Shown piece after piece: positions 1 to 64,000 of a stretch of DNA of 64,000 nucleotides (its first letter is position 1; each line of letters opens with the position of its first letter). Made by a program: the position numbers and the translations under genes. Below the pieces are notes generated by a model, which saw only the letters and a program-made list of their open reading frames with translations, ran no database searches and was not told the origin of the DNA. Source of the stretch: an uncultured Acidobacteriota bacterium (GTDB lineage: Bacteria; Acidobacteriota; Vicinamibacteria; Vicinamibacterales; CAVVIG01); NCBI GenBank assembly GCA_963773035.1, contig CAVYZX010000004.1, forward strand, positions 470,642 to 534,641, given 5' to 3'.

Positions 1-1885
1 AGAAAGACGACCAGCGGCGCTTGGCGGTCTTGATGAATTGACGGCCCAGTTCTTCGTCCGCCGGTCGCCGCGCCATCGCCACGTCGCTGCCGAGCGTCAT
101 CAGCGCCAACCGCGCCTCTGCCGCAGTTGTGGTTGACGGTAGCGGAGGGCCGAACGCGACGGTCACCGGATACGGAACCCTCAGAGGCCACTTCCAGAAG
201 AACCGCCCTCCCTTGAAACTGAAGATGCTTCCCCACACACGATCGAGATAGACCGGAATGACAGGAACGTCGAGTCCGTTGACAATCCGTTCGAAACCGC
301 GTTTGAACGGAAGCATGTTCCCGGTTCTGCTGATCGACCCTTCCGCGAATATGCAGACGACATGACCTTCCTGTAATGCCCGCCGCGCCTGTTCCAACGA
401 ATTGAGCGCATCGCGGCCGGCGGCGATCGGGATCGCCTTCATCAGCTTCAGAAGTCGCTCGAGCGCCCAGTGCTCGAAATACGGGCGGTACACGAGGAAG
501 CGAATGAACCGTTGCACGCACGATCCGACCAGCAGGCCGTCGACGTGGGAGATATGGTTGCAGACGAGCAACGCCGGACCGCGAAATGGGACGTGCTCCT
601 GGCCGACGATGCGGATGCGGTAGACGGTGTGGGTGAGCAGCCACAAACTGAATCGAACCAGATATTCCGGCACGATACTCAAAACGACGACGCTCGAGGC
701 CAGCGTGATGACGCCGCAGGTCAGGATGATGTGTGCGGGTGACATCCCGATCACGTCTTTACAAAGCCAGAGCATGCCGGACGCCGCCAGGATTCCGACC
801 ATGTTCAGGAAACTGTTGGTCGCCATCAAGCGACCTTTTTCCTGTTCCCCGCTTCGCTGTTGCAACAGCGCGTTGAGTGGCACGGCGAACAGGCCGGCAA
901 AGAAACCCACCAGAGTCAAATTCATCGCGGCAAGAGCGAAGGAGTGGCCCGACCACGACAGCAGTACTGCAAACACACTCATGCCGATCGAGCCGATGGG
1001 CGCCAGACCGAGTTCGACCTTATCCCCTGAAAGCCGACCCGCCGCGAGACTGCCGATCCCGATTCCCAGTGCCGCGAATGTCGTGAGCAGGCCGACCCAT
1101 CGATCGCCGAGTCCCATGACTTCGGTACCAAACAGAATCACGACGAGCTGCAGAAGGGAGCCGAGAAACCAGAAGTAGGAAATGCCGACGACTGTTGGCC
1201 AGAGAACCCGATCTGCGCGCAGTCGCTTCACACCGCTGACGATCTCTCCCCATGGATTCGGATCGATTTTCCTGCCGGGCGCGGCCGGGGCGACGTGCGG
1301 AATTCGAAAGCTCAGAACGGTGCCTGCAACGGCGACGACAAGAACGACGACACCGACCAGCCACAGCCGGTCTCGCCACGCGTCGAACATGAAACTGCCC
1401 GCCGCCGTACCGACAACGATGGCCACGAAGGTGCTCATCTCCAGGACGCCATTCGCCCGGGACAGATCGCGGTCCGGAAGGATCTCCGGCAGAATGCCGT
1501 ATTTAGCGGGGCTGAAAAAGGTTGCCTGAAGCGCGATGAGGAACAGCACGGCGTAGGTGATCTCCAGGCGCCCCGCCATGAACGCAACCAGTCCAAGAGC
1601 CGCAGCGACGATCTCGAGCGACTTTGTCACGATTAGCACGGTTCGCTTGCTGTACACGTCCGCGAGTTGGCCGGCGTAGCCGGAAAACAGCAGAAAGGGC
1701 AGGATGAAGACCGCACCGACGATCGAGAGCTGGCGGCCGGAGTTCGCGCTCGTGGCCGCATGAACGGCGACCATCGAAACGACGATCTTGAACAGGTTGT
1801 CATTGAACGCGCCCAGGAACTGCGTCCAGAGGAAGGGCTGCAACCCACGATGTTCGAGCGTGTCGCGGTAGCCGTGACCAGGCAT
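1..1885 (-). CDS. MFS (LplT-like) transporter fused to a PlsC-type acyltransferase; the 3' end runs off the window (Aas-like architecture)
   Basis: Absent from the ORF track because it has no stop in the window. My translation from ATG (cat at 1883-1885) gives MPGHGYRDTLEHRGLQPFLWTQFLGAFNDNLFK. Many hydrophobic segments follow, then the acyltransferase motifs NHISHVDG (HX4D) and FAEGSISRTG. The last residues, EELGRQFIKTAKRRW, look like the start of an AMP-binding domain. Confidence 0.8.
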   Translation of the reverse strand, partial: MPGHGYRDTLEHRGLQPFLWTQFLGAFNDNLFKIVVSMVAVHAATSANSGRQLSIVGAVFILPFLLFSGYAGQLADVYSKRTVLIVTKSLEIVAAALGLVAFMAGRLEITYAVLFLIALQATFFSPAKYGILPEILPDRDLSRANGVLEMSTFVAIVVGTAAGSFMFDAWRDRLWLVGVVVLVVAVAGTVLSFRIPHVAPAAPGRKIDPNPWGEIVSGVKRLRADRVLWPTVVGISYFWFLGSLLQLVVILFGTEVMGLGDRWVGLLTTFAALGIGIGSLAAGRLSGDKVELGLAPIGSIGMSVFAVLLSWSGHSFALAAMNLTLVGFFAGLFAVPLNALLQQRSGEQEKGRLMATNSFLNMVGILAASGMLWLCKDVIGMSPAHIILTCGVITLASSVVVLSIVPEYLVRFSLWLLTHTVYRIRIVGQEHVPFRGPALLVCNHISHVDGLLVGSCVQRFIRFLVYRPYFEHWALERLLKLMKAIPIAAGRDALNSLEQARRALQEGHVVCIFAEGSISRTGNMLPFKRGFERIVNGLDVPVIPVYLDRVWGSIFSFKGGRFFWKWPLRVPYPVTVAFGPPLPSTTTAAEARLALMTLGSDVAMARRPADEELGRQFIKTAKRRWSSF

Positions 1886-2049
1886 CTTTAATTCCTCGCG
1901 GGGCCCCGCCCCCGCTCGCCGACGCGCTCGCGCCGTTGCACTCGCGCGCATCCAGAACAGAGCGTCAACGTCACACCGGTCCAAGATAGCGCCGCGCAGA
2001 ATCGAGGTCCTGAGCGCGTCTTGAAAAAGGCTGAGAAACGCTGAGAGTC

Positions 2050-4050
2050 TTATCGGGCGCGGTCGGCCAGGCGCGCAAGGACGGCTGTAAATCCTTTCGC
2101 GCCAGAGAGTTGTCGAAGAAGGAACTCCGCCGGAAGGGTCCACCCGGCGAACCCCGGAGGCGCCTGCTCCAGGAGTCGCCCCAACTCTCCGACGGCAGCC
2201 TCTGCATTGCCCCGAGCAGTGAGCAGCTCGGCACGAACAATTCCCGCCTCGATTGGACGGGCGGAGGCCAAGAGCGAGAGAGAAGCCTCCACGTTATCCA
2301 GCGCGATTTCTGCCAGGGCGTGTGAGCCGTTGGCTCGAAACGCAAGCGCGAGCCCCAGGTTCGATTGCGCGTGATCTGGATAGAGCACGAGCGCCTGTTG
2401 AAAGCTTTCGATGGCCGCATCGAATCTGCCTGCGTGCAACTGACACAAACCCCGCCCGTGCACCGCGTTCATCGCGTACTCGCGGCCGTACAGCCGACGG
2501 GGTTCCGCGAACACGCGTTCACGGTCGAACTCGTCGAGCGCCTCATCCACATCGTCTTGGGCCAGGCGGACCAGCCCGAGCAACCAGTGAAGACCGAGCG
2601 CCGGGTACCGCTCGCCGCGCGCAATCTGTCTGTCCTGCACCGCGGCTCCCTGACGGAGGACGGTTTCGGCCTCTGCAAGGCGCCCGCGGGCGACATGGAC
2701 CATCGCCATCTGAAAGTGCGCGAACGCAAATTCTGGATAGAGCGCGAGCGTGCCACCCGCTGCGCGCAAGCGGTGCTCACCCCATGACGCATGTCCCAAC
2801 CTGAATGCGTGACGCCAGTTGGTAGGCTCGACGGCCACTGCACGACGAGCCGCCACGAGTGCGTCTTCGGTTTTCCAGGCGCTCACCAGAATCAAGGCCA
2901 GTGTCGCCTGCGCTTCAGCGAGGGTATCGTCCAGTTCCGCGGCGTGTCGTGCGTGTGCGAGTGCCTGATCCAACAGACGGCGGTCCGGCTGGTTGTCCGA
3001 TCGAGTCGTCTCGTACCGAGCGAACTGGGCACTCGCGAGGCCCGTGTACGCCAGCGCATATCGTGAATCAGCCACCACCGCCTTCTGGAAGTCGGCAATT
3101 GCTTTCGGGATCTCCTCGACGTCGAGGGCCTCGAGCCTCACCCACCCTTCGGTAAACGCTCGATATGCCTCGAGACTGTGGGTCTCGACCCGGCTGCGAG
3201 GATGAGCGTGAACGATCGAGACTCCCAGTTCCTTGGAAAACTGCTCGACGACTGCGTCTTGAAGCTCGAAGATCTCACTGAGCGGACCATCAACTTTCGC
3301 ATCCGCGAGCGCCTCTCCGCTCGAGACGTCGACGACTCGAGCCGTGATGCGAATGCGATCTCCATGTCTCTGAAAGCTGCCGGCGACGGCGAAGCGGACG
3401 CCAAGATCGGCGGCCACACGGCTCAGTGAGCCGTCGGTTCGACGCGCCGCTTCCATTACGTGCCAGCGATCAACGACCCGAAAACGGTCGAGCGCGCGAA
3501 GGTCGGCCGTCACCGTCTCCGCGATCCCCGCGCACAACCACGCCGAGTCTTCGTCACTGGTTACGTTGGTAAAATCAAGGACTGCCAATGCGTGTTCGCC
3601 GGAGACTGCGGTCTGAGTGGCGGCCTTGACCGGCTGCGTCGTGTCGGGCTCCACGATTTCGACCGGCGCGACAAATCGGTAGCCGCGGCGCGCGACAGTC
3701 TTGATGAACTGTGGCGCTCCCGCATCGTCTCCCAGGGCATCACGCAGTTCGGAGACGGCTTGCGCCAACGCGTTGTCAGTCACGTTCGCGTTGGGCCAGA
3801 GCGCGTCGAGCAGCTGTTCTTTTGTCGTCAGCGCGCCGGCATTGTCGAGCAGGTGGAACAGCAGGTCGAGAAGCTTGGGTGTGACGTCCAGCGCCTCGGT
3901 GCCTCTGAGGACGCGATAGCGGACCCGATCGGCCAGAAAAGGACCGAACCGATAAGACGGACTCGTCACTTCGTGGTGATTGTATTCGCGTTCGTCAAGT
4001 CGGTTCTGGCCTCCATTCGCCGTAGCGCAGCGCTGACCAGCCTCCGCCAA
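2050..4050 (-). CDS. Winged-helix (OmpR/CadC-type) DNA-binding regulator with a C-terminal TPR region
   Basis: 666-aa ORF. N-terminus: YRFGPFLADRVRYRVLRGTEALDVTPKLLDLLFHLLDN...FIKTVARRGYRF (trans_reg_C pattern). The C-terminal half is helical-repeat/TPR-like. The listed start is TTG 4050. GTG at 3969 (MTSPSYRFGPF) is an alternative start. Confidence 0.8.
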   Translation of the reverse strand: MAEAGQRCATANGGQNRLDEREYNHHEVTSPSYRFGPFLADRVRYRVLRGTEALDVTPKLLDLLFHLLDNAGALTTKEQLLDALWPNANVTDNALAQAVSELRDALGDDAGAPQFIKTVARRGYRFVAPVEIVEPDTTQPVKAATQTAVSGEHALAVLDFTNVTSDEDSAWLCAGIAETVTADLRALDRFRVVDRWHVMEAARRTDGSLSRVAADLGVRFAVAGSFQRHGDRIRITARVVDVSSGEALADAKVDGPLSEIFELQDAVVEQFSKELGVSIVHAHPRSRVETHSLEAYRAFTEGWVRLEALDVEEIPKAIADFQKAVVADSRYALAYTGLASAQFARYETTRSDNQPDRRLLDQALAHARHAAELDDTLAEAQATLALILVSAWKTEDALVAARRAVAVEPTNWRHAFRLGHASWGEHRLRAAGGTLALYPEFAFAHFQMAMVHVARGRLAEAETVLRQGAAVQDRQIARGERYPALGLHWLLGLVRLAQDDVDEALDEFDRERVFAEPRRLYGREYAMNAVHGRGLCQLHAGRFDAAIESFQQALVLYPDHAQSNLGLALAFRANGSHALAEIALDNVEASLSLLASARPIEAGIVRAELLTARGNAEAAVGELGRLLEQAPPGFAGWTLPAEFLLRQLSGAKGFTAVLARLADRAR

Positions 4051-4529
4051 GGCTACGGCGGTCCGCCGAAGCGCGGTGGAATCGGCCGCGCGCGAAGGCG
4101 GAAGCCCTGCGCCACTTACGCTGCACCCTCAGAAGTCGATCGTCGCGCTGATCTTGGCGAATCGCGAGGTCAACAGAAGCGTCGGCCTTGGTCAAGGCAC
4201 AGCGATGAGGGCCTCCTGATCTGGTGGGACGCGGCGACGCGTGCTTCGAGCGTCGCATGGCGGGCACAGCCTAACATCACGACTGGGGCGAAGCTAGGCA
4301 GGTACTTGTCTGCCAACCGAAGAACAACGCAAGCACGCGAGCGCTTTTTCGGAGTGTTGTTGAGCGTCGGAACGGGTACCCCTTTTGCCGCCGTAGGGGC
4401 GCATGGCGACCCCAACTTTGACGCTGTCGAGGTCACAGAGTTCGGCCGGCCCCCGAGCCATTCCGTCAACGCGCGCCGGCAACGTGACGTGGATCGCCTT
4501 CGGTACTGGCCCAGGTCTCTGACGGCGCG

Positions 4530-4769
4530 TTGACCTATGTTGGAATCAGCACGTTCGGACCGAGCATCGAGGCCAACCCGCTGCTCGCATGGCTCATCGC
4601 CGCGACTGGATTGGGCTCGGCAATTTTTGGCGCGAAAGCGTTCGCGCTAGGGTGCGGCACCCTGCTGCACCTTCAAGGCATGCACCGCTCTCTAGCCACG
4701 CTCACCGCTGTCTACGCAGGCGTTGCCGTGTGGCAGTGGATCGCGGTGCTCTGGCCCGGCCTTCTCTAG
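4530..4769 (+). CDS. Small DUF5658-like membrane protein, possibly 5'-truncated or frameshifted
   Basis: 79-aa ORF with TTG start. ALTYVGISTFGPSIEANPLLAWL fits the D..T...G..E.NP pattern of DUF5658. Two further hydrophobic helices follow. The in-frame sequence upstream (VLAQVSDGA) is blocked by a stop at 4485. Confidence 0.55.
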   Translation: MTYVGISTFGPSIEANPLLAWLIAATGLGSAIFGAKAFALGCGTLLHLQGMHRSLATLTAVYAGVAVWQWIAVLWPGLL

Positions 4770-4902
4770 CAGAATCTTCCAGGTCGTTCGCCAGGCTGAC
4801 AACAGTACTTCTCGCAGCGGAATTCTGTCGGCCTACGGGCGCTAAGTTGCTGATTCGTCGGGGGGACCGAAGTGGTCAGGTTTTTGCGCGTCTCAATCGC
4901 TC

Positions 4903-5082
4903 GTGAGCGATCTCTCGACCACTCAAATCGAGCTCTTCATTGGACGCTCATTGGCATTTTGCGCGCACCCACTGGCAGCGTGGCGGGTCCTGCCTCGATC
5001 CAGACGCATGTTCATCGTCGTTGCCTATTTCGTGGCGGCGTTTGTCACGACTCTGAGCGCGCTGATGCTGCTCGCAGCCTGA
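4903..5082 (+). CDS. Small single-pass membrane protein (59 aa, below the ORF-track cutoff)
   Basis: My translation from GTG 4903 gives VSDLSTTQIELFIGRSLAFCAHPLAAWRVLPRSRRMFIVVAYFVAAFVTTLSALMLLAA, with the stop at 5080-5082. It has a clean C-terminal TM helix and G/C-rich third codon positions. I recognise no family. Confidence 0.35.
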   Translation: MSDLSTTQIELFIGRSLAFCAHPLAAWRVLPRSRRMFIVVAYFVAAFVTTLSALMLLAA

Positions 5083-5096
5083 ATCTGAAGTAAGAA

Positions 5097-5660
5097 TTAC
5101 GCCGCCTCCGAGCTCCCTTCCTTCGAAGACTTTCGGATGAACATCTCGATTTCCTCGTCGGAGAGGGCGGCTTCGTCCACCGTGCCGATCGCCCGGGCCG
5201 CGGCCTGGTAGGCTGGCGCATCGCCGGGCGGCACGCTCGCGTAGATCGCGTGCAGCTCGTGCATCAAGGCATCGCGGCGGTGACGCGCGGCCTCGATGTC
5301 GAGCGCGCCGTCTGCCAAATCGGAAAGGAGCGCACGGTACTCCTCGCGGATCAGCCACAAGCGGTTCGCGCACCACGCATGCATCTGGGCGGATCGACCG
5401 AAATCGAGCGTGAGGTCTACCAACAGCGCCGCGACGGCAGCCGACGCGAGCACGGCGGCAAGTGTTGTGTAGATCGGCCCCTTCCCAAACGCCGCCGCGG
5501 TTGCGGTGCCGACCACTCCCGCCATCAGCGCCGCCTCGATTGCTTTGAGCCAGCGGCTCCGTCGTGCCCGCTCGTGTGCGAGCTGAGAATGGGTCTTATG
5601 GCGATACACGACGTGGCCGAAGGTCAAACGGAGGTGGTCGATGAGAGTGAGCTCAAACAT
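5097..5660 (-). CDS. SLATT-like two-TM protein (predicted pore-forming effector family)
   Basis: ATG at 5660 is preceded by GGAG with 5-nt spacing; the ORF track starts 27 nt earlier at TTG. Layout: N-terminal helix (FGHVVYRHKTHSQLAHERARRSRWLK), two TM helices (AIEAALMAGVVGTATAAAF / IYTTLAAVLASAAVAALLV), then a helical tail (AQMHAWCANRLWLIREEYRALLSDL...HELHAIYASVPP). This matches the SLATT arrangement as I remember it. Confidence 0.6.
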   Translation of the reverse strand: MFELTLIDHLRLTFGHVVYRHKTHSQLAHERARRSRWLKAIEAALMAGVVGTATAAAFGKGPIYTTLAAVLASAAVAALLVDLTLDFGRSAQMHAWCANRLWLIREEYRALLSDLADGALDIEAARHRRDALMHELHAIYASVPPGDAPAYQAAARAIGTVDEAALSDEEIEMFIRKSSKEGSSEAA

Positions 5661-5925
5661 GCGTTCTCCTTGGGCACCCGAACTCAACTCGAACCCGCGA
5701 TCGTCTGGAAGAAAATTAAGTTCGCAGTATCGCTGACGGTCGCGTTCCAGTAAAGCTCAGCAACTTGACGTCTTTGCGCCGCTTCGCGCAGCCGTGGGCA
5801 GTTAGGTCAAGCGTCGAAATGATTCCTCACGGAACGAAAATTGTCGGCCGGTGAGGAAGGTCCGGTGAGATCACGCCCAAAAACGCACCGCACAGCCTGG
5901 TACGTGGGTTGCCTCAGCCGTTCCC

Positions 5926-6408
5926 GTGCAGCTGCACCTAATCAAGGACGACGAGGACGGCGACGGGAATGTGCCGGAAAGCCCGGCCGCCTGGTGCGCG
6001 CGGTTGCTGTTTCGAGCCCTGGTCGAACTCGATGGCGATGCGGCGGTTATGCACATCGGACAGAAACCTTATCTCGTCGCGCCTGCCGGTGCGATCGAGA
6101 TTGGCGAGTGCTGCTTGACGGCCGGAGCCGTGGAAACATTGATCGTCGAGATTCTTCCCGACAGCGCCAGGGACGTGCTCCGTGTCGCGGGCGCGGCCCA
6201 CGCCAACTGCTTCATGACGGAGGGCCTGCCTGGCGCGAGTTTCACCGCCACAGCCACGCGAACACAGGGCGCAATCGGGTTGGAGATTCACCGGCTTCGC
6301 CGACCGGGCGAGGCGCGAGCATCGACGGCGTCCAAAGCCGCCAGTCGGGCTCGCAACCTTCACGACGATCTTGCCTTGCCTTCCGCAGATGAACTCTGGC
6401 CGGTCTGA
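5926..6408 (+). CDS. Hypothetical protein resembling only the N-terminal domain of PilT/GspE ATPases, with no ATPase core
   Basis: 160-aa ORF with GTG start and G/C-rich third positions. LLFRALVELDGDAAVMHIGQKPYLVAPAGAIEIGECCLTAGAVETLIVEILPDSARDVL...ASFTATATRTQGAIGLEIHRL parallels the PilT N-terminus (SDLHL..G.P..R..G.l...lt...v..l...il...RFRVN...vlR). No Walker motifs are present. Confidence 0.45.
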   Translation: MQLHLIKDDEDGDGNVPESPAAWCARLLFRALVELDGDAAVMHIGQKPYLVAPAGAIEIGECCLTAGAVETLIVEILPDSARDVLRVAGAAHANCFMTEGLPGASFTATATRTQGAIGLEIHRLRRPGEARASTASKAASRARNLHDDLALPSADELWPV

Positions 6409-6410
6409 CG

Positions 6411-6890
6411 CTACTTGGCCTCGGTGTCTTCGATTTGCTGTGAGAGATAGCGTTCGTAACCCAGCTCCTTGATCTGATGGACCTGGGCTTCGAGAAAGTC
6501 CACGTGCTCTTCCTCGTCCTTGAGCAGGCGCTCGAACAGCTCCCGCGAGGTGTTGTCGCCAGCTTCGCGGGCCACTTTCACTGATTCGTTGTACATCCCG
6601 ACGGCTTTGATTTCGAGCGCGAGATCCTTCTGAAGCTGAGTACGCACGTCCTGGCCGATGGTGAGTGGAAGCGGTTGCATGTTAGGGGCACCGTCCAGAA
6701 AGAGGATACGCTCGAGAATCTCCTCTGCGTGTTTCATCTCACCGATGGACTGCTTCTTGATGTAATTCCCGAGGCGATGGTAGCCCCAGTTGTGGCACAT
6801 CTCAGCGTGCACGAAATACTGGTTGATGGCGGTGAGCTCTTCCTGCAGCGCCTCGTTCAACTTCGCGATGACATCCGGATTCCCTCGCAC
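6411..6890 (-). CDS. bfr: Bacterioferritin
   Basis: VRGNPDVIAKLNEALQEELTAINQYFVHAEMCHNWGY...EEEHVDFLEAQ is a typical Bfr sequence. GTG at 6890 is preceded by AGGAGG (6895-6900) with 4-nt spacing. The longer ORF-track form (to 7055) would overlap the upstream gene. Confidence 0.93.
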   Translation of the reverse strand: MRGNPDVIAKLNEALQEELTAINQYFVHAEMCHNWGYHRLGNYIKKQSIGEMKHAEEILERILFLDGAPNMQPLPLTIGQDVRTQLQKDLALEIKAVGMYNESVKVAREAGDNTSRELFERLLKDEEEHVDFLEAQVHQIKELGYERYLSQQIEDTEAK

Positions 6891-6934
6891 GAACCCTCCT
6901 TTTCGAGATTCCTGTTGCGCAGTCGCTCGCAGCG

Positions 6935-8080
6935 CTACAGCGCTGCGCCACATTCTAGTTCGCTTTTGAGCGCCGGATCGTGGGAATGCAAAAACCACCG
7001 ATCGAGCACGACGTGCCGAACGAATGCCGGGATACGAAGCAGACCGCGCGCACATCCAGCAACGAGATCGGCCGGCAGCAGTTCCGCCAGCGGCGGTGAG
7101 GCCTGACCACTCCCGAATCGCTTCGACAGCAGGCGCTGGTACGAGGCGAGCCGGTCTGCCGCGTACAGTCCGCTCGCCTGCAGGATTGACGAAGCGGCCA
7201 GCATGCCCGACTCGATCGCCGGCCGGATCCCTTCTCCACTCTGAGGATACGCGAGACCGGCGGCATCTCCGACGAGCATGACTCCGTCAGCGAAGACTCG
7301 CCGGCGTGATGCGTGCAACAAGTAGGCGTGCCCCCGCCAGCGCCACGTTGCATCTGTCGGAACCTTGTGCCGCGCAGCCAGGAACGCAACGAAATCCGCG
7401 CTCGCTTTCGGCAGTGCCCGTCGACTCAAATGTCCGAAGCCGACGTTGAGATGATCCTGCTTTCGAAAGCACCAGCCATACCCACGGAGATCGCGCGAGA
7501 AGTACAGCTCGGGCTTCTCTGGATCCGTTGTAAACGAGCCGTCGTGCGGAACGACTGGAAACTCGACCTCCTGCGCCACGACCAGCGCGGTCTCGTCGAC
7601 CGCAAGAGGGCCGTTCAGATGTCGAGCGACGGGACAGAAATGGCCACCCGCACCAACCAGGAGAGGTGTTCGAATCTGCTCGTTGACGATCCAGTCGCGA
7701 CCTTCACGCCGCAAACGCGAAAACGGGACGCCCAGCTTCAGCCGTGCACCCGAGCGCTTCAACAGGTAGTCGTCGAATTCACAGCGGCGAATACCGAAAC
7801 TGACCGGACGCCCATAATTGGTCTCGACCTCGCGATCGCCTCCGATCACGCCAGTTCGAAAACCCTTGATCGGCTGGAACGTCCTGCCTACCCGATACTC
7901 ATCGACGTCGAGCCCCAGATCGTCCACGACCTGCGTGGTGATCCACCCGGCGCAGACCTTGTCGCGGGGAAACGAGGACAAGTCCACGACCGTGACGTCG
8001 AGCCCGGCCTGGCGGAGCTTCCAGGCACACGTCGAACCAGCCGGACCTCCCCCCACGATCAACGCGTCGCAGTTTTCCAT
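6935..8080 (-). CDS. FAD-dependent oxidoreductase, geranylgeranyl reductase family
   Basis: 381 aa. The N-terminus DALIVGGGPAGSTCAWKLRQAGLDVTVVD is an FAD Rossmann fold (GxGxxG). The overall layout fits the geranylgeranyl reductase/halogenase-like family. Confidence 0.8.
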   Translation of the reverse strand: MENCDALIVGGGPAGSTCAWKLRQAGLDVTVVDLSSFPRDKVCAGWITTQVVDDLGLDVDEYRVGRTFQPIKGFRTGVIGGDREVETNYGRPVSFGIRRCEFDDYLLKRSGARLKLGVPFSRLRREGRDWIVNEQIRTPLLVGAGGHFCPVARHLNGPLAVDETALVVAQEVEFPVVPHDGSFTTDPEKPELYFSRDLRGYGWCFRKQDHLNVGFGHLSRRALPKASADFVAFLAARHKVPTDATWRWRGHAYLLHASRRRVFADGVMLVGDAAGLAYPQSGEGIRPAIESGMLAASSILQASGLYAADRLASYQRLLSKRFGSGQASPPLAELLPADLVAGCARGLLRIPAFVRHVVLDRWFLHSHDPALKSELECGAAL

Positions 8081-8113
8081 GGTGGAGAGTTTCCGAATCG
8101 ACGGCCGCTCTGG

Positions 8114-9340
8114 TCAGCCATCCTGCCGTGTCCACGGGATGGCATTGCTCGCGTTGCGCGCAAACACCACCTGAAACAGTTGCAGCGTGCCGGTCGTGAA
8201 TGCCGCCTGGGATCCAGCGAGATACAGCCGCCACGCATTGACGAAAACACTGTCGAACATGGCGGCCACGGTGTCGGCGGCTCCGTCGAAACGCCGGCGC
8301 CAGTGTTCGAGCGTCTTGGCGTAGTGGAGCCGCAGATTCTCGACGTCCAGTACCGAAAAAGCATTCGGCTCGAGAATGCGTTCGAAGACCTCGCGCAAAG
8401 TCGGTGGGTAGCCGCCGGGAAAGATTCGCTTCCGAATCCAGGGGTTGAGGGGAGCCGGACGGTTGCGACCGATGAAATGCAGCAGTCCGCGTCCTCCCGC
8501 AGCCAGCGAACGGTCAATGACCTGCCCGAACGTGGCGAAATCTGGCAGGCCGACGTGCTCGAGCATGCCGACCGATACGAATGCATCAAATTTGCCGTGC
8601 ACGTTCCGGTAGTCGTCTTGGATGAATTCGACCCGGTCGACCAGACCCGCCTTTTTGACCTGCTCTCTCGCATACGCGATCTGCTCGGTCGATACGTTGA
8701 AAGCTCGGACCTTCACGCCATAGCGTTCGGCCATGAACAAGGCCAGCGCGCCCCAACCGCAGCCTGCCTCGACGACTCGCTCGCCGGGCTTCAGCCGCAA
8801 CTTTCGGCACACCAGATCCATCTTCGCCAGCTGCGCATCGTCCAACAGACAGTTTGGCTGTGGGAAGTATGCGCACGTGTAGACCAGGTTTCGATCCAGC
8901 CACAATCGATAGAACTCGTTGCCGAGATCGTAGTGGTGATGAACGTTGTGTTTCGCCGTGCGAATATCGTTGGCGGACCGGGAAGAAGACTGGGCCGCCG
9001 GAAAGCGTCCTGCTCGCGCGCGATAGATCTCCTCGAGCAGCGCGACCAGATCCCCGCGAACCTCGATCGCCCCAAACATGTACGCCTCTCCGAAATGCAG
9101 GTCGGGATTCCAGACCCAGTCGAAGAGCACGCGTCGATTTTTGATGACCACGATGGCCACTGGAGGCCCGGCCTTCGAGGGCAGCTCGAAACCGTCCCAC
9201 AGCAAGAACTGAATGCGGGCACCAGCCACACCCTGCTGAATGCGCCCCAACAGCCAACGGTCGAACGTGGTCGACGTCACAGGGCCGACGCGGGTCGCGA
9301 ACACGGTTGCGGCTAGAACGTGAAAATGCTCGGGCTTCAT
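8114..9340 (-). CDS. Cyclopropane-fatty-acyl-phospholipid synthase family SAM methyltransferase
   Basis: Contains LVYTCAYF, AQLAKMDLVCRKLRLKPGERVVEAGCGWGALALFMAERYG and HWRRRF. ATG 9340 (MKPEHF) is preferred over the track start at 9412, which would leave only 16-19 nt to the divergent pncB. Confidence 0.85.
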   Translation of the reverse strand: MKPEHFHVLAATVFATRVGPVTSTTFDRWLLGRIQQGVAGARIQFLLWDGFELPSKAGPPVAIVVIKNRRVLFDWVWNPDLHFGEAYMFGAIEVRGDLVALLEEIYRARAGRFPAAQSSSRSANDIRTAKHNVHHHYDLGNEFYRLWLDRNLVYTCAYFPQPNCLLDDAQLAKMDLVCRKLRLKPGERVVEAGCGWGALALFMAERYGVKVRAFNVSTEQIAYAREQVKKAGLVDRVEFIQDDYRNVHGKFDAFVSVGMLEHVGLPDFATFGQVIDRSLAAGGRGLLHFIGRNRPAPLNPWIRKRIFPGGYPPTLREVFERILEPNAFSVLDVENLRLHYAKTLEHWRRRFDGAADTVAAMFDSVFVNAWRLYLAGSQAAFTTGTLQLFQVVFARNASNAIPWTRQDG

Positions 9341-9431
9341 GTCAGTAGGGCGCCGCTGTCTGGCGCAGTCGACGGGAATCATATCCAAAGACGATGCCGT
9401 ATGATCCTCCAAGCCGATCGGGTCACATTTG

Positions 9432-10775
9432 ATGAGCCTCCCCGTGTTCAGCCCTGCCCTCCTGACGGACCTCTACGAGCTGACCATGCTCCAGGCATAT
9501 TTCGCGGAGCGGATGAGCGATCGGGCCGTTTTCAGCCTGTTCGTCCGACACTTGCCCGAACGACGCAACTATCTCCTGGCCTGTGGGCTGGACGATGTGT
9601 TGACGTTCCTGGAAACGCTGCGGTTCGACCAACCCGCACTCGCCTACCTGGATTCGCTGGGCCGCTTTTCCGGCGACTTCCTCCAATTCCTGGAACGGCT
9701 TCGGTTTACCGGCGACGTCCACGCCGTGCCCGAAGGGACGCCGGTTTTTGCGAACGAACCGATCCTCGAAATCGCCGCGCCAATCACCGAGGCTCAGGTC
9801 GTCGAGTCTTTCGTCATGAACCAAATCCATCTCCAGACGGTTCTTGCCTCGAAAGCGGCCCGGGTCGTTACCGCGGCCCAGGGCCGGCCGGTCGTAGATT
9901 TTGGTTTCCGGCGGATCCACGGTATCGACGCGGGAGTGAAGGCGGCGCGCGCATTTCACATTGCCGGCGTGAGCGCCACCTCGAATGTGGCCGCGGCCCA
10001 AGCCTACGGACTGACCGCTGCCGGCACGTTGGCTCACAGCTTCATTCAGGCCCACGACGATGAATACGCGGCATTTCGAGCGTTCGCGGGCGTCTATCCC
10101 GACACCGTTCTGTTGGTGGATACCTGCGACACTCTGGCAGGCGTTCGAAAGGTCGTGAGATTGGCGAGCGAGCTCGGACCTGATTTCAAGGTGAGTGCGA
10201 TTCGTCTGGATTCCGGCGACCTCGCGACTCTCAGCATCGCCGCGCGGCAAATTCTCGACGAGGCCGGCCTGCAACAGGTGGGAATCTTCGCCAGTGGAAA
10301 CCTCAACGAAGACGAGATCACGAAATTGCTTGAAGCCGGATCGCCCATCAATGGCTTCGGGGTGGGGACAGAAATGGGCGTGTCGCGCGACGCACCCAGT
10401 GTCGACATCGTCTATAAGTTGGTGGAGTACGCCGGTCGCGGGCGAACGAAGCGATCGCCCGGAAAGCTCGTGCTTCCTGGGGCCAAACAAGTCTTTCGCA
10501 TCGAGAACAAAGGCCTTGCCGAGCACGATGTGCTCGGCTGCCGCGACGATCAAGGGCCAGGGCGGCCGCTGCTCGAGCCGGTGATGCGGGAAGGCGTTCG
10601 GCTGCCGAGTGGAAGAGCGACGTTGGCTGAATCGCGCCGGCGCGCCAGAACGGAGATCGAGCGACTGCCAGCCAGGCTGCGTTCCATTCTGCCGGCGGAT
10701 CCTCCTTACCTGGTGAAGATCAGCAAGACTCTCGACGAACGGCGGCTCACAGCCGGCGGATGTCGCGAGAACTGA
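9432..10775 (+). CDS. pncB: Nicotinate phosphoribosyltransferase
   Basis: MSLPVFSPALLTDLYELTMLQAYF is a typical PncB N-terminus. The ATG at 9432 immediately follows the TTG used by the track. Confidence 0.9.
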   Translation: MSLPVFSPALLTDLYELTMLQAYFAERMSDRAVFSLFVRHLPERRNYLLACGLDDVLTFLETLRFDQPALAYLDSLGRFSGDFLQFLERLRFTGDVHAVPEGTPVFANEPILEIAAPITEAQVVESFVMNQIHLQTVLASKAARVVTAAQGRPVVDFGFRRIHGIDAGVKAARAFHIAGVSATSNVAAAQAYGLTAAGTLAHSFIQAHDDEYAAFRAFAGVYPDTVLLVDTCDTLAGVRKVVRLASELGPDFKVSAIRLDSGDLATLSIAARQILDEAGLQQVGIFASGNLNEDEITKLLEAGSPINGFGVGTEMGVSRDAPSVDIVYKLVEYAGRGRTKRSPGKLVLPGAKQVFRIENKGLAEHDVLGCRDDQGPGRPLLEPVMREGVRLPSGRATLAESRRRARTEIERLPARLRSILPADPPYLVKISKTLDERRLTAGGCREN

Positions 10776-10782
10776 GGTTGCT

Positions 10783-11370
10783 GTGGAAGCGCGAAGCGCC
10801 CTACTGCTGGTCGATGTACAGAATGACTTCTGCCCGGGCGGTGCCCTGGCGGTCCCCGGCGGCGACCGCGTCGTCGAAGCGCTGAACCGATATATCAAAG
10901 CAGCAATCGCGGAGGGCGCACCAATCTATGCGTCTCGGGATTGGCACCCGCCGATTACGACGCATTTCACCTCGCAGGGCGGCCAGTGGCCGGTTCACTG
11001 CGTTCGAGAAACGAAGGGCGCGGAGTTCCATCCCACCCTCGAGCTTCCGCGGCAAACGACCATCATCACCAAGGGAGACAGTCCGGACAAACCCGGCTAC
11101 TCGGCATTCGAAGGCCACACAGCCGACGCGACGCCGCTGCTGACCGACCTGCAGAAGCGGCACATCGATCATCTCTACGTTGGCGGATTGGCAACTGACT
11201 ATTGCGTGAAACACTCGGTGCTCGACGCACTGAAGGAGGGCTTGCAGGTAACCGTCCTCGAGGACGCAATCGCTGGCGTAGACCTAAGGCCTGGAGATTC
11301 CTCTGCTGCCATTGCGGAAATGCGCCAAGCTGGAGCCCGGGTGGAGGTACCCAAAGGGCTTAGGGCTTAG
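10783..11370 (+). CDS. pncA: Nicotinamidase/pyrazinamidase (isochorismatase family)
   Basis: ALLLVDVQNDFCPGGALAV...YVGGLATDYCVKHS includes the catalytic Cys motif. GTG start with GAGG upstream, 8 nt after the pncB stop. Confidence 0.9.
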   Translation: MEARSALLLVDVQNDFCPGGALAVPGGDRVVEALNRYIKAAIAEGAPIYASRDWHPPITTHFTSQGGQWPVHCVRETKGAEFHPTLELPRQTTIITKGDSPDKPGYSAFEGHTADATPLLTDLQKRHIDHLYVGGLATDYCVKHSVLDALKEGLQVTVLEDAIAGVDLRPGDSSAAIAEMRQAGARVEVPKGLRA

Positions 11371-11388
11371 GGCTCAGGGCTGAGAGCC
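11356..11388. repeat. Tandem heptamer array (GGGCTNA) of about 4.5 units, overlapping the pncA stop
   Basis: Reads GGGCTTA GGGCTTA GGGCTCA GGGCTGA GAGCC directly in the sequence. Confidence 0.8.
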
Positions 11389-11403
11389 TGTGAATTTGTT
11401 CTC

Positions 11404-11476
11404 GTGTGGCTTCCGCCTTTAGAGGCGGAAGAGAGCCGGCCGATATTGATCTTCCGGCTGAAGCCGGAAGCCACGC
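11404..11476. repeat. REP-like nested-hairpin element, copy 1
   Basis: GTGTGGCTTCCGCC-TTTAGA-GGCGGAAG...CTTCCGGC-TGAA-GCCGGAAGCCACGC. There are two internal hairpins, and the outer arms GTGGCTTCCG and CGGAAGCCAC are complementary. It lies between the convergent pncA and DsrE-like genes. A near-identical copy is at 15355-15430. Confidence 0.85.
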
Positions 11477-11507
11477 GATCGATCGACGGGCTCTCGGCCC
11501 CAGTCCT

Positions 11508-12206
11508 TTAGCCGACTGCTGCAAACGTGTAGCCGTGTTCCTGCGCTCGACTGACCGCAACGATTCCGGCCGGCACCATATGCGAATTGGCCACGACATT
11601 ACTCGCCAGCTCGTTGTAAATGGTGTCGGCGTTGCCGCCGGTCGCCTCGGCAATTCCCATCGCGAAGAAGCGAGTTGCCATCTGGCAGACCGCCAGCTGC
11701 ACGCCGCGTTTGAGCACCGAGTCGAGAGTGTTGTTGAAACTGGGCAGCGTCGCGACGTGGGCAGCCGAGTTGTAGACGTTGATCTTGGGCGCTTGCTTGG
11801 TCTGGGGATCCATGAAGTTCAGGCGTTGTGAAAATCCCGCGCCGTACTTCGCCCAGATCGTGTCGTTGTACGCGAACACCGTCGATAAATGCCTCGCCAC
11901 GATGACGACGGCCGAATCGGAATCCTTCAGGCCATAGGCATTCTGATTGGCGGTGAGGAAGTTGTTCGCGTAAAGAATGGCGGAGCCGAAGCCATCCGGA
12001 GTTGTCGTGTCCAGAATGAACCGATGCTGGCCCGGGACCTTGTCCAGCCATTCATCCTGGGGGTGACGGCTCGGCTGACGCCGACCGTTACCGGCCGATT
12101 GTGCCTGCAACGCGACGCCGCCGGCGAGGGAGGCGCCCACAACCGTGGTCACGCCAGTGCCAACCTGCGACAGAAACGATCGACGGGCCAACGGGGACCA
12201 ACCCAT
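11508..12206 (-). CDS. Tat-exported DsrE/DsrF-like family protein
   Basis: 232 aa. SD GGAGG lies 6 nt upstream of the ATG. Twin-arginine signal: LARRSFLSQVGTGV. The body (VVIVARHLSTVFAYND...GVQLAVCQMATRFFA) resembles the DsrE-like sulfur-relay fold. The family call is tentative. Confidence 0.55.
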   Translation of the reverse strand: MGWSPLARRSFLSQVGTGVTTVVGASLAGGVALQAQSAGNGRRQPSRHPQDEWLDKVPGQHRFILDTTTPDGFGSAILYANNFLTANQNAYGLKDSDSAVVIVARHLSTVFAYNDTIWAKYGAGFSQRLNFMDPQTKQAPKINVYNSAAHVATLPSFNNTLDSVLKRGVQLAVCQMATRFFAMGIAEATGGNADTIYNELASNVVANSHMVPAGIVAVSRAQEHGYTFAAVG

Positions 12207-12461
12207 ATGTTCCTCCCTTTTCTTGACCTATATGTTGCCTGGCCTCTGAAGAGGCCTGCAGCTACCGCCTGGAAGTTTTCGCTGCTCCGGGGGTACAGCT
12301 CAGCATCGTATTGCCGCCGGTACCGTGCGGTCAACGTGGTTTATCGGCGCTCCTCACACGATCATGACGTTCGGCCCGACCTCACGCTACACTAGCGGCA
12401 GAATAAGGAATTCCTTTCGGCGCCAGGGTGCGCACGATCTGGCACGATTGCTCCCTGACCT

Positions 12462-13430
12462 ATGAGAAGCCGTGGACTCGTCTCCGCTTCCGTCTTGCTG
12501 CTGGCCGGCACTCTTTCATGTTCCCGCGCCGAAAATGGACTTCTTTCCTCGACGCGCTCCAAGCTGCACGGCCCGCTGATTCGCTCGAGCACCACGATGG
12601 TCACGGCATGGGATTTCCCAAGGAATCCTCTCGTCGACCCGACGCTGGACGATTCGCGGCTGGCAAAGGACATCCGATGGGGGTTTCAAATCTTCACGAA
12701 TACTCCGGGCGAAGCGTCGCGGTTTACTCCGAGCAAGGTGTCGTGCAACAACTGTCACTTGAACGGCGGGCAGCGCGAAAAGTCGTTGCCGCTTGTCGGT
12801 GTCGCAGGGATGTTCCCGGAATACAACCGCCGCTCCGGCCGCCTCTACAGTCTCGCCGATCGAATCGTTGACTGTTTTCTGCGCAGTGAAAACGCCACAG
12901 GCGTGCTCACCGATGCCGGAACCGTGCCGGTCCACGAGGACGAACACGAGATCGTACCGTCCACGACGTCAAAGGAGGTGCTGGCGCTGGCCGCCTACAT
13001 CACCTGGCTCGCCCGTGGCACTGAAGTCGGGGCGAATCCGACGTGGCGCGGCCAGAATGTCATTGCCTCCGCTAATGTGATCCCCGTCGAGAAACTCGAT
13101 CCCAAAAAGGGAGAAGCTCTGTTCATGGAGCGATGTACGTCTTGTCACGGTCAGGACGGACAAGGCGTCGCGGTTGGAGATAAGAAGCCTGGTCCCCTCT
13201 GGGGACCCGATTCGTGGAACGACGGGGCTGGCGCTTCCCGCATCTATACGCTGGCGGGCATCATCCGCTACGCGATGCCGTATCTCGACCCGGGCAGTTT
13301 GACCGACGAGGAAGCACAGCAACTGTCTGCCTTCATCAATTCCAAGCCGCGGCCAGCGTATCCGTTCAAGAGCCAGGATTACCGTACTGAAAAGCTGCCC
13401 GCCGACAGCGTCTACTACGCGAAGCGATGA
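12462..13430 (+). CDS. Dihaem c-type cytochrome, TsdA-like (thiosulfate dehydrogenase family), lipoprotein signal
   Basis: Two CxxCH sites (CNNCH, CTSCH). SCNNCHLNGG...VGVAGMFPEYNRRSGRLYSLADRIVDCFLRSENATG matches the TsdA/SoxA-type first haem region, including the conserved Cys in the CF.RS motif. The N-terminus LLLAGTLSC is lipobox-like. Confidence 0.75.
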   Translation: MRSRGLVSASVLLLAGTLSCSRAENGLLSSTRSKLHGPLIRSSTTMVTAWDFPRNPLVDPTLDDSRLAKDIRWGFQIFTNTPGEASRFTPSKVSCNNCHLNGGQREKSLPLVGVAGMFPEYNRRSGRLYSLADRIVDCFLRSENATGVLTDAGTVPVHEDEHEIVPSTTSKEVLALAAYITWLARGTEVGANPTWRGQNVIASANVIPVEKLDPKKGEALFMERCTSCHGQDGQGVAVGDKKPGPLWGPDSWNDGAGASRIYTLAGIIRYAMPYLDPGSLTDEEAQQLSAFINSKPRPAYPFKSQDYRTEKLPADSVYYAKR

Positions 13431-13495
13431 ACGCCGGGCTAAAGCCCTGCGCCACAATCGCAACAGCCGTAGCACCACAATCGCAACAGCCGTGG

Positions 13496-13515
13496 CGCAG
13501 GCCTTCAGGCCTGCG
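13496..13515. terminator. GC-rich hairpin between convergent genes, a candidate bidirectional terminator
   Basis: CGCAGGCC-TTCA-GGCCTGCG has a perfect 8-bp stem and directly abuts the DUF1634 stop (13516). There is no U-tract. Confidence 0.45.
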
Positions 13516-13830
13516 TCAGGTTCTCGCGCCGTATATCGCGTAGAGCACGCTCGCCGCCAGTTCTGCCAGGACGATCACGGTCAACCCGACGAACACCCAG
13601 TTGCGCTCGCGCGCGTAATCGACAACCGACACCACGACGCGGGCGACCGGCGTCGCGAGCAGCAACATCAGCCCGATCGTCAGCAGCAGTTCGGCCGGAC
13701 GATGACCGATCCCCATGAGCCTCAATGCCAGGCCGCTGCTCAAACAAACCGTCGTCGCACCGATACCGGCCCGGAGAACGCGGCCAACGGTGCGCTCGAG
13801 CGTGCTACCGGTTTCGACTGGACCACTCAC
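13516..13830 (-). CDS. DUF1634-like small membrane protein, the usual partner of TauE
   Basis: My start is GTG 13830, which overlaps the TauE stop as GTGA. The translation runs VSGPVETGSTLERTVGRVLRAGIGATTVCLSSGLALRLMGIG...VVDYARERNWVFVGLTVIVLAELAASVLY. The N-terminal part of the track ORF is out-of-frame overlap with TauE. Confidence 0.65.
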   Translation of the reverse strand: MSGPVETGSTLERTVGRVLRAGIGATTVCLSSGLALRLMGIGHRPAELLLTIGLMLLLATPVARVVVSVVDYARERNWVFVGLTVIVLAELAASVLYAIYGART

Positions 13831-14657
13831 CGTATGCTCCGTACGAAAATGGCGACCGCAACCACACCCAGAATGATCGCCATGAGAATCTTCAACCAGT
13901 TGGAGGACGCCCGCTGCGCCCACCGCAATCCCAACACCGTCCCCAGCTGAACGCCGAGTACCGCCGGCGCCGCAGCCAGCGGTGGCAAATCGCCATGGCC
14001 GTAGTAGATGATCGCTCCGCCCGTGGCCGTCACGCCAATCATGAACGCGCTGGTTGCGGCAGCCGCTCGCATCGGCATCCCACACCATGCGTTCAAGACC
14101 GGCACTTTGATGATTCCACCGCCGAGACCGAGCAGCGAGGAAACATTGCCGGCTACAAACGATGCGCCGAGAGCCACCGGCAGCCGCTTGATGCGGTAGC
14201 TCACCATGCTGCCACTCTCGGCGTCGTAGAAGGACCCTCCCAAACGACCCGGATCAACGGACGAGGCAAGAATGTTGCGGCGGTTGATTCGACTCAGCAT
14301 GACGAAGGCAACCGCGAACGCCACGACGCCGAATAGTCTTTCAAGCGTGGATTCGGCAAAAATCTGCGCCGTCACGCCCCCGAGCAGGCTGCCAGCCACC
14401 GTTGCGACTTCGAGGACCATGCCAAACCGCAGGTTGATCAGGTGTTCACCGGCACGAGCGGCGGTGACCGAGCTCGACGTGGCTATGACTGTCGCCAAGC
14501 TGATCGCCGCCGCGGATTTCAGTGGAAAGCCCAGCACGAGGTGAAGAAACGGCACGAGAAACACTCCTCCGCCGAGACCCAACAGTCCGCCCATGCCGCC
14601 GGCGAGTATGCCGGCGACGAAGATGATCAGCGCCAATGAACCGGTGATCAGGGGCAT
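13827..14657 (-). CDS. TauE/SafE family sulfite/anion exporter
   Basis: True start is ATG 14657 (MPLITGSLALIIFVAGILAGGMGGLLGLGGGVFLVPFL). The protein has the duplicated GLGGG motifs of TauE. The 212-aa N-terminal extension in the track is antisense to the neighbouring P/G-rich gene. Confidence 0.85.
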   Translation of the reverse strand: MPLITGSLALIIFVAGILAGGMGGLLGLGGGVFLVPFLHLVLGFPLKSAAAISLATVIATSSSVTAARAGEHLINLRFGMVLEVATVAGSLLGGVTAQIFAESTLERLFGVVAFAVAFVMLSRINRRNILASSVDPGRLGGSFYDAESGSMVSYRIKRLPVALGASFVAGNVSSLLGLGGGIIKVPVLNAWCGMPMRAAAATSAFMIGVTATGGAIIYYGHGDLPPLAAAPAVLGVQLGTVLGLRWAQRASSNWLKILMAIILGVVAVAIFVRSIR

Positions 14658-14823
14658 TTTCGTTGCTCGCCATGATAGCAATTGGCTGTTCGGACCGGCC
14701 ACGAGCGGCAGGCAGGTCGCCGGTGCGCGTTGCCGACGCCTTACGTATAATGTGCTGGCCTTCGGCTCGCAGAGGCCACTCTGCTCGGCCGGCGCATTTC
14801 TACGACGTGACAGGGGAGGAGTC

Positions 14824-15336
14824 ATGAAGCTGACGGTTCTTGCGGGTGTTGTCCTCGCCGCCGCCGTGACGGCCGGGGTTGCAGCACAGAGCGGTTCGAC
14901 CACCACAGAACAGACGATTATGGGGTGCGTGAAGGGCGATGGCTCCGATGCGAGCCCCTGGATGTTGGTCGGCGTCGTCATCCCACCCCCTCCACCACCA
15001 CCTCCGGCGGGTCCTCCGGGAGGAGGCGGCCGTGGCGGAAGGGGCGGCGGTCCTCCGGCGGCGGGCGGTCCTCCAGCGGCAGGCGGCGCACCACCAGCAG
15101 GCGGCGCTCCTCCGGCTGGGGGCGCACCAGCGGCAGGGGCCGAGGGTGGCCGTGGAGGCCGTGGCGCTGCACCGGCAACTCCCCCACCGCCGCCTCCGCC
15201 TCCGCAGGATTTCAAGTTGACCGGAATCAACATGACCCCGTGGAATGGCATGCGCGCCGCCGTCACGGGCAGCGGCACGACGTCAGACTTCAAAGTCAGC
15301 GACGTACGCTCGATGTGGGGGACTTGTAAGAACTAA
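14824..15336 (+). CDS. Small secreted protein with a long central Pro/Gly low-complexity insert
   Basis: ATG 14824 follows GGGGAGGAG. Signal peptide: MKLTVLAGVVLAAAVTAGVAAQ. A conserved-looking N-terminal segment (TIMGCVKGDGSDASPWMLVGV) and C-terminal segment (FKLTGINMTPWNGMRAAVTGS...FKVSDVRSMWGTC) flank about 90 residues made almost entirely of P, G, A and R. Confidence 0.7.
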   Translation: MKLTVLAGVVLAAAVTAGVAAQSGSTTTEQTIMGCVKGDGSDASPWMLVGVVIPPPPPPPPAGPPGGGGRGGRGGGPPAAGGPPAAGGAPPAGGAPPAGGAPAAGAEGGRGGRGAAPATPPPPPPPPQDFKLTGINMTPWNGMRAAVTGSGTTSDFKVSDVRSMWGTCKN

Positions 15337-15354
15337 CTCAGGCCTCAGGGCCCA

Positions 15355-15430
15355 GTGCGTGTGGCTTCCGCCTTTTAGGCGGAAGAGGGCCTCCGGCATC
15401 TTCCGGCTGAAGCCGGAAGCCACACACGCG
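15355..15430. repeat. REP-like nested-hairpin element, copy 2
   Basis: GTGCGTGTGGCTTCCGCC-TTTTA-GGCGGAAGAGGGCCTCCGGCATCTTCCGGC-TGAA-GCCGGAAGCCACACACGC. It again lies between convergent gene ends and is preceded by the heptamer-like CTCAGGC CTCAGGG CCCAG. Confidence 0.85.
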
Positions 15431-15445
15431 ACTGATTCACAAGGC

Positions 15446-16864
15446 CTATTGAGGCACTAATCTGCCGATCGCGTTGGCTGTGCCGAGGTAGATTGCGCCG
15501 TCGGCACCGACGGACACAGTTCGCACCCCTCCGATCACGTTCTGCAGCAGACGCTCGGTGGCGACGATTCGTGACGGTTCCTGCGGATCGATCAGAATGC
15601 GCAGCAGATGGCGCCCTTCCTCCGAGGCCAAGAAAAGATTGTTGCGCAAAGCTGGACTGGCATCCGCTCGATAGAACGCAATCGAGGAAGCAGGGCTGTC
15701 TTGAGGCAGCCTGTAGGCGGTTCGAGGCACGCCGCGCCTCAGTCGGCCCTCACCCATCGCCACGACGCTGAGGCGACTCCAGTCGGGACGATCGCGGTCG
15801 GCGATCCACAACGCTTGTGACGTCGGGTGCCAATCGAAACCATGCGGGGAACGGTACGCATACGAGAAAAGCGGACTGCCTCCCGCCTGGTCGTCGGGGG
15901 TCGTGCCGTCGGGATTCAACCGCAATATCTTGCCGTTTGCCGACGAGAGATCCTCGGCCAGCCTCGCGCTATCTGCATCGTCGAACGCGGCAAGCAGCTT
16001 CCCGTCGGCCGCCACGCGAAGCGATGCCGACGGCGCGCTCGACGCCCGGGCAATCTGATCGCGAATGATGACGCGTTCGGCCAAAGTATTCGACACTTCG
16101 CGAAAGCGTGCGATGCCGAACGTACGGGCACCAGAGCGCGAACTGCTCGTGAAGACAGTGTAGACGAAGTGGGTTCGATCGAACTGCGGATCGACTGCGA
16201 TGGCGTGAAGCTGCTCCAGGGTTTCATCCTTCAAGAGCGCCGACTGAGGAAGCAATCGGCCCTCGCTGACGATCTGAACGCGCCCTTCGCGCTCCGCGAC
16301 CAGAAGACGGCCATCTGGCAGAAACGACATGTCGATCGGTTCAACAACTGCGTCGGAAATCTGCTCCAGACGCATTCGCACTCCGTCTCGAGTGACGACC
16401 TCAGTGTTCCCGCTCCACTTGGTGGGCGCAGCCGTTTCCTTCGCGTTTTTGTTTGTTGCCGTGGCTGCGTTCCCGCTTTCGACTGATGTCGTGACGGACC
16501 CTGATGTCCCGGCATTTACCATGAGCGGCGCCGAGCGTTCACTCTCCGCCCCACTACCTGAAACCGTCGCCAGCTCGATCGTATGCGAGCCCGGCGACAT
16601 CGTAGGAAGCCGCGCGGAACAGCTTACTTGGGTTGCGCCGGCAGGCACGCACGACACGTCCGCAAGGTCCGATCGTGCACCGTCCACATAAGCGACGTAA
16701 CGATAAGTGGGGAGTTCGGCTGGGTCGGCGCTAGACTGATTCCACCCTAATCGCTCGGATCCGCTGAGCTGCCCTCCACCTTCGTCGGGCGATTTGGACT
16801 TGTCGCACGCCACCAGCGCAACGGCACACAGCACAGGCCCGAGCCAACGACACCACGCGCGCAC
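15446..16864 (-). CDS. PQQ-dependent sugar dehydrogenase (soluble glucose/sorbosone dehydrogenase family) lipoprotein with an N-terminal Ig-like domain
   Basis: 472 aa with GTG start. Lipobox: AVALVAC. The C-terminal propeller has VVEPIDMSFLPDGRLLVAEREGRVQIV and related blades. Confidence 0.75.
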   Translation of the reverse strand: MRAWCRWLGPVLCAVALVACDKSKSPDEGGGQLSGSERLGWNQSSADPAELPTYRYVAYVDGARSDLADVSCVPAGATQVSCSARLPTMSPGSHTIELATVSGSGAESERSAPLMVNAGTSGSVTTSVESGNAATATNKNAKETAAPTKWSGNTEVVTRDGVRMRLEQISDAVVEPIDMSFLPDGRLLVAEREGRVQIVSEGRLLPQSALLKDETLEQLHAIAVDPQFDRTHFVYTVFTSSSRSGARTFGIARFREVSNTLAERVIIRDQIARASSAPSASLRVAADGKLLAAFDDADSARLAEDLSSANGKILRLNPDGTTPDDQAGGSPLFSYAYRSPHGFDWHPTSQALWIADRDRPDWSRLSVVAMGEGRLRRGVPRTAYRLPQDSPASSIAFYRADASPALRNNLFLASEEGRHLLRILIDPQEPSRIVATERLLQNVIGGVRTVSVGADGAIYLGTANAIGRLVPQ

Positions 16865-16922
16865 AAATCGTAGCCTACCATACGCCTACCGGCGCTTGTG
16901 TGAATGCACTACCATCTCGAGC

Positions 16923-18179
16923 GTGCGCACGCGCTGGATATTGATCGCAACATCTCTGGTCTGGTCGATTGGTGTCGATGTCCACGCGCAGCTCGGCACA
17001 CGGGTCCAGGCCTCTGGGTTCTCGGTGCCTTTGGCGTACGTGCAGGATCCGGCGGATCGTAACGTCCAATTGGTGGTCCAGCAGGATGGTCATATCCGGG
17101 CGATTCGCAACGGCACTGTTCTCCCGAACGATTTCCTGGATCTCTCGGCGGCCATCGTCAGCGGAGGCGAACAGGGGCTTCTGGGCCTTGCGTTCGCGCC
17201 CGATGTCGCCACGAGCGGCCGCTTCTTCGTCAACTTCACGGATCGCTCGGGAAACACGGTCGTTGCGAGGTTCAAGCGGTCGTCGGATCCGATCGCCGCG
17301 GATCCCGGGTCGCGTTTCGACCTGCGCTGGGGCGGCGCCGGCGGCCCTGGGTTCATCGCACAGCCGTTTGCGAATCACAACGGAGGCCATCTGGTGTTCG
17401 GGCCCGACCGGTACCTCTACGTCGGGCTCGGTGACGGCGGTTCGGGCAACGATCCGGCGCATCGCGCCCAGAATCCGCGTGAATTACTCGGCAAGATGCT
17501 GCGGATCGATGTCAACGTCGCAGACAGCCATCCGTCCGGCTACGAAGTTCCAGCGGACAATCCGTTCGTTTCGTCGGGACCCGCTGGCACACGCCCCGAG
17601 ATCTGGGCATTCGGTTTGCGGAATCCCTGGCGCTATTCATTCGACGACCCCAACCGCGGTGGGACCGGCGCCCTCGTCATCGGCGATGTCGGCCAGGGCA
17701 GATTCGAGGAAATCGACTACGAACCGCCCCGGCGTAGTGGGCGAAACTATGGCTGGCGCAACCGCGAAGGCGCGCACGACAATCTGGCGTCACCGCCGCC
17801 GGCCTATCTCCCTCTGGTCGATCCGATCCACGAGTACGACCGGAATTCCGGCCAGTCGATTACCGGAGGGTTCGTCTACCGTGGCCGCGCGCTCGGCGCA
17901 GCGTTTCAGGGACGATACTTCTTTGCGGATTTCATTCAGGGCCGGGTGTGGTCGATCACTTTGACCGTGAATCCGTCGGATGGCGAGGCGCGAGCCTCCG
18001 ACTTGATCGAGCACACAAACGAGCTTGGCGGCTTCGATCAACTGGGTAACATCAGCGCGTTCGCAATCGATACCGATGGCGAGCTCTATATCGTCAGCTA
18101 CTCGCTCGGTCGCATCTTGAAGGTCATCAGCCAAGCGGCGCCGCCGCCGGCGCCGACGGGGCTGCACATCATTCGCTGA
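16923..18179 (+). CDS. PQQ-dependent sugar dehydrogenase family protein (secreted)
   Basis: Contains LLGLAFAPDV, HNGGHLVFGPDRYLYVGLGDGGSGNDP, LLGKMLRIDV and GLRNPWRYSFD. GTG 16923 (VRTRWILIATSLVWSIGVDVHAQ) is preferred because the track start at 16794 overlaps the divergent gene. Confidence 0.8.
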   Translation: MRTRWILIATSLVWSIGVDVHAQLGTRVQASGFSVPLAYVQDPADRNVQLVVQQDGHIRAIRNGTVLPNDFLDLSAAIVSGGEQGLLGLAFAPDVATSGRFFVNFTDRSGNTVVARFKRSSDPIAADPGSRFDLRWGGAGGPGFIAQPFANHNGGHLVFGPDRYLYVGLGDGGSGNDPAHRAQNPRELLGKMLRIDVNVADSHPSGYEVPADNPFVSSGPAGTRPEIWAFGLRNPWRYSFDDPNRGGTGALVIGDVGQGRFEEIDYEPPRRSGRNYGWRNREGAHDNLASPPPAYLPLVDPIHEYDRNSGQSITGGFVYRGRALGAAFQGRYFFADFIQGRVWSITLTVNPSDGEARASDLIEHTNELGGFDQLGNISAFAIDTDGELYIVSYSLGRILKVISQAAPPPAPTGLHIIR

Positions 18180-19221
18180 CCCTCGGAAGCAAGACCATGA
18201 CACTTTTCTCCACTTTAACTGGCCGCGGCTCAATTCGGAATATTCGTTCCGCGTTCCGATGAGCGACCTTCTTCAAATCCTCTTCTGGCAGCGGTGCCGT
18301 TCGCATGAATCGAACGGCCTCCATCGTTTCCTGGTACGGGTAGTCGACGGCGAACATGAGGTTGTCGGCGCCGAGCACCGTGTGGCAATACTGCAAAGCC
18401 GGATGGTGATTCATGCCGCTCGTCGTGAAGACGAAGTTGTTCTGAACGTACTCGCTCGGTTTCCGTTTCAGCTTTCCTCGCCACATGTAGTCGATTCGAT
18501 AGAGCCAGTAGGGCAACGCTTCGCCCAGGTGGCCGAGCACGATTTTCAGGTCGGGAAACGCGTCGAAGACACCGTTGACGATCAACCGCATGGCGTGGAT
18601 GCCCGTCTCCACGTGAAAGCCCCAGATGGCGCCGTACAAGTTGTAGCTCCCGTCGAGGATTTGCGACGCGGGGAATGGCGGATTGCGCGGATGAATGTAG
18701 AGCGAAGCGTTGGAAGCGACGGCCGCTTCGAAGATCGGCCAGAACTTCGGATCGTCCAGATATTCGCCGCTCGTATGGGAATTGACGATCAGTCCGTTCA
18801 GCTTCAAGGTGTTGATTGCGCGATCGATCTCTTTCGCCGCCGTCCTGGGATCTTGAGGAGCAAAACTGGCCAGCGCCGCATAGCGATTCGGATGGCTCCT
18901 CACAGCCTCGGCCAGTCGATCGTTGGTGTCCGCGGCCATCGCTGTCGCGGTGTCCGCGTCGAAGAGCTGAACCCCGGGCGAGGTCATCGAGAGCACCTGC
19001 AGATCGATGCCGGCCTCGTCCATGATGCCAATCCGTTCATCGCCCAGGTCGAGAAGGCGACCTAGGACCGTCGAATAGGCCGGGGAAAGGAACCGGCTCC
19101 ACATCACGAGGTCGGCATCGCCGCCAGGGCTCGAGGCCAGCTTGCGTATGGCTTCGACCTGCTCGGGAAACGCGCACGCCTCTTCGGTGGCGATGAGTCG
19201 CAGATTCTTGTCGTGGGTCAC
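18169..19221 (-). CDS. Amidohydrolase_2 family protein (ACMSD/LigW-like decarboxylase or hydrolase)
   Basis: 350 aa with GTG start. LRLIATEEACAFPE, HP, VLGHLGE and FAVDYPY are typical metal-dependent TIM-barrel amidohydrolase_2 landmarks. Confidence 0.7.
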   Translation of the reverse strand: MTHDKNLRLIATEEACAFPEQVEAIRKLASSPGGDADLVMWSRFLSPAYSTVLGRLLDLGDERIGIMDEAGIDLQVLSMTSPGVQLFDADTATAMAADTNDRLAEAVRSHPNRYAALASFAPQDPRTAAKEIDRAINTLKLNGLIVNSHTSGEYLDDPKFWPIFEAAVASNASLYIHPRNPPFPASQILDGSYNLYGAIWGFHVETGIHAMRLIVNGVFDAFPDLKIVLGHLGEALPYWLYRIDYMWRGKLKRKPSEYVQNNFVFTTSGMNHHPALQYCHTVLGADNLMFAVDYPYQETMEAVRFMRTAPLPEEDLKKVAHRNAERIFRIEPRPVKVEKSVMVLLPRVSE

Positions 19222-19236
19222 GAGCGAAGAGACATC

Positions 19237-20397
19237 CTAATTCACGGGCCGCTCGTTGGTGTCGTAGCCTAGACGCAGCATGCCCTGCTTCGCGCCGTTG
19301 ACCGTGCCCTGAGCGAGCCATTCGAGGGATGCCCGGAACAACAGCAGGTGATTCTTCTCCCACATCGCGTTGTGCGACGAGCAACCGAGGTCGACAAATA
19401 CTTTTTCAGGCGAGCCGATATCCGCGTAGAGCTCGTTGACGCGCGCCGGCAGGACCTGTTTGTCGTGCACACCCGCCACCATCAGCGTAGGAGCCTGAGT
19501 TTTGGCGACCATCCCAGCATTCCAGCCCCACGTCGTCGTTTGGGGTGCGCGGCGCACACCAGGACCCCAGGTTGCGCCAACCGGGTCCGATTCGAGCATG
19601 CTCGACCAGACACTATCGAAGACGACTTGATCGTACTGGCCGGGGCACCCCACCTGACGGTTCCAGAGCGCTGTGAGCTCCTGGCGCGACTGCGTGTTCA
19701 TGGCGGAACCGTCGGGGCGTGCTGCAGGTGGATTCTCGGGCGCCGTCCGGTTGTAGGCCGGGGCCAATAGTACGAGCCTCTGCACTTTGTCGGCATGCTG
19801 CGCCGCATAACCACCGGCACGCGGACCCCCAAGCGACCACGCCACCATGTTTACGCGGTCCGCGCGCCGGAGCATTCGAATGTACTCGACGACGGCGTCG
19901 AGGTCGTTCCAATCCGATGCAATCGTGGTCGCCCCCTGCGAGAAAGTTGGCGCGCAAGGCGCGGCGAGCAGCGAAGGAATGAACGCCGCTTGCTGCTCAC
20001 GAGTCAGATTGCAGGGATCGTTCATGACCGTCGGCCGCGTCGATCGGCCGTAGCCGGTCATGTCCATTGAAAACACATCGAAACCTGCGCGCGCGAGATA
20101 GGCCATCCAGCTGTAGTCGCCGGATGGAACGTCGAATGCGACCTCTGCCGGTGTGCCTGCGCCGTGGACGAAGAGCACCACGCCAGATGATCCACGCTGG
20201 ATGTTTCGACTCTCGACCCGTTCTCGAACGTAGATCTGCGCCGTCTGGCCGTTCATCGAGGGCGCGGTGGAGCGCACTCGCACGTAGTGATCGATCGTCA
20301 GGAGCTGATCGCCCGCCGGCAGGTTTGACGATGACGTAGTTGTCGTAGCGGCGCAGCCAATTGACGTCAAGAGCAAACAGGCGACCAGGTATCGCAT
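19237..20397 (-). CDS. Alpha/beta hydrolase lipoprotein
   Basis: True start is ATG 20397 (MRYLVACLLLTSIGCAATT, lipobox). Nucleophile elbow: VAWSLGGPRAG. HGAGTP is also present. Confidence 0.75.
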   Translation of the reverse strand: MRYLVACLLLTSIGCAATTTTSSSNLPAGDQLLTIDHYVRVRSTAPSMNGQTAQIYVRERVESRNIQRGSSGVVLFVHGAGTPAEVAFDVPSGDYSWMAYLARAGFDVFSMDMTGYGRSTRPTVMNDPCNLTREQQAAFIPSLLAAPCAPTFSQGATTIASDWNDLDAVVEYIRMLRRADRVNMVAWSLGGPRAGGYAAQHADKVQRLVLLAPAYNRTAPENPPAARPDGSAMNTQSRQELTALWNRQVGCPGQYDQVVFDSVWSSMLESDPVGATWGPGVRRAPQTTTWGWNAGMVAKTQAPTLMVAGVHDKQVLPARVNELYADIGSPEKVFVDLGCSSHNAMWEKNHLLLFRASLEWLAQGTVNGAKQGMLRLGYDTNERPVN

Positions 20398-20446
20398 GAA
20401 TCGATCTCCAATGATGTGGTCACGATACGCGGTCGGCGTCGGGCCG

Positions 20447-21292
20447 TCAAACGAGCGTGGCGACTGCTTCAACCGCAAGTACCTGCCCGGGTCCCTCGGC
20501 CCACAGCTTGACTGTCCGCTGATCGTCGCGCCGGCCGCAAACGCGAAACGGGTTGGTGTCGAAGAGCGGCGCGACGGCACGAAACGAAAACGCCGAGACG
20601 TTGGCCGCCGGCAAGTTGTTTCGAACTAGATCGGCCAGCATGGTCGCGATCAACGGTCCGTGAACGACCAGACCGGGGTAACCCTGGCCGGTCGTCGTGA
20701 AGTGACGATCGTAGTGGATTCGATGGCCGTTGAACGTCAGCGCGGAATAGCGGAACAACAGGACCTCATCGGGCCGAACCTCACGGGTCCAGCTCGCCGG
20801 CTCCGGAGCGCGACTTGGCTGGGGAACCGACTCTCCTGGCCGCGAATCCTCTCGGTAGACGATGTCCTGGTCCTCAATCAACGCGAGGCCTGTGCCATTG
20901 CTGATGCGGTGGCGCACTTTGACGAAAACCAGCGGACCAGATCGTCCTTCCTTATAGGTCACATCCTCGACGCGTGACAACCTGGACACCGAATCTCCCA
21001 CGCATAGCGAACGATGACTCTCGATCCGACCGCCGGCGTACATCCGACGAGGCAGCGGCACCGGTGGCAGAAATCCTCCCAGGCGGGCGTGTCCGTCTGC
21101 GCCGAGCTCTGATTGGCGATGAATCGGCAAGAAGAACAGCCAGTGCCAGAGAAGCGGCAATGGGTCGCCAGCCTTCGGTCGCGGGTCGTCTCGATCGAGC
21201 GTGGCCGAGAGAGCCGCGACCGGTCCAGGCGACACGACGTCGTCCCGTGACTCGGTCCGCCCAATCCAGCCGCGTAAGCTCTCAATGTTCAC
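20447..21292 (-). CDS. MaoC-like double-hotdog acyl dehydratase/hydratase
   Basis: 281 aa with GTG start. The C-terminal segment SALTFNGHRIHYDRHFTTTGQGYPGLVVHGPLIATMLADL is MaoC-type. Confidence 0.75.
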   Translation of the reverse strand: MNIESLRGWIGRTESRDDVVSPGPVAALSATLDRDDPRPKAGDPLPLLWHWLFFLPIHRQSELGADGHARLGGFLPPVPLPRRMYAGGRIESHRSLCVGDSVSRLSRVEDVTYKEGRSGPLVFVKVRHRISNGTGLALIEDQDIVYREDSRPGESVPQPSRAPEPASWTREVRPDEVLLFRYSALTFNGHRIHYDRHFTTTGQGYPGLVVHGPLIATMLADLVRNNLPAANVSAFSFRAVAPLFDTNPFRVCGRRDDQRTVKLWAEGPGQVLAVEAVATLV

Positions 21293-21356
21293 GAGGTGTT
21301 TGTTCTGCTGCGTCTTTTCTAGGACAATGGATGGGTTGCACGGATGAGAGCTGAAT

Positions 21357-21608
21357 ATGCCTCTATACGATTATTCTTGCCGATCCTGTGGTCATGAATT
21401 CGAAGCCCTCGTTCGTACCGGGAGTGTCCCGACGTGCCCGGCGTGTCAGAGCGGGGATCTCGAGAAGCTGCTCTCGACGTTTACGATGGGCTCGCTCGAT
21501 CACACCAAAGAGCTCGTCAAAGCCGAGCGCAAGAAGCGCCTGCCGAAGCATCGAGCCGAACAGAACGAGGAGTATCAGCACACGCTTCGAGAGCACCTGG
21601 ACCACTAG
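21357..21608 (+). CDS. FmdB-family zinc-ribbon protein
   Basis: MPLYDYSCRSCGHEFEALV...CPACQSGDLEKLLSTF is the canonical FmdB CxxC...CxxC N-terminus. Confidence 0.85.
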   Translation: MPLYDYSCRSCGHEFEALVRTGSVPTCPACQSGDLEKLLSTFTMGSLDHTKELVKAERKKRLPKHRAEQNEEYQHTLREHLDH

Positions 21609-21633
21609 CCCCTCCTGCCCTTCCAGCCTCTAT

Positions 21634-23097
21634 CTATGCGGCCGGGACCGTCGGCTTCGCCTTGATCGTCTTGACCATCTGCGAGTAGGGCTCGATCGTG
21701 CCGTGGACTGGCACGTCCTTGTCGACCTTCAACTTGCGCTGCGCGATGTTCCACAGAACGTTCTCTCCCCACAGGTGCTGCTGCCAGGCCGAATCGTAGA
21801 GATCGGCCTGAACGAGCATGCGATCTCGCGGCACGTAGGCGAAGAGATTCGTCCCCTCTCGAGGATTGTCGATCAGGTGGTAGAGCCGCACCTCCATCGA
21901 CTTGTCCTTCAGCGTCATCTCATCATCCACGAGCACGAGCTTCAGAGGTTGCGGGTTCTTCGCCAGCGCGTCCTGGACGATGGTGTGTTTTCGAGCGACA
22001 AGATCCTTGAAGAAGGCCTCGTTGTCGCGGTACGTGATGATCGTCAGACCTTCGGCCACAGCGACGCGCAGCCCGCCCGAGTGGTCGAAGTGGTGATGCG
22101 ACACGATCGCGTGAGTCAGCGGCTTCTGGCTGAGCGTCCGCGCCTTGTCGATGACCGGTTTCGACCGGGCCTCGTTCAGCGGGACCTCGAAGAGCGTCAG
22201 GTGATCGTCGAACTCGAACACGATGCTCCGATGGTTGCCGGAACCCGCAAGCCACCAGATGCCCTTGGCGACCTGCTCCGCTGTGACATTCACGGGCGGT
22301 GGAGCTGGAGCCGCCGCCGTTTTCACGCCTTCTGGCGCGGCCAGGTCGCCGGCCTCGGCGTCCACGGTGTTCTTCGACACCTGCAGATCGAACTGCAGGT
22401 ACTTGTCCATGTTGGTCGTGAGCCGCTTCGGCAGCTTCAAACCGCCAACGTCTTCGTAACCTGAGAACGTCGTGACGATCGCCACGTCGCCCATGTTCGG
22501 GTTGTAGCTCATCGACCTGACGCTCGAAGGTAACTTGGTGGAGGTGTCGACGCCGAGCGTCAGCACGTCGCCCTTAGCGGTCGTCACGTCGACGAGCTGC
22601 TCGTTACCTTGTTGCCGGACGTTGGTCAGCATCGACGAAGGATCGAGCGCAGCCAGCACGATCGGAATAGGATGATGAAGCACCTCCATCCGTCGTTCGG
22701 CCGCAGCCTGCTCGCCGGCCCTCGTCATGTTCCCATCCGCGCCAACGTTGTAAGCGACGTCGCCATCGAGACCCTGCTGTTGTCGTTGGACGGTGGCGCC
22801 GGCGAACATGAACTGAGCGGTTCGCACTTGTTGCACCCGTGTGCGTCCGTTCGCCAAATCGATGGTGCGCTTGAACTCGGTCACCTTCCATACCGGCAGT
22901 TCGCTGTCCGGCATTTTGTTCTGTCCGGCATTTGGTGCGACGGCTTCCCCTTCAATGACAAGCGTCTTGGCCGCCCGGATTCGATCGGCTCCGCCGAGAG
23001 CCGTCGCAACGTCCTGGATGAACTTCGTCTCGGGCGGCACTTGCGCGCAGGCGGCCACGACAATCGAAGCGGCCACGATTGAGATGTGTTTTTCCAT
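21634..23097 (-). CDS. Exported MBL-fold metallo-hydrolase with an N-terminal accessory domain
   Basis: True start is ATG 23097 (MEKHISIVAASIVVAACAQ). Metal motif: AIVSHHHFDHSGG. The track extension to 23217 is a translation of the heptamer array. Confidence 0.8.
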   Translation of the reverse strand: MEKHISIVAASIVVAACAQVPPETKFIQDVATALGGADRIRAAKTLVIEGEAVAPNAGQNKMPDSELPVWKVTEFKRTIDLANGRTRVQQVRTAQFMFAGATVQRQQQGLDGDVAYNVGADGNMTRAGEQAAAERRMEVLHHPIPIVLAALDPSSMLTNVRQQGNEQLVDVTTAKGDVLTLGVDTSTKLPSSVRSMSYNPNMGDVAIVTTFSGYEDVGGLKLPKRLTTNMDKYLQFDLQVSKNTVDAEAGDLAAPEGVKTAAAPAPPPVNVTAEQVAKGIWWLAGSGNHRSIVFEFDDHLTLFEVPLNEARSKPVIDKARTLSQKPLTHAIVSHHHFDHSGGLRVAVAEGLTIITYRDNEAFFKDLVARKHTIVQDALAKNPQPLKLVLVDDEMTLKDKSMEVRLYHLIDNPREGTNLFAYVPRDRMLVQADLYDSAWQQHLWGENVLWNIAQRKLKVDKDVPVHGTIEPYSQMVKTIKAKPTVPAA

Positions 23098-23111
23098 AGG
23101 CGACAGTATAC

Positions 23112-23227
23112 GGCTGGGGGCTGGGGGCTGGGGGCTGGAGGCTGGAGGCTTGGGACTGAAGGCTCCGAGCTGGAAGCTGGGAGCTGGAAGCTGGGAGCTG
23201 GCATCTGGAAGCCGCAAGTTGGAAGCT
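23112..23227. repeat. Tandem heptamer array of about 16 units (GGCTGGG/GGCTGGA drifting to AGCTGGR) that fills the whole intergenic gap
   Basis: Reads GGCTGGG x3, GGCTGGA x2, GGCTTGG, GACTGAA, GGCTCCG, AGCTGGA, AGCTGGG, AGCTGGA, AGCTGGG, AGCTGGC, ATCTGGA and so on. It runs from 15 nt past the MBL start to the kinase stop. Confidence 0.9.
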
Positions 23228-25968
23228 ACCGGCTCGCCATCCGTTTCTTCACATCTTCGAACCAGTTGATTACCACATTAATTCTTGCCACGGCGGGCGC
23301 TCCGGACTGGGCCTGTTCGGCACTGATGACGGCAATGAGCGTCTTTCCGTCTGGCAGGACATCAATGTTTCTGTTCGTCGTCGGGCCACCCTCTTGGGAG
23401 CCACCCCTAGGAATCGAAACCGGGTTACCGGTCGCGAAGCTCGGCTGCGTGGTGACGCGAACTGCCGCGAAATCGTTCGGTCCGGGCACGTAAAAGAGTT
23501 CTTTCCCGTCACGCGACCAGAAGGGATGATGAGGCGTCGCAGTCCCACGCCTCGCCACCTGATATCGGCTTCCGGTCGGCGGGAATGGCTCCACCAGAAC
23601 ACCCGCCGTTGCCGCGTCCTCGGACTGATACGCAAGCCATCGTCCATCAGGAGAGAAAGCGGACCGGCCGATATTTGTTGAGCCTTGGGCGAAGGCAGTC
23701 GTTTTCTTGTCGTTAACAGACAAGATCCAAATGGCGCCACCGACGGCCCCCCTGATCGCGGTGTAAGAAAGGTGCTGGCCGTCCGGAGACCACGAATCCG
23801 GAACGTGGATGACGCCCTTCTCTTCCGGCTTGGTGAGTCGTTCCGCGCTGCCGCCGTCGACCGGCTGCCAGAAGATGCCGAGATCGCCCTCACGATTCGA
23901 TTGGAACGCCACACGCCTGCCATCGGCCGACCAGATCGGATACGTATTGGATCCTCCGAACGTCAGTCGCTGGGGCGCCGTTTGACGACAACTCGTACAG
24001 ATAGACGTTTGCCTCTCTGCCGTACTCTGCGGCATACGCTACACGGCGACCATCCGGAGACATCCTGGGGAACGCATACCGTCCGGGCGGCAGGCCAAGA
24101 GGCCTTGCGCTGCCTGCTCGATCGATCAGCGCGAGAGCGGTCTGAGGAGACACCGACGCGGATGCCGGACCGGCGACATAGATCAAGGATCCCGTGGCGG
24201 AAAAGCTGAAATAGGCGGACGTTGCCGCGTTCAAATTGCCTAGCAGAAATCGAGCCGGTCGCATGACGCCTTGCACAAGCGAGACAGCGCCGCCGGTAAC
24301 CTCCAGGCTTGCCAGATCGAACCGACGCGCGAACAGCGTGCCGCCCACGGCATATACCAGATGGCCTGTCGGCACGTAGCGGGCGTCGTCGCCCCCCCGA
24401 ACCAGCGTCTTGCGCTCGCCCGACGTCAGCGTCTGCACCACAATCTCGGCCGTGTCCGGATCGACGGCTCTCGATAGCGTGAATAGGACAGCGCGTCCCC
24501 CAGGCAGCATTCTTGGCGTGCCTGCCATCTCTTCGGGCTCGATCTTGACCAGCACCTCCGGCTCTCCGCCATTTGCGGACACACGAACGATGCCAGCTGC
24601 CCTCTGGCCAATCAAAATCGACCCTTCATCCCACGACATGCCAAGTGGAAAGTCGATACCTCCACAGAGCACCACCGAAGCGCCTCCGGTGACGTCAATT
24701 TTTCTAAGCGTTCGATCCTGCTGCGACCAGAAGACGACGGAACGCCCATCCGGTGAAAAAACGGGAAAGCGCGGCGTGCCTCCAGGAGTGCTGACTCCCG
24801 GAATGGGCCTGGCCTCCAGTTCCGAGAGCGAGCGCAGGTAAAGTTGCAGGTTGGATGCGTAGACGATCTGTGAGCCATCCGGAGAAATCGTAACCGGCTG
24901 GCCTATCGTGAACGCAGTTCCTTCGTCATTGAGGAGAGAGAATTGCGTCACCGGTCGCGTGACGTCCGGTCTGAGATTCCAGACGGCCAAGCCTGTGATT
25001 GCGGCCGCCAGGACCGCGACTCCCGCAAGAGGCGCGACTGGTTTCCAGAGCGGCCGCGATGTGTGGAGACGCTCGTCTTCAGCAAGCAGGCCACGCGGAT
25101 CGGCAACGATCGTCTCGATTTCCACGCGCAAGTCGACCGCCGCGTGCCACCGTGCCTTGGGATTTTTGGCGAGGCATCGGCGTACCAACTCCGAAATTCT
25201 TGGATTCAGCTTCGCCGGAAACAGACTGAAGTCCGGCTCGCTTTTCAGAACCGACGCGAGCACGTCGGACACGCTGTCACCATCGAAGGCCTGGCGCCCG
25301 GCGATCATTTCGTACAACACGGCACCGAACGAGAAGATGTCGCTCCGATGATCCGCGTTGAAGCCTTTTGCCTGTTCCGGCGACATGTAAGCCGCCGTGC
25401 CGAGGATCATGCCAACCTGGGTTCCGGCAATGGTCAGCGTTGGTGACTGGGATAGATTCGAGCCGGCCTGACCGGCCCCTACCGGATCCGCAAGCTTCGC
25501 CAGGCCGAAATCCAACACCTTGACCGTGCCATTTGGTCGCAGCTTGATATTCGCCGGCTTGAGATCGCGGTGAGCGACACCTTTCTCGTGCGCCGCTTCG
25601 AGCGCTTCAGCGATCTGCTTCGCAATGTCGAGCGCTTGATCGAGCGGAATGCGTCCCCGTTGGAGCCTTTCGGCCAAGGTTTCCCCTTCGACCAACTCGA
25701 GCACGAGAAACTTCCGGGCGGCCGATTCTTCGAGGCCATAGATCGCTGCGATGTTGGGATGGTTCAATGCCGCGACGACTTGCGCTTCTCGATGAAACCG
25801 GGCGACCCGTTCAGCGTCGTTGGCAAAGAGGTCTGGAAGGACCTTGATGGCGACCTCGCGCTTCAACTTTCCGTCGCGAGCGCGATAGACCTCGCCCATG
25901 CCGCCGGCACCAATCGGCGCGAGGATTTCGTATGTGCCAAGCGGAGTACCCGGAGCGAGCGATGGCAT
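23226..25968 (-). pseudogene. Ser/Thr protein kinase - TM - TolB-like (PD40) beta-propeller, interrupted by one frameshift
   Basis: The kinase N-terminus (YEILAPIGAGGMGEVYRARD...HRDLKPANI...DFGLAK) and repeated SPDG..v.y blades run in ORF 23890-25968. They continue in ORF 23226-24035 (TFGGSNTYPIWSADGRRVAFQS...NWFEDVKKR). The frames join at GGCGCCCCAGCG (plus-strand G-run 23972-23975), where removing one base restores ...SSNGAQRLTFGG. Confidence 0.85.
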
Positions 25969-25988
25969 TTCGCAGGTAATCTAGCGTA

Positions 25989-26046
25989 GCTGGAGGCTGG
26001 AGGCTGGAGGCTAGAGGCTGGAGGCTAGAGGCTTGAGGCTGGAGGC
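25989..26046. repeat. Tandem heptamer array (GCTGGAG/GCTAGAG) of about 8 units; left arm flanking the four-helix-bundle gene
   Basis: Reads GCTGGAG x3, GCTAGAG, GCTGGAG, GCTAGAG, GCTTGAG, GCTGGAG. Confidence 0.9.
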
Positions 26047-26165
26047 AAGAATTGGAACAGTCGCGGAAAAGACCGTTGCCGCCATTTCAACGTCTCTTGA
26101 GTTCTCGATGATTTCTTTGCGCGTCGAAGCGGCACGAGTTCTGCTCCGCTCTGAGCGCCTCACCA

Positions 26166-26528
26166 ATGTTTACTTATCGAGAGCTTGAAGTCTGGAAACT
26201 GTCCATGGATCTGGTCGAGCAATGTTATCGAACGACGACATCCTTTCCCAGGTCCGAAATGTACGGGCTCTCCAGCCAGCTCCGGCGCGCGGCGATTTCA
26301 ATTCCTTTGAACATCGCAGAAGGGTATTGCCGTCGCACCACCAAGTCGTACATTCATCATGTGAGCATTGCCCTTGGCTCGCACGGTGAGCTGGAGACAT
26401 GTATTGAACTTGCCGGCCGTCTTGGATTTCTGTCAGCAGAGCAGAAGCAGGGACTTGCCGACGCGACAGGGACAGTCGGACGATTGCTGAACGGTCTCCA
26501 TCGCGCCCTCCAGAGCAAGCTCAAGTAG
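26166..26528 (+). CDS. Four-helix-bundle protein (23S rRNA intervening-sequence protein family)
   Basis: YRELEVWKLSMDLVEQCYRTTTSFPRSEMYGLSSQLRRAAISIPLNIAEGYCRRTTKSYIHHVSIALGSHGELETCIELA is the classic signature of this family. Confidence 0.9.
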   Translation: MFTYRELEVWKLSMDLVEQCYRTTTSFPRSEMYGLSSQLRRAAISIPLNIAEGYCRRTTKSYIHHVSIALGSHGELETCIELAGRLGFLSAEQKQGLADATGTVGRLLNGLHRALQSKLK

Positions 26529-26592
26529 CCCCCCAGCCTCCAGCCTCCCGCCCCCAGCCCCCAGCCCCCAGCCCCCAGCGCCCCAGCCCCAG
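26529..26592. repeat. Tandem heptamer array (CCCCAGC/CTCCAGC) of about 9 units; right arm, inverted relative to 25989-26046
   Basis: Starts at the base after the TAG stop. Contains CAGCCTCCAGCCTCC, the exact complement of GGAGGCTGGAGGCTG in the left arm. The minus strand has many G4-G6 runs. Confidence 0.9.
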
Positions 26593-26611
26593 AGAGTTAC
26601 AATCGCGCCCA

Positions 26612-29600
26612 ATGACGAAGAAGCCGGCCTTCTGGGTGCTCCTGGCACTCGTGCTTCGTCGCGTCGGCCACCTTCTCGTGGCGGTACTTCACGAGCGCTT
26701 TCCCGCTTTGTCGATCGACATCGGCATGGATCGTCAGGCGGCGCTCGCCAGCGCCCGGATGCTCGCCTCCGATCGACAAATCGGCCCGGCGGACTTTCGG
26801 GATGCCGCCTCGTTCTCGATCGATGAAACGGTTCAGACGTTCGTCGAGCTGGAGGGCGGTGGCAAGCCCGCATTCGCCACACTGGTGAGCGACCGTCTGT
26901 TCGCACCTTACAAGTGGCGCGTCCGGCACTTCAAAGAACTCGAGAAGCATGAAGCGACGTTCACGTTCGCGCCCGATGGAACACCAAACGGATTCGTCGA
27001 GAGACTTCGAGAAGACGCGCCTGGCGCGGCGCTGACGGCAGAAGCGGCGCGCGCCATCGCTGAGGCCGCGGCCGGACGACCGTGGGGCGCGGACCTGACG
27101 GCCTTTCGCTCGGTCGAGCAGTCCCAGGAGCGACGCACCGGAGGACGCGTCGACTACACATTCGTATACGAGCGCCCGGACCGGCAACTCGGCGACGGCC
27201 GGTTCCGCCTTCGACTGGTGGTCAGCGGTGACAAGCTGACCGAGCTCTCCTACTTTCTCAAGATTCCTGACGCCTTCTCCAGACGCTACGAACAGATGCG
27301 ATCAATCAACAATGCGATCGGTGTTGGAGGGTCGCTTGCGTTGCTGGTGTTGTACGGCGTCGGCGGGATCGCCATCGGCCTGTTCTTCCTGGGCCGGCAG
27401 CGATGGATCATCTGGCGGCAACCTGTGTTCTGGGGCGTGGTCGTCGCCATCGTCCAAACCGCCGCGCGTGTGAACGAATGGCCGCTGGCCTGGATGCAGT
27501 ACGACACCGCGCTCTCGACGCGATCGTTCATCGCTCAGCAGGCCGCAGTCGCGATCGCCGAGCTGGCGGTCAACGTCGTGTTGTTCAGCTTTTCATTCAT
27601 GGCGGCGGAGAGCCTCACTCGGCGCGCGTTCCCCAACCATCCCCAGTTCTGGCGGATATGGGGCCGGCAGGCCGGTGCGTCGCGCGCGGTCCTCGGTCGT
27701 ACGGCGACAGGGTACCTGCTCGTATCGATCTTCGTGGCCTACGAAGTCGCGTTGTATTTCGTGGCCACCAATTCGCTGGGCTGGTGGAGTCCGTCCGAGG
27801 CGCTGTTCAATCCCGACGTGCTGGCGTCGTACTCGCCGTGGCTCTCAGCGATTGCGCGGTCCTTTCAAGCGGGGTTCTGGGAAGAGGCGCTCTTCCGTGC
27901 CGTACCGATTGCGGGTGCCGCGCTCATCGGCGACCGCCTCGGAAACCGTCGCCTGTGGATCGTCATCGCGTTCATCGTGCAGGCGATCATTTTCGGCGCC
28001 GGACATGCACCCTATCCGACGCAGCCGGCGTACGCCCGGCCGGTCGAGCTCGTTTTGCCGTCGATCGGCTTCGGGTTGCTCTATCTGACGTTCGGTCTTC
28101 TTCCCGGCATCGTTCTTCACTTCGCGTTCGACGCGTTCTGGTTCGCGATGCCCCTGTTTGCAACGACAGCCGCCGGGATTCGCGTTCAGCAGATCATGGT
28201 CGTCGCCATGATTTTCGTGCCGCTGTGGATCGTGCTGATCCGCCGGATCGTGGCTCCAGGTGTTCCTGAAGACGTGCCGCTGAATGCCTCGTGGCATCCG
28301 GCTCCCATCGATGCCACCTCGACGAAGGAGCCGATTGCGACCGCGACGGGCGGCGTGGCACCGTCGCACGTCCGGTGGGTGATGATTGCAGGGATCGTTG
28401 CCGCGGCAGTGTGGATCGTGGCGGTCGTGCGCATGCCGGCCCAGCGCTACGCGCTCGGCGCTTCTCGAACCGAGGCCATCAGGGCGACGCGGTCAGCGCT
28501 CGAGTCGGCTCGCCTCGGACCGGAGTGGCGATTCCTCCCGCTTACGAGCGAAGCCGGTGGTTCGGCTCACCGGTTCGTCTGGACGACCGCCGGGCGAGAA
28601 ACATACGAGTCGCTCCTGGGCACCTATCTGAATCTCCCTGGCTGGTCGGTGTTCGTACGAAAATTCGAAGGCGACGTCGCCGATCGCGCGGAGAACTGGA
28701 CGACAAGGCTGGGCCCAGACGCCACGGTCTCGAACATCAGCCATGAGCTTCCTGAGGCGCGTGCCGGTGCAGCTCTCGATGAAACAACCGCCCGCGAACT
28801 GGCCAAACGCGCATTGGTCCAGCGGTTTGCCATCGACGCCGCGGTCCTGAAGGATGTATCCGCCGTCCCCTCGAAGCTGCCGCAACGCACCGACTGGGTC
28901 GTGACGTTTTCAGACACCGCTCGTTCGCTCCCGAGAGGCGAATTGCGCCTGTCGACGCGCATTGCCGGCGGTGAAGTCGCCGAGACACGCCGGTTCGTCT
29001 TCATCCCCGAAGAGTGGGAGCGCTCCGATCGCAACGCGCAGACCATTGCGTCGATCATTGGCGCGGGCACGCTACTACTCGGAGTAGTGATGGTCGTTGC
29101 CGGGATGATTCTGTCGATCGTGTCGTGGAGCCGGCGTCAATTCTCGGTACCGCTCTTTCTGACCATGCTGGCAAGCCTCCTGATCTTGAGCGCCGCGCGT
29201 CTGGCCAACAACTTCCCGATCTTGATGGCCCAACTATCGACCGCCCAGCCGTTGCGCTTACAACTTGCCGTGCTTCTCGGTTCGACAACAGTTGGTGTGG
29301 CGTTGCAGGCGGCCGCATTAGCGCTCATCGCGGGAGCGGTGCCCTATTGGTGCTCGACGGGCCGTCTGAGGTTGCCGACGGCCGCGAGGCTCGGCCTGTC
29401 GCTCGGCGCAATCGGTGCGGGTGCGGCAGCCGTCAGCGCGTTGTCGTCGAACGGACCTCTGTGGCCCTCGTACGCCGGCGCCGCAACGTTCGCCCCGTTG
29501 ATCGCGTCTGCAACGACTCCCGTCCTCGGGTTGCTGACCCGGATTACGCTTCTACTGCTGATTGTCGGCGCGGCAAACCGTCTGACTGCGGGCTGGACAC

Positions 29601-29950
29601 GCCGACGCACGCTCACGGCGGTCCTCATCGTGGCCGTGGGCGGCGTCCTGGGCAACAGTGCGTCACCGTTGAATATCGGAATGTGGATCACCGCGGCGAT
29701 CGTTATCGGACTGATTCTGCTCGCCGTGTACGTGTTCGTGTTGCGTCACGACGTCAGCGTCATCCCTCTCGCCGCCGCCGTCGTCGCGACCGTCGGGACC
29801 CTGCCCGAAGGCTTGTCACGGGCCTATCCCGGAGCGCTGCCCGGAGCCCTGATTGCGGTCGCCATCATGTGGCTCGCCGCCTATGCGTGGTTCCGGACGC
29901 TGTCGGGCCCACACCGGACCAACATGCTCGGCGACGTGGTCACCGCATGA
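26612..29950 (+). CDS. Very large polytopic membrane protein containing a CPBP (CAAX/Abi-type) intramembrane glutamic protease domain
   Basis: 1112 aa. CPBP motifs: FWEEALFRAVP (EExxxR), IIFGAGHAPY (FxxxH) and VLHFAFDAFWF (HxxxD/N). An N-terminal TM and soluble domain, a second soluble domain (residues about 620-800) and about 8 further C-terminal TM helices are present. Confidence 0.8.
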   Translation: MTKKPAFWVLLALVLRRVGHLLVAVLHERFPALSIDIGMDRQAALASARMLASDRQIGPADFRDAASFSIDETVQTFVELEGGGKPAFATLVSDRLFAPYKWRVRHFKELEKHEATFTFAPDGTPNGFVERLREDAPGAALTAEAARAIAEAAAGRPWGADLTAFRSVEQSQERRTGGRVDYTFVYERPDRQLGDGRFRLRLVVSGDKLTELSYFLKIPDAFSRRYEQMRSINNAIGVGGSLALLVLYGVGGIAIGLFFLGRQRWIIWRQPVFWGVVVAIVQTAARVNEWPLAWMQYDTALSTRSFIAQQAAVAIAELAVNVVLFSFSFMAAESLTRRAFPNHPQFWRIWGRQAGASRAVLGRTATGYLLVSIFVAYEVALYFVATNSLGWWSPSEALFNPDVLASYSPWLSAIARSFQAGFWEEALFRAVPIAGAALIGDRLGNRRLWIVIAFIVQAIIFGAGHAPYPTQPAYARPVELVLPSIGFGLLYLTFGLLPGIVLHFAFDAFWFAMPLFATTAAGIRVQQIMVVAMIFVPLWIVLIRRIVAPGVPEDVPLNASWHPAPIDATSTKEPIATATGGVAPSHVRWVMIAGIVAAAVWIVAVVRMPAQRYALGASRTEAIRATRSALESARLGPEWRFLPLTSEAGGSAHRFVWTTAGRETYESLLGTYLNLPGWSVFVRKFEGDVADRAENWTTRLGPDATVSNISHELPEARAGAALDETTARELAKRALVQRFAIDAAVLKDVSAVPSKLPQRTDWVVTFSDTARSLPRGELRLSTRIAGGEVAETRRFVFIPEEWERSDRNAQTIASIIGAGTLLLGVVMVVAGMILSIVSWSRRQFSVPLFLTMLASLLILSAARLANNFPILMAQLSTAQPLRLQLAVLLGSTTVGVALQAAALALIAGAVPYWCSTGRLRLPTAARLGLSLGAIGAGAAAVSALSSNGPLWPSYAGAATFAPLIASATTPVLGLLTRITLLLLIVGAANRLTAGWTRRRTLTAVLIVAVGGVLGNSASPLNIGMWITAAIVIGLILLAVYVFVLRHDVSVIPLAAAVVATVGTLPEGLSRAYPGALPGALIAVAIMWLAAYAWFRTLSGPHRTNMLGDVVTA

Positions 29951-30390
29951 CGAGCTCCACGGGCAGACGGGTTCTTCTTATGGCTGCCGCAGTTGCCATC
30001 ATTGCCGTCGCAGTCGTCACATTGTTTTTGTCTTCGACATCACCCGCCCGCAACGGGCCGGTCGAGTTCACGCGCGTCGGGCAAAACGGCCCTGTATTCA
30101 CCGTGTCCGTGTCACCTGCGAAAGCCTCGGATGATGAGTACCTGATGCGAATTGCGGAACAGCTATCGGCCGAGCAGACTCAGTCGGGTGGCTCGGGACA
30201 GGTGAGCGTCATGGTTTGGCCAAACGACGTCCCCGTCCCGAAGGAACCGCCGACGACGGAGTTCGACGCGTCGATGCGCACGCAGATCGCCGGGATCTTC
30301 GTGAACCCCACACGCAACATCAAGCACATGATTCGCTTCAAAGAGGGCGCAACCGTCCTGGAGAAAGAATTTGGAGCGAAGACGCGTTGA
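29947..30390 (+). CDS. Membrane-anchored hypothetical protein, translationally coupled to the CPBP gene
   Basis: The ATG overlaps the upstream stop as ATGA. MTSSTGRRVLLMAAAVAIIAVAVVTLFL is a signal anchor, followed by a 110-aa soluble domain. I recognise no family. Confidence 0.65.
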   Translation: MTSSTGRRVLLMAAAVAIIAVAVVTLFLSSTSPARNGPVEFTRVGQNGPVFTVSVSPAKASDDEYLMRIAEQLSAEQTQSGGSGQVSVMVWPNDVPVPKEPPTTEFDASMRTQIAGIFVNPTRNIKHMIRFKEGATVLEKEFGAKTR

Positions 30391-30423
30391 CACCCGAAAT
30401 CTACGATCTAGGATCTACCTGAC

Positions 30424-31233
30424 GTGCTTCGCTGCCGCCACAGACTCACCGACGCCCTCCTGGTTGGCGGATTGTGCCTCGCTGCGACTGCCTTCGCACA
30501 GCGGGGCCGTTTCGGGTTCCGGCTGCCACCCAATCCCGCATACGACGGCGCCTTTCAGTTTTGCCGGGCGATCTATCAAAGAAATCCGTACCCGGACGGA
30601 GGTAATTGGACGACGGACTATCCGCAAGCCGATGTGAATTTTCCGTATCGGCTCGCCGAGCTCACGCTGACGCCGGTCAGCAAGGACACCAAGCGCAACC
30701 CCAATCACGCCATCGTCGGCTTGACCGATCCCGAGCTCTATCGGTGCCCGATGATCATGATGTATGAGGTCGGCGCGATCTATTTCGACGAAACGGATGC
30801 AGCCGGACTCAGGGACTATCTGCTCAAAGGTGGCTTCCTCTGGGTAGACGATTTCTGGGGCGAGTACGCGTGGCGGGTCTGGGAAACCGAAATCCGCAAG
30901 GTTCTCCCGGCGGGCGAATATCCGATGATGGACATCCCTCTGGCGCATCCAATCTTTCACGTGCTGTACGAAGTGAACGAGGTTCCTCAAATTCCGTCCA
31001 TCGGCTTCTGGTTCGGAACTGGCGGCCGGACTTCTGAGCGCGCCGACAGCCAGGTTCCGCACATCCGAGGGATCTTCGATCGGCGTGGAAGGTTGATGGT
31101 TCTCGTCTCGCACAACACCGACTTCGGTGATGCGTTCGAGCGCGAAGGCGAGAATCGGGCGTACTTCGAACGCTTCGCCGGCGTGGGCTACGCGTTCGGC
31201 ATCAACGCCGCGCTGTATGCGATGACGCACTAG
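30424..31233 (+). CDS. DUF4159-family secreted protein (paralog 1)
   Basis: Contains YDGAFQFCR, DYPQADVNFPYRL, LYRCPMIMMYEVG, LRDYLLKGGFLWVDDFWG, LAHPIFH, HNTDFGDAFE and GINAALYAMTH. This matches the DUF4159 pattern as I remember it. Confidence 0.7.
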   Translation: MLRCRHRLTDALLVGGLCLAATAFAQRGRFGFRLPPNPAYDGAFQFCRAIYQRNPYPDGGNWTTDYPQADVNFPYRLAELTLTPVSKDTKRNPNHAIVGLTDPELYRCPMIMMYEVGAIYFDETDAAGLRDYLLKGGFLWVDDFWGEYAWRVWETEIRKVLPAGEYPMMDIPLAHPIFHVLYEVNEVPQIPSIGFWFGTGGRTSERADSQVPHIRGIFDRRGRLMVLVSHNTDFGDAFEREGENRAYFERFAGVGYAFGINAALYAMTH

Positions 31234-31353
31234 AGCAGCTATCAGCTGTCTGCTATCAGCTGTCTGCCATCAGCTGTCAGTTCTCAGGGACCAACCCTTA
31301 CGCAGTTTTGACGTGAACCGAGCTGACTGCTGACAGCTGAAAGCTGACAGCTG
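31234..31353. repeat. Inverted pair of CAGCTG-based heptamer arrays around a unique loop of about 32 nt
   Basis: Left arm (31234-31287): ATCAGCTGTCTGCT ATCAGCTGTCTGCC ATCAGCTGTCAGTT. Right arm (31320-31353): GAGCTGACTGCTGACAGCTGAAAGCTGACAGCTG. The arms are mutually complementary in several registers. Confidence 0.85.
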
Positions 31354-31393
31354 TTCTTGAAGTAGACTGGCGCTGACACGCTAGGAGATCGTG

Positions 31394-32206
31394 ATGCTGC
31401 GCCCTGGACGCGGAACGACGCTCGTCTTGCTCGTGGCGGGACTCTGCGTCGCAGCCACCGCGGCGGCACAACGCGGCCGGTTCGGCTTCCGCCTGCCGCC
31501 CAATCCCCCTTACGACGGTGGATTCATGTTCTGCCGGATCATGTTCCGGCAGGCATCGAACGGCGATGGAGGCGGCTGGGCCGTCGACTATCCACGCGCC
31601 GACATGAACCTGCCGTATCGACTCTCGGAGCTTACTTTGACGCCCGTCAGTCGCGACGAGAAGGGCAACTACAATCACGCGGTATTACGTTTGACGGATC
31701 CGGAGCTCTATCACTGCCCCTTCATCATGATGACGGAGGTCGGGGCTCTCTACATGGACGAGGAGGAGGCGGCCCACTTGAAAGACTACCTCCTCAAGGG
31801 CGGCTTCCTGTGGGCGGATGATTTCTGGGGCGAGTTCGCATGGCGGATCTGGGAGAACGCAATTCGCCAGGCGCTGCCCGCCGGTGAGTACCCGATCGTC
31901 GATCTCCCGCTCGCACATCCGCTCTTTCACACGTTGTATCAAGTGAACAGCGTGCCGCAGATTCCATCGATCAATGCGTGGTTCGAGCTGGGCGGCGGCA
32001 CGTCCGAGCGCGGCGTAGACAGCGCCGTGCCCCATGCCCGGGCCATCCTCGACGCCCGAGGCAACATCATGGTGCTGATCACGCACAACACCGACTTCGG
32101 CGACGCCTTCGAGCGGGAAGGCGACAATCGTGCCTACTTCGACAGGTTCGCCGGCGTCGGCTACGCGTTCGGCATCAACGCGTTGCTGTATGCCATGACC
32201 CACTGA
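31394..32206 (+). CDS. DUF4159-family secreted protein (paralog 2, tandem duplicate)
   Basis: Collinear with 30424-31233 over its full length and clearly majority-identical by eye. AGGAG lies 6 nt upstream of ATG 31394. Confidence 0.7.
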   Translation: MLRPGRGTTLVLLVAGLCVAATAAAQRGRFGFRLPPNPPYDGGFMFCRIMFRQASNGDGGGWAVDYPRADMNLPYRLSELTLTPVSRDEKGNYNHAVLRLTDPELYHCPFIMMTEVGALYMDEEEAAHLKDYLLKGGFLWADDFWGEFAWRIWENAIRQALPAGEYPIVDLPLAHPLFHTLYQVNSVPQIPSINAWFELGGGTSERGVDSAVPHARAILDARGNIMVLITHNTDFGDAFEREGDNRAYFDRFAGVGYAFGINALLYAMTH

Positions 32207-32224
32207 CCGGCAAGATTTGAGAAT

Positions 32225-33769
32225 GTGGGGATGACGCAAGGCTATGTCACCGACACGAACTATACGGACAACTTCTTTCAGGAGTTGTCTCCCGTCTGGC
32301 TGAATTACGTCGCGGCACTGATGGGTGCGGTGCCGCGCCGCCTCGACGTCCCGTTCACGTATCTTGAGCTCGGCTGCGGCTTCGGCAGTTCCACGGTCGT
32401 CAACGCAGGCGCATTGCCACACGGCGAGTTCCACGCGTGCGACTTCAACCCGGCCCACATCGAAGGCGGTCAGCGGCGCGCGGCCGCGTTGGGTATCGGC
32501 AACGTCCATTTTCATCTGGCATCGTTCGATCAGCTGCTCTCGCTGGATCTGCCCTCCTTTGATTTCATCGCACTACACGGCGTCTACAGTTGGGTCGGGA
32601 CCGAAGCGCGGCGGGCCATCCGTGCGGTGATCCGCAAGACGCTGAAGGCCGGCGGCCTGGTGTACGTGAGTTACAACTGTCTGCCAGGCTGGTCGACCGA
32701 AGCGCCGCTGCGGAAGCTGCTGGTGGAGCTGTCCGCAACTGCCGGCGGGGGCTCGGCGCAACGGACGCACCAGGCGCTGCGCACGCTCCAGCAACTGAGC
32801 CGGAGCAAGCTTCGCTACTTCAATGCCAATCCTTCAGCCGTAGAGGCCATCGACGCTTACGCCAAGCGGCCGAGCGGCTATCTGGCCCATGAATTCCTGA
32901 ACGAGACGTGGGAGCCCTTCTACTCGATCGATGTGGCCGACGAGATGCTGGAAGCCGAGGTGCACTACCTCGGAAGCGCGACACTGCCGGAGAATCACCC
33001 CACGCTGGCCATCGGCACGATGGCCGCCGCGGAAATCACGAAACTCCCGACCGAGCGGCAACGGCAGCTGGCTGTCGACTTTGCGATGAATCAACGCTTC
33101 CGACGGGACGTCTTCGTCCGCGGGCGCCCCACTCGCAACCAGGCAGAAATCAGCCGCCACCTCGATGCCACCGTGATCGGAAGCCTTTCTCGCCCCGAGC
33201 GGATGCCCACCCAAATCAAGGTGCCGCGCGGCGAAGTTCGTTTTCAGGAGGATTTCGTGGCCGACCTTCGACCGATCATGTCGCGGGGTTCGACGACGAT
33301 CGGAGAGGCGGTCTCGACGCTCGGCGGCGGCAAAAGGGACGCAACTGAAATTGCCCGCAATCTTTTGTTCCTGGTCGCGGCAGGCACCTTGACGCCTTTC
33401 GCGCAAGTGCACCACTCCAACGGAACTGTCAAACCTCGGCGGTTGGCCAAGGGCATCGTGGAACGGGCGCTCGCCCCAGCATTGGATCGACGCGAGCGTC
33501 GCGTGATCCCGAGCGAAGTTCTCGGCAACGGCGTCGTCATTCAACCGGTCGAAGCCCTGGCCGTCTCGGAATGGGTGGACGGCGCCGATGGCGTCGAGGA
33601 CTTGGCGACACGACTGGAGGCTGGAATCAACCGGATGCGTCTGAAAATTCCCAACGAAGGCACAGACACAGGGCCCGCGAAGACCGTGGCCGAGTACGCA
33701 CGAACCGAAGCGAGCAATGCGGTGGAAGACTTGCTGCCTACCTTTACGCGTCTCGGGCTGTTGGTGTGA
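32225..33769 (+). CDS. Class I SAM methyltransferase with a C-terminal methyltransferase-regulatory domain
   Basis: YTDNFFQELSPVWLNYVAAL...YLELGCGFGSSTVVNAG...FDFIALHGVYSWV is typical of the MethyTransf_Reg-containing family. The start is GTG 32225 or ATG 32231. Confidence 0.75.
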   Translation: MGMTQGYVTDTNYTDNFFQELSPVWLNYVAALMGAVPRRLDVPFTYLELGCGFGSSTVVNAGALPHGEFHACDFNPAHIEGGQRRAAALGIGNVHFHLASFDQLLSLDLPSFDFIALHGVYSWVGTEARRAIRAVIRKTLKAGGLVYVSYNCLPGWSTEAPLRKLLVELSATAGGGSAQRTHQALRTLQQLSRSKLRYFNANPSAVEAIDAYAKRPSGYLAHEFLNETWEPFYSIDVADEMLEAEVHYLGSATLPENHPTLAIGTMAAAEITKLPTERQRQLAVDFAMNQRFRRDVFVRGRPTRNQAEISRHLDATVIGSLSRPERMPTQIKVPRGEVRFQEDFVADLRPIMSRGSTTIGEAVSTLGGGKRDATEIARNLLFLVAAGTLTPFAQVHHSNGTVKPRRLAKGIVERALAPALDRRERRVIPSEVLGNGVVIQPVEALAVSEWVDGADGVEDLATRLEAGINRMRLKIPNEGTDTGPAKTVAEYARTEASNAVEDLLPTFTRLGLLV

Positions 33770-33788
33770 TGGCAATCGGCCGTCGGCG

Positions 33789-34850
33789 CTACCGGCAGTT
33801 GCTGATTCGGGCCATCGGTCCCCATTCCGACATCATGCCGTCTGAGGGGCTCGCTGGAAGTGGTCGCGTCGAACGAACGAAGCTGCTCGAATCGTCGATG
33901 GGCAGCGCGGACACGTTGTCGCAGAAGTCTTGCCACATGCCATCGCGCTGAAGGTACTCTTCGACGTTCGAGACGTAAAAGACGGAGACCATCGCGCGTT
34001 TCTGCTTCAGGTAGGCGCCAACCGATCGGACGGCCTTCGGTCCGGCAAAATCGCCCACGACAGGAACAATCAAGTTGCGCGTTTCGAGAGCCTTGACGAA
34101 GGTGAAGGCCTCCTCGGACGACAGGAAGCCTCGCGCCTGGCCGCGTTCGTCCGTGGCGATCATCAGCTGCGCATAGGTTGGCTGCACCGTTCCACCCGCC
34201 ACGCCTACGGGTGAATAACGGACGTCCGGTCCGAACATGAAAAACGCGTGATAGACAAATTCAATCGCTCGAAGATCCTCGTCTGCCAGCGCGAAACCAT
34301 GCTTCGTGACGAGCTGGTGACGGACCGTCGCCAGGGTCTCGACGTAGAGCCGCTCGCTCGCGGCCACGCCCGCGTAAGCATCGAAGATGTCGGCCGCCGT
34401 TGATTTGGCGTCGAGACCGGCCGGGCGAGGTTTCGCGAACAATCGCGAGACGAAGTCGGCCCGATCCGCGGAGACCTCGAACAGGGCTTTGTACAGCAGG
34501 TGCAAATTCAGATTACCGCGCCGAATGTCGACGATGAATGCGATCGTCGGCTTGAGCGCCGCGATATAGGTGAAGTTCTGCTCGGGGCCGACACCGAGAT
34601 AGGCGCGCCCGGCCTTGACGACTCGCAAGAGCTCGGGGATCACGTACTGATAGCGCTGCTCGTTCGAAAGGAGATTGTCCGACCGAAAAATGCCGCTTGG
34701 CTCCGACAATGCCGCGCTCAGCGTCCAGAATTCCTGATCGCTCAATTGCGACGGTGCCTGGGCGGCCACGTCGCGTGACAGGCCAGAGAGGAGACCGCAC
34801 GTGAGCGCTGCAAGCGCAACGGCGACGATCAATCGACGACGACGAATCAC
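33789..34850 (-). CDS. Secreted conserved hypothetical protein with Rossmann/methyltransferase-like motifs
   Basis: 353 aa with GTG start. Signal: MIRRRRLIVAVALAALTCGLLSG...AAQ. YLGVGPEQNFTYIAALKPTIAFIVDIRR and VSVFYVSNVEEYL resemble nucleotide-binding motifs. The family is unknown to me. Confidence 0.7.
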   Translation of the reverse strand: MIRRRRLIVAVALAALTCGLLSGLSRDVAAQAPSQLSDQEFWTLSAALSEPSGIFRSDNLLSNEQRYQYVIPELLRVVKAGRAYLGVGPEQNFTYIAALKPTIAFIVDIRRGNLNLHLLYKALFEVSADRADFVSRLFAKPRPAGLDAKSTAADIFDAYAGVAASERLYVETLATVRHQLVTKHGFALADEDLRAIEFVYHAFFMFGPDVRYSPVGVAGGTVQPTYAQLMIATDERGQARGFLSSEEAFTFVKALETRNLIVPVVGDFAGPKAVRSVGAYLKQKRAMVSVFYVSNVEEYLQRDGMWQDFCDNVSALPIDDSSSFVRSTRPLPASPSDGMMSEWGPMARISNCR

Positions 34851-34852
34851 AG

Positions 34853-34920
34853 CCCTGCCCCTCCTGCCCTTCCTGCCCTTCCTGCCCTTCCCGCCCCTCC
34901 TGCCCCTCCTGCCCTTCCTG
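34853..34920. repeat. Tandem nonamer array (TCCTGCCCY) of about 7 units between two same-strand genes
   Basis: Reads CCCTGCCCC TCCTGCCCT x3, TCCCGCCCC, TCCTGCCCC, TCCTGCCCT, TCCTG. A single related motif, CCCCTCCTGCCCTTCCAGCCTC, occurs at about 21605-21630. Confidence 0.85.
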
Positions 34921-34929
34921 TCGCAATAA

Positions 34930-35820
34930 TCACTCTCGCAGAAATGAGATCAAAGCGGGGTGAACGACGTCCGGCTGCTCCCATTGCGGCAGGTGGCCGG
35001 CCGATTCGATCGGCACGAGCCGAGTCCGCGGCACCGCCTGGAGCAACGCCGCGCTGAATTCGAAGGGCACGGATTCGTCCTCTTTCCCCCAAATCGCCAG
35101 GACCGGTCGAGGATGCTGACCGACCCGCTTCAACTCGGGGCCCTGATCGAGAGTCGCATTGTTCACCGTGGTCGACAACTGAGCGCGTCGAAACCCGCGA
35201 TATCGGATCTGTTCGCTGTATCGGTCCGGCCAGTCCGGAAAGCGCTCCGGCTTGTGAAAGTCGCCCAACTGGGCATCGGCCCACCAGCGCTCCTCGAAGA
35301 TGGCGGTCAGGAAGTTCCACAGTCGCGGCAGGTTGTCGAGAAGCGGGATCTCGTACGGAGCTCGAAACGACGGGTCGACGTAGACCAGAGTCCGGACGCG
35401 ATCAGGATTCCGATCCGCAAAGGTCGTGACGACAGCTCCACCGAACGAAAGGCCGGCGAGGTTGATTGGTTGCGTGATGTGCAGCGCATCGAGCAGTTCC
35501 GTCAGCTGCCGGACAATGGCGTCGTGCGTGTACGCGATGTCCGGACGGTCGGAGTATCCGCGGCCGTAGTAGTCGTACCGCAGCACCCTGAATCCAGCGT
35601 CGGCGAGTGCCTTGAAGGTCGGATCCCAGATGTAATACGGAACGCTGATGCCGGCGGCCAGCACGACAATCTCACCGTTCACGGGTCCACCGAGCTCGTA
35701 ATGGGTGTAGCCGTCGGCGAGGCGCACGAACTGGCCGGACACCGACTTACGGACCGAGTCGTCGATATCGAGTTTCTCCGGATCGGCAGCGACGTACAGA
35801 CCTCTGAGCGCGGCACCCAC
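34930..35820 (-). CDS. Alpha/beta hydrolase, probably N-terminally longer than the canonical-start ORF
   Basis: Contains NLAGLSFGGAV (GxSxG) and AGHLPQWEQP. The frame stays open upstream and encodes APSTRRRLAITVGSFLLVGAAL, a signal anchor, with no ATG, GTG or TTG. A possible ATT start at 35874 overlaps the upstream TGA. Confidence 0.75.
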   Translation of the reverse strand: MGAALRGLYVAADPEKLDIDDSVRKSVSGQFVRLADGYTHYELGGPVNGEIVVLAAGISVPYYIWDPTFKALADAGFRVLRYDYYGRGYSDRPDIAYTHDAIVRQLTELLDALHITQPINLAGLSFGGAVVTTFADRNPDRVRTLVYVDPSFRAPYEIPLLDNLPRLWNFLTAIFEERWWADAQLGDFHKPERFPDWPDRYSEQIRYRGFRRAQLSTTVNNATLDQGPELKRVGQHPRPVLAIWGKEDESVPFEFSAALLQAVPRTRLVPIESAGHLPQWEQPDVVHPALISFLRE

Positions 35821-35873
35821 GAGCAGGAACGATCCGACTGTTATCGCAAGCCGGCGGCGTGTGGAAGGAGCAA

Positions 35874-36365
35874 TCAGGATTTTTCCCGCGTAAAGACCTG
35901 GACGCTGCTGTACTCGTTGCCGCTGTTCAGCCCCTTGGTCGTGATCGTCAAGACTTGCCCGTCGGCCGAAACTGTCCGGGTCGACGTTTCGACGACTTCG
36001 CCATTGACCTTCCCGCTTCGTTCGGACGTGCGGGCATCGATTCGCTTCACCGAAACAGTCCAGAGAAACGAATTGGAAATGGGGTTGTCTTGGCCATCGT
36101 ACTTGGACATGTACTCGACCCTGTCGGTGCTCCCATTGGCAACGAGGGTTTCTGTCACGTGACGCATCCGACCGTCCGTCGTCAGTTCGAATATGGTGAT
36201 GCGACGCTCCGGAGGCGCGCCGCTGAATTCCGATTTAGCCCGATCCATGACCCACCGGCCGATGAGCGGATCGTCCTTGCTCTGCGCGAGCGCGGATTGT
36301 CCGGCCAGGCTGACGAGTCCTGCCACGAAGAGAATCAACCCTCCATGGCGCACGTCGCTCTGCAT
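35874..36365 (-). CDS. Secreted lipocalin-like beta-barrel protein
   Basis: 163 aa. Signal: GGLILFVAGLVSLAGQSALAQ. PLIGRWVMDRAKSEF followed by alternating beta-strand patterns is typical of lipocalin-like domains. Confidence 0.6.
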   Translation of the reverse strand: MQSDVRHGGLILFVAGLVSLAGQSALAQSKDDPLIGRWVMDRAKSEFSGAPPERRITIFELTTDGRMRHVTETLVANGSTDRVEYMSKYDGQDNPISNSFLWTVSVKRIDARTSERSGKVNGEVVETSTRTVSADGQVLTITTKGLNSGNEYSSVQVFTREKS

Positions 36366-36538
36366 GACGCCTCCCTCTTAAAAGACTGCCCGCTGCGCGG
36401 GTCCAACCGTCGGGCCGCATGATACCGCAAGAATCTCCGACCCTCTCAAGACGCGGCGGCAGGGCATTTCCAGGTAAATGAATGTGGCCGCGTGGCGTAT
36501 GCTTTGCCAGCAGAGTCGCCAGGAATCAGGAGTGCCGC

Positions 36539-38959
36539 ATGATCACACCACCGTCCGCCGTCGATCCATCCTTGATCAGGCTTTACCAGAGTTACGCCGA
36601 CGGTCGCATCGGCCGGCGCGGATTCATCCGCCGTGTCTCCGCCATGGCCGCGGCCGGATTGTCGATTCCAGCTTGGATGCTCGCAGATCCTGCTAGAGCG
36701 GGTGCCGCCCAAGCGGCGGCCGCAGGAACGACGGCGCCGATGCTCGACCTCGCCGAGTGGACCTACTTCTTCGTCGGCGTCGAACGTGCCGAAATGGCTC
36801 GGGCGACGTACGTCAACGGCAAGCAGATGTACGTCGAAGTGTTCACGCCGGCACAGGTTCGACATCCGTATCCGATGGTGCTCGTACACGGCGGCGGAGG
36901 ACAGGGACTCGATTGGATGTGTACGCCCGACGGACGCCGGGGTTGGGCTTTGATCCTGCTCGAGGAAGGCTACAAGGTGTATGTCGTCGATCGTCCCGGT
37001 CACGGCCGATCGCCGTATCACCCCGACGTCAATGGACCGTTCCCGGCGCAGAGCCTGACGTTGGAAAGCCTGTCGGGGCGATTCACACCGCCTAACGCCG
37101 GCGCGCCCGACAACGGACCGTACCGGCGGCTCCACAATCAATGGCCCGGCACCGGCGAAGTCGGTTCCAACGACCTGGCGCAAATGGTCGCCGGACAAGG
37201 CGGAAGCTACGTCAATAACGCGCTACCGGGAGGACAAGGTGCACGGGGTGCTCAAGCTGCACCGGGTGCTCAAGGTGCACCGGGTGCAGGACGCGGTGGG
37301 CCGCCTCCAGTTGCCGCCGTCCTCGGTCCGACCGGCGCTCCTGCTGGCGGCCCGGACCCGCAACACCTGGTCTGGCGTCAACGTGGTGCGATGCTGCTCG
37401 ACAAGATCGGACCCGCGATCATCATGACGCACTCCGCAGGAGGACCGTTCGGCTGGCTCGTTGCCGAAGTGCGACCGAACCTCGTGAAGGGCATCATCGC
37501 GGTCGAAGGCGGAGGGCAACCGTTCGCGGGCCAGAACGTATGGGGAATGTCGACGATTCCGGTCACCTACGATCCACAGGTCACCGATCCGTCTGAGATC
37601 AAAACCAAGAGCGTGGCGGCTCCAGAATCCGGCGTGAACGCCTACCTTCTTCAGGAAGAGCCGGCGCGCAAGCTCAAAAACCTGCAGAACATTCCGATCG
37701 TCATCGTCACGGCTGAAGCGTCGTTCGCGTCGCCGGGCAACCCTGCTGCGATTGCGTATTTCAAGCAAGCTGGTTGCAAGGCGGAGGAGTTGCGCCTGGC
37801 GAACCTCGGGATCCACGGCAACGGCCACATGATGATGCTGGAAAAGAACAACCGCGAGGTCTTGAAGCCGATTCTCGAATGGGTGGAAAAGAACGTCAAC
37901 GCAGGGGCCAAAGCGAGCGCAGCCGCGAAGCCGAATTCCTCAAAGACTGGCGCAAAGAACGACTCGACGGCGATGAAGCTCGCCGACATGGGCCACTTCT
38001 GGGTGGGATTGGAGCACAAGAAGATGCCCTACGGCACCGTTCTGGCCGGCCAGATGTACGTCCAGTACATGATTCCGGCTCAGGTTCGCCATCCGTACCC
38101 CATCGTGCTGGTTCACGGTGGAGGCGGCTCGATGCTCCACTACATGGGCATCGGCGAGCAATCAGGGTGGGCGCACTACTACGTGCAGGAAGGATATCGA
38201 GTCTATCTCGTCGATCGTCCGGGCCACGGTCGCGCGCCGTATCATCCTGACGCGCTCGGGCCGATTGGCCCGAATGTCTCCTACGCAGCGATCGCGGCAG
38301 ACACACGCCGCGCGGCAGTCGGTCCCAACAATCAATGGCCGGGGACGGGCGACATCGGTGATCCCCTTTTGGATCAGGACCTCGCCGGTCAGAACGCGGC
38401 GATCGGCGACAACGTCTTCGCTCACAAACTGTGGGCAAGCCGCGGCGCGGAACTCCTTGACAAGATCGGACCGGCAATCATTCAAGTGCATTCCGCCGGC
38501 GGGCCGTTCGGGTGGATTGTTGCAAACGAACGCCCCAACCTCGTGAAGGCGATCGTCAATGTCGAGGGCGGCGGCGCTCCGTTTGGCAACGGGAATCCGT
38601 GGGGGCTCACGACAATCCCGCTGGCGTACGATCCGCCGGTTGCGGATTCGTCGCAGTTGACGTCTCGTGACGTGACCGGATCGAATGGCCAAACTTACAA
38701 GCTCCAGGCCGACCCGGCTCGAAAGCTGAAGAACCTGCTGGGCATCCCGATCGTTTATGTGGTTGCTGAAAAATCCGGCCGAAGCGGGGAGCCGACCGTC
38801 GCGTTTCTGAAGCAGGCCGGATGCGACGCAGAAGGGATGAACCTCAAGGACAAAGGGATCCTCGGCAACGGACACTTCATGATGCTGGAGAACAACCGCC
38901 GACAGGTATTCGATGCGATTCGAAGCTGGATCGATCAGAAACTGCCGGCCAGAACGTAG
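36539..38959 (+). CDS. Tat-exported protein with two tandem alpha/beta-hydrolase domains
   Basis: ATG 36539 follows AGGAG. Tat motif: GRRGFIRRVSAMAAAGL. Domain A has PMVLVHGGGGQGLDW, YKVYVVDRPGHGRSPYHPD and MTHSAGGPFGW. Domain B has PIVLVHGGGGSMLHY, YRVYLVDRPGHGRAPYHPD and VHSAGGPFGW. Domain A carries a G/A/P-rich insert encoded by an 18-bp repeat at about 37225-37290. Confidence 0.8.
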   Translation: MITPPSAVDPSLIRLYQSYADGRIGRRGFIRRVSAMAAAGLSIPAWMLADPARAGAAQAAAAGTTAPMLDLAEWTYFFVGVERAEMARATYVNGKQMYVEVFTPAQVRHPYPMVLVHGGGGQGLDWMCTPDGRRGWALILLEEGYKVYVVDRPGHGRSPYHPDVNGPFPAQSLTLESLSGRFTPPNAGAPDNGPYRRLHNQWPGTGEVGSNDLAQMVAGQGGSYVNNALPGGQGARGAQAAPGAQGAPGAGRGGPPPVAAVLGPTGAPAGGPDPQHLVWRQRGAMLLDKIGPAIIMTHSAGGPFGWLVAEVRPNLVKGIIAVEGGGQPFAGQNVWGMSTIPVTYDPQVTDPSEIKTKSVAAPESGVNAYLLQEEPARKLKNLQNIPIVIVTAEASFASPGNPAAIAYFKQAGCKAEELRLANLGIHGNGHMMMLEKNNREVLKPILEWVEKNVNAGAKASAAAKPNSSKTGAKNDSTAMKLADMGHFWVGLEHKKMPYGTVLAGQMYVQYMIPAQVRHPYPIVLVHGGGGSMLHYMGIGEQSGWAHYYVQEGYRVYLVDRPGHGRAPYHPDALGPIGPNVSYAAIAADTRRAAVGPNNQWPGTGDIGDPLLDQDLAGQNAAIGDNVFAHKLWASRGAELLDKIGPAIIQVHSAGGPFGWIVANERPNLVKAIVNVEGGGAPFGNGNPWGLTTIPLAYDPPVADSSQLTSRDVTGSNGQTYKLQADPARKLKNLLGIPIVYVVAEKSGRSGEPTVAFLKQAGCDAEGMNLKDKGILGNGHFMMLENNRRQVFDAIRSWIDQKLPART

Positions 38960-38962
38960 AAT

Positions 38963-40339
38963 TTACGTCTTTTCGAGGGCAGCGCGAACCTTGACGGCCA
39001 GATCTGCCGGAACGGCCGAAGCGGTCAGCGACTTGACGGTGGCCAGTTGGTCGATCTGCCAGCACAACCCGAGAAGATCGTCCACCTGACTTCGAGGCAA
39101 TGCCAGCACAGCCTGATCCCGGAACTTGTCGTCGAGTTGACGATCGCTCAACGGCCGACGAAGGTTTCCGATCGACTCCTCGACGAACCGGCTGAGCCTG
39201 CGTCCATCGGTCAGCTCGACTTCGACGTGAGCCTGATCTTCGGTGATGGAGTCGTCTCCGGCCGCCGTGGTGCTCTCCCGAACGCGTTTGACATCGGGAT
39301 CGTTCACTGCTTCGTCGGTGTACTCCTGGATGCCAGCCTTGCCGCGAACGAGACCGACGGCCGCACCGTGATAGACCGAGAACTTACCTTGCAGTCCGCG
39401 CGTGATGTTCTGCTGGTTGCAGAGATCGAGAACCAGCGGTGCCACGCGAAGCCGCACACTGCGGATGGCTTGTGGCGGTGGATGATGTTGGTCGTGAATC
39501 TGAATGCAGGCGTCGATCGTCGGGTGGTTCACGATTCCGCAGGGAAATGGCTTGTAGGTGTTGGCACGCAGGTCGAAGTCAACGCCGAGCCCGCTGGTGA
39601 CCTTCGAGAGGTCGTATTGCGCGGCTTGTACGGCGGCGAACCCGCGAGGACCCTCGATTCCGCGGTCACCCGCCGTGAAGCCGGCCTGCGCAAGCAGAGC
39701 GGCGGCATAGCCGTTCTGCGCGGAGCGTCCCGGATGAAACGCTTTGGCCATCGATCCGAACATCTCACGCAGGCCCGCGGCCTGCGTGGCGGCGAGGCCA
39801 ATGGCCCACACCATCTCCTGGACTGAGAGCCCCAGCAGCTTGCCGATGGCGGTCGCAGCGCCAAACACCCCAGATGTCCCAGTGATGTGCCATCCGGCAT
39901 CGTAGTGCGCCGGATACACCGCGTTGGCGACACGCGACTCCGCCTCGAAACCGAGAATGAACGCCTCGACGAAATCGCGGCCGCGAACCGGATGGACGCT
40001 GGCATACGCAAAGAGCGCTGAGGCCACCGGGGAGCTGGGATGACTGTAGTTCTTCGGCGTCGTATCGTCGTAGTCGTAGACATGCGAGCTGATGCCGTTC
40101 ATCAACGAGGCATGAAGTGGATCCAGACGCTCACCGCGTCCGAGCACGCTGGCAGTTGCCGGCCCGGAGTACGGACCCAGCGCTCGAATCGCCAGATCAA
40201 CGGCCGGGTGGAGACTGCCGCCAACCGCGCAGCCGACGTAATTGACGAGAGCGCGGCGGGCTTCGTGACGGACGTCCGCGGGAATGTCTTCGAGTCGACT
40301 ATCGAGGACGTAGGACGCGAGGATCTGAGTCTCGGACAT
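38963..40339 (-). CDS. MmgE/PrpD family protein (2-methylcitrate dehydratase-like)
   Basis: Contains EARRALVNYVGCAVGG, SSHVYDYDDTTPKNYSHPS and GDRGIEGPRGF. ATG 40339 shares one base with the upstream TGA; the track uses TTG 40342. Confidence 0.85.
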   Translation of the reverse strand: MSETQILASYVLDSRLEDIPADVRHEARRALVNYVGCAVGGSLHPAVDLAIRALGPYSGPATASVLGRGERLDPLHASLMNGISSHVYDYDDTTPKNYSHPSSPVASALFAYASVHPVRGRDFVEAFILGFEAESRVANAVYPAHYDAGWHITGTSGVFGAATAIGKLLGLSVQEMVWAIGLAATQAAGLREMFGSMAKAFHPGRSAQNGYAAALLAQAGFTAGDRGIEGPRGFAAVQAAQYDLSKVTSGLGVDFDLRANTYKPFPCGIVNHPTIDACIQIHDQHHPPPQAIRSVRLRVAPLVLDLCNQQNITRGLQGKFSVYHGAAVGLVRGKAGIQEYTDEAVNDPDVKRVRESTTAAGDDSITEDQAHVEVELTDGRRLSRFVEESIGNLRRPLSDRQLDDKFRDQAVLALPRSQVDDLLGLCWQIDQLATVKSLTASAVPADLAVKVRAALEKT

Positions 40340-41043
40340 CAACCGCGCCCCTTTGCCACTCCGCGCAGCGTGCGGTCTTCGAACTCTTCCGCGGTTCGCC
40401 CAAGGACCGCGTCGAAGTTAGCCGTCAGTTCTCCCAATTTCGAATCCGGCATCGGTTTGAAGTCCGTCAGGATCGTGGCCAGGTCTCGTCGGTTGAGCGC
40501 CGTATACACGAAGTCGCGGGCGTTGTCCGGATGGCCGTTGACGGCAATCTGAGTCGTGAACACCCGCTTGCCGCCTTTGCTGACGGCGATGTGGATGTGG
40601 GCCGCTCTGAACTGCCCGCGCAGCGTGTACGAAATCGGCTTGATGGTTCGAAAGTAATACTGCCCTTTCGAGTCTGTCAGGAAGCGGCCGTAGCCCTGAA
40701 AGTTCCCGTCTCGACCACCTGTGTTTGCGCCGCCACTGTGGATGTACGACGCCTTGCTGTCGACCTGCCAGATCTCGACGAACGCGTTGCGAATTGGCTG
40801 ACCGGTGATGCTCAACACTCGACCCGTCAGGTGGGAGATCTCGCCGACCGCAGGCGTAATTGCGTCGTTGATGATCAGGAGATCGTTGTCGGTATCGAGC
40901 GGCATCTTGTCGGGGTAGAAGGGTCCCTCGCCGGTGTTCGCGGTGGGAACGAGCTGCTCGGCGAACAGTCCGGGCATCGTGAACCATTCAGTTGCCGTGA
41001 ACGCCGTCGCGCCGAGAGCACCGAAAAAATGACGCCGGTCCAC
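40339..41043 (-). CDS. Tat-exported intradiol ring-cleavage dioxygenase family protein (protocatechuate 3,4-dioxygenase beta-like)
   Basis: GTG 41043 is preceded by GGAGG with 5-nt spacing. Tat motif: VDRRHFFGALGATAF. Also GPFYPD, VEIWQVDS, YYFRTIKPISY and RAAHIHIAV. Confidence 0.8.
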   Translation of the reverse strand: MDRRHFFGALGATAFTATEWFTMPGLFAEQLVPTANTGEGPFYPDKMPLDTDNDLLIINDAITPAVGEISHLTGRVLSITGQPIRNAFVEIWQVDSKASYIHSGGANTGGRDGNFQGYGRFLTDSKGQYYFRTIKPISYTLRGQFRAAHIHIAVSKGGKRVFTTQIAVNGHPDNARDFVYTALNRRDLATILTDFKPMPDSKLGELTANFDAVLGRTAEEFEDRTLRGVAKGRG

Positions 41044-41060
41044 TGCAACCTCCTCCCTCG

Positions 41061-42074
41061 CTACCTCCCTGCCCGGTTCTCTTCGGCCCGCGCCGCACTC
41101 AGGATATTCGCCAGGCCGTAGTTTCCTTCGTGACATTCGTACTGCATGATCGGCTCTTCGTCGTTCATGGTCAGCGAAATCGAGAACGTCCAGGGGCGCG
41201 TCCACGTCGACGGATCGTTGACGGTGACCGACCAGACAACCTTATCCGGTGCGACGCGCGTGAACTTCTCGACGAGCTTCAGCGTCCGGGCATTGGCGTT
41301 GCGATAGACACTGCGATCTTTGAAATTCGTGGTCTCCACGACGAGCGTCTCGCCATCCCAATGGCCTCGGGCATCGCCCATATCCAGGTGAATGCCTTTG
41401 CCGACGTGCGGACGGTTTTCCAGAGGAATCACGCGCGCCTCGTGAATCATCTCGTACTGGATCGCCACGAAGCCCTGCCCCTGAACAATCTTGTAAGAGT
41501 TCCCGTAAATGGCAGGCATCATCGAACCGGGCAGGCCTCGCGTGATACATCGATCGTAGAGGCTTCGGTCTTCGTACGAGTCTGCCGGTCCTCTTCCGTT
41601 GTCGCGCCTCGCTTCTGTGCGGGCCGCCACGCGCTGCTGCCCTTCAGCCGTCAACGGAGGAACCTTCCCGTCGGGAGGATCCACGACGAACCAGGCCTGG
41701 CTGCCCTTTTCGAGGTGCAGCGCATCTTGCCACCAGTGGTCGGGGGCGTGAATCGGACCCTCGAACGCCGCGATGGTTCGGCGCTGAACGGCCTCCTTGA
41801 TCTTCAAGAGCTCTTCGCCCTGCACGTCGGCCAGCTGGCGTCCGGCGAACTCATCGGATCGTTCGAGCGGCGTACCATTTTCATAGACGTTCGTGAAGTT
41901 GCCTTGCAGGTCTGGATCGCCCCACGGAGTGCGCGGCGCCTTCCAGACTCCGGCCTTGGTAGTCGTTCTGGCCACACCGGTTTGCGACTGCGCCTCGGTG
42001 GGAACGATGGTCCGTTCGATCGCCACAACGGCACAAACCAATGTCATCAGGCGCGCAACAGAAGGCGTCCGCAT
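41061..42074 (-). CDS. Secreted conserved hypothetical protein
   Basis: True start is ATG 42074 (MRTPSVARLMTLVCAVVAI...AQ). Contains RTPWGDPDLQGNFTN and a C-terminal YECHEGNYGLANILSAARAEE. No family is known to me. Confidence 0.7.
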   Translation of the reverse strand: MRTPSVARLMTLVCAVVAIERTIVPTEAQSQTGVARTTTKAGVWKAPRTPWGDPDLQGNFTNVYENGTPLERSDEFAGRQLADVQGEELLKIKEAVQRRTIAAFEGPIHAPDHWWQDALHLEKGSQAWFVVDPPDGKVPPLTAEGQQRVAARTEARRDNGRGPADSYEDRSLYDRCITRGLPGSMMPAIYGNSYKIVQGQGFVAIQYEMIHEARVIPLENRPHVGKGIHLDMGDARGHWDGETLVVETTNFKDRSVYRNANARTLKLVEKFTRVAPDKVVWSVTVNDPSTWTRPWTFSISLTMNDEEPIMQYECHEGNYGLANILSAARAEENRAGR

Positions 42075-42396
42075 TTCGCGATCTCCTACTCGTGGCCATA
42101 CTACAGCAAAAGCCCGATGGAACTGCCTGATGGAGCGGAACAGTGGAGCCGGGATGAAGACGGTGCCGCGGGCTAGCTTCCGGGCTCGGATGATATCTTG
42201 AGTTCGTTCGTGATGACTTTCGCGCCATCGTACTCGAAGACAGGTCTCGCACGGCTCCAGATCGACTGGGATTTGCAACAGTAAGGTCCAATAGGAAACT
42301 GGCTGGAGCACGCGAATACCCGGAGCCTCGCGGCCTGAACACAGATCGGTCTATATTCTCCTTCCTCCCAAACGACGCGTATGAAGGAGATGTGAC

Positions 42397-42843
42397 ATGC
42401 CGTCCGCGTTCTCTCTGGCCCCCGACAGGAATCCGTTGCCGAACGGCACGTTCGGCGACATCGGTGCGTTCTTCCACGTCCGTACGCGCGACGGCGGATT
42501 GGAGGCGCGTCTCGAGGTGCCGTATGAGCAGTCTGCTGCACGACACGTCGCCGAGGGATCGCTGCGGCTGTTTCGTTGGGACGAGCAGAAGCGGTCGCTG
42601 CTGCTGATCGAACGATCGGGCGTCGATCAGGAACGTCGCGTAGTGTGGGGATGGGTCAGCGCGCCCGGCTTGTACGGCGCCATCGGGTTGCCGGGCAGCG
42701 ACGAGCTGCTGCGCACGATTGGCGTTTTCTCGATGTTCTCCCCCGACGACTTCCGCAACCAACCGACGCTCAATCCCAGAATCTGTGGCCTGATTCTGTG
42801 TCAGCCCGACGCGGCGACTCCGGACCCTTTCCGGGTCCGCTAG
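42397..42843 (+). CDS. Hypothetical protein, possibly the N-terminal part of a disrupted RCC1-repeat gene
   Basis: 148 aa. AAGGAG lies 7 nt upstream of the ATG. Third codon positions are G/C-rich. No domain is recognised. Confidence 0.6.
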   Translation: MPSAFSLAPDRNPLPNGTFGDIGAFFHVRTRDGGLEARLEVPYEQSAARHVAEGSLRLFRWDEQKRSLLLIERSGVDQERRVVWGWVSAPGLYGAIGLPGSDELLRTIGVFSMFSPDDFRNQPTLNPRICGLILCQPDAATPDPFRVR

Positions 42844-42845
42844 GC

Positions 42846-43091
42846 AATCTTTGCGAACTCTGCCTAGGCATCGAAGTACCACAGGGCCACTTGCCGGAGG
42901 TTCAGATCCTCCGGGATCGTCCCGAGATTTTCGAGAAACTGATCGAGCCTGCGCCTCCGCCGCGCGTGTTTGGGTGGGGCGCCAACTACGGAGGCCGTTT
43001 GGGCGACGGCACGACCACCGAGGTTACAAAGAATCCAGAAATGCCAACAACGCATCATGGTCGGACTGAGGCAGTCGGAGGAAGCCGTTAA
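42846..43091 (+). pseudogene. Fragment encoding a single RCC1-type repeat start; gene remnant
   Basis: The frame of ORF 42576-43091 reads ...LIEPAPPPRVFGWGANYGGRLGDGTTTEV (core at 42966-43022). This matches the RCC1 repeat signature (WG.N..GQLGdGtt). The homology stops within a few nt of the convergent DUF1111 stop at 43024. Confidence 0.4.
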
Positions 43092-44214
43092 GCGCGTCTT
43101 TTGCTTCCACACCATGGCGTTGGATAGCACCCTCGATCTTGTTCGAGCGCGCATCGTGCATGAAACGGTCTCGGCGCGACAGTCCCCACAATGGCGCCGT
43201 GCGGAAATCGTTCCCCGTTGCCCGTCCTTGCTCTATGCCATCGCCCGTGCCTATGTCGTGCAGCAGCAGGTCAGAGAACAAGTTGACCGGTTTGTTGCTC
43301 AGCGCTGCGACCGAGTTGCGGCCGGTCATCATCGTTGGCACATGGCAACTGGCGCACCCAATCTGACTAAACACTTGCTCTCCGCGCTGCACTTGAGGCG
43401 TGAGGGGACCCCGGGGCGCCGGGGCCAAGAACCGCATAAAGTTCGTAAACGCCGTCACGTTCGAGCCGTCGTCCTCGGGGTCACCGACCGTGTCACACCC
43501 CAGCTGGATCGGCTGGCCCTGCGGTCTATTCTCGTGTGGGAAGCTGGGGTTGGTAATGCCCAACTCGTTGAGGTAGGCATCCCCCGCGAACTGATGCAAG
43601 GTGGCGACTTGCGCCTTCCAGCCGAAGCGCCCGAGTTCGGCCGCCCCGGTGTCGGGGTTCGACACGTAGTTGGGTCTGCCGCCGTTGCGTTGGTTCCCCA
43701 AAATGGTCCTTTCCGGAATAGCTTCCATTAGCCCCGCGCCAAACAATGGCGTGCTATTGCGGCTCGAGACGATGGTGGCTTCGAGAGGCACAACCTCCCC
43801 CGTTAGCGTACAGCCCTGGACGTCGATGGCGCGCTGTTGCAGCAGTTGGCCGCCTCTGTCGACGGATACCGAGCCGTCCAGCGGGTCAAAGTGCCCGTTG
43901 AACACCCGGCTGATGCGCGTCTCCCGCGCCACGCCCACGTTCGGCTCCGAACCGCCCGTGCTCGGCACGGCATGGCATTCGGCGCAACTCTTCCCGTTGA
44001 ACACCGGCCCCAAGCCCTCTTCGATGGTGTCCACTTCCTCGAACTCGTCCAGTCCGTCGTTGAAATCCCCCACTTGCGCGGGGGTCAGACCCGGCAGTGG
44101 ATTGGTCAAATTCTCTCCCTTTTGCGAGTCGGTCCGCCGTTGAGCCAGCAGCAGGATCAAAACGCCTGTTGCCACGACAAATACTAACCTTGTCTTGTGT
44201 ACTGTCCGTCGCAT
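43024..44214 (-). CDS. DUF1111-family dihaem oxidoreductase/peroxidase-like protein
   Basis: 396 aa. AAGGAG lies upstream of the ATG. Two haem sites (CAECH, CASCH), a signal anchor, and the DUF1111-like motif GRFGWKAQ. Confidence 0.85.
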   Translation of the reverse strand: MRRTVHKTRLVFVVATGVLILLLAQRRTDSQKGENLTNPLPGLTPAQVGDFNDGLDEFEEVDTIEEGLGPVFNGKSCAECHAVPSTGGSEPNVGVARETRISRVFNGHFDPLDGSVSVDRGGQLLQQRAIDVQGCTLTGEVVPLEATIVSSRNSTPLFGAGLMEAIPERTILGNQRNGGRPNYVSNPDTGAAELGRFGWKAQVATLHQFAGDAYLNELGITNPSFPHENRPQGQPIQLGCDTVGDPEDDGSNVTAFTNFMRFLAPAPRGPLTPQVQRGEQVFSQIGCASCHVPTMMTGRNSVAALSNKPVNLFSDLLLHDIGTGDGIEQGRATGNDFRTAPLWGLSRRDRFMHDARSNKIEGAIQRHGVEAKDALNGFLRLPQSDHDALLAFLDSL

Positions 44215-45038
44215 AGGTTCTCCTTCGACGCCTCACGTCTCTGAGTCTGCTTTCTCACACAGCCCTTCCCGAGACCTTCCTGAGATTCGGAGAACGAGGG
44301 TCAGTTACATGTTGCCTCCTGCTTGAGGACCAGCGTGGTTCGTTGTGATGACGCAGCCTTTCCGATCGCGCCGGGCACTCGCCGACAGTCTTTGACCCTC
44401 TTCGTCGCGGCTGGTCGACGAAGTCCCTGTCGGGCAGCGGCTCCACTGGCACGCGTCACAAACGCGCGAGTCGGAGCGTCATCGTGCTTGGTGTTTCGCG
44501 CCCGCGCTGTGCAACGCGCGTACCACGGAATCGACGAACGTCTCGTCCGGTGTCGCGCTTGGATTGACGATCGTCGTACGTGCCAGAAGATGCGGCCGCG
44601 TGCGGGTCGATGTCACGGGCCGGCGCGTCGACGGGCTTATCTTCACCGGCATCTGGCGATCCGCATCACGCGTGACGGCGAACTTGTTGTGAGGGATTGT
44701 CGGGAAGACTCGCGAGCGGGAGCTGACACGAGCGGAAACGGGCAACAGTTCAGCTGAATTGATCCACTACGACCAAGTGAGAACCTCACCCGGTTTGCGC
44801 AATACTGTTCAGACTAGGCACGGTCTACGCCTCACGCCGGTCACTTATGGCGGCATTGGTCCCCTCGCTCCGCCGGCGCGCGCCGGTGCGGGCATCGCGG
44901 CGGGTATCAACAATGGATGTCCGCTGATTAGACTCGCCGGCCAGCACGTGTTGGCTGTCGACTTTCATCTGCTGAGCGCCTGGCGTTGGCGGAGGTGGAG
45001 GAGGAGGCGGCGGTGGTGGTGGCGCCGCCGCCGGTACC

Positions 45039-46805
45039 TCAGGTGCGGCCGGCGGAGTTGGTGGCGCCGGCGGAGGAGGCGGCGGTTGGTGGCGCCGGCG
45101 GAATTGGTGGCGCCGGCGGAATTGGTGGCGCTGGCGGAATTGGTGGCGCCGCCGTCGCCTCAGGTGACTCAGGTGGCGCTGGTGGGGGCGGAGGCGGCAA
45201 CGGCGGGGCGCCGCGTCCGCTTCCCCTCAACGCAATCTGAATCCGGACGTCACTGCGACCATCCGGCGACTTGTTCGACACCACACCAAGCGTCAGGTGT
45301 TCGTCGATCCCGCGAACTGCCTCACCGAGCTTGAGCAAGGTGTCGTTGGTCACGGCATCGCCCACCTGCACGCCCAAGCGCGGCTGCACCCGCTCTTTCA
45401 GGCTGGGACTCACGCCAATGAAGTCGATGGCGCTGACTACGCCGTTCCAGTCCGTCGGGGCGTGACCACCGGCGACCCCGAACCCGAAGCCGCGTCCACG
45501 GCCGGGAGGTAGTGGGGGCACGGGTGGCGCCGGCCTGGGCGCTGGCGTGAGTGGAGTCAAAGCCGGGCGGGCGGGCTCGACTGGTCTCGGTCCGAAGTCG
45601 ATCACGATCCGCACCGACTGCGGCGCGGGCACATCGTCGGCGTAGTGCCACTGGAGGACACTCGACAGCGCATCCCTGCGCAATTCCTCCGGGCCGCTCA
45701 CGACTCGCGCGTCAGCGACCTCACCAGTACGACCGAGCGTCGCTTCGATCACCACCTGTCCTTGCGTCGTGGCGTTGCGTGGGTAGCGCAGCGGAGGACG
45801 ATGGAGAAGGGTGCCGCCAGAGTCGACGGTGATGCCGGGTTCGTCGGGTAGAGCCTGCGCTTCGCTCCTGAGTGGGAGCAACCAGACGGCCAATGCAGCA
45901 ACGACAACAACAGCTGACGCGGTGGCCAGAAAGCGCGATACGCCCCGAGAAGCAGACCAGGAAGCTTCGGTCATCACGGCCGCGATGCGCGCAACGAGGT
46001 GGCGCCTCTTGAGAAAGAGCGGCGCCGGTGCGACGTCCGGTTCCAGCCGATGCGCGGCGACGGCCAGCAGCGCCTCGACATACCCGTGACGATCGAGTGT
46101 CCGCCGCACCACTTCTTCGTCCACCGACTGCTCACGCGCGAGCTGGATCTCGGCGAGCGCATACCAGACGGCCGGGTGAAACCACAAAAGTGCGCGAATC
46201 AGCTCTTCGACCAGAACGAATATCCAGTGCTTGCGCTCGACATGGATCAGTTCGTGGCGGATGATGGCCTGACGAGCGTCTTCCGGCAGATGGGCGATCC
46301 GCGCTGGCAGCAGGACCGACGGCCATCGCCAGCCAAATGTCACCGGTCCCGTCACGTCATCGGATTCGTACCACTGCACATCGCGCCACGCCTGCTCACC
46401 AGGTAGAGGGCTCGGCGGCTCGCTCATTGGCTTGGCTTTCTCACGGATGTTGCGGAGGCGAAGCAATCCGGCGCCGATCCAGGCGAGCCGAAGGACCGCC
46501 CCTCCAACAAGAATCCAAAGGAGAAGATCCATCGTCCATAAGCGTCTTGGTTGTGGAGCCACCACTGTTGCGAAGCCCGTGCTGATCGTGTCGGCCGCCA
46601 CGATGTTTGGAATCGCCTGCAGCGGCGGTTGATACCACGGTCCGATCAGGGGAAGGAGCACAGACAGAGTCAGGATCCCCTGCCAAAACGCGAGGCGGGC
46701 CCGGGCGTGAGGCCAACGACGCGAAACGAGAGCCGCAGTCGCCACGAGCACTGCCACTTGTGCGCTCCAGGCCAGGAGGTTGTCGAGGAACAGGGATGGG
46801 GTCAT
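45039..46805 (-). CDS. BlaR1-like M56 peptidase sensor with a TonB-C-like domain and a Pro-rich tail
   Basis: Metalloprotease motif: RHELIHVERKHW (HExxH). Also N-terminal TM helices, a TonB_C-like segment (LRYPRNATTQGQVVIEATLGRTGEVADARVVSG), a further soluble domain, and the tail PPLPPPPPPAPP...(PPIPPA)x3. Confidence 0.8.
   Translation of the reverse strand: MTPSLFLDNLLAWSAQVAVLVATAALVSRRWPHARARLAFWQGILTLSVLLPLIGPWYQPPLQAIPNIVAADTISTGFATVVAPQPRRLWTMDLLLWILVGGAVLRLAWIGAGLLRLRNIREKAKPMSEPPSPLPGEQAWRDVQWYESDDVTGPVTFGWRWPSVLLPARIAHLPEDARQAIIRHELIHVERKHWIFVLVEELIRALLWFHPAVWYALAEIQLAREQSVDEEVVRRTLDRHGYVEALLAVAAHRLEPDVAPAPLFLKRRHLVARIAAVMTEASWSASRGVSRFLATASAVVVVAALAVWLLPLRSEAQALPDEPGITVDSGGTLLHRPPLRYPRNATTQGQVVIEATLGRTGEVADARVVSGPEELRRDALSSVLQWHYADDVPAPQSVRIVIDFGPRPVEPARPALTPLTPAPRPAPPVPPLPPGRGRGFGFGVAGGHAPTDWNGVVSAIDFIGVSPSLKERVQPRLGVQVGDAVTNDTLLKLGEAVRGIDEHLTLGVVSNKSPDGRSDVRIQIALRGSGRGAPPLPPPPPPAPPESPEATAAPPIPPAPPIPPAPPIPPAPPTAASSAGATNSAGRT
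45088..45153. repeat. 18-bp tandem repeat of about 3.5 units inside the BlaR1-like tail
   Basis: GGTGGCGCCGGCGGAATT occurs twice, followed by GGTGGCGCTGGCGGAATT and a partial unit. It encodes PPIPPA on the minus strand. Confidence 0.85.
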
Positions 46806-47182
46806 GATCGCTTCGTTCCTTTCATCGCGCGCCGGATCTGCTTCAGATCCTCAGCCGTGAGCTTTTCGTCTTCCACCAGGTGGACGAGCAGTGGCTCGGC
46901 GGCGCCGTTGAAGACCCGCTCCACGAACTCGCGCACCATGGAGCGGATGACCTGTTTTTCAGGTTGTGCGGCCGCGTACACGAACGCCCGATCGCCCTGC
47001 CGCTTCGTCAGAAACCCCTTCTGCTCGAGGATGTTCATCATGGTCATCACCGTCGTGTAGGCGATCCGTCGATGAGCGAGCCGATCCTCGTAGACCTGGC
47101 GGACGGTGGCGGGGCCCAGCCGCCAGATGACCTTCATGATTTCGAGCTCGAGTCCGGTCAGCGTGCGTTTGGCGCGGCTCAT
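46802..47182 (-). CDS. BlaI/MecI/CopY family transcriptional repressor
   Basis: LTGLELEIMKVIWRLGPATVRQVYEDRL...YTTVMTMMNILEQKGFLTKRQGDRAFVY. Its stop overlaps the BlaR1-like start as ATGA. Confidence 0.9.
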   Translation of the reverse strand: MSRAKRTLTGLELEIMKVIWRLGPATVRQVYEDRLAHRRIAYTTVMTMMNILEQKGFLTKRQGDRAFVYAAAQPEKQVIRSMVREFVERVFNGAAEPLLVHLVEDEKLTAEDLKQIRRAMKGTKRS

Positions 47183-47197
47183 ACTAAGTATTTAGTA
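47182..47197. promoter_or_regulatory. Palindrome abutting the BlaI-family start codon; candidate autoregulatory operator
   Basis: TACTAAGTATTTAGTA is self-complementary at 14 of 16 positions, with half-sites TACTAA and TTAGTA. It sits in a locally AT-rich patch. The first T is the complement of the A of the ATG. No SD is present. Confidence 0.5.
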
Positions 47198-47267
47198 CTA
47201 AAGTCGTATTTGAGGTCAAGCGATTTCGGCAATCGGGGGAAAGGTCGGACGGATACCAGTTAGCGGC

Positions 47268-49938
47268 TCACCAGTCGTTGAGCACGGCCAGCGGATCGAT
47301 CCGCGACGCCCGCCGGGCAGGAAGATAACAGGCCAGAAATGCGACGAGCGCGAGCGCCGACAGAACGACGAAGAACGTCAACGGATCGGTTGGCGTGACG
47401 CCCCACAGCAGATTGCTAATCACCCGCGTAAGGGCCAGAGACGCGAGCGTGCCCAAGAGGACCCCGACCATGACGATCAGCATCCCCTGACGGAGCACGA
47501 GACGAAGGACCGTCGCCGAACGCGCCCCAAGGGCCATTCGAATGCCGATTTCCTTGCTGCGTTCGCTCACGCCGTGCGACAGCACGCCGAAGATGCCGAC
47601 GACTGCCAGGGCGACCGAAATGATCCCGAAGAGGGTGAGGACGATTGTGTACTCGCGTAGATCCTTCAGCTGTTCGGCCGCGTATTGTTCCACGGTCCGG
47701 ATATTGATCAGCACCTGCGTGGGATCCTCCTCGAGCACCGCCGCCTGCAGCGCCGGCATCATCCGACCCGGATCTCCGGCGACCCGCACGACGAAGGTGT
47801 TGGGCAGCATGATCTGCTGACTCAACGTCATGGCCATCCGACGTGGCAGTTGAGAGCGCGGCACGTACAGTTGCGGCTCAGAGCTGCGCTGATAGCGGTT
47901 CTGTCGCACATCTCCGACCACACCCACGATCTCGCGCGGCCGGTCGTAAGGCAGATTCAACTGAATCCGCTTGCCGATCGGATCCTCTCCGGACCAGAAC
48001 GTCTTGGCCATCGTCGTATTGATGATGGCGACAGACCGTCCTCGCTCGGTATCGTCCATCGCAAATTCGCGTCCGCCGAGGAGCGGAATACTGAGCGTCC
48101 GGAAATAGCCGTGCCCGATGGGATACCACGCTGTCGACAACGCCTCCCTCTCGGAAGATGCGACGAGCCGACCCTCGGGAATGAACTCCATGCGTGGAGG
48201 CTCGCCACCAAGGGGCGGCGTGACGGTCAGCGTCGCCGACTCGACATTCGGAATCGCAGACAAGCGTGCGCGAATGCTCTCGCTGAGACCCTCGATTCGT
48301 GGAGTGAGCTCAACCTCGTAAGATGTGTTGCCGTCCCACGTATAAAACGATCGTGGAAAGGGCACTTGAAAGGTCATCAGGCGTCGAGTGTCAAATCCTG
48401 CCTGAACACCGCCAAGACGTAAGACGCTGTTGATCAAGAGGCCTGCGCCGACCAACAGCACGAGAGTCAAAGCGATCTGAACGACTACGAACGCCCCACG
48501 GAGCACGTGTCGGGCGTCAGTCAATCCCCTGCCGGATGCCCGGAGAACCGCCAGCGCGCCCGGATGCGACATGTTGAGCGCGGGCGCGAGGCCAAAGATC
48601 ACGCCGCTCCCAACGCTCATCAACAACGTAAATCCCATGACAGTGGTGTCGAGCGTCACTTCGCCCGAGGCGGGCAACCCGCGCGAGCTCATGTTGGTGA
48701 ACACGCGAAGCCCCGCCCAGGAAATCCCCACTCCCAGCGCGCCGCCGACTATCGCGAAAAACACGCTTTCGGTCAGCAACTGACCCACGATGCGCGGGCG
48801 GCTGGCTCCGAGCGCTGCGCGTAACGCCATTCCCGCTGACGAGTGGCGCCCTGCGACAACAACAAGGCGGCCACATTCGCACAGGCAATCACCAGCACGA
48901 AGAAGACGGCGCCTTGAAACGCGAGGAGCGGCCTTCGGAACGCCGCGACGTAGACGTCCTGGAGGGACTCCACACGAATGTCCCAACCCTTGTGTGTCTC
49001 GGGCATCTGCTCTGCAAGGACTTGAGCCAGCCTCGCCATGTCGGCCTGCGCCTGCTCCGGCGTAATGCCGCGCTTGAGACGCGCCACAACCGTATAGATC
49101 CGGCTGTTGCTGCGTAGCGCCGTACGCAGCCCCTCATCTGTCTGAAAGAGCCAGAATTCGGCCGAATTGACCAACTCGAAGCCGGGAGGCATCACGCCAA
49201 CCACGGTGACGACGAACGCATCGACGCGCAGCTTTTTCCCCAGGACGTCCGACGCCCCTCCGTACAACCGACGCCACAGCCCGTCGCTGATGACAATCGA
49301 GAGTGGATCGTCAGGCGAAGGCCAACGCCCGATGACCGGGTTCACGCCCACAACCCTCGCGAGATCGAATGTGAACCACTGGGCTGCACCCGTATGCGGC
49401 CACCGGCGTTTGCCGAGTCCTCGCCGACGTTGAACGCCGCGTTGAGCCGAACGGCACCCACACTCTCGAACACCGAGTTCTCGTCGCGGATCGTGAAGTA
49501 TCCGAGGGGATTCGTTCCGGTTTTGCGGTCGGGTTGAGTCGAGGGCGTGAACCAGACGACGACCAGCCGGTCGGCATCAGGCAATGGAAGCGAGCGCAGA
49601 AGCACAGCGTTTACGATGCTGAAGATCAACGTGTTGGCACCGATGCCGAGAGCCAACGAGCAGATGACCGCCGCGCCAACACCAGGCCGCCTCAGAAGCG
49701 CGCGCGCGTGATATTTGAGGTCGGTCCAGATCTGCGCGACGGCAAACAACGGGTCGGCTTCGCGCGCCCGTTCCTCGACGCGTGTCCGATTGCCGAACTG
49801 CCGTAGGGCCGCCGTCCGAGCCTCTTCAGGAGTCAGGCCCCGGTCGAGATTCGACTGGATCTCGAGCTGAAGATGAGCGTCGATTTCTTCGCCGAGCTCG
49901 AGATCGGTTCGCCACCGCAGCCACCGCGGGAGGTTCAT
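47268..49938 (-). pseudogene. ADOP-type duplicated MacB/FtsX permease paralog, split into three ORFs by two frameshifts
   Basis: ORFs 49342-50157 (from [23 protein letters not shown]), 48773-49351 and 47268-48986 are collinear with the intact paralog at 49941-52727. The junctions are at GGG 49381-49383 (one base short) and TT 48831-48832 (one base short). Confidence 0.85.
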
Positions 49939-49940
49939 GA

Positions 49941-52727
49941 TTACTGCTCGAATTTCAACGCTACCGTCGGATCCACGGAGGTCGCGCGGCGCGTGGGAAC
50001 GAGGCAGGCGACCGCCGCGATCGAGACCAGGAGCGCAGTCACAGCGGCAAATGTCGCCGGATCGGTTGCGGTCACCTCGACGAGCACCGACCGAATCACC
50101 CGGGTAACCGCCAGCGCCGACGCCAGCCCGACGAGCAGCCCGATGCCAATCATCCACGTCGCTTGCCGGAGCACCATCCTGAGGACATCCTGAGCCCGTG
50201 CGCCCAGCGCCATCCGGATACCGATTTCCCTGGTGCGCTCGGCGACCGAGTACGCCATCACACCGTAGATTCCGGTGGCTGCGAGGACCGCGGCGACCGC
50301 GCCAAAGACTCCGAGCAGGAACATGTAGAGACGCAGATGGCGAATCTGGGCATCGAGTGTCTGTTCCATCGTCTGGATCGCCGCGACGGGAGTGCTGGGA
50401 TCGACTTCGGCCACGGCACGCTTGACCGTCTCGACGATGCGCGTCGGTTCCCCCGACGTGCGAAGCACGAACGTCATGCCGACGCGCAGGTAGACCCAGG
50501 GGCCCGCGAAACGTGACGACTGCTGCATCTGGTGGACGTAGATCGCCGGTTCCTCTTGATGCTGAAGAGGACCCGCGGCTGTGTCGCCGACGACGGCCAC
50601 GATTTCCCGCTGAGGCTCGTTCGGCACGAAGTCGAGCGAAATACGTTTGCCGATAGGATCGCCGTCTGGAAAATACCGGCGAACGAACGCCCGGTTGACG
50701 ATCGCGACGCTCGGCCGGTCGGCCGCGTCGTGCTCGTCGAAATCGCGGCCCCTGATGATTGGAATTCGCATGGTGCTGAAGAAGCCGGGAGTCACCGCGA
50801 TGTAATTGGCTGTTTGCTGCGTCTCGACTCTCCCTTCCCCGCGAACGCTTGGACTCGTCGGTGCGGGACGCCCTTCAATCAAGAACGGCAGTGCCAACGC
50901 GCCCGAGCCGAATGGTGGAGAGCTCACGGCAGCCACCGAGACAACTCCTGGGACGGTCCGCAAACGCGTGAGAACCAGATCGAACGTCTGAGCCGGAACC
51001 GAGCTGACTTCCCACAAGCTCATGTCCCTGTACCGCTCGGTCAGCGGTTTGACGCCCTCGCTGTCACGAGCCCCTCCACCCCACGACATTCGGAAATCGA
51101 ACGTCAGGAGGTTCTGGGGATCGGCGCCCAAGTCGTGCTGGATGACGCGCACGAAGCTGTTGATCAGCAAGCCGGCGCCAACCAGCAGCACGAGGGCCAA
51201 CGCGACTTGTCCGGTGACGAGCAGGCGGCGAACACGCTGCCGCTTCACGCTGCCAGTCGAGCTTCTTCCTGAATCGCTCATTGGATCTGCGAGCGTCGCT
51301 TTCGAGGCCTGGATGGCCGGCACGACGGCGAACAACACGGTTGTCAGTACGACAATCAGTGCGGTGAACGTAAGCACGCGGAAATTCAGCGCGACCTGAT
51401 CGATCCGGGGAAAACCGGGCGGCGCCATGGTCAGGAATAGTCGAAGTCCAAGCCAGGACAACGCGACGCCCAGAGTCCCACCGACCGCTGCGACGGGGAA
51501 ATTCTCGGCTACCAGTTGACGAACGAGACGCCAGCGACCGGCGCCGAGCGCAAGGCGCAAGGCAATTTCGCTGCGCCGACTGGCGGTCCGGGCCAGCAGC
51601 AGGCCCGAGACGTTCGCACACGCGATGAGCAGGACGAATGCAACCGCGCCCTGCAGAATGAGCAACGACGCACGATAGTCTCCGGACGCCTGGCCGTTGG
51701 CATTGAAGAATCGGGTCTGTGCCCGCTGCAGCGACTCGACACGTGTGCCGATGCCCTTGTGCCGCGCCGGATCGCTTTCGGCGAGCTGGGCCGAAATCCC
51801 ATCGACCTCGGCCTGGGCCTGCGCGATTGAACCCCCGGGCTTGAGTCGGGCGACGATCGTGTTCGCTCCTAGCCTGCTCAATTCCTGGGCGCGCGTCAGG
51901 CACAAGGGCGCAAAGAACTCCAGATCAGTCCCGAAGAAGTCGAAATTCGCTGGCATCACGCCAATGACGGTCGTCGGCACTCGATTGAGCGTCAATGTCT
52001 TCCCGACGACGTTTGCGTCCCCGCCAAAACGGCGCTGCCAGGTCCGATAGCTGATGAGCGTCACCGGCGCCACGTTGTCGGCCTGATCTTCGTCGTCTGC
52101 GAAAGTCCGGCCGACTATCGGCGTGACGCCGAGCGCGCGGAACATCGATGGCGAGATTGTCTGGCCGACGATCCGTTCCGGCGGCGCACCATCCTGGTCG
52201 AAGCCGAGGTTCCGGATTCCACACGCGAGGCCGTTGAAGGCGGCCACCGACTCGAACGACTGAGTCCGATCGCGAAACGCGTAGTAACGCGGGATGCTGG
52301 ATGTTCCCAGCAGATCGGGCTTGCTTTGATCGGGAACGTTCCAGAGAATCACCAACCGCTCAGGGTCCGGAAGTGGGAGCGGCTTCAGCAGCGTGGAGTC
52401 GAGCACGCTGAAAATCAGCGTGTTCGCCCCGATGCCCAGGGCGAGCGACAGAGTCGCGATCGCCGCAAACGCCGGGTTCCTGCGGAGGCTTCGCAATCCA
52501 TGGAGGACGTCTCGGCCGACGGTTTCGAGGCCGAAGAACGGGTCGCCTTCGCGGGCGCGCTCCATCACCTGGGATCGATTTCCGAACCGGCGCAGCGCCG
52601 CGGAGCGCGCTTGATCGGGCGTGAGACCTCGATCGAGGTTGTCGCGGATCTCCTGATCGAGGTGGGCGCTGATCTCCTCGTCGAGCTCCCGATCCTGACG
52701 CCATCGCAGCCAGCGCGGAAGGGTCAT
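49941..52727 (-). CDS. ADOP-family duplicated ABC-type (MacB/FtsX-like) permease
   Basis: True start is ATG 52727 ([41 protein letters not shown]), overlapping the PadR stop as ATGA. The protein has two MacB-PCD plus FtsX 4-TM units. Confidence 0.88.
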
Positions 52728-53071
52728 GGCGTTTCTTCCCGCGGTTTGAGAACACGAGCGACCGCACGCACCATCTTTTCCCATTTGCTGGTTTCGGCGG
52801 CGAGGCGCGCGCGGCCGGCACGCGTCAGCTTGTAATAGCGCGCCCGCCGGTTGTTGTCCGAGCTGCCCCACTCGGACGAGATGAGCCTCGCCCGCTCCAG
52901 GCGCTGCAACGCTGGATACAGAGACCCGTGATCGATCAGGAGGACGTCTTCGGAACTGCGCTGAATCGCCGTGGCAATGCCATGGCCGTGGCGCGGCCCG
53001 AAGACAAGCGTTTGGAGGACGAGCAGGTCGAGCGTTCCCTGGAGGAGCTGAATACGATCGGATTCGGCCAT
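52724..53071 (-). CDS. PadR family transcriptional regulator
   Basis: [50 protein letters not shown]. Confidence 0.92.
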
Positions 53072-53093
53072 ACTGGTAGAGAGGCTACCAGTA
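53071..53093. promoter_or_regulatory. Perfect 9-bp inverted repeat abutting the PadR start codon; candidate operator
   Basis: TACTGGTAG-AGAGG-CTACCAGTA. The first T is the complement of the A of the ATG. Confidence 0.5.
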
Positions 53094-53116
53094 CTCTAGG
53101 AGCCTGTCTACTAGAA

Positions 53117-53223
53117 ACAGCTCTCAGCTCAGCTCAGCTGTCAGCTGTCAGCTGTTAGTGATCGCTAATGCGAGCACCAGACTCTCGGGACTGAGAGCTG
53201 AAAGCTGAGAGCTGACAGCTGTA
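53117..53223. repeat. Inverted pair of CAGCTS-based heptamer arrays around a unique loop of about 32 nt (same family as 31234-31353)
   Basis: Left arm: ACAGCTCTCAGCTCAGCTCAGCTGTCAGCTGTCAGCTGTTA. Right arm: GACTGAGAGCTGAAAGCTGAGAGCTGACAGCTGTA. The arms are complementary. Confidence 0.85.
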
Positions 53224-53592
53224 TTAACGCAGCTCGATCGTCTTGTCGGCGATGGTGATGCGCTCGGCTCGCAACTCGTTCTTTTCGACCTTGTTCTGGT
53301 ACCCCATGACGGTCGCTTTCGTGCCAGCCTTCAGCATCTCCTTCGAAAGGCCACGGCTCTCCATCCTCGCGGGCGGCGCGAGGACCACGCGCCAGACCTT
53401 GTCTGGGGTCTCGAGATCGACGAACCCGTGGGGATTCTCATAGCCCGAATCCTTCACCGTTCCCGACAGCGTCAGTGGATTCTTTTCGTCGTATCCAGTC
53501 CAGCCGTGGTGAGCAGGCAAAACGCCAATCGCCGATATGAACAAGACGGCCGTCACCGCAAGCGTCGCCTTGAACAAGCTGATCTTCCGCAT
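53224..53592 (-). CDS. Small secreted protein (DUF6152-like, name uncertain)
   Basis: True start is ATG 53592, after GAGGAGGG. MRKISLFKATLAVTAVLFISAIGVLPAHHGWTGYDEKNPLTLSGTVKDSGYENPHGF. Confidence 0.65.
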   Translation of the reverse strand: MRKISLFKATLAVTAVLFISAIGVLPAHHGWTGYDEKNPLTLSGTVKDSGYENPHGFVDLETPDKVWRVVLAPPARMESRGLSKEMLKAGTKATVMGYQNKVEKNELRAERITIADKTIELR

Positions 53593-53977
53593 GGTGCCCT
53601 CCTCTAAAGATCGATTCACGCCTTTGTCTATGGTCACACGAATTCGTGGACTGCGAACGCCACGCACGTGGCAATTCTTGCGATGCCGACGAGCTTCGGA
53701 ATCGGCAGAATCTGCCCAGCGTTTTTCCCGGTTTCGCGCAATTGCTTCGAAATCCGACGTCGTGCCCGCGGCACTTCCTTTGCTCAACAGTAGCATGCGA
53801 TCTCAGTCGTCGCGTGGCACAAGACATCGGCTCTGGCACAGGTGGCAGCGAGTCACTCGGTTTCGAACATGGCTCCATTCGTCTGCTCTCTTCTCTCTCC
53901 CGATTCGCCGCGGGCGGCGGAACGTCCGTTGGGTTTCTCACGAAGGAACCCCGGGAAGCCAGAAAGGGAGGAGACGT

Positions 53978-54880
53978 ATGCCATGGAAGAAGGTTCTTGG
54001 CGCGGGGACACTAGCGGGGCTGTCGCTGACAGGCGCAACGGCCACCGCCCGCCTCGACGCTGCGCCAACGGCGGGGCAGTCGTTGGAGCGCGAAGGCTTC
54101 AGCCGAGCGGGCGCTGCGCCGGCTGCCGAAAGTTGGAACACGTTCAGCGCGGATATCACGATTCGGCACAGCCGCGTCAAGGCCGACGGTCGGCCGGCCG
54201 GCGGAGCGACACCCGCGATGCGGTACCGCTGGGAACGACGCCTCACGGGCACCGGTTGGAAGTCAACGATGACGTTCGAGAACGAGACACCCGTCTCGGT
54301 GCAGAGTCCTGGTGGCCGCAAGCAGATCGAAAACCCCTTTGCAATCGCCCGCGTCGAAGACGACGAGGACGGGACGCCGCTGCGGCTTTTCGATCGGAAG
54401 GGCGAGCGGGTGCATGTGCCGTCGGAGCTGCAGCTCCGCCGTCAATTCAACCGGGTGCCTGGCCCGCTCGTGGCCAATGAGACGGCGCTCGCAAGTGCGG
54501 TTCGCCCGCGCACGTTCGGCCGGGAGTGGAGCGAGACCATTCTCGCGATGCCGTCGAAGGCCGCCGCGCGGCGAGCGGCGTTGGAACGCCGATTCGGCAG
54601 GGCCGCAGGTCGAATTCGAGCGCTGGATCGTTTTGTTTCGACGCATGACCAGGACACTACTGAAGTTCTTGCGGATCCACAGTCAGCGCTGCCCCTCGAA
54701 ATCAATGTCGTGCGGAATCAGGCACTCTTGTCGCATGCGACGATGGGGTACGTGCGTGGCGAAGGCGGGGCGTTGATCCGGCAGTCGCTTCGTATTGAAC
54801 GAGCCATTCCCGACGCTGCCGGTGAGCGAACCGCGACGGATGTCGAGATCAACAACGTTCGCCTGGAAGAGAAGAGGTGA
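53978..54880 (+). CDS. Secreted hypothetical protein, first gene of a five-gene exported operon
   Basis: ATG 53978 follows GGGAGGAG. Signal: MPWKKVLGAGTLAGLSLTGATATA. WNTFSADITIRHSRV...MRYRWERRL is faintly LolA-like. Confidence 0.6.
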   Translation: MPWKKVLGAGTLAGLSLTGATATARLDAAPTAGQSLEREGFSRAGAAPAAESWNTFSADITIRHSRVKADGRPAGGATPAMRYRWERRLTGTGWKSTMTFENETPVSVQSPGGRKQIENPFAIARVEDDEDGTPLRLFDRKGERVHVPSELQLRRQFNRVPGPLVANETALASAVRPRTFGREWSETILAMPSKAAARRAALERRFGRAAGRIRALDRFVSTHDQDTTEVLADPQSALPLEINVVRNQALLSHATMGYVRGEGGALIRQSLRIERAIPDAAGERTATDVEINNVRLEEKR

Positions 54881-54883
54881 AGG

Positions 54884-56440
54884 ATGTGGACAACTTCTCT
54901 CTTTCGAGTGACGCCGGTCGCCTGCGCTCTCTTCGCGTTGACGACAGTGCGGCCGATCCACGCGCAGGATGTGCCGACCGTTTTCATTCACGGCTTGGCA
55001 TCGAGCGGCGCAACCTGGGAAGGTGCCGCCGACCGTTTGCAGGCGCGGCTCTCGATCACGCCTTATCGACCCAACCTCAGCTGGCGAAGCACGTTCGAGT
55101 CGCAGGGTGACGGTCTGCAAGCCCAGCTCGGATGGTTGCCTGCATCGACGGTGGCCGTCGGTCATAGTAACGGAGGCCTGGTTGCGCGTCAGTGGAGCCG
55201 GCTCCATCCTCTCAACGGCATCGTCACCCTCGGAACGCCGAATCAAGGCGCACCGCTCGCATACAACGCGCTGTCTTGGATCTGGTTCGACTTCAACGCC
55301 GGCAGCGTCATCACCGACATCTTCAATGCTTTTGGCCGAGACTGCTGCGATTGGTACTGGATTCTGAGCCAGGTAGGCGATGTCGCCGACTGGGTCCGGT
55401 ATTGGTTGAGCCTGCATCCCGCCGCCATGGCCAGCACGCTGGGCATCGAGTTTGGCGCGCCGGTCCTCGGTCAAATGGCTTCGGACTCACCCGCCAGTTT
55501 GAATTCACCCGACAATCTCAACAAAGAGGCCAGCGTCGTACCTTCACGTGTTGGCATTTCGGTCGTCGCTCACAACTTCTACTGGGCGGGTCCGTTCCGC
55601 GCCATCTGGCCCGAGTGGGGGGACGGCGTCGCGACGGTCATGTATGCGGCTTCGACGGGTCTGAACTATTGGGCGACTTACCTCTGGGCGACCGCAGATC
55701 CAGGAGACACCCGCGCCATGGATCTCGCGAATGCTCTTTGGAACGCGTCGGCGTGGATCACGTGGATCGATCCAGCCTGGTGTAACTACGTCTCAGTCGC
55801 AGGCGGCAGTTTCTGTACGGCCAACGACACAGTCGTGCCGGAATGGAGTCAAGTTTACCCAGCCGCGTTCTGGATACGCATTCCCGATGAAGGCCCGGCG
55901 CATATTCAGGAAACCAGCCAAAGCGACGACGTGCTTTACACCGCGCTCACGAACGTCGTGGGCGTACCACCACGTGGTTCCCCGTCCGGTGGTGGCGGTG
56001 GCGGCCCCTCCACTCTGGCCGTCAGCCTCCGTGCCGACAACGGCCAGTTCGTGGTGGCCGAAGGGGGCGGCGGAGGCGCGGTCAACGCCAACCGCAACGA
56101 CGTCGGGCCTTGGGAAACCTTCACGCTTTTCGATCTCAACGGCGGCACTTTGATGGATGGGGATCCGGTGGCATTCCAGACCAACTCTTCACACTACCTG
56201 CAGGCCGTCTGGGGTGGTGGAGACACGATGCTCGCTGTGGGAGGCTACGCGGGCCCCTGGGAAACATTCACTCTCGTGGATCTCGACCGTCCCGGAGGCG
56301 CCGTGCAGTCTTGGGATGCGATTGCGCTTCAAAGCAACTACGGCTACTTCGTCGTCGCCGAGCAAGGGGGCGGCGATGTCGTCAATGCGAACCGGACATG
56401 GATTGGTCCGTGGGAAACGTTCCGATTGTTCGTTCATTGA
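54884..56440 (+). CDS. Secreted lipase-like alpha/beta hydrolase fused to a C-terminal three-repeat beta-trefoil (fascin-like) domain
   Basis: Contains VFIHGLASSG, VAVGHSNGGLVARQW (GxSxG), NDTVVP and GPAHIQ (candidate Asp and His). Three repeats each end in GPWETF(T/R)L. The gene starts 4 nt after the upstream stop. Confidence 0.75.
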   Translation: MWTTSLFRVTPVACALFALTTVRPIHAQDVPTVFIHGLASSGATWEGAADRLQARLSITPYRPNLSWRSTFESQGDGLQAQLGWLPASTVAVGHSNGGLVARQWSRLHPLNGIVTLGTPNQGAPLAYNALSWIWFDFNAGSVITDIFNAFGRDCCDWYWILSQVGDVADWVRYWLSLHPAAMASTLGIEFGAPVLGQMASDSPASLNSPDNLNKEASVVPSRVGISVVAHNFYWAGPFRAIWPEWGDGVATVMYAASTGLNYWATYLWATADPGDTRAMDLANALWNASAWITWIDPAWCNYVSVAGGSFCTANDTVVPEWSQVYPAAFWIRIPDEGPAHIQETSQSDDVLYTALTNVVGVPPRGSPSGGGGGGPSTLAVSLRADNGQFVVAEGGGGGAVNANRNDVGPWETFTLFDLNGGTLMDGDPVAFQTNSSHYLQAVWGGGDTMLAVGGYAGPWETFTLVDLDRPGGAVQSWDAIALQSNYGYFVVAEQGGGDVVNANRTWIGPWETFRLFVH

Positions 56441-57621
56441 GAGTGAGTTGGGCGGTGTTTTGGAGACGGCGAAGGAAGCTAATTGGTCCGATTGCGACCT
56501 CCGCGATCTTCGGAGTCGTGCAAGGAGGCATCCCGAGCGGCGTCCAGTCAACGCTCAGTTCGGAACCGGTACAGCTGTGGCACGTTGAAGGAGTCGGACG
56601 CGGTCTTCCCGCGGCCGACTCCTCGACCGCCTATTTCCTGACGAAGCAGCACGAGGTGCTGGCGGTCGACATGATTAGTGGAGCCGTGCGATGGAGGCGC
56701 GACACTGGTGTGGCCGACGAAGCAACCTGGGGATCCCGCCTGGTACTTGCCGGATCGGTTGTCGTCGCCGGCGATTACGATGTCGTGGCTTTCGATCGAA
56801 CGAATGGCGCTCTCCGCTGGCGCTTCTCGCCGGTCGATGGGTACGGCCCAGGAATCTACCTGGGCGGGGCTTCTGACGGACTCGTATTTACCGGCTCGCC
56901 CTCCGGGCGGGTGTATGCCGTCGACGACACGTCGGGCGAGTTGCGCTGGTCGGCGCTCATCGAAGACGACGGAACCAGCACGGTATTCCAACCAGCCGTG
57001 GATCGGGACCTGGTCGTAGCCGGCTATACCACGTTTACCGCACCAGCCAGAGGCGGCATAGTAGCGCTCGATCTTTCTACGGGCCACGAGCGATGGCGAA
57101 CAGCGTTTCCGCGTTCGGACAACGTCTCGCTCGGTTCGGCATGGGCCGGAGGGCCGCTCCCGCTGCACGACTTGATCGTTGCCGCCAGCAGCAGCGGTGA
57201 AATCTACGGCTTGGACCGCAACGATGGATCGATCCGCTGGTCGTTGCCGCGAGTCGGCGACTCGTGTGTTGGTAGTGCGAGTTCACCGAGTCAGGACTTT
57301 CGGCCGCTTTCGGTCACAGGCCGGACGCTCGTGGCCGGATCTCTCACCGGGTGTCTGGAGGCGTTCAATCTCGACACTCGATTCGTGCTCTGGCGCCATC
57401 CTGGGTTGGACGATGGTTCGGTAGCATTCAGCGTCGTCGCGGACAACCAGACGGTTTACGTTCCGTACGTCGGCGGGCGATTGCGAGCCTTCGACGTGTC
57501 GGACGGAAAGCTGCGATGGGAAATCGGAGACGCGCGAAGACGATTCCGCTGGCCTCCGGCTTTAGCGGAGGGACTCATGCTCGTCGCGTCGGCGGAGGGA
57601 TTCTTTGGGTTTCGGCCGTAG
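56437..57621 (+). CDS. PQQ-like (BamB-type) beta-propeller repeat protein
   Basis: Repeated G...W(R/S) blades are present (GAVRWRR, GALRWRF, GELRWSA, GHERWRT, GSIRWSL, FVLWRH, GKLRWEI). TTG 56437 overlaps the upstream stop as TTGA. GTG 56443 is an alternative start. Confidence 0.7.
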   Translation: MRVSWAVFWRRRRKLIGPIATSAIFGVVQGGIPSGVQSTLSSEPVQLWHVEGVGRGLPAADSSTAYFLTKQHEVLAVDMISGAVRWRRDTGVADEATWGSRLVLAGSVVVAGDYDVVAFDRTNGALRWRFSPVDGYGPGIYLGGASDGLVFTGSPSGRVYAVDDTSGELRWSALIEDDGTSTVFQPAVDRDLVVAGYTTFTAPARGGIVALDLSTGHERWRTAFPRSDNVSLGSAWAGGPLPLHDLIVAASSSGEIYGLDRNDGSIRWSLPRVGDSCVGSASSPSQDFRPLSVTGRTLVAGSLTGCLEAFNLDTRFVLWRHPGLDDGSVAFSVVADNQTVYVPYVGGRLRAFDVSDGKLRWEIGDARRRFRWPPALAEGLMLVASAEGFFGFRP

Positions 57622-57644
57622 CTCACGAACGGAGAGACAACGAC

Positions 57645-58073
57645 ATGACCGGTCGATTGATACGTGTAGGCCTGATCGTCGTGACGATGTGGGTTGCGGC
57701 ATGCGACTCGTCCAGTCCGAGCACGCCCGAAAACCCGGCAGATCCATTTGCGGGTGTGTGGTCAGGTCCGATCGCCGACCAGCAATCAGCAAGCGGCACA
57801 CTCAGGTTTGAGCTCGCCGCCGGACCCGCCGGCGCCGTGAGCGGTACTTGGACCGCTACGTTCTCGAACCCGGCCAACAACAATGGCGGCGCCGTCACAT
57901 CGACGGTAGCCCTCCCGCCGCCTCTGGTCTTCACGGCACTATGCACACAATCCGGCCGAGGGATCGTCGCCTTTACGATGACCGCAACCGACAATCGCAC
58001 GATGAGTGGCACATACGACGGCATTACGTGCAACGGCCTGGTGCGCGGCACGACTGCGTTGACCAAACAATGA
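57645..58073 (+). CDS. Small lipoprotein
   Basis: ATG follows GGAGAG. MTGRLIRVGLIVVTMWVAAC is a lipobox. The rest is rich in beta-type G.W.G...SG.L patterns. Confidence 0.65.
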   Translation: MTGRLIRVGLIVVTMWVAACDSSSPSTPENPADPFAGVWSGPIADQQSASGTLRFELAAGPAGAVSGTWTATFSNPANNNGGAVTSTVALPPPLVFTALCTQSGRGIVAFTMTATDNRTMSGTYDGITCNGLVRGTTALTKQ

Positions 58074-58663
58074 GACGAGCGATTGTCGTCGCGCTTCTCT
58101 TCTCGGCTGCCTGTGATCGTCGCGAGGCTACGCAACCCACACCAACATCAGTGTCGGACAACTACCAGCTCACGCCAGGCCCTCAAGCGTTGGAAGTGGG
58201 TGGCTATGGCTTTTCGAACGTTCCCGACCTGCCGGCGTGCACGCCGATTGGTTCTCCGCACGACGGCACGTTCGTGCTCACTCCTTTGACGCTGACGCGG
58301 GAAGGTGGCGAGTGGGTCGCGCGGACCCCTCCAGGAGTGAGCGGCCGTCTCGAGCTTCGTTTTCACGAAAGCGGTCAGTCGTTGTTCGGCCGGCTCGTCT
58401 CGGGAACGATAAGTGGCGTCGCCTTGCACCAGGACAGCATCATCCCCTATCCACCTCGAGACGTCCGAGTCCTCCTCGCAGGCGCTGATGGAACCGGACC
58501 CGCTCAGGTCGAAGGGACGATCCCGGCGTCTTCGTCCCACCCGCGCGGCCGCATTACCGGCACGATTGGATTCAGCGACCGAGCCGGATTCGACAGGAGC
58601 ACCTGCTCGGTCGTTGAATGGTCGCTCCAGCCTGCGACGGGGGTTTTCCTCGGTGCGCCCTGA
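58070..58663 (+). CDS. Small lipoprotein, translationally coupled to the previous gene
   Basis: ATGA overlap with the upstream stop. MRRAIVVALLFSAAC is a lipobox. Confidence 0.65.
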   Translation: MRRAIVVALLFSAACDRREATQPTPTSVSDNYQLTPGPQALEVGGYGFSNVPDLPACTPIGSPHDGTFVLTPLTLTREGGEWVARTPPGVSGRLELRFHESGQSLFGRLVSGTISGVALHQDSIIPYPPRDVRVLLAGADGTGPAQVEGTIPASSSHPRGRITGTIGFSDRAGFDRSTCSVVEWSLQPATGVFLGAP

Positions 58664-58701
58664 GACTTCGGGCCCGGAACTAAGGGAGAATGAACCTCTG
58701 A

Positions 58702-61661
58702 ATGTTGCTCCTGGAGCCCATGATGCACGCCCATCACGCGACAGTCACTCTCATCGCCGTCATGCTCGCCTCTGCGTTGTTTGCGCAATCGTCGGACTCG
58801 AATCGTCGGTCTCCCGACGCCGCTGTCCTGCCGTTTCAGGCGACAGAGACCACGCTGCCAAACGATCTCAGAGTGATCGTCGTGCCAACCGGATTTCCGA
58901 ATCTGGTCAGCGTCCAGATCGTGGTCCAGGCGGGATCGCGCAACGAAGTCGAGCCGGGCAAGTCTGGCTTCGCGCACTTCTTCGAGCATCTGATGTTTCG
59001 CGGCACGCCCACGAACCCACCGGACCGATATCAGCAAATCATGCGCAAGGCAGGGGCGCGCGACAATGCCAGCACCGGTGACGACTTCACTCGCTACTAC
59101 TCGACGTTTGCCAAAGAGGATCTCGACACGGTCTTAGGGCTATACGCCGACATGTTCCAGAATCTGGCCTATTCAGAGGCTGATTTCAGGACGGAGGCGC
59201 GCGCCATTCTCGGCGAGTACAACAAGAACAGCGCGGAGCCTCTGCTCAAGCTGTACGAGGTTCAGCGCGATCGCTTCTATCAAGCGCATACGTACAAGCA
59301 CACCACGATGGGCTTTATCAAAGATATCGAAAACATGCCGAACGAGTAACGCGTACTCGAAGGTGTTCTTCGATCGCTGGTATCGGCCGCAATACACCAC
59401 GCTGATCGTCGCGGGGGATGTATCGCCCGCGCAGGTTTTACCGTTGATCACGAAACACTGGGGCCCGTGGAAGCCTGGCGTGCCGAGCGCGATCTCGATC
59501 CCGAAGGAGCCAACGCCGCAAGGCCCGATGTATGCCCATGTTCCTTGGCCTGCCGAGACGCTGCCATGGGTCACCGTCGGATTCCTGGCGCCTGCATTCG
59601 ATGCGCACGGGAAGGACTTTGCCGGAGCGGCTCTGCTCGGGACCTTGTACTTCGGTCCAACTTCCGACTTGTACAAGAAGCTGGTCGTCGCCGAGCAGAA
59701 GGTCGATCAGTTACGCGTCGACGTTCCTTCGAGCATCGATCCGTCGCTGTTTACCGTGCTCGCGCGGCTGAAGAGCCCGGGCGACGCAACCTATGTTCGA
59801 AACGAGATTCTCTCGACGTTTGCGCGCGCCAGAACCAACGCTGGTACCGACGGATCGCCTGGCCGCCGCTCAATCGTTCAATCGATACTCATTCGCGCGG
59901 ACCGTCGACAGCTCCGAACGGGTCGCCGTCGCGGTGGCAGATTTCGCCGCCTACACGCGCTCGTACGGGACCGCCAACGACTTCTACAACACGCTGGCCG
60001 ATGTGTCGCCGACAGATCTTCAGCACACCGCCTCGAAATATTTCGTCGATCGAGGCCTCATCGTCACAACGCTGTCGCACGAGCCACTGCCGGCGGGCAT
60101 CGAGCAGGTGCCGGCGCTGCCATCTGTTGACAAGCCTGCCGCGCCTTCCGGTCCGGCCGCGACCGCCCTGCCGCCACAGGAACGGACGGCACAGGAGCTC
60201 GCGCAAAGCGGCACAGGCCGAGCGGTGGCTGGTGGGGATCTGCAGTTCGTTCTCCAGAAATCCGAACTACCGCAGCTGAACGTGAAACTGCTGTTTACCG
60301 TCGGATCTGCTCACGATCCTGTAGGTAAAGAGGGCCTCGCCGCTCTGACTGCCGCCATGATGAGCAGGGCTGGCTCTGCAAAGATGACGATCGACGAAAT
60401 CGATCTCGCGCTCTACCCCACTGCAGGATCGTTCGTGGGCCGGGCCGACAAGGAAGTGACGTCATTCACAGGGAATATTCATCGTGACACGTGGAGAACG
60501 CTGAACGATATCGCGCTGCCTCAGCTCCTCGATCAAGGTTGGCGGCAGGACGATTTCGAGCGGCTGAAAGCTCGTCAGCTCAACGCCTTGGTACAGGATC
60601 TGCGCTCGAACAACGAGGAAGAGCTGGGCAAGGAGCGTCTGCAGGCCAACATCTTCCGTGGCACTCCGTACGGGCATGTCGCGCTCGGAACGGTTGCGGG
60701 CATTCGGGCGATCACGATGGACGACGTGAAGGCCTTCGCGCGCCAGATGTACACGAGGGCGAATCTCACCGTCGGTCTGAGCGGGAATGTCCCTGGCGAG
60801 ATGGTCGCCGACCTTCAAGCGCGGTTGCGCGAGCTGCCAGAGGGCCCTGCCGCGTCACGCGTCAAGATCGAGGCGTCACATCGTGGCGGCATCGACGTGG
60901 AGATTCTCGAGAAGGACACACGCGCAACGGCAATTTCCTTTGGGTTCCCGATCGACGTAACCCGTGCTCATCCGGATTTTCCAGCGCTCTCGGTGGCACG
61001 GGCATGGTTGGGCGAGCACCGGATGTCCTCCGGTCGCCTCTACCAGCAGATTCGTGAAATCAGGGGGATCAACTACGGCGACTACGCGTACATCGAGGCT
61101 TTTCCGCGCGGCATGTTTCAGTTCTTTCCAGACCCGAACGTCGCACGAAGTCGTCAGATCTTCGAGGTCTGGATTCGGCCCGTCGTGCCCGCCAACGCAC
61201 ACATGACCCTGAGAATCGCAGTGTACGAGCTGGGAAAGCTCATCCAGAACGGACTGTCGAGAGACGATTTCGACGCGGCACGTGACTACCTGATGAAAAA
61301 CGTCTACGTGATGACTGCCAGACAGGATCAACAACTTGGCTATGCGCTCGACTCTCGGTGGTACGGGATTCGGGAGTTCACGGAATACATGCGCGGCGCC
61401 CTCCAAACACTGACCGTCGACCAGGTCAATTCGGCAATCAGGCGACACTTCACCGCGCAAAATCTTTCGGTCGTGATCATCACTAAAGACGCAGCGGGTC
61501 TAAAACAGGCGCTCGTGTCCGATGCGTTTTCGCCGATTCGCTACGACGGCGAGAAGCCCCAGGCATTGCTGGACGAGGATCAGATCATCGGGAAATTTCC
61601 GTTGAATATCGCGGCGGCGAACGTCGCGATCACGCCGATTGCCGAGGTCTTTTCGAAATAG
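58702..61661 (+). pseudogene. Double-unit M16 (pitrilysin/PqqL-like) zinc peptidase, interrupted by two frameshifts
   Basis: Active site: HFFEHLMFRGT (HxxEH). ORF1 ends at TAA 59347-59349, but the +1 frame continues NAYSKVFFDRWYRPQYTTLIVAGD. A second shift lies near 59821-59835, where FARAR(TN...) changes to (R)APEPTLVPTDRLAAAQSF at a GCGCGCGCC run. The third ORF then runs intact to 61661 through a second M16 unit. Confidence 0.85.
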
Positions 61662-61666
61662 AGATC

Positions 61667-61695
61667 GGGGCACCCTGGGCACCCTGAGGCACCTG
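61667..61695. repeat. Tandem nonamer (GGGCACCCT) of about 3 units between convergent genes
   Basis: Reads GGGGCACCCT GGGCACCCT GAGGCACCT G. Confidence 0.75.
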
Positions 61696-61700
61696 TATTT

Positions 61701-64000
61701 CTATTCAGGCAAATAATGCAGCAACTTCAGGATGTCCGAAAAGACACCCATGGCTGTGACGTCCGCGCCGGCGCCAGGCCCCTGGACCACGAGAGCGGTC
61801 CGCGAATAGCGCTTGGTCGTGAAGGCGATGATGTTATCGCTGCCCTTCACCGATGCCAGCGGGTGAATGCGGGGGCATTCTTGTAGCGCGGCCCTCGCGC
61901 GTCCGTTTTCCAGAACGCCTACGTACCGCATCACGCTCCCCCGCGACCGGGCATCGTTCAGCCGCTTGTGCATCTCGTGATCGTATCGAGCAAGAGCCGC
62001 AAAGAACCGTGGGGAGTACGCCCCACGACGGAGGGCATTTGGAACGAGGCTGCTCACGCTGACGTCCTGAATGTCCATCCTGAGACCGATCTCACGCGCC
62101 AGAATCAGGAGCTTTCGTGCCACGTCCTGGCCGGACAGGTCCTCACGAGGATCCGGCTCGGTGAGTCCCATCTGACGGGCTTGCGCCACCAGTTCGCTGA
62201 ACGGCGTGCTGCCATCGTAGGTGTTGAATAGATAGCTGAGCGTTCCCGAAAAGATGCCTTCGATCCTGATGATCTCGTCGCCGCTGGCAATCAAATCGCG
62301 CAACGTCGACATGACCGGCAGGCCGGCCCCCACGTTCGCCTCGTACAGGAAGTGTTTCTGCCTCCGCATTAAGAGCTCTTGCAACGCGCGATAGCGATGC
62401 CAAGGCAGCACATTCGCACGCTTGTTCGGCGTGACGATGTGCAGGTTCGCATTGATGAAGGCAGGATAGGCTTCCACGATCGAATCGTCCGCCGTGCAGT
62501 CGACCAGCGCCGCGTTGGTGAGCTCCAAACGCGCGACGGCGTCGGCAAAAGCCCCGGGATTCATCTGACGTCGTGAGGCCGCGAGCACCTCTTGCCAGTG
62601 GGCCAGGTTGATCCCGTCAGGAGATAGCACGAACCGTTTGCTGTTTGCCAGGCCGACGACTGGAACATCGAAGCCTTTCGACAGAAGATGGCTCCGCTGC
62701 TGGTGCAGCTGGCGCAGCAGCGCACCGCCGATGTTGCCGACGCCAATCAAGACCAGCGCGAGCCGCCGACGCTTCTCGAAGAACGCCTGGTGGATCACGT
62801 TGAGCGCGCGCACTTCCTGTGCTGCGTCGATCACACACGAAATGTTTCGCTCGGAGGCACCCTGAGCGATCGCGCTGATGTTGATGTTGTGACGCCCGAG
62901 CGCGCCGAACACGCGGCCGGCAACACCAGGCCGGCCCTTCATCCCGTCACCGACGACAGCGACAATCGCCTGGTCGGGTGCGTGATCGAGACGCGTCAAT
63001 TGCTGCTGGAGCTCGAACCGGAATTCGTTTTCGATCGCGTCAATCGCCTTGGCGGCGTCGACTCGCCGAACCGCGAAGCAGATGGTGTGCTCGGAGGAGG
63101 CCTGCGAAATGAGAATCACGCTCACCCCTCGGGATGCGAGCGTGCGGAACAGCCGTTCGGCCGTGCCTGGCACACCGACCATGCTCGCGCTTCGCAAGGT
63201 CAGGAGCGAGATGTCATCGACGGAGCTGATGCCTTTGGCGACGGCCTGCCTGAGCGCCGCTCGCTTGGGTCGAAATGAGCGTCCCCGGCGCACCTGGATT
63301 CAACGTGTTCTTGATCAGAATCGGAATTCGCTTCGCAATCGCCGGCGCAATCGTGGCGGAGTGCAGCACCTTGGCGCCGAAGTAGGAAAGCTCCATCGCC
63401 TCCTCATAGCTGATCTGAGGCAGCGGGAACGCTGCGGGCACTGCCTTCGGGTCGGCGCTCAAGACGCCGTCAACGTCGGTCCAGATCTCAATGGACGACA
63501 CACCGACGGCGGCACCGACGATGGCGGCGCTATAGTCCGACCCGTTGCGGCCGATGGTCGTCGTCCGACCGTCCGGCGTTGCAGCAATGAAGCCGGTCAC
63601 GATTGGGATCACCCGGCCCGAGTGCCGTCGAAAAAGCTTGGCAAAGTAGGTGCGCGTTGCCCGGTTCGTCTTGGCAAACGCCACTGCCGCCTGCGTGAAT
63701 TGATCGTCCGTGACGACGAACTGCCGCGAATCAACGAAGATCGCCGGATGGCGTCTGTTGAGGTGCGCCGCGACGATCAACGCCGAAAGGCGTTCGCCGA
63801 AGCTCGCCGTCATGTCGAGCGCCTGCAGCGGACAGTGTCGGAGCAGGAAGATGCCGTGAAGCGTGTCTCGGAGCTCGGTCAGAAGCCGCTCGGCTTCGGC
63901 TTGGACACGACTCCGCCGTCCAACCAACCGAGCGACTGCCGACCGGTGGCGGCGCGCAATGTCCTGCAGCGTACGCTCGTACGTCGAATCGCCGCGCTCC
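61701..64000 (-). pseudogene. thrA: Bifunctional aspartokinase / homoserine dehydrogenase, with one frameshift; the 5' end runs off the window
   Basis: The AK part (GRNGSDYSAAIVGAA, EIWTDVDGVLSADP, IKNTLNPGAPGTLIS) is in ORF 63214-63927, and that frame stays open to base 64000. After a shift somewhere in 63240-63300 the ORF 61701-63293 continues with AVAKGISSVDDISLLTL, ACT domains, LIGVGNIGGALLRQL and the HSD catalytic domain. Confidence 0.85.

Follow-up and report, generated by a model that had tools for sequence, protein, structure and literature searches.

Intervening sequences (IVS) of 23S rRNA that carry an open reading frame of the S23p/PF05635 family have been reported in Leptospira, Coxiella and Brucella (Ralph and McClelland, 1993, as cited in PMC4990558). 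The Coxiella IVS contains an ORF of this same family with a poor Shine-Dalgarno sequence, and its 28-bp terminal stem is cleaved mid-stem by RNase III (PMC4990558). The family is described as a four-helix bundle that assembles into a homopentameric ring (PMC4990558). Short G-rich heptamers repeated in tandem are known from Xanthomonas (GGGAATC) and Nostoc (GGGGAYT) (Rehm et al., 2015, PMC4692102). For Xanthomonas, 186 arrays with 70 convergent pairs were described, and 70-75 such inverted pairs per genome; arrays of the GGGNATC type form G-quadruplexes in vitro and obey position rules relative to ORFs (PMC4692102). Similarly, Geobacter metallireducens contains dozens of pairs of tandem hepta- or octanucleotide sites, proposed as sites for the global regulators IHF/HU (Aklujkar et al., 2009, PMC2700814).

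The window analysed here, a stretch of 64,000 nucleotides from an uncultured Acidobacteriota bacterium, contains a PF05635/TIGR02436 gene between two complementary tandem-heptamer arrays. On balance, we favour the reading that it is one copy of a widespread IVS-type accessory cassette, a gene of this family held between complementary arms and working by the mechanism proposed below. The computation establishes the architecture, its recurrence, the locus-specific matching of the arms, their polarity, their variation in unit number and the accessory behaviour of the whole. A previous sequence-only reading of the window knew of no description of this arrangement. Tandem heptamer arrays and convergent pairs had been described (PMC4692102, PMC2700814), and what appears undescribed is their link to PF05635/TIGR02436 genes, for which no published report was found in the literature.

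Architecture of the cassette in the window

The four-helix-bundle gene (26166..26528, + strand) encodes 120 amino acids. It matches PF05635 (23S_rRNA_IVP) over profile positions 1-106 of 106 (E 3.8e-34, 117.5 bits versus a cut-off of 33.8) and TIGR02436 with 113.3 bits (cut-off 24). The nearest solved structure is 2GSC (XCC0516; five chains), with E 2.4e-26 across residues 5-116. Distant homology to Avd of diversity-generating retroelements is seen (PF22296, bAvd, E 8.9e-5), but the scores for Avd itself fall below both curated cut-offs (NF033474, 21.7 bits versus 80; PF22296, 23.4 bits versus 40) and this identity was rejected; neither flanking gene matches a reverse-transcriptase family. A defence-system identity of the gene was also rejected, as PADLOC gave no match. 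No Shine-Dalgarno sequence is evident before the gene. The same protein is encoded on two further metagenome contigs, with all differences synonymous, and three independent assemblies show the locus arrangement.

Upstream of the gene lies a G-rich array of GCTGGAG/GCTAGAG/GCTTGAG units (25989..26046, + strand; G 52%, C 16%), in which Tandem Repeats Finder (TRF) counted 8.3 copies of period 7 with 90% matches and unit GCTGGAG. The arm begins 20 nt from the start codon of a Ser/Thr protein kinase with PD40 repeats (23890..25968, - strand). Downstream, a C-rich array of CCCCAGC/CTCCAGC units (26529..26592, + strand; 64 nt, C 69%, G 16%) was delimited by TRF at 26530-26590, with period 7, 8.6 copies, 89% matches and unit CCCCCAG. 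It starts at the base after the TAG stop codon (26526-26528), as had been noted from the sequence, and fills almost all of the 83 nt between that codon and the gene for a CPBP (Rce1-like) membrane protease (26612..29950, + strand). Both flanking genes were assigned from their ORFs and profile matches. TRF, the two profile matches and the inverted-repeat alignment thus bear out the earlier description of a stand-alone four-helix-bundle gene bracketed by inverted heptamer arrays.

The two arms can be aligned as an inverted repeat of 57 nt at 75% identity, or of 22 nt at 91%, and contain the exact complementary 15-mers (positions 25992 and 26534) to which the sequence-only reading had drawn attention. 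In the minimum-free-energy fold of 25980-26600 the arms pair end to end (z = -8.0), and the arm-arm duplex has an energy of -92.3 kcal/mol versus -48.8 +/- 5.0 with the right arm shuffled (z = -8.7). The arms thus pair far better than shuffled arrays, the comparison on which the earlier proposal had staked itself, and, as in an IVS, complementary borders form a stable stem around the ORF. Folded alone, 26526-26600 reaches only -5.6 kcal/mol, so that the C-rich arm is by itself unstructured. In composition, and in composition only, this arm resembles a rut site, which calls for untranslated RNA of 60 nt or more that is rich in C, poor in G and free of structure.

The leader between the 5' arm and the promoter (26047..26129, + strand) was defined by alignment of 20 leaders. 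In related leaders a TTGCAGAAAcTGCCA-like motif stands once or twice; its window copies are degenerate (GGCAAGAATTGGAAC, starting at 26042 inside the final array unit). The motif GAANNTGC occurs in 7 of 21 leaders versus 3.8% of background windows; that it is an enhancer site is a guess. A -24/-12 element of the sigma-54 type, CGGCACGAGTTCTGCT, follows at 26130..26145 (+ strand), with GG at 26131-26132 and GC at 26143-26144. These two dinucleotides, spaced exactly 10 nt apart, are the only invariant columns in the 20 aligned leaders. In about 20 of the closest loci such a match lies between -25 and -41 relative to the start of the gene, and a sigma-54 score of at least 10 was reached at 8 of 71 loci versus 0.26% of random windows. 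The sigma-54 consensus is reportedly TGGCACG-N4-TTGCW, a form attributed to Barrios and colleagues in 1999. By sequence, 26130-26145 is thus a putative sigma-54-dependent promoter in the clade of the window, with transcription predicted to start about 10 nt before the ATG. As this promoter would lie downstream of the 5' arm, the gene's own mRNA is predicted to lack that arm and to be unable to form the stem. A distal TGGCAG-N-TGCAA-like motif on the minus strand was rejected as a sigma-54 element because its spacing is 2 nt too short. No GAFTGA enhancer-binding protein or RpoN-box protein is encoded within the window.

Scans of 25800-26800 gave neither a sigma-70-like promoter nor an intrinsic terminator. 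An Rfam search of 22500-32000 with E up to 1 returned nothing relevant, the single miRNA match being due to chance, and no rRNA or other Rfam family reached its gathering threshold across the whole window. An IVS occupies an rRNA helix tip (helix 9, 25 or 45 of the 23S molecule), whereas the neighbours here are the kinase and the CPBP protease.

Recurrence and accessory behaviour

The comparison loci were mostly retrieved via the gene itself and come mostly from metagenome-assembled genomes. Among the testable homologous genes, spread over many species, 48 of 69 have flanks whose complementarity exceeds the 99th percentile of random places. This level was reached by 22 of 400 cross-locus pairings, and a gene's own arms outpair those of other loci (Mann-Whitney p = 1e-22). 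Among 12 copies examined on finished plasmids, all from cultured strains, 10 have the arms as well (Nostoc punctiforme PCC 73102, Anabaena sp. 90 and Gemmatirosa among them). The stem-gene-stem layout first noticed in the window is therefore typical of the gene family outside rRNA. Of the 41 genes labelled Acidobacteriota, 24 have period-7 arrays on both sides and 36 on one side or more; more than 400 nt away from the genes in either direction, 84 arrays were found in 982 kb. Other four-helix-bundle genes, the absence of arrays from which was to have counted against the proposal, thus have inverted arrays too. At eight low-GC loci, from candidate-phyla-radiation MAGs and others, a search for an rRNA context found only tRNAs.

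Tandem units of 7 nt, or sometimes 8 nt, make up the arms in Acidobacteriota, in Cyanobacteria and in certain further groups. The unit is specific to the locus (GGCTGGA, GGTCAGA, GGGATTC, AGGTGAC, GGGAACA and others), yet the two arms of one locus match, and arms differ even inside one genome (L004 versus L024, L010 versus L068). Chi sites, considered for the GCTGGAGG and GCTGGTGG units, were rejected as a general explanation because the units are wholly different between loci. Polarity is nearly constant: 43 of 48 loci have a G-rich 5' arm and a C-rich 3' arm, with the gene on either strand, and the median composition is 50% G for the former arm and 51% C for the latter. Left and right arm lengths correlate weakly (rho = 0.31, p = 0.13). 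Arm mismatches showed no significant strand bias, with 85 of the G.U type versus 66 of the A.C type on the gene strand (p = 0.14); neither RNA strand is thus singled out, and complementarity at the DNA level explains the data equally well. Short-read contigs frequently break inside arrays (L001, L008).

The sequence-only reading had called the cassette 'insertable', which agrees with its distribution. A queG-yqgE-[cassette]-peptidase block occurs with the cassette in 10 species, two in tandem and eight in convergent orientation. At this yqgE-peptidase junction the cassette is present or absent among relatives whose YqgE proteins are 80-86% identical: L003, L007 and L054 are loaded and L077, with a YqgE 80-84% identical to those three, is empty. 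In relatives just as diverged, the junction holds either a bare spacer (45-90 nt) or an unrelated repeat hairpin that is empty. The gene is thus not simply fixed by vertical descent, and, like an IVS, it is sporadic among close relatives. Further copies lie inside conserved operons, in the nrdB/nrdA gap, in the cas6/cas4 gap and twice in L030, where the Pfam order murE-murF-mraY-[four-helix bundle]-murD-ftsW-[four-helix bundle]-murG-murC is consistent with dcw. Truncated or frameshifted gene copies keep their arms, and in the sister strain L002 both arms are about three units shorter than in the window. Pairwise protein identities of 55-72% form a star-like pattern in which vertical descent and transfer are not separated.

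At the kinase/CPBP junction, where presence or absence was originally to be sought, a 74%-identical CPBP orthologue has an upstream spacer of 96 nt, without room for the cassette (judged from gene calls only), the contig of a 70% orthologue begins 85 nt upstream of the gene, and orthologues at 54-57% identity have different neighbours and no cassette. These orthologues being of limited use, the yqgE junction was taken for comparison instead.

From these features we infer that the cassette RNA may be processed. In an external transcript across the whole cassette, the arms would pair as a duplex some 55 bp long, which would loop the cassette out and, by analogy with the IVS stem, yield an RNase III substrate. 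A cassette looped out in this way could be inserted in a 5' untranslated region or an operon and need not destroy the host transcript. As the G-rich arm is transcribed before the C-rich one, read-through transcripts would never expose C-rich RNA as a single strand, so that Rho-dependent polarity would be avoided. The gene's own mRNA, started at the internal promoter, would lack the 5' arm and end in a naked, unstructured C-rich tail, which could be a loading site for Rho or lessen the transcription that runs on into the CPBP gene. Transcription of the CPBP gene must cross the C-rich arm, and a strong terminator role therefore fits uneasily. The arms would lengthen and shorten by slippage, their complementarity being kept by selection on pairing, by template switching between arms, or by both. 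As DNA, the arrays may serve as recombination substrates for inversion and deletion.

Empty hairpins, solo arrays and other explanations

Two 'empty' tandem-heptamer hairpins, found by TRF and folding, also lie in the window. That at 31234..31353 (GCTATCAGCTGTCT x2.9 / AGCTGAC x4.7, loop of about 42 nt) is placed between two co-directional genes and begins straight after a stop codon; that at 53117..53223 (TCAGCTG / CTGAGAG, loop of about 35 nt) abuts the stop codon of the ORF at 53224-53796 (- strand). Both fold at z of about -4.5 to -5 on both strands. They had been taken for versions of the cassette without its gene; that they exist and fold is borne out. Their unit, AGCTGWC, differs from that of the cassette arms, which argues against their being cassette arms minus the gene; judged by this unit and by a G/C skew that is near-neutral or opposite (hand count), they appear to belong to the same general class as the arms and to be non-homologous with them.

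Repeat hairpins commonly stand empty, with no gene inside, and the arms may therefore be the host's rather than the cassette's. Autonomous intergenic tandem-repeat hairpins, acting after stop codons as terminators, insulators or mRNA stabilisers, would have come first, and the four-helix-bundle gene would be a selfish insert that lands or survives only in hairpin loops, as the IVS does in rRNA helix tips. Such an origin is a real possibility, if an unlikely one. In its favour, arms begin on the very next base after flanking-gene stop codons, and empty G...C hairpins with loops of 12-75 nt are frequent in the same genomes, some with the unit of loaded arms (L029, L040). Among the G...C pairs listed, seven without a four-helix-bundle gene have loops of 12-74 nt. 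The GCTG core common to all arrays of the window would be a genome-level 'dialect', and in Xanthomonas and Geobacter the pairs would be expected to far outnumber the four-helix-bundle genes. The yqgE-peptidase junction independently holds unrelated empty hairpins, made of CACGAAGA octamers in L077, L074, L113 and L076 and of GATTTGT heptamers in L099. These same hairpins also weaken the case, since loaded and empty hairpins of this junction are non-homologous in sequence and an empty precursor of a loaded site was thus not seen. Further, among the pairs listed the arms hold no other kind of cargo gene, and the eighth pair (L024, with 509 nt between its arms) surrounds a four-helix-bundle pseudogene. 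Inverted flanks also accompany 18 of 31 non-Acidobacteriota genes in lineages without heptamer arrays, as well as the rRNA intervening sequences, which suggests that pairing flanks travel with the gene family.

A bolder proposal, which we regard as improbable, is that protein and arms together form an unrecognised self-propagating element. A pentamer resembling Avd would bind nucleic acid that contains hairpins or repeats and would guide insertion into hairpin tips, or maintenance there, for example in rRNA helices and terminator loops, with the heptamer arrays as its footprints or landing pads. If so, thousands of unexplained tandem-heptamer hairpins and arrays in bacterial genomes, among them the cyanobacterial STRR, the Xanthomonas GGGAATC pairs and the Geobacter sites, would be such footprints or landing pads, in a relation analogous to that of REPINs and their RAYT gene with a different chemistry.

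Somewhat less probable still is an element that moves or inverts as DNA, with the arrays as terminal inverted repeats or recombination sites, an enzyme acting in trans and RNA pairing incidental. The window has a solo G-rich array at 23109..23227 (+ strand; GGCTGGG.. / GAGCTGGAA), in direct orientation to the 5' arm. Contig L001 follows 16297-23227 colinearly and resumes at 25989, and both breakpoints of this 2.76-kb indel fall in two direct arrays. The indel, the presence, absence and two orientations of the cassette at one junction, the pseudogenised copies, the wobble-type mismatches without strand bias and the plasmid copies, some of which adjoin integrase genes, would all suit such an element. 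As for the features of a MITE or insertion sequence, however, the arms are not conserved among copies, even in one genome, so that one enzyme recognising all the ends does not fit; within the window, where the array edges are fuzzy, a target-site duplication is not evident, and neither transposase nor recombinase is a conserved neighbour. Orientation differs between species and not within a population, and the G-first, C-last polarity has no obvious rationale at the DNA level.

It is highly unlikely that the arrays are DNA elements that regulate the genes beside them, whether as G-quadruplexes or as sites of nucleoid or global-regulator proteins, with complementarity a by-product of a motif used on both strands. 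The behaviour of GGGNATC-type arrays in vitro (PMC4692102), the IHF/HU proposal for Geobacter (PMC2700814) and the closeness of the 5' arm to the kinase start codon speak for it. Units wholly different between loci and genomes fit no single binding protein, however, and both the association with one gene family and the locus-specific matching of arms would be left unexplained. GGG or GGGG units do occur at other loci, but the window unit GCTGGAG has GG runs only, falls short of at least four G-tracts of at least three G per array and would be a poor G-quadruplex former.

Chance juxtaposition or a repeat assembly artefact, for which the contig breaks in arrays and a possible assembly collapse at the L001 deletion junction might be invoked, is refuted for the architecture by the agreement of the three assemblies, by dozens of species and finished plasmids of cultured strains and by z-scores of about -8, and touches the L001 indel alone.

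Significance and comparison with known systems

The IVS-type cassette joins in one architecture three puzzles that stood separate for decades, namely the ORF-bearing rRNA intervening sequences, the orphan 'four helix bundle / S23 ribosomal protein' family and the tandem heptamer repeats with their inverted pairs. It is open to study in cultured, genetically tractable Nostoc punctiforme, Anabaena and Xanthomonas campestris (XCC0516), and it offers testable rules: arms that are locus-specific and mutually matched, a G-first, C-last polarity and insertion tolerated inside essential operons. The arrays also explain the frequent contig breaks and may explain spurious gene 'associations' with CRISPR-Cas and other operons.

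The cassette resembles the 23S rRNA IVS in its protein family, in an ORF within a long terminal complementary stem, in a poor or absent Shine-Dalgarno sequence, in ORF decay and in a sporadic spread suggestive of horizontal transfer. An IVS is excised from its precursor RNA by RNase III without religation; for the cassette, RNase III cleavage is predicted. In contrast to the IVS, which has a unique stem of about 28 bp at an rRNA helix tip, it lies between protein-coding genes or in mRNA operons, its arms are tandem heptamer arrays of 40-110 nt with a fixed polarity (G-rich 5', C-rich 3'), and in the clade of the window it has its own sigma-54-type promoter between the arms.

Similar to REP/REPIN-RAYT systems, many empty palindromic intergenic elements accompany a few in which inverted repeats surround a gene. 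That identity was rejected, as the cargo is a PF05635 helical bundle of 120 amino acids and not a Y1 transposase, and the arms are locus-specific tandem repeats that differ between loci of one genome rather than a genome-wide palindrome with GTAG/CGTC heads. With Avd the cassette shares only the distant protein homology. The Geobacter sites, too, are intergenic and consist of two short blocks of tandem repeats, one on each strand, but they are closely spaced and an enclosed gene is unreported (PMC2700814). The Geobacter unit MTYCTGA resembles the empty-hairpin unit of an acidobacterial locus (L014).

Like the Xanthomonas and Nostoc repeats, and like the cyanobacterial STRR repeats reportedly described by Mazel and colleagues in 1990, the arms are non-coding tandem heptamers of variable copy number, G-rich on one strand and often abutting stop or start codons. 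The window arrays are thus tandem heptamers with convergent inverted pairs in the sense of Rehm and colleagues, whose Xanthomonas repeat #15 abuts XCC0516, the nearest solved homologue of the window protein. Rehm and colleagues treat the repeats as G-quadruplex elements and leave the gene family unmentioned (PMC4692102). In contrast to those repeats, the unit of the cassette varies by locus and is without GGG runs in the window, and its defining property is the complementarity of two arms around one specific gene.

The four-helix-bundle gene and its arms

In the window, a four-helix-bundle (4HB) gene on the plus strand (26166-26528; 120 aa) is the sole ORF between two arrays located by Tandem Repeats Finder (TRF). 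The 5' array (25989-26046) has the unit GCTGGAG (period 7, 8.3 copies, 90% matches), and the 3' array (26530-26590) has the unit CCCCCAG (period 7, 8.6 copies, 89% matches). The protein is a member of the PF05635/TIGR02436 family, matching PF05635 (23S_rRNA_IVP) over the whole profile (E 3.8e-34) and TIGR02436 ('four helix bundle protein') with 113 bits against a cut-off of 24. Its nearest solved structure is XCC0516 of Xanthomonas campestris (2GSC, five chains; E 2.4e-26). Identification as Avd fails the curated cut-offs, and a PADLOC search with the protein gave no match.

The sequence-only reading had described a gene bracketed by inverted heptamer arrays, the right one abutting the stop codon and sharing an exact 15-nt complementary stretch with the left, and all of this was confirmed; its interpretation is partly supported. 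The arms form an inverted repeat of 57 nt at 75%, in which a 22-nt core reaches 91%; the exact complementary 15-mers lie at 25992 and 26534. The C-rich array begins at the very next base after the TAG stop (26526-26528), and the 83 nt from this stop to the start of the gene for a CPBP membrane protease are almost entirely array. Folding, suggested in that reading as a check, paired the arms over their full length in the minimum-free-energy structure of 25980-26600 (z = -8.0), and the arm-arm duplex reached -92.3 kcal/mol versus -48.8 +/- 5.0 with a shuffled right arm (z = -8.7).

One genome per species was scanned with a homologue alignment, and this yielded 66 loci, most of them from Acidobacteriota/Vicinamibacterales; the window is thus very likely from that group as well. 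Flanks of 350 nt were taken from both sides of each homologue detected and scored for complementarity against 318 random places in these loci. The 99th percentile of the random places was exceeded at 48 of 69 homologues, compared with 22 of 400 trials in which the upstream flank of one locus was paired with the downstream flank of another; inverted flanks were therefore found at other 4HB genes as well. Duplex energy per nucleotide was likewise better for a locus's own arms than for cross-locus arms (Mann-Whitney p = 1e-22). The units vary by locus (GGCTGGA, GGGACTA, GGTCAGA, GGCTCGT, GGCTGGT, GGGATTC, GGGATCC, GGCCAGG and others), and within each locus the unit of one arm matches that of the other. 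This locus-specific matching is covariation at the level of the whole array, and the stem-gene-stem layout is a general architecture extending beyond a single locus. Of 41 Acidobacteriota-labelled genes, 36 have a period-7 array on one side or more, and 24 have one on each side; in other groups, two-sided arrays occur at only 2 of 31 genes, but significant inverted flanks at 18. Background arrays in these loci, beyond +/-400 nt of the genes, number 84 in 982 kb.

Of the 12 plasmid copies examined, all in finished sequences from cultured strains, 10 also had arms; the architecture is thus no artefact of metagenome bins. These copies include Nostoc edaphicum pNe_5 (TAGGGAG/CTCCCTA, nrdB-nrdA interval); Calothrix brevissima (GGGTGTA/TACACCC) and Nostoc punctiforme PCC 73102 pNPUN01 (GGGTGTG/TACACCC), each adjoining an integrase gene; Nostoc sp. 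C052 (GGGAACA/TGTTCCC, 3' of a TraM-recognition-domain gene); Geminocystis sp. NIES-3709 (GGGAAAA/TTTTCCC, between an AAA ATPase gene and a ParB-family gene); Nostoc sp. ATCC 53789 (GGGAAAA/TTTTCCC, hypothetical genes on both sides); Gemmatirosa kalamazoonensis (octamer units, in a record without annotation); and Azospirillum lipoferum 4B (an imperfect inverted repeat without annotated neighbours). Two further copies lie in cas6-cas4 intervals, in Anabaena sp. 90 pANA02 (comparison locus L158, 789-1157; AGGTGAC/GTCACCT) and Pseudanabaena galeata pPg_01 (L159, 801-1160; AAAAGCT and AGCTTTT/AAAAGCC, direct and inverted mixed). Such cas6-4HB-cas4 copies may be the source of the association of '23S rRNA IVP' with CRISPR adaptation modules given in a figure legend of PMC10910872.

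Metagenome contigs carrying a 4HB gene are mostly 0.5-5 kb long and often end inside an array (L001 at its 3' end, L008 at its 5' end). In many of the predicted homologues the C-terminus is extended by a Pro/Ser-rich stretch, in which the C-rich array has probably been read as coding sequence. It appears that the arrays interrupt short-read assemblies and cause errors in gene calling.

Insertion, decay and polarity

The claim that the cassette (gene plus both arms) is insertable is supported at the 3' end of yqgE/algH, where it is present or absent and occurs in both orientations. Ten species carry it within a conserved queG-yqgE-[cassette]-peptidase block, the 4HB gene being co-directional with yqgE in L010 and L012, which are not mutual closest relatives by YqgE identity, and convergent in L003, L004, L005, L007, L017, L031, L054 and L067. 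A metagenome scan with YqgE revealed equally diverged orthologous yqgE-peptidase junctions without a 4HB gene. Some are bare spacers of 45-90 nt (L073, L082, L101, L102), and others hold empty hairpins: tandem CACGAAGA/TCTTCGTG octamers in L077 (897-1000), L074 (3056-3190), L113 (1371-1515) and L076 (663-808), and a GATTTGT/ACAAATC heptamer hairpin in L099 (999-1080). The contigs with empty hairpins are Vicinamibacteria-like, and the sequences of these hairpins bear no relation to those of the loaded cassettes' arms at this junction. YqgE of the empty L077 is 84%, 80% and 83% identical to that of the loaded L003, L007 and L054, respectively, compared with 85% between the loaded L003 and L007. 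The cassette is thus accessory. Frameshifted or truncated 4HB copies with arms kept occur in L024, L054, L062, L063, L067 and L068.

Two other contigs encode a protein identical to that of the window. Both show strain-level change at this locus. One of them, L002, keeps the kinase/4HB/CPBP context, but its 5' arm has five units where the window has eight, and its 3' arm is shorter by about three. The other, L001, follows window 16297-23227 colinearly and resumes at 25989, without 2.76 kb (window 23228-25988: a PD40-repeat gene and a Ser/Thr kinase gene); its flanks are 86-97% identical, and its junction (7060-7215) lies inside two direct G-rich arrays (window 23109-23227 and the 5' arm). This difference may be either a genuine repeat-mediated indel or the result of a collapsed assembly. 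In the proposed comparison of the kinase/CPBP junction in relatives, a 74%-identical CPBP orthologue lies 96 nt from an upstream minus-strand gene, as judged from gene calls alone, and orthologues at 54-57% identity have different neighbours and no cassette. An empty hairpin of CACGATG/CATCGTG-type repeats was observed 5' of a 56%-identical CPBP orthologue (L150, 3784-4000).

At 31234-31353 and 53117-53223, the two 'empty' cassette versions reported in the window do exist as tandem-heptamer hairpins; each folds well on both strands and starts or ends at a stop codon. Their unit, AGCTGWC, argues against their being cassettes minus the gene; by hand count, their G/C skew is about neutral or slightly in the opposite direction. 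They fall into the broad class of empty hairpins that other loci also contain. Since empty hairpins are common, the arms may themselves be host elements, with the 4HB gene inserting into the loops of host hairpins; this explanation is possible, if unlikely. Of the eight listed G...C array pairs without a 4HB gene, seven have loops of 12-74 nt, and the eighth (509 nt, L024) contains a 4HB pseudogene. A GCTG core is common to every window array and suggests a genome-level 'dialect'. The GCTGGAGG of the window and the GCTGGTGG of L021 (9757-9850) and L014 (3292-3373) coincide with Chi-like octamers of Haemophilus and E. coli, a resemblance that is probably coincidental because units vary widely among loci.

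Other window repeats include a solo (AGGGCTT)x3.9 array (11352-11387) immediately 3' of a gene end, for which no complementary partner array was seen, followed at 11400-11480 by two separate perfect hairpins (ggcttccgcc...ggcggaag; cttccggct..agccggaag). TRF repeats at 34854-34920, 45048-45151, 15046-15141 and 37234-37288 have periods of 9, 18 and 18/36 nt, multiples of three that suggest coding repeats.

The arms have a fixed polarity. A G-rich 5' arm and a C-rich 3' arm occur in 43 of the 48 loci with significant arms, and the reverse in 1; the median 5' arm is 50% G and the median 3' arm 51% C (52% and 69% in the window). In these loci, empty hairpins with short loops are mostly of that polarity too (seven G...C, one C...G). 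As G...C reverse-complements to G...C, polarity belongs to the element independently of gene orientation, and the first arm is G-rich on both strands alike. A purely DNA-level mobile or invertible element would fit the indels and both orientations, but it does not fit this fixed polarity, nor do copies within one genome share arm sequences; it is accordingly improbable. Regulatory G-quadruplex or binding-site arrays are a still less probable explanation, leaving both gene specificity and locus-specific arm matching unexplained.

Predicted promoter and proposed processing

Compact copies (Bryobacterales, Planctomycetota, Cyanobacteria and others) have arms 0-50 nt from the ORF start or stop and lie inside operons, on the operon's strand. 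In L030, the most clear-cut example, Pfam matches and conserved gene order give murE-murF-mraY-[4HB]-murD-ftsW-[4HB]-murG-murC; these two cassettes within the apparent cell-division/cell-wall (dcw) operon (6979-7644 and 9940-10405) each have short G-rich/C-rich arms. Two 4HB copies about 3 kb apart were also observed in each of L026 and L027.

In the clade of the window, 115-215 nt separate the 5' arm from the ATG. Only four leader columns are invariant in an alignment of 20 such leaders: a GG and a GC with a spacing of exactly 10 nt, in the context yGGCAC-G-N4-yTGCT and with the GC about 12-21 nt 5' of the ATG. The sigma-54 -24/-12 consensus is TGGCACG-N4-TTGCW; the invariant element corresponds to it and is a predicted sigma-54-type promoter, represented in the window by CGGCACGAGTTCTGCT (26130-26145). 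Scores of at least 10 of 12 were obtained for 8 of 71 gene upstreams versus 0.26% of random windows, and about 20 of the nearest loci have a sigma-54-type match at -25 to -41. Transcription would start about 10 nt 5' of the ATG and give a nearly leaderless mRNA, which fits the lack of a Shine-Dalgarno sequence in the window. Neither a sigma-70-like promoter nor an intrinsic terminator was predicted in 25800-26800. Farther upstream, a TTGCAGAAAcTGCCA-like motif occurs in 7 of 21 leaders versus 3.8% background (L003, L010, L011, L014, L021, L038 and L054, at about -120 to -75 from the gene start), in some leaders as two copies about 35 nt apart, and is degenerate in the window (26042-26058). That it is an enhancer-binding site is only a guess.

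The nearest relative studied by experiment is the ORF-bearing 23S rRNA intervening sequence (IVS). In Coxiella, a 28-bp terminal stem surrounds a decaying ORF of the PF05635 family with a poor Shine-Dalgarno sequence, and RNase III cuts mid-stem (PMC4990558). RNase III processing of read-through RNA is therefore proposed as the most likely mechanism for the cassette. In a transcript across the whole cassette, the arms would fold into a long duplex serving as an RNase III substrate; the duplex would loop the cassette out, and it would then be cut from the host transcript. Such excision would explain tolerated insertions inside dcw, nrdAB, cas and other operons, as well as the window site between the CPBP gene and whichever promoter serves it, with only 83 nt from the 4HB stop to the CPBP start. 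The 4HB gene's own transcript could not form the stem, as the predicted promoter lies 3' of the 5' arm.

Rho loads on C-rich, G-poor, unstructured RNA, and the G-first/C-last order might be rationalized accordingly. The late-made C-rich arm would pair at once with the waiting G-rich arm, and the opposite order would expose a C-rich tract over hundreds of nucleotides. An mRNA from the internal sigma-54-type promoter would lack the G-rich arm and end in the C-rich tract (in the window 64 nt, 69% C, folding at -5.6 kcal/mol), and this naked tract is plausible as a Rho entry site or attenuator. Slippage would account for changes of unit number, and either selection for pairing or template switching from one arm to the other could preserve the arms' complementarity. 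Weak points of this model are that wobble-type mismatches have no strand bias (85 vs 66, p = 0.14) and that the arm lengths of a locus are only weakly correlated.

Comparison with known systems

The STRR repeats of cyanobacteria are known tandem heptamer arrays. Similar arrays have the units GGGAATC in Xanthomonas and GGGGAYT in Nostoc; those of Xanthomonas include 70-75 convergent inverted pairs with no assigned function, and a supplementary table by Rehm has repeat #15 overlapping the start of XCC0516, the crystallised homologue (PMC4692102). Paired hepta- and octanucleotide sites of Geobacter metallireducens are proposed regulator sites (PMC2700814). Neither paper mentions the 4HB family, as judged by text search, and a link between the family and heptamer arrays was not found in open-access full texts, although an older description is possible.

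The IVS has its layout in common with the cassette, but is defined by its rRNA location, whereas the cassette lies outside rRNA. We think that the cassette may work like an IVS without being one: an IVS-type element outside rRNA, with arms of simple-sequence repeats. Its considerable interest lies in bringing together three unexplained phenomena, namely ORF-bearing IVSs, the orphan 4HB family and bacterial tandem heptamer repeats, in an architecture open to tests in cultured strains.
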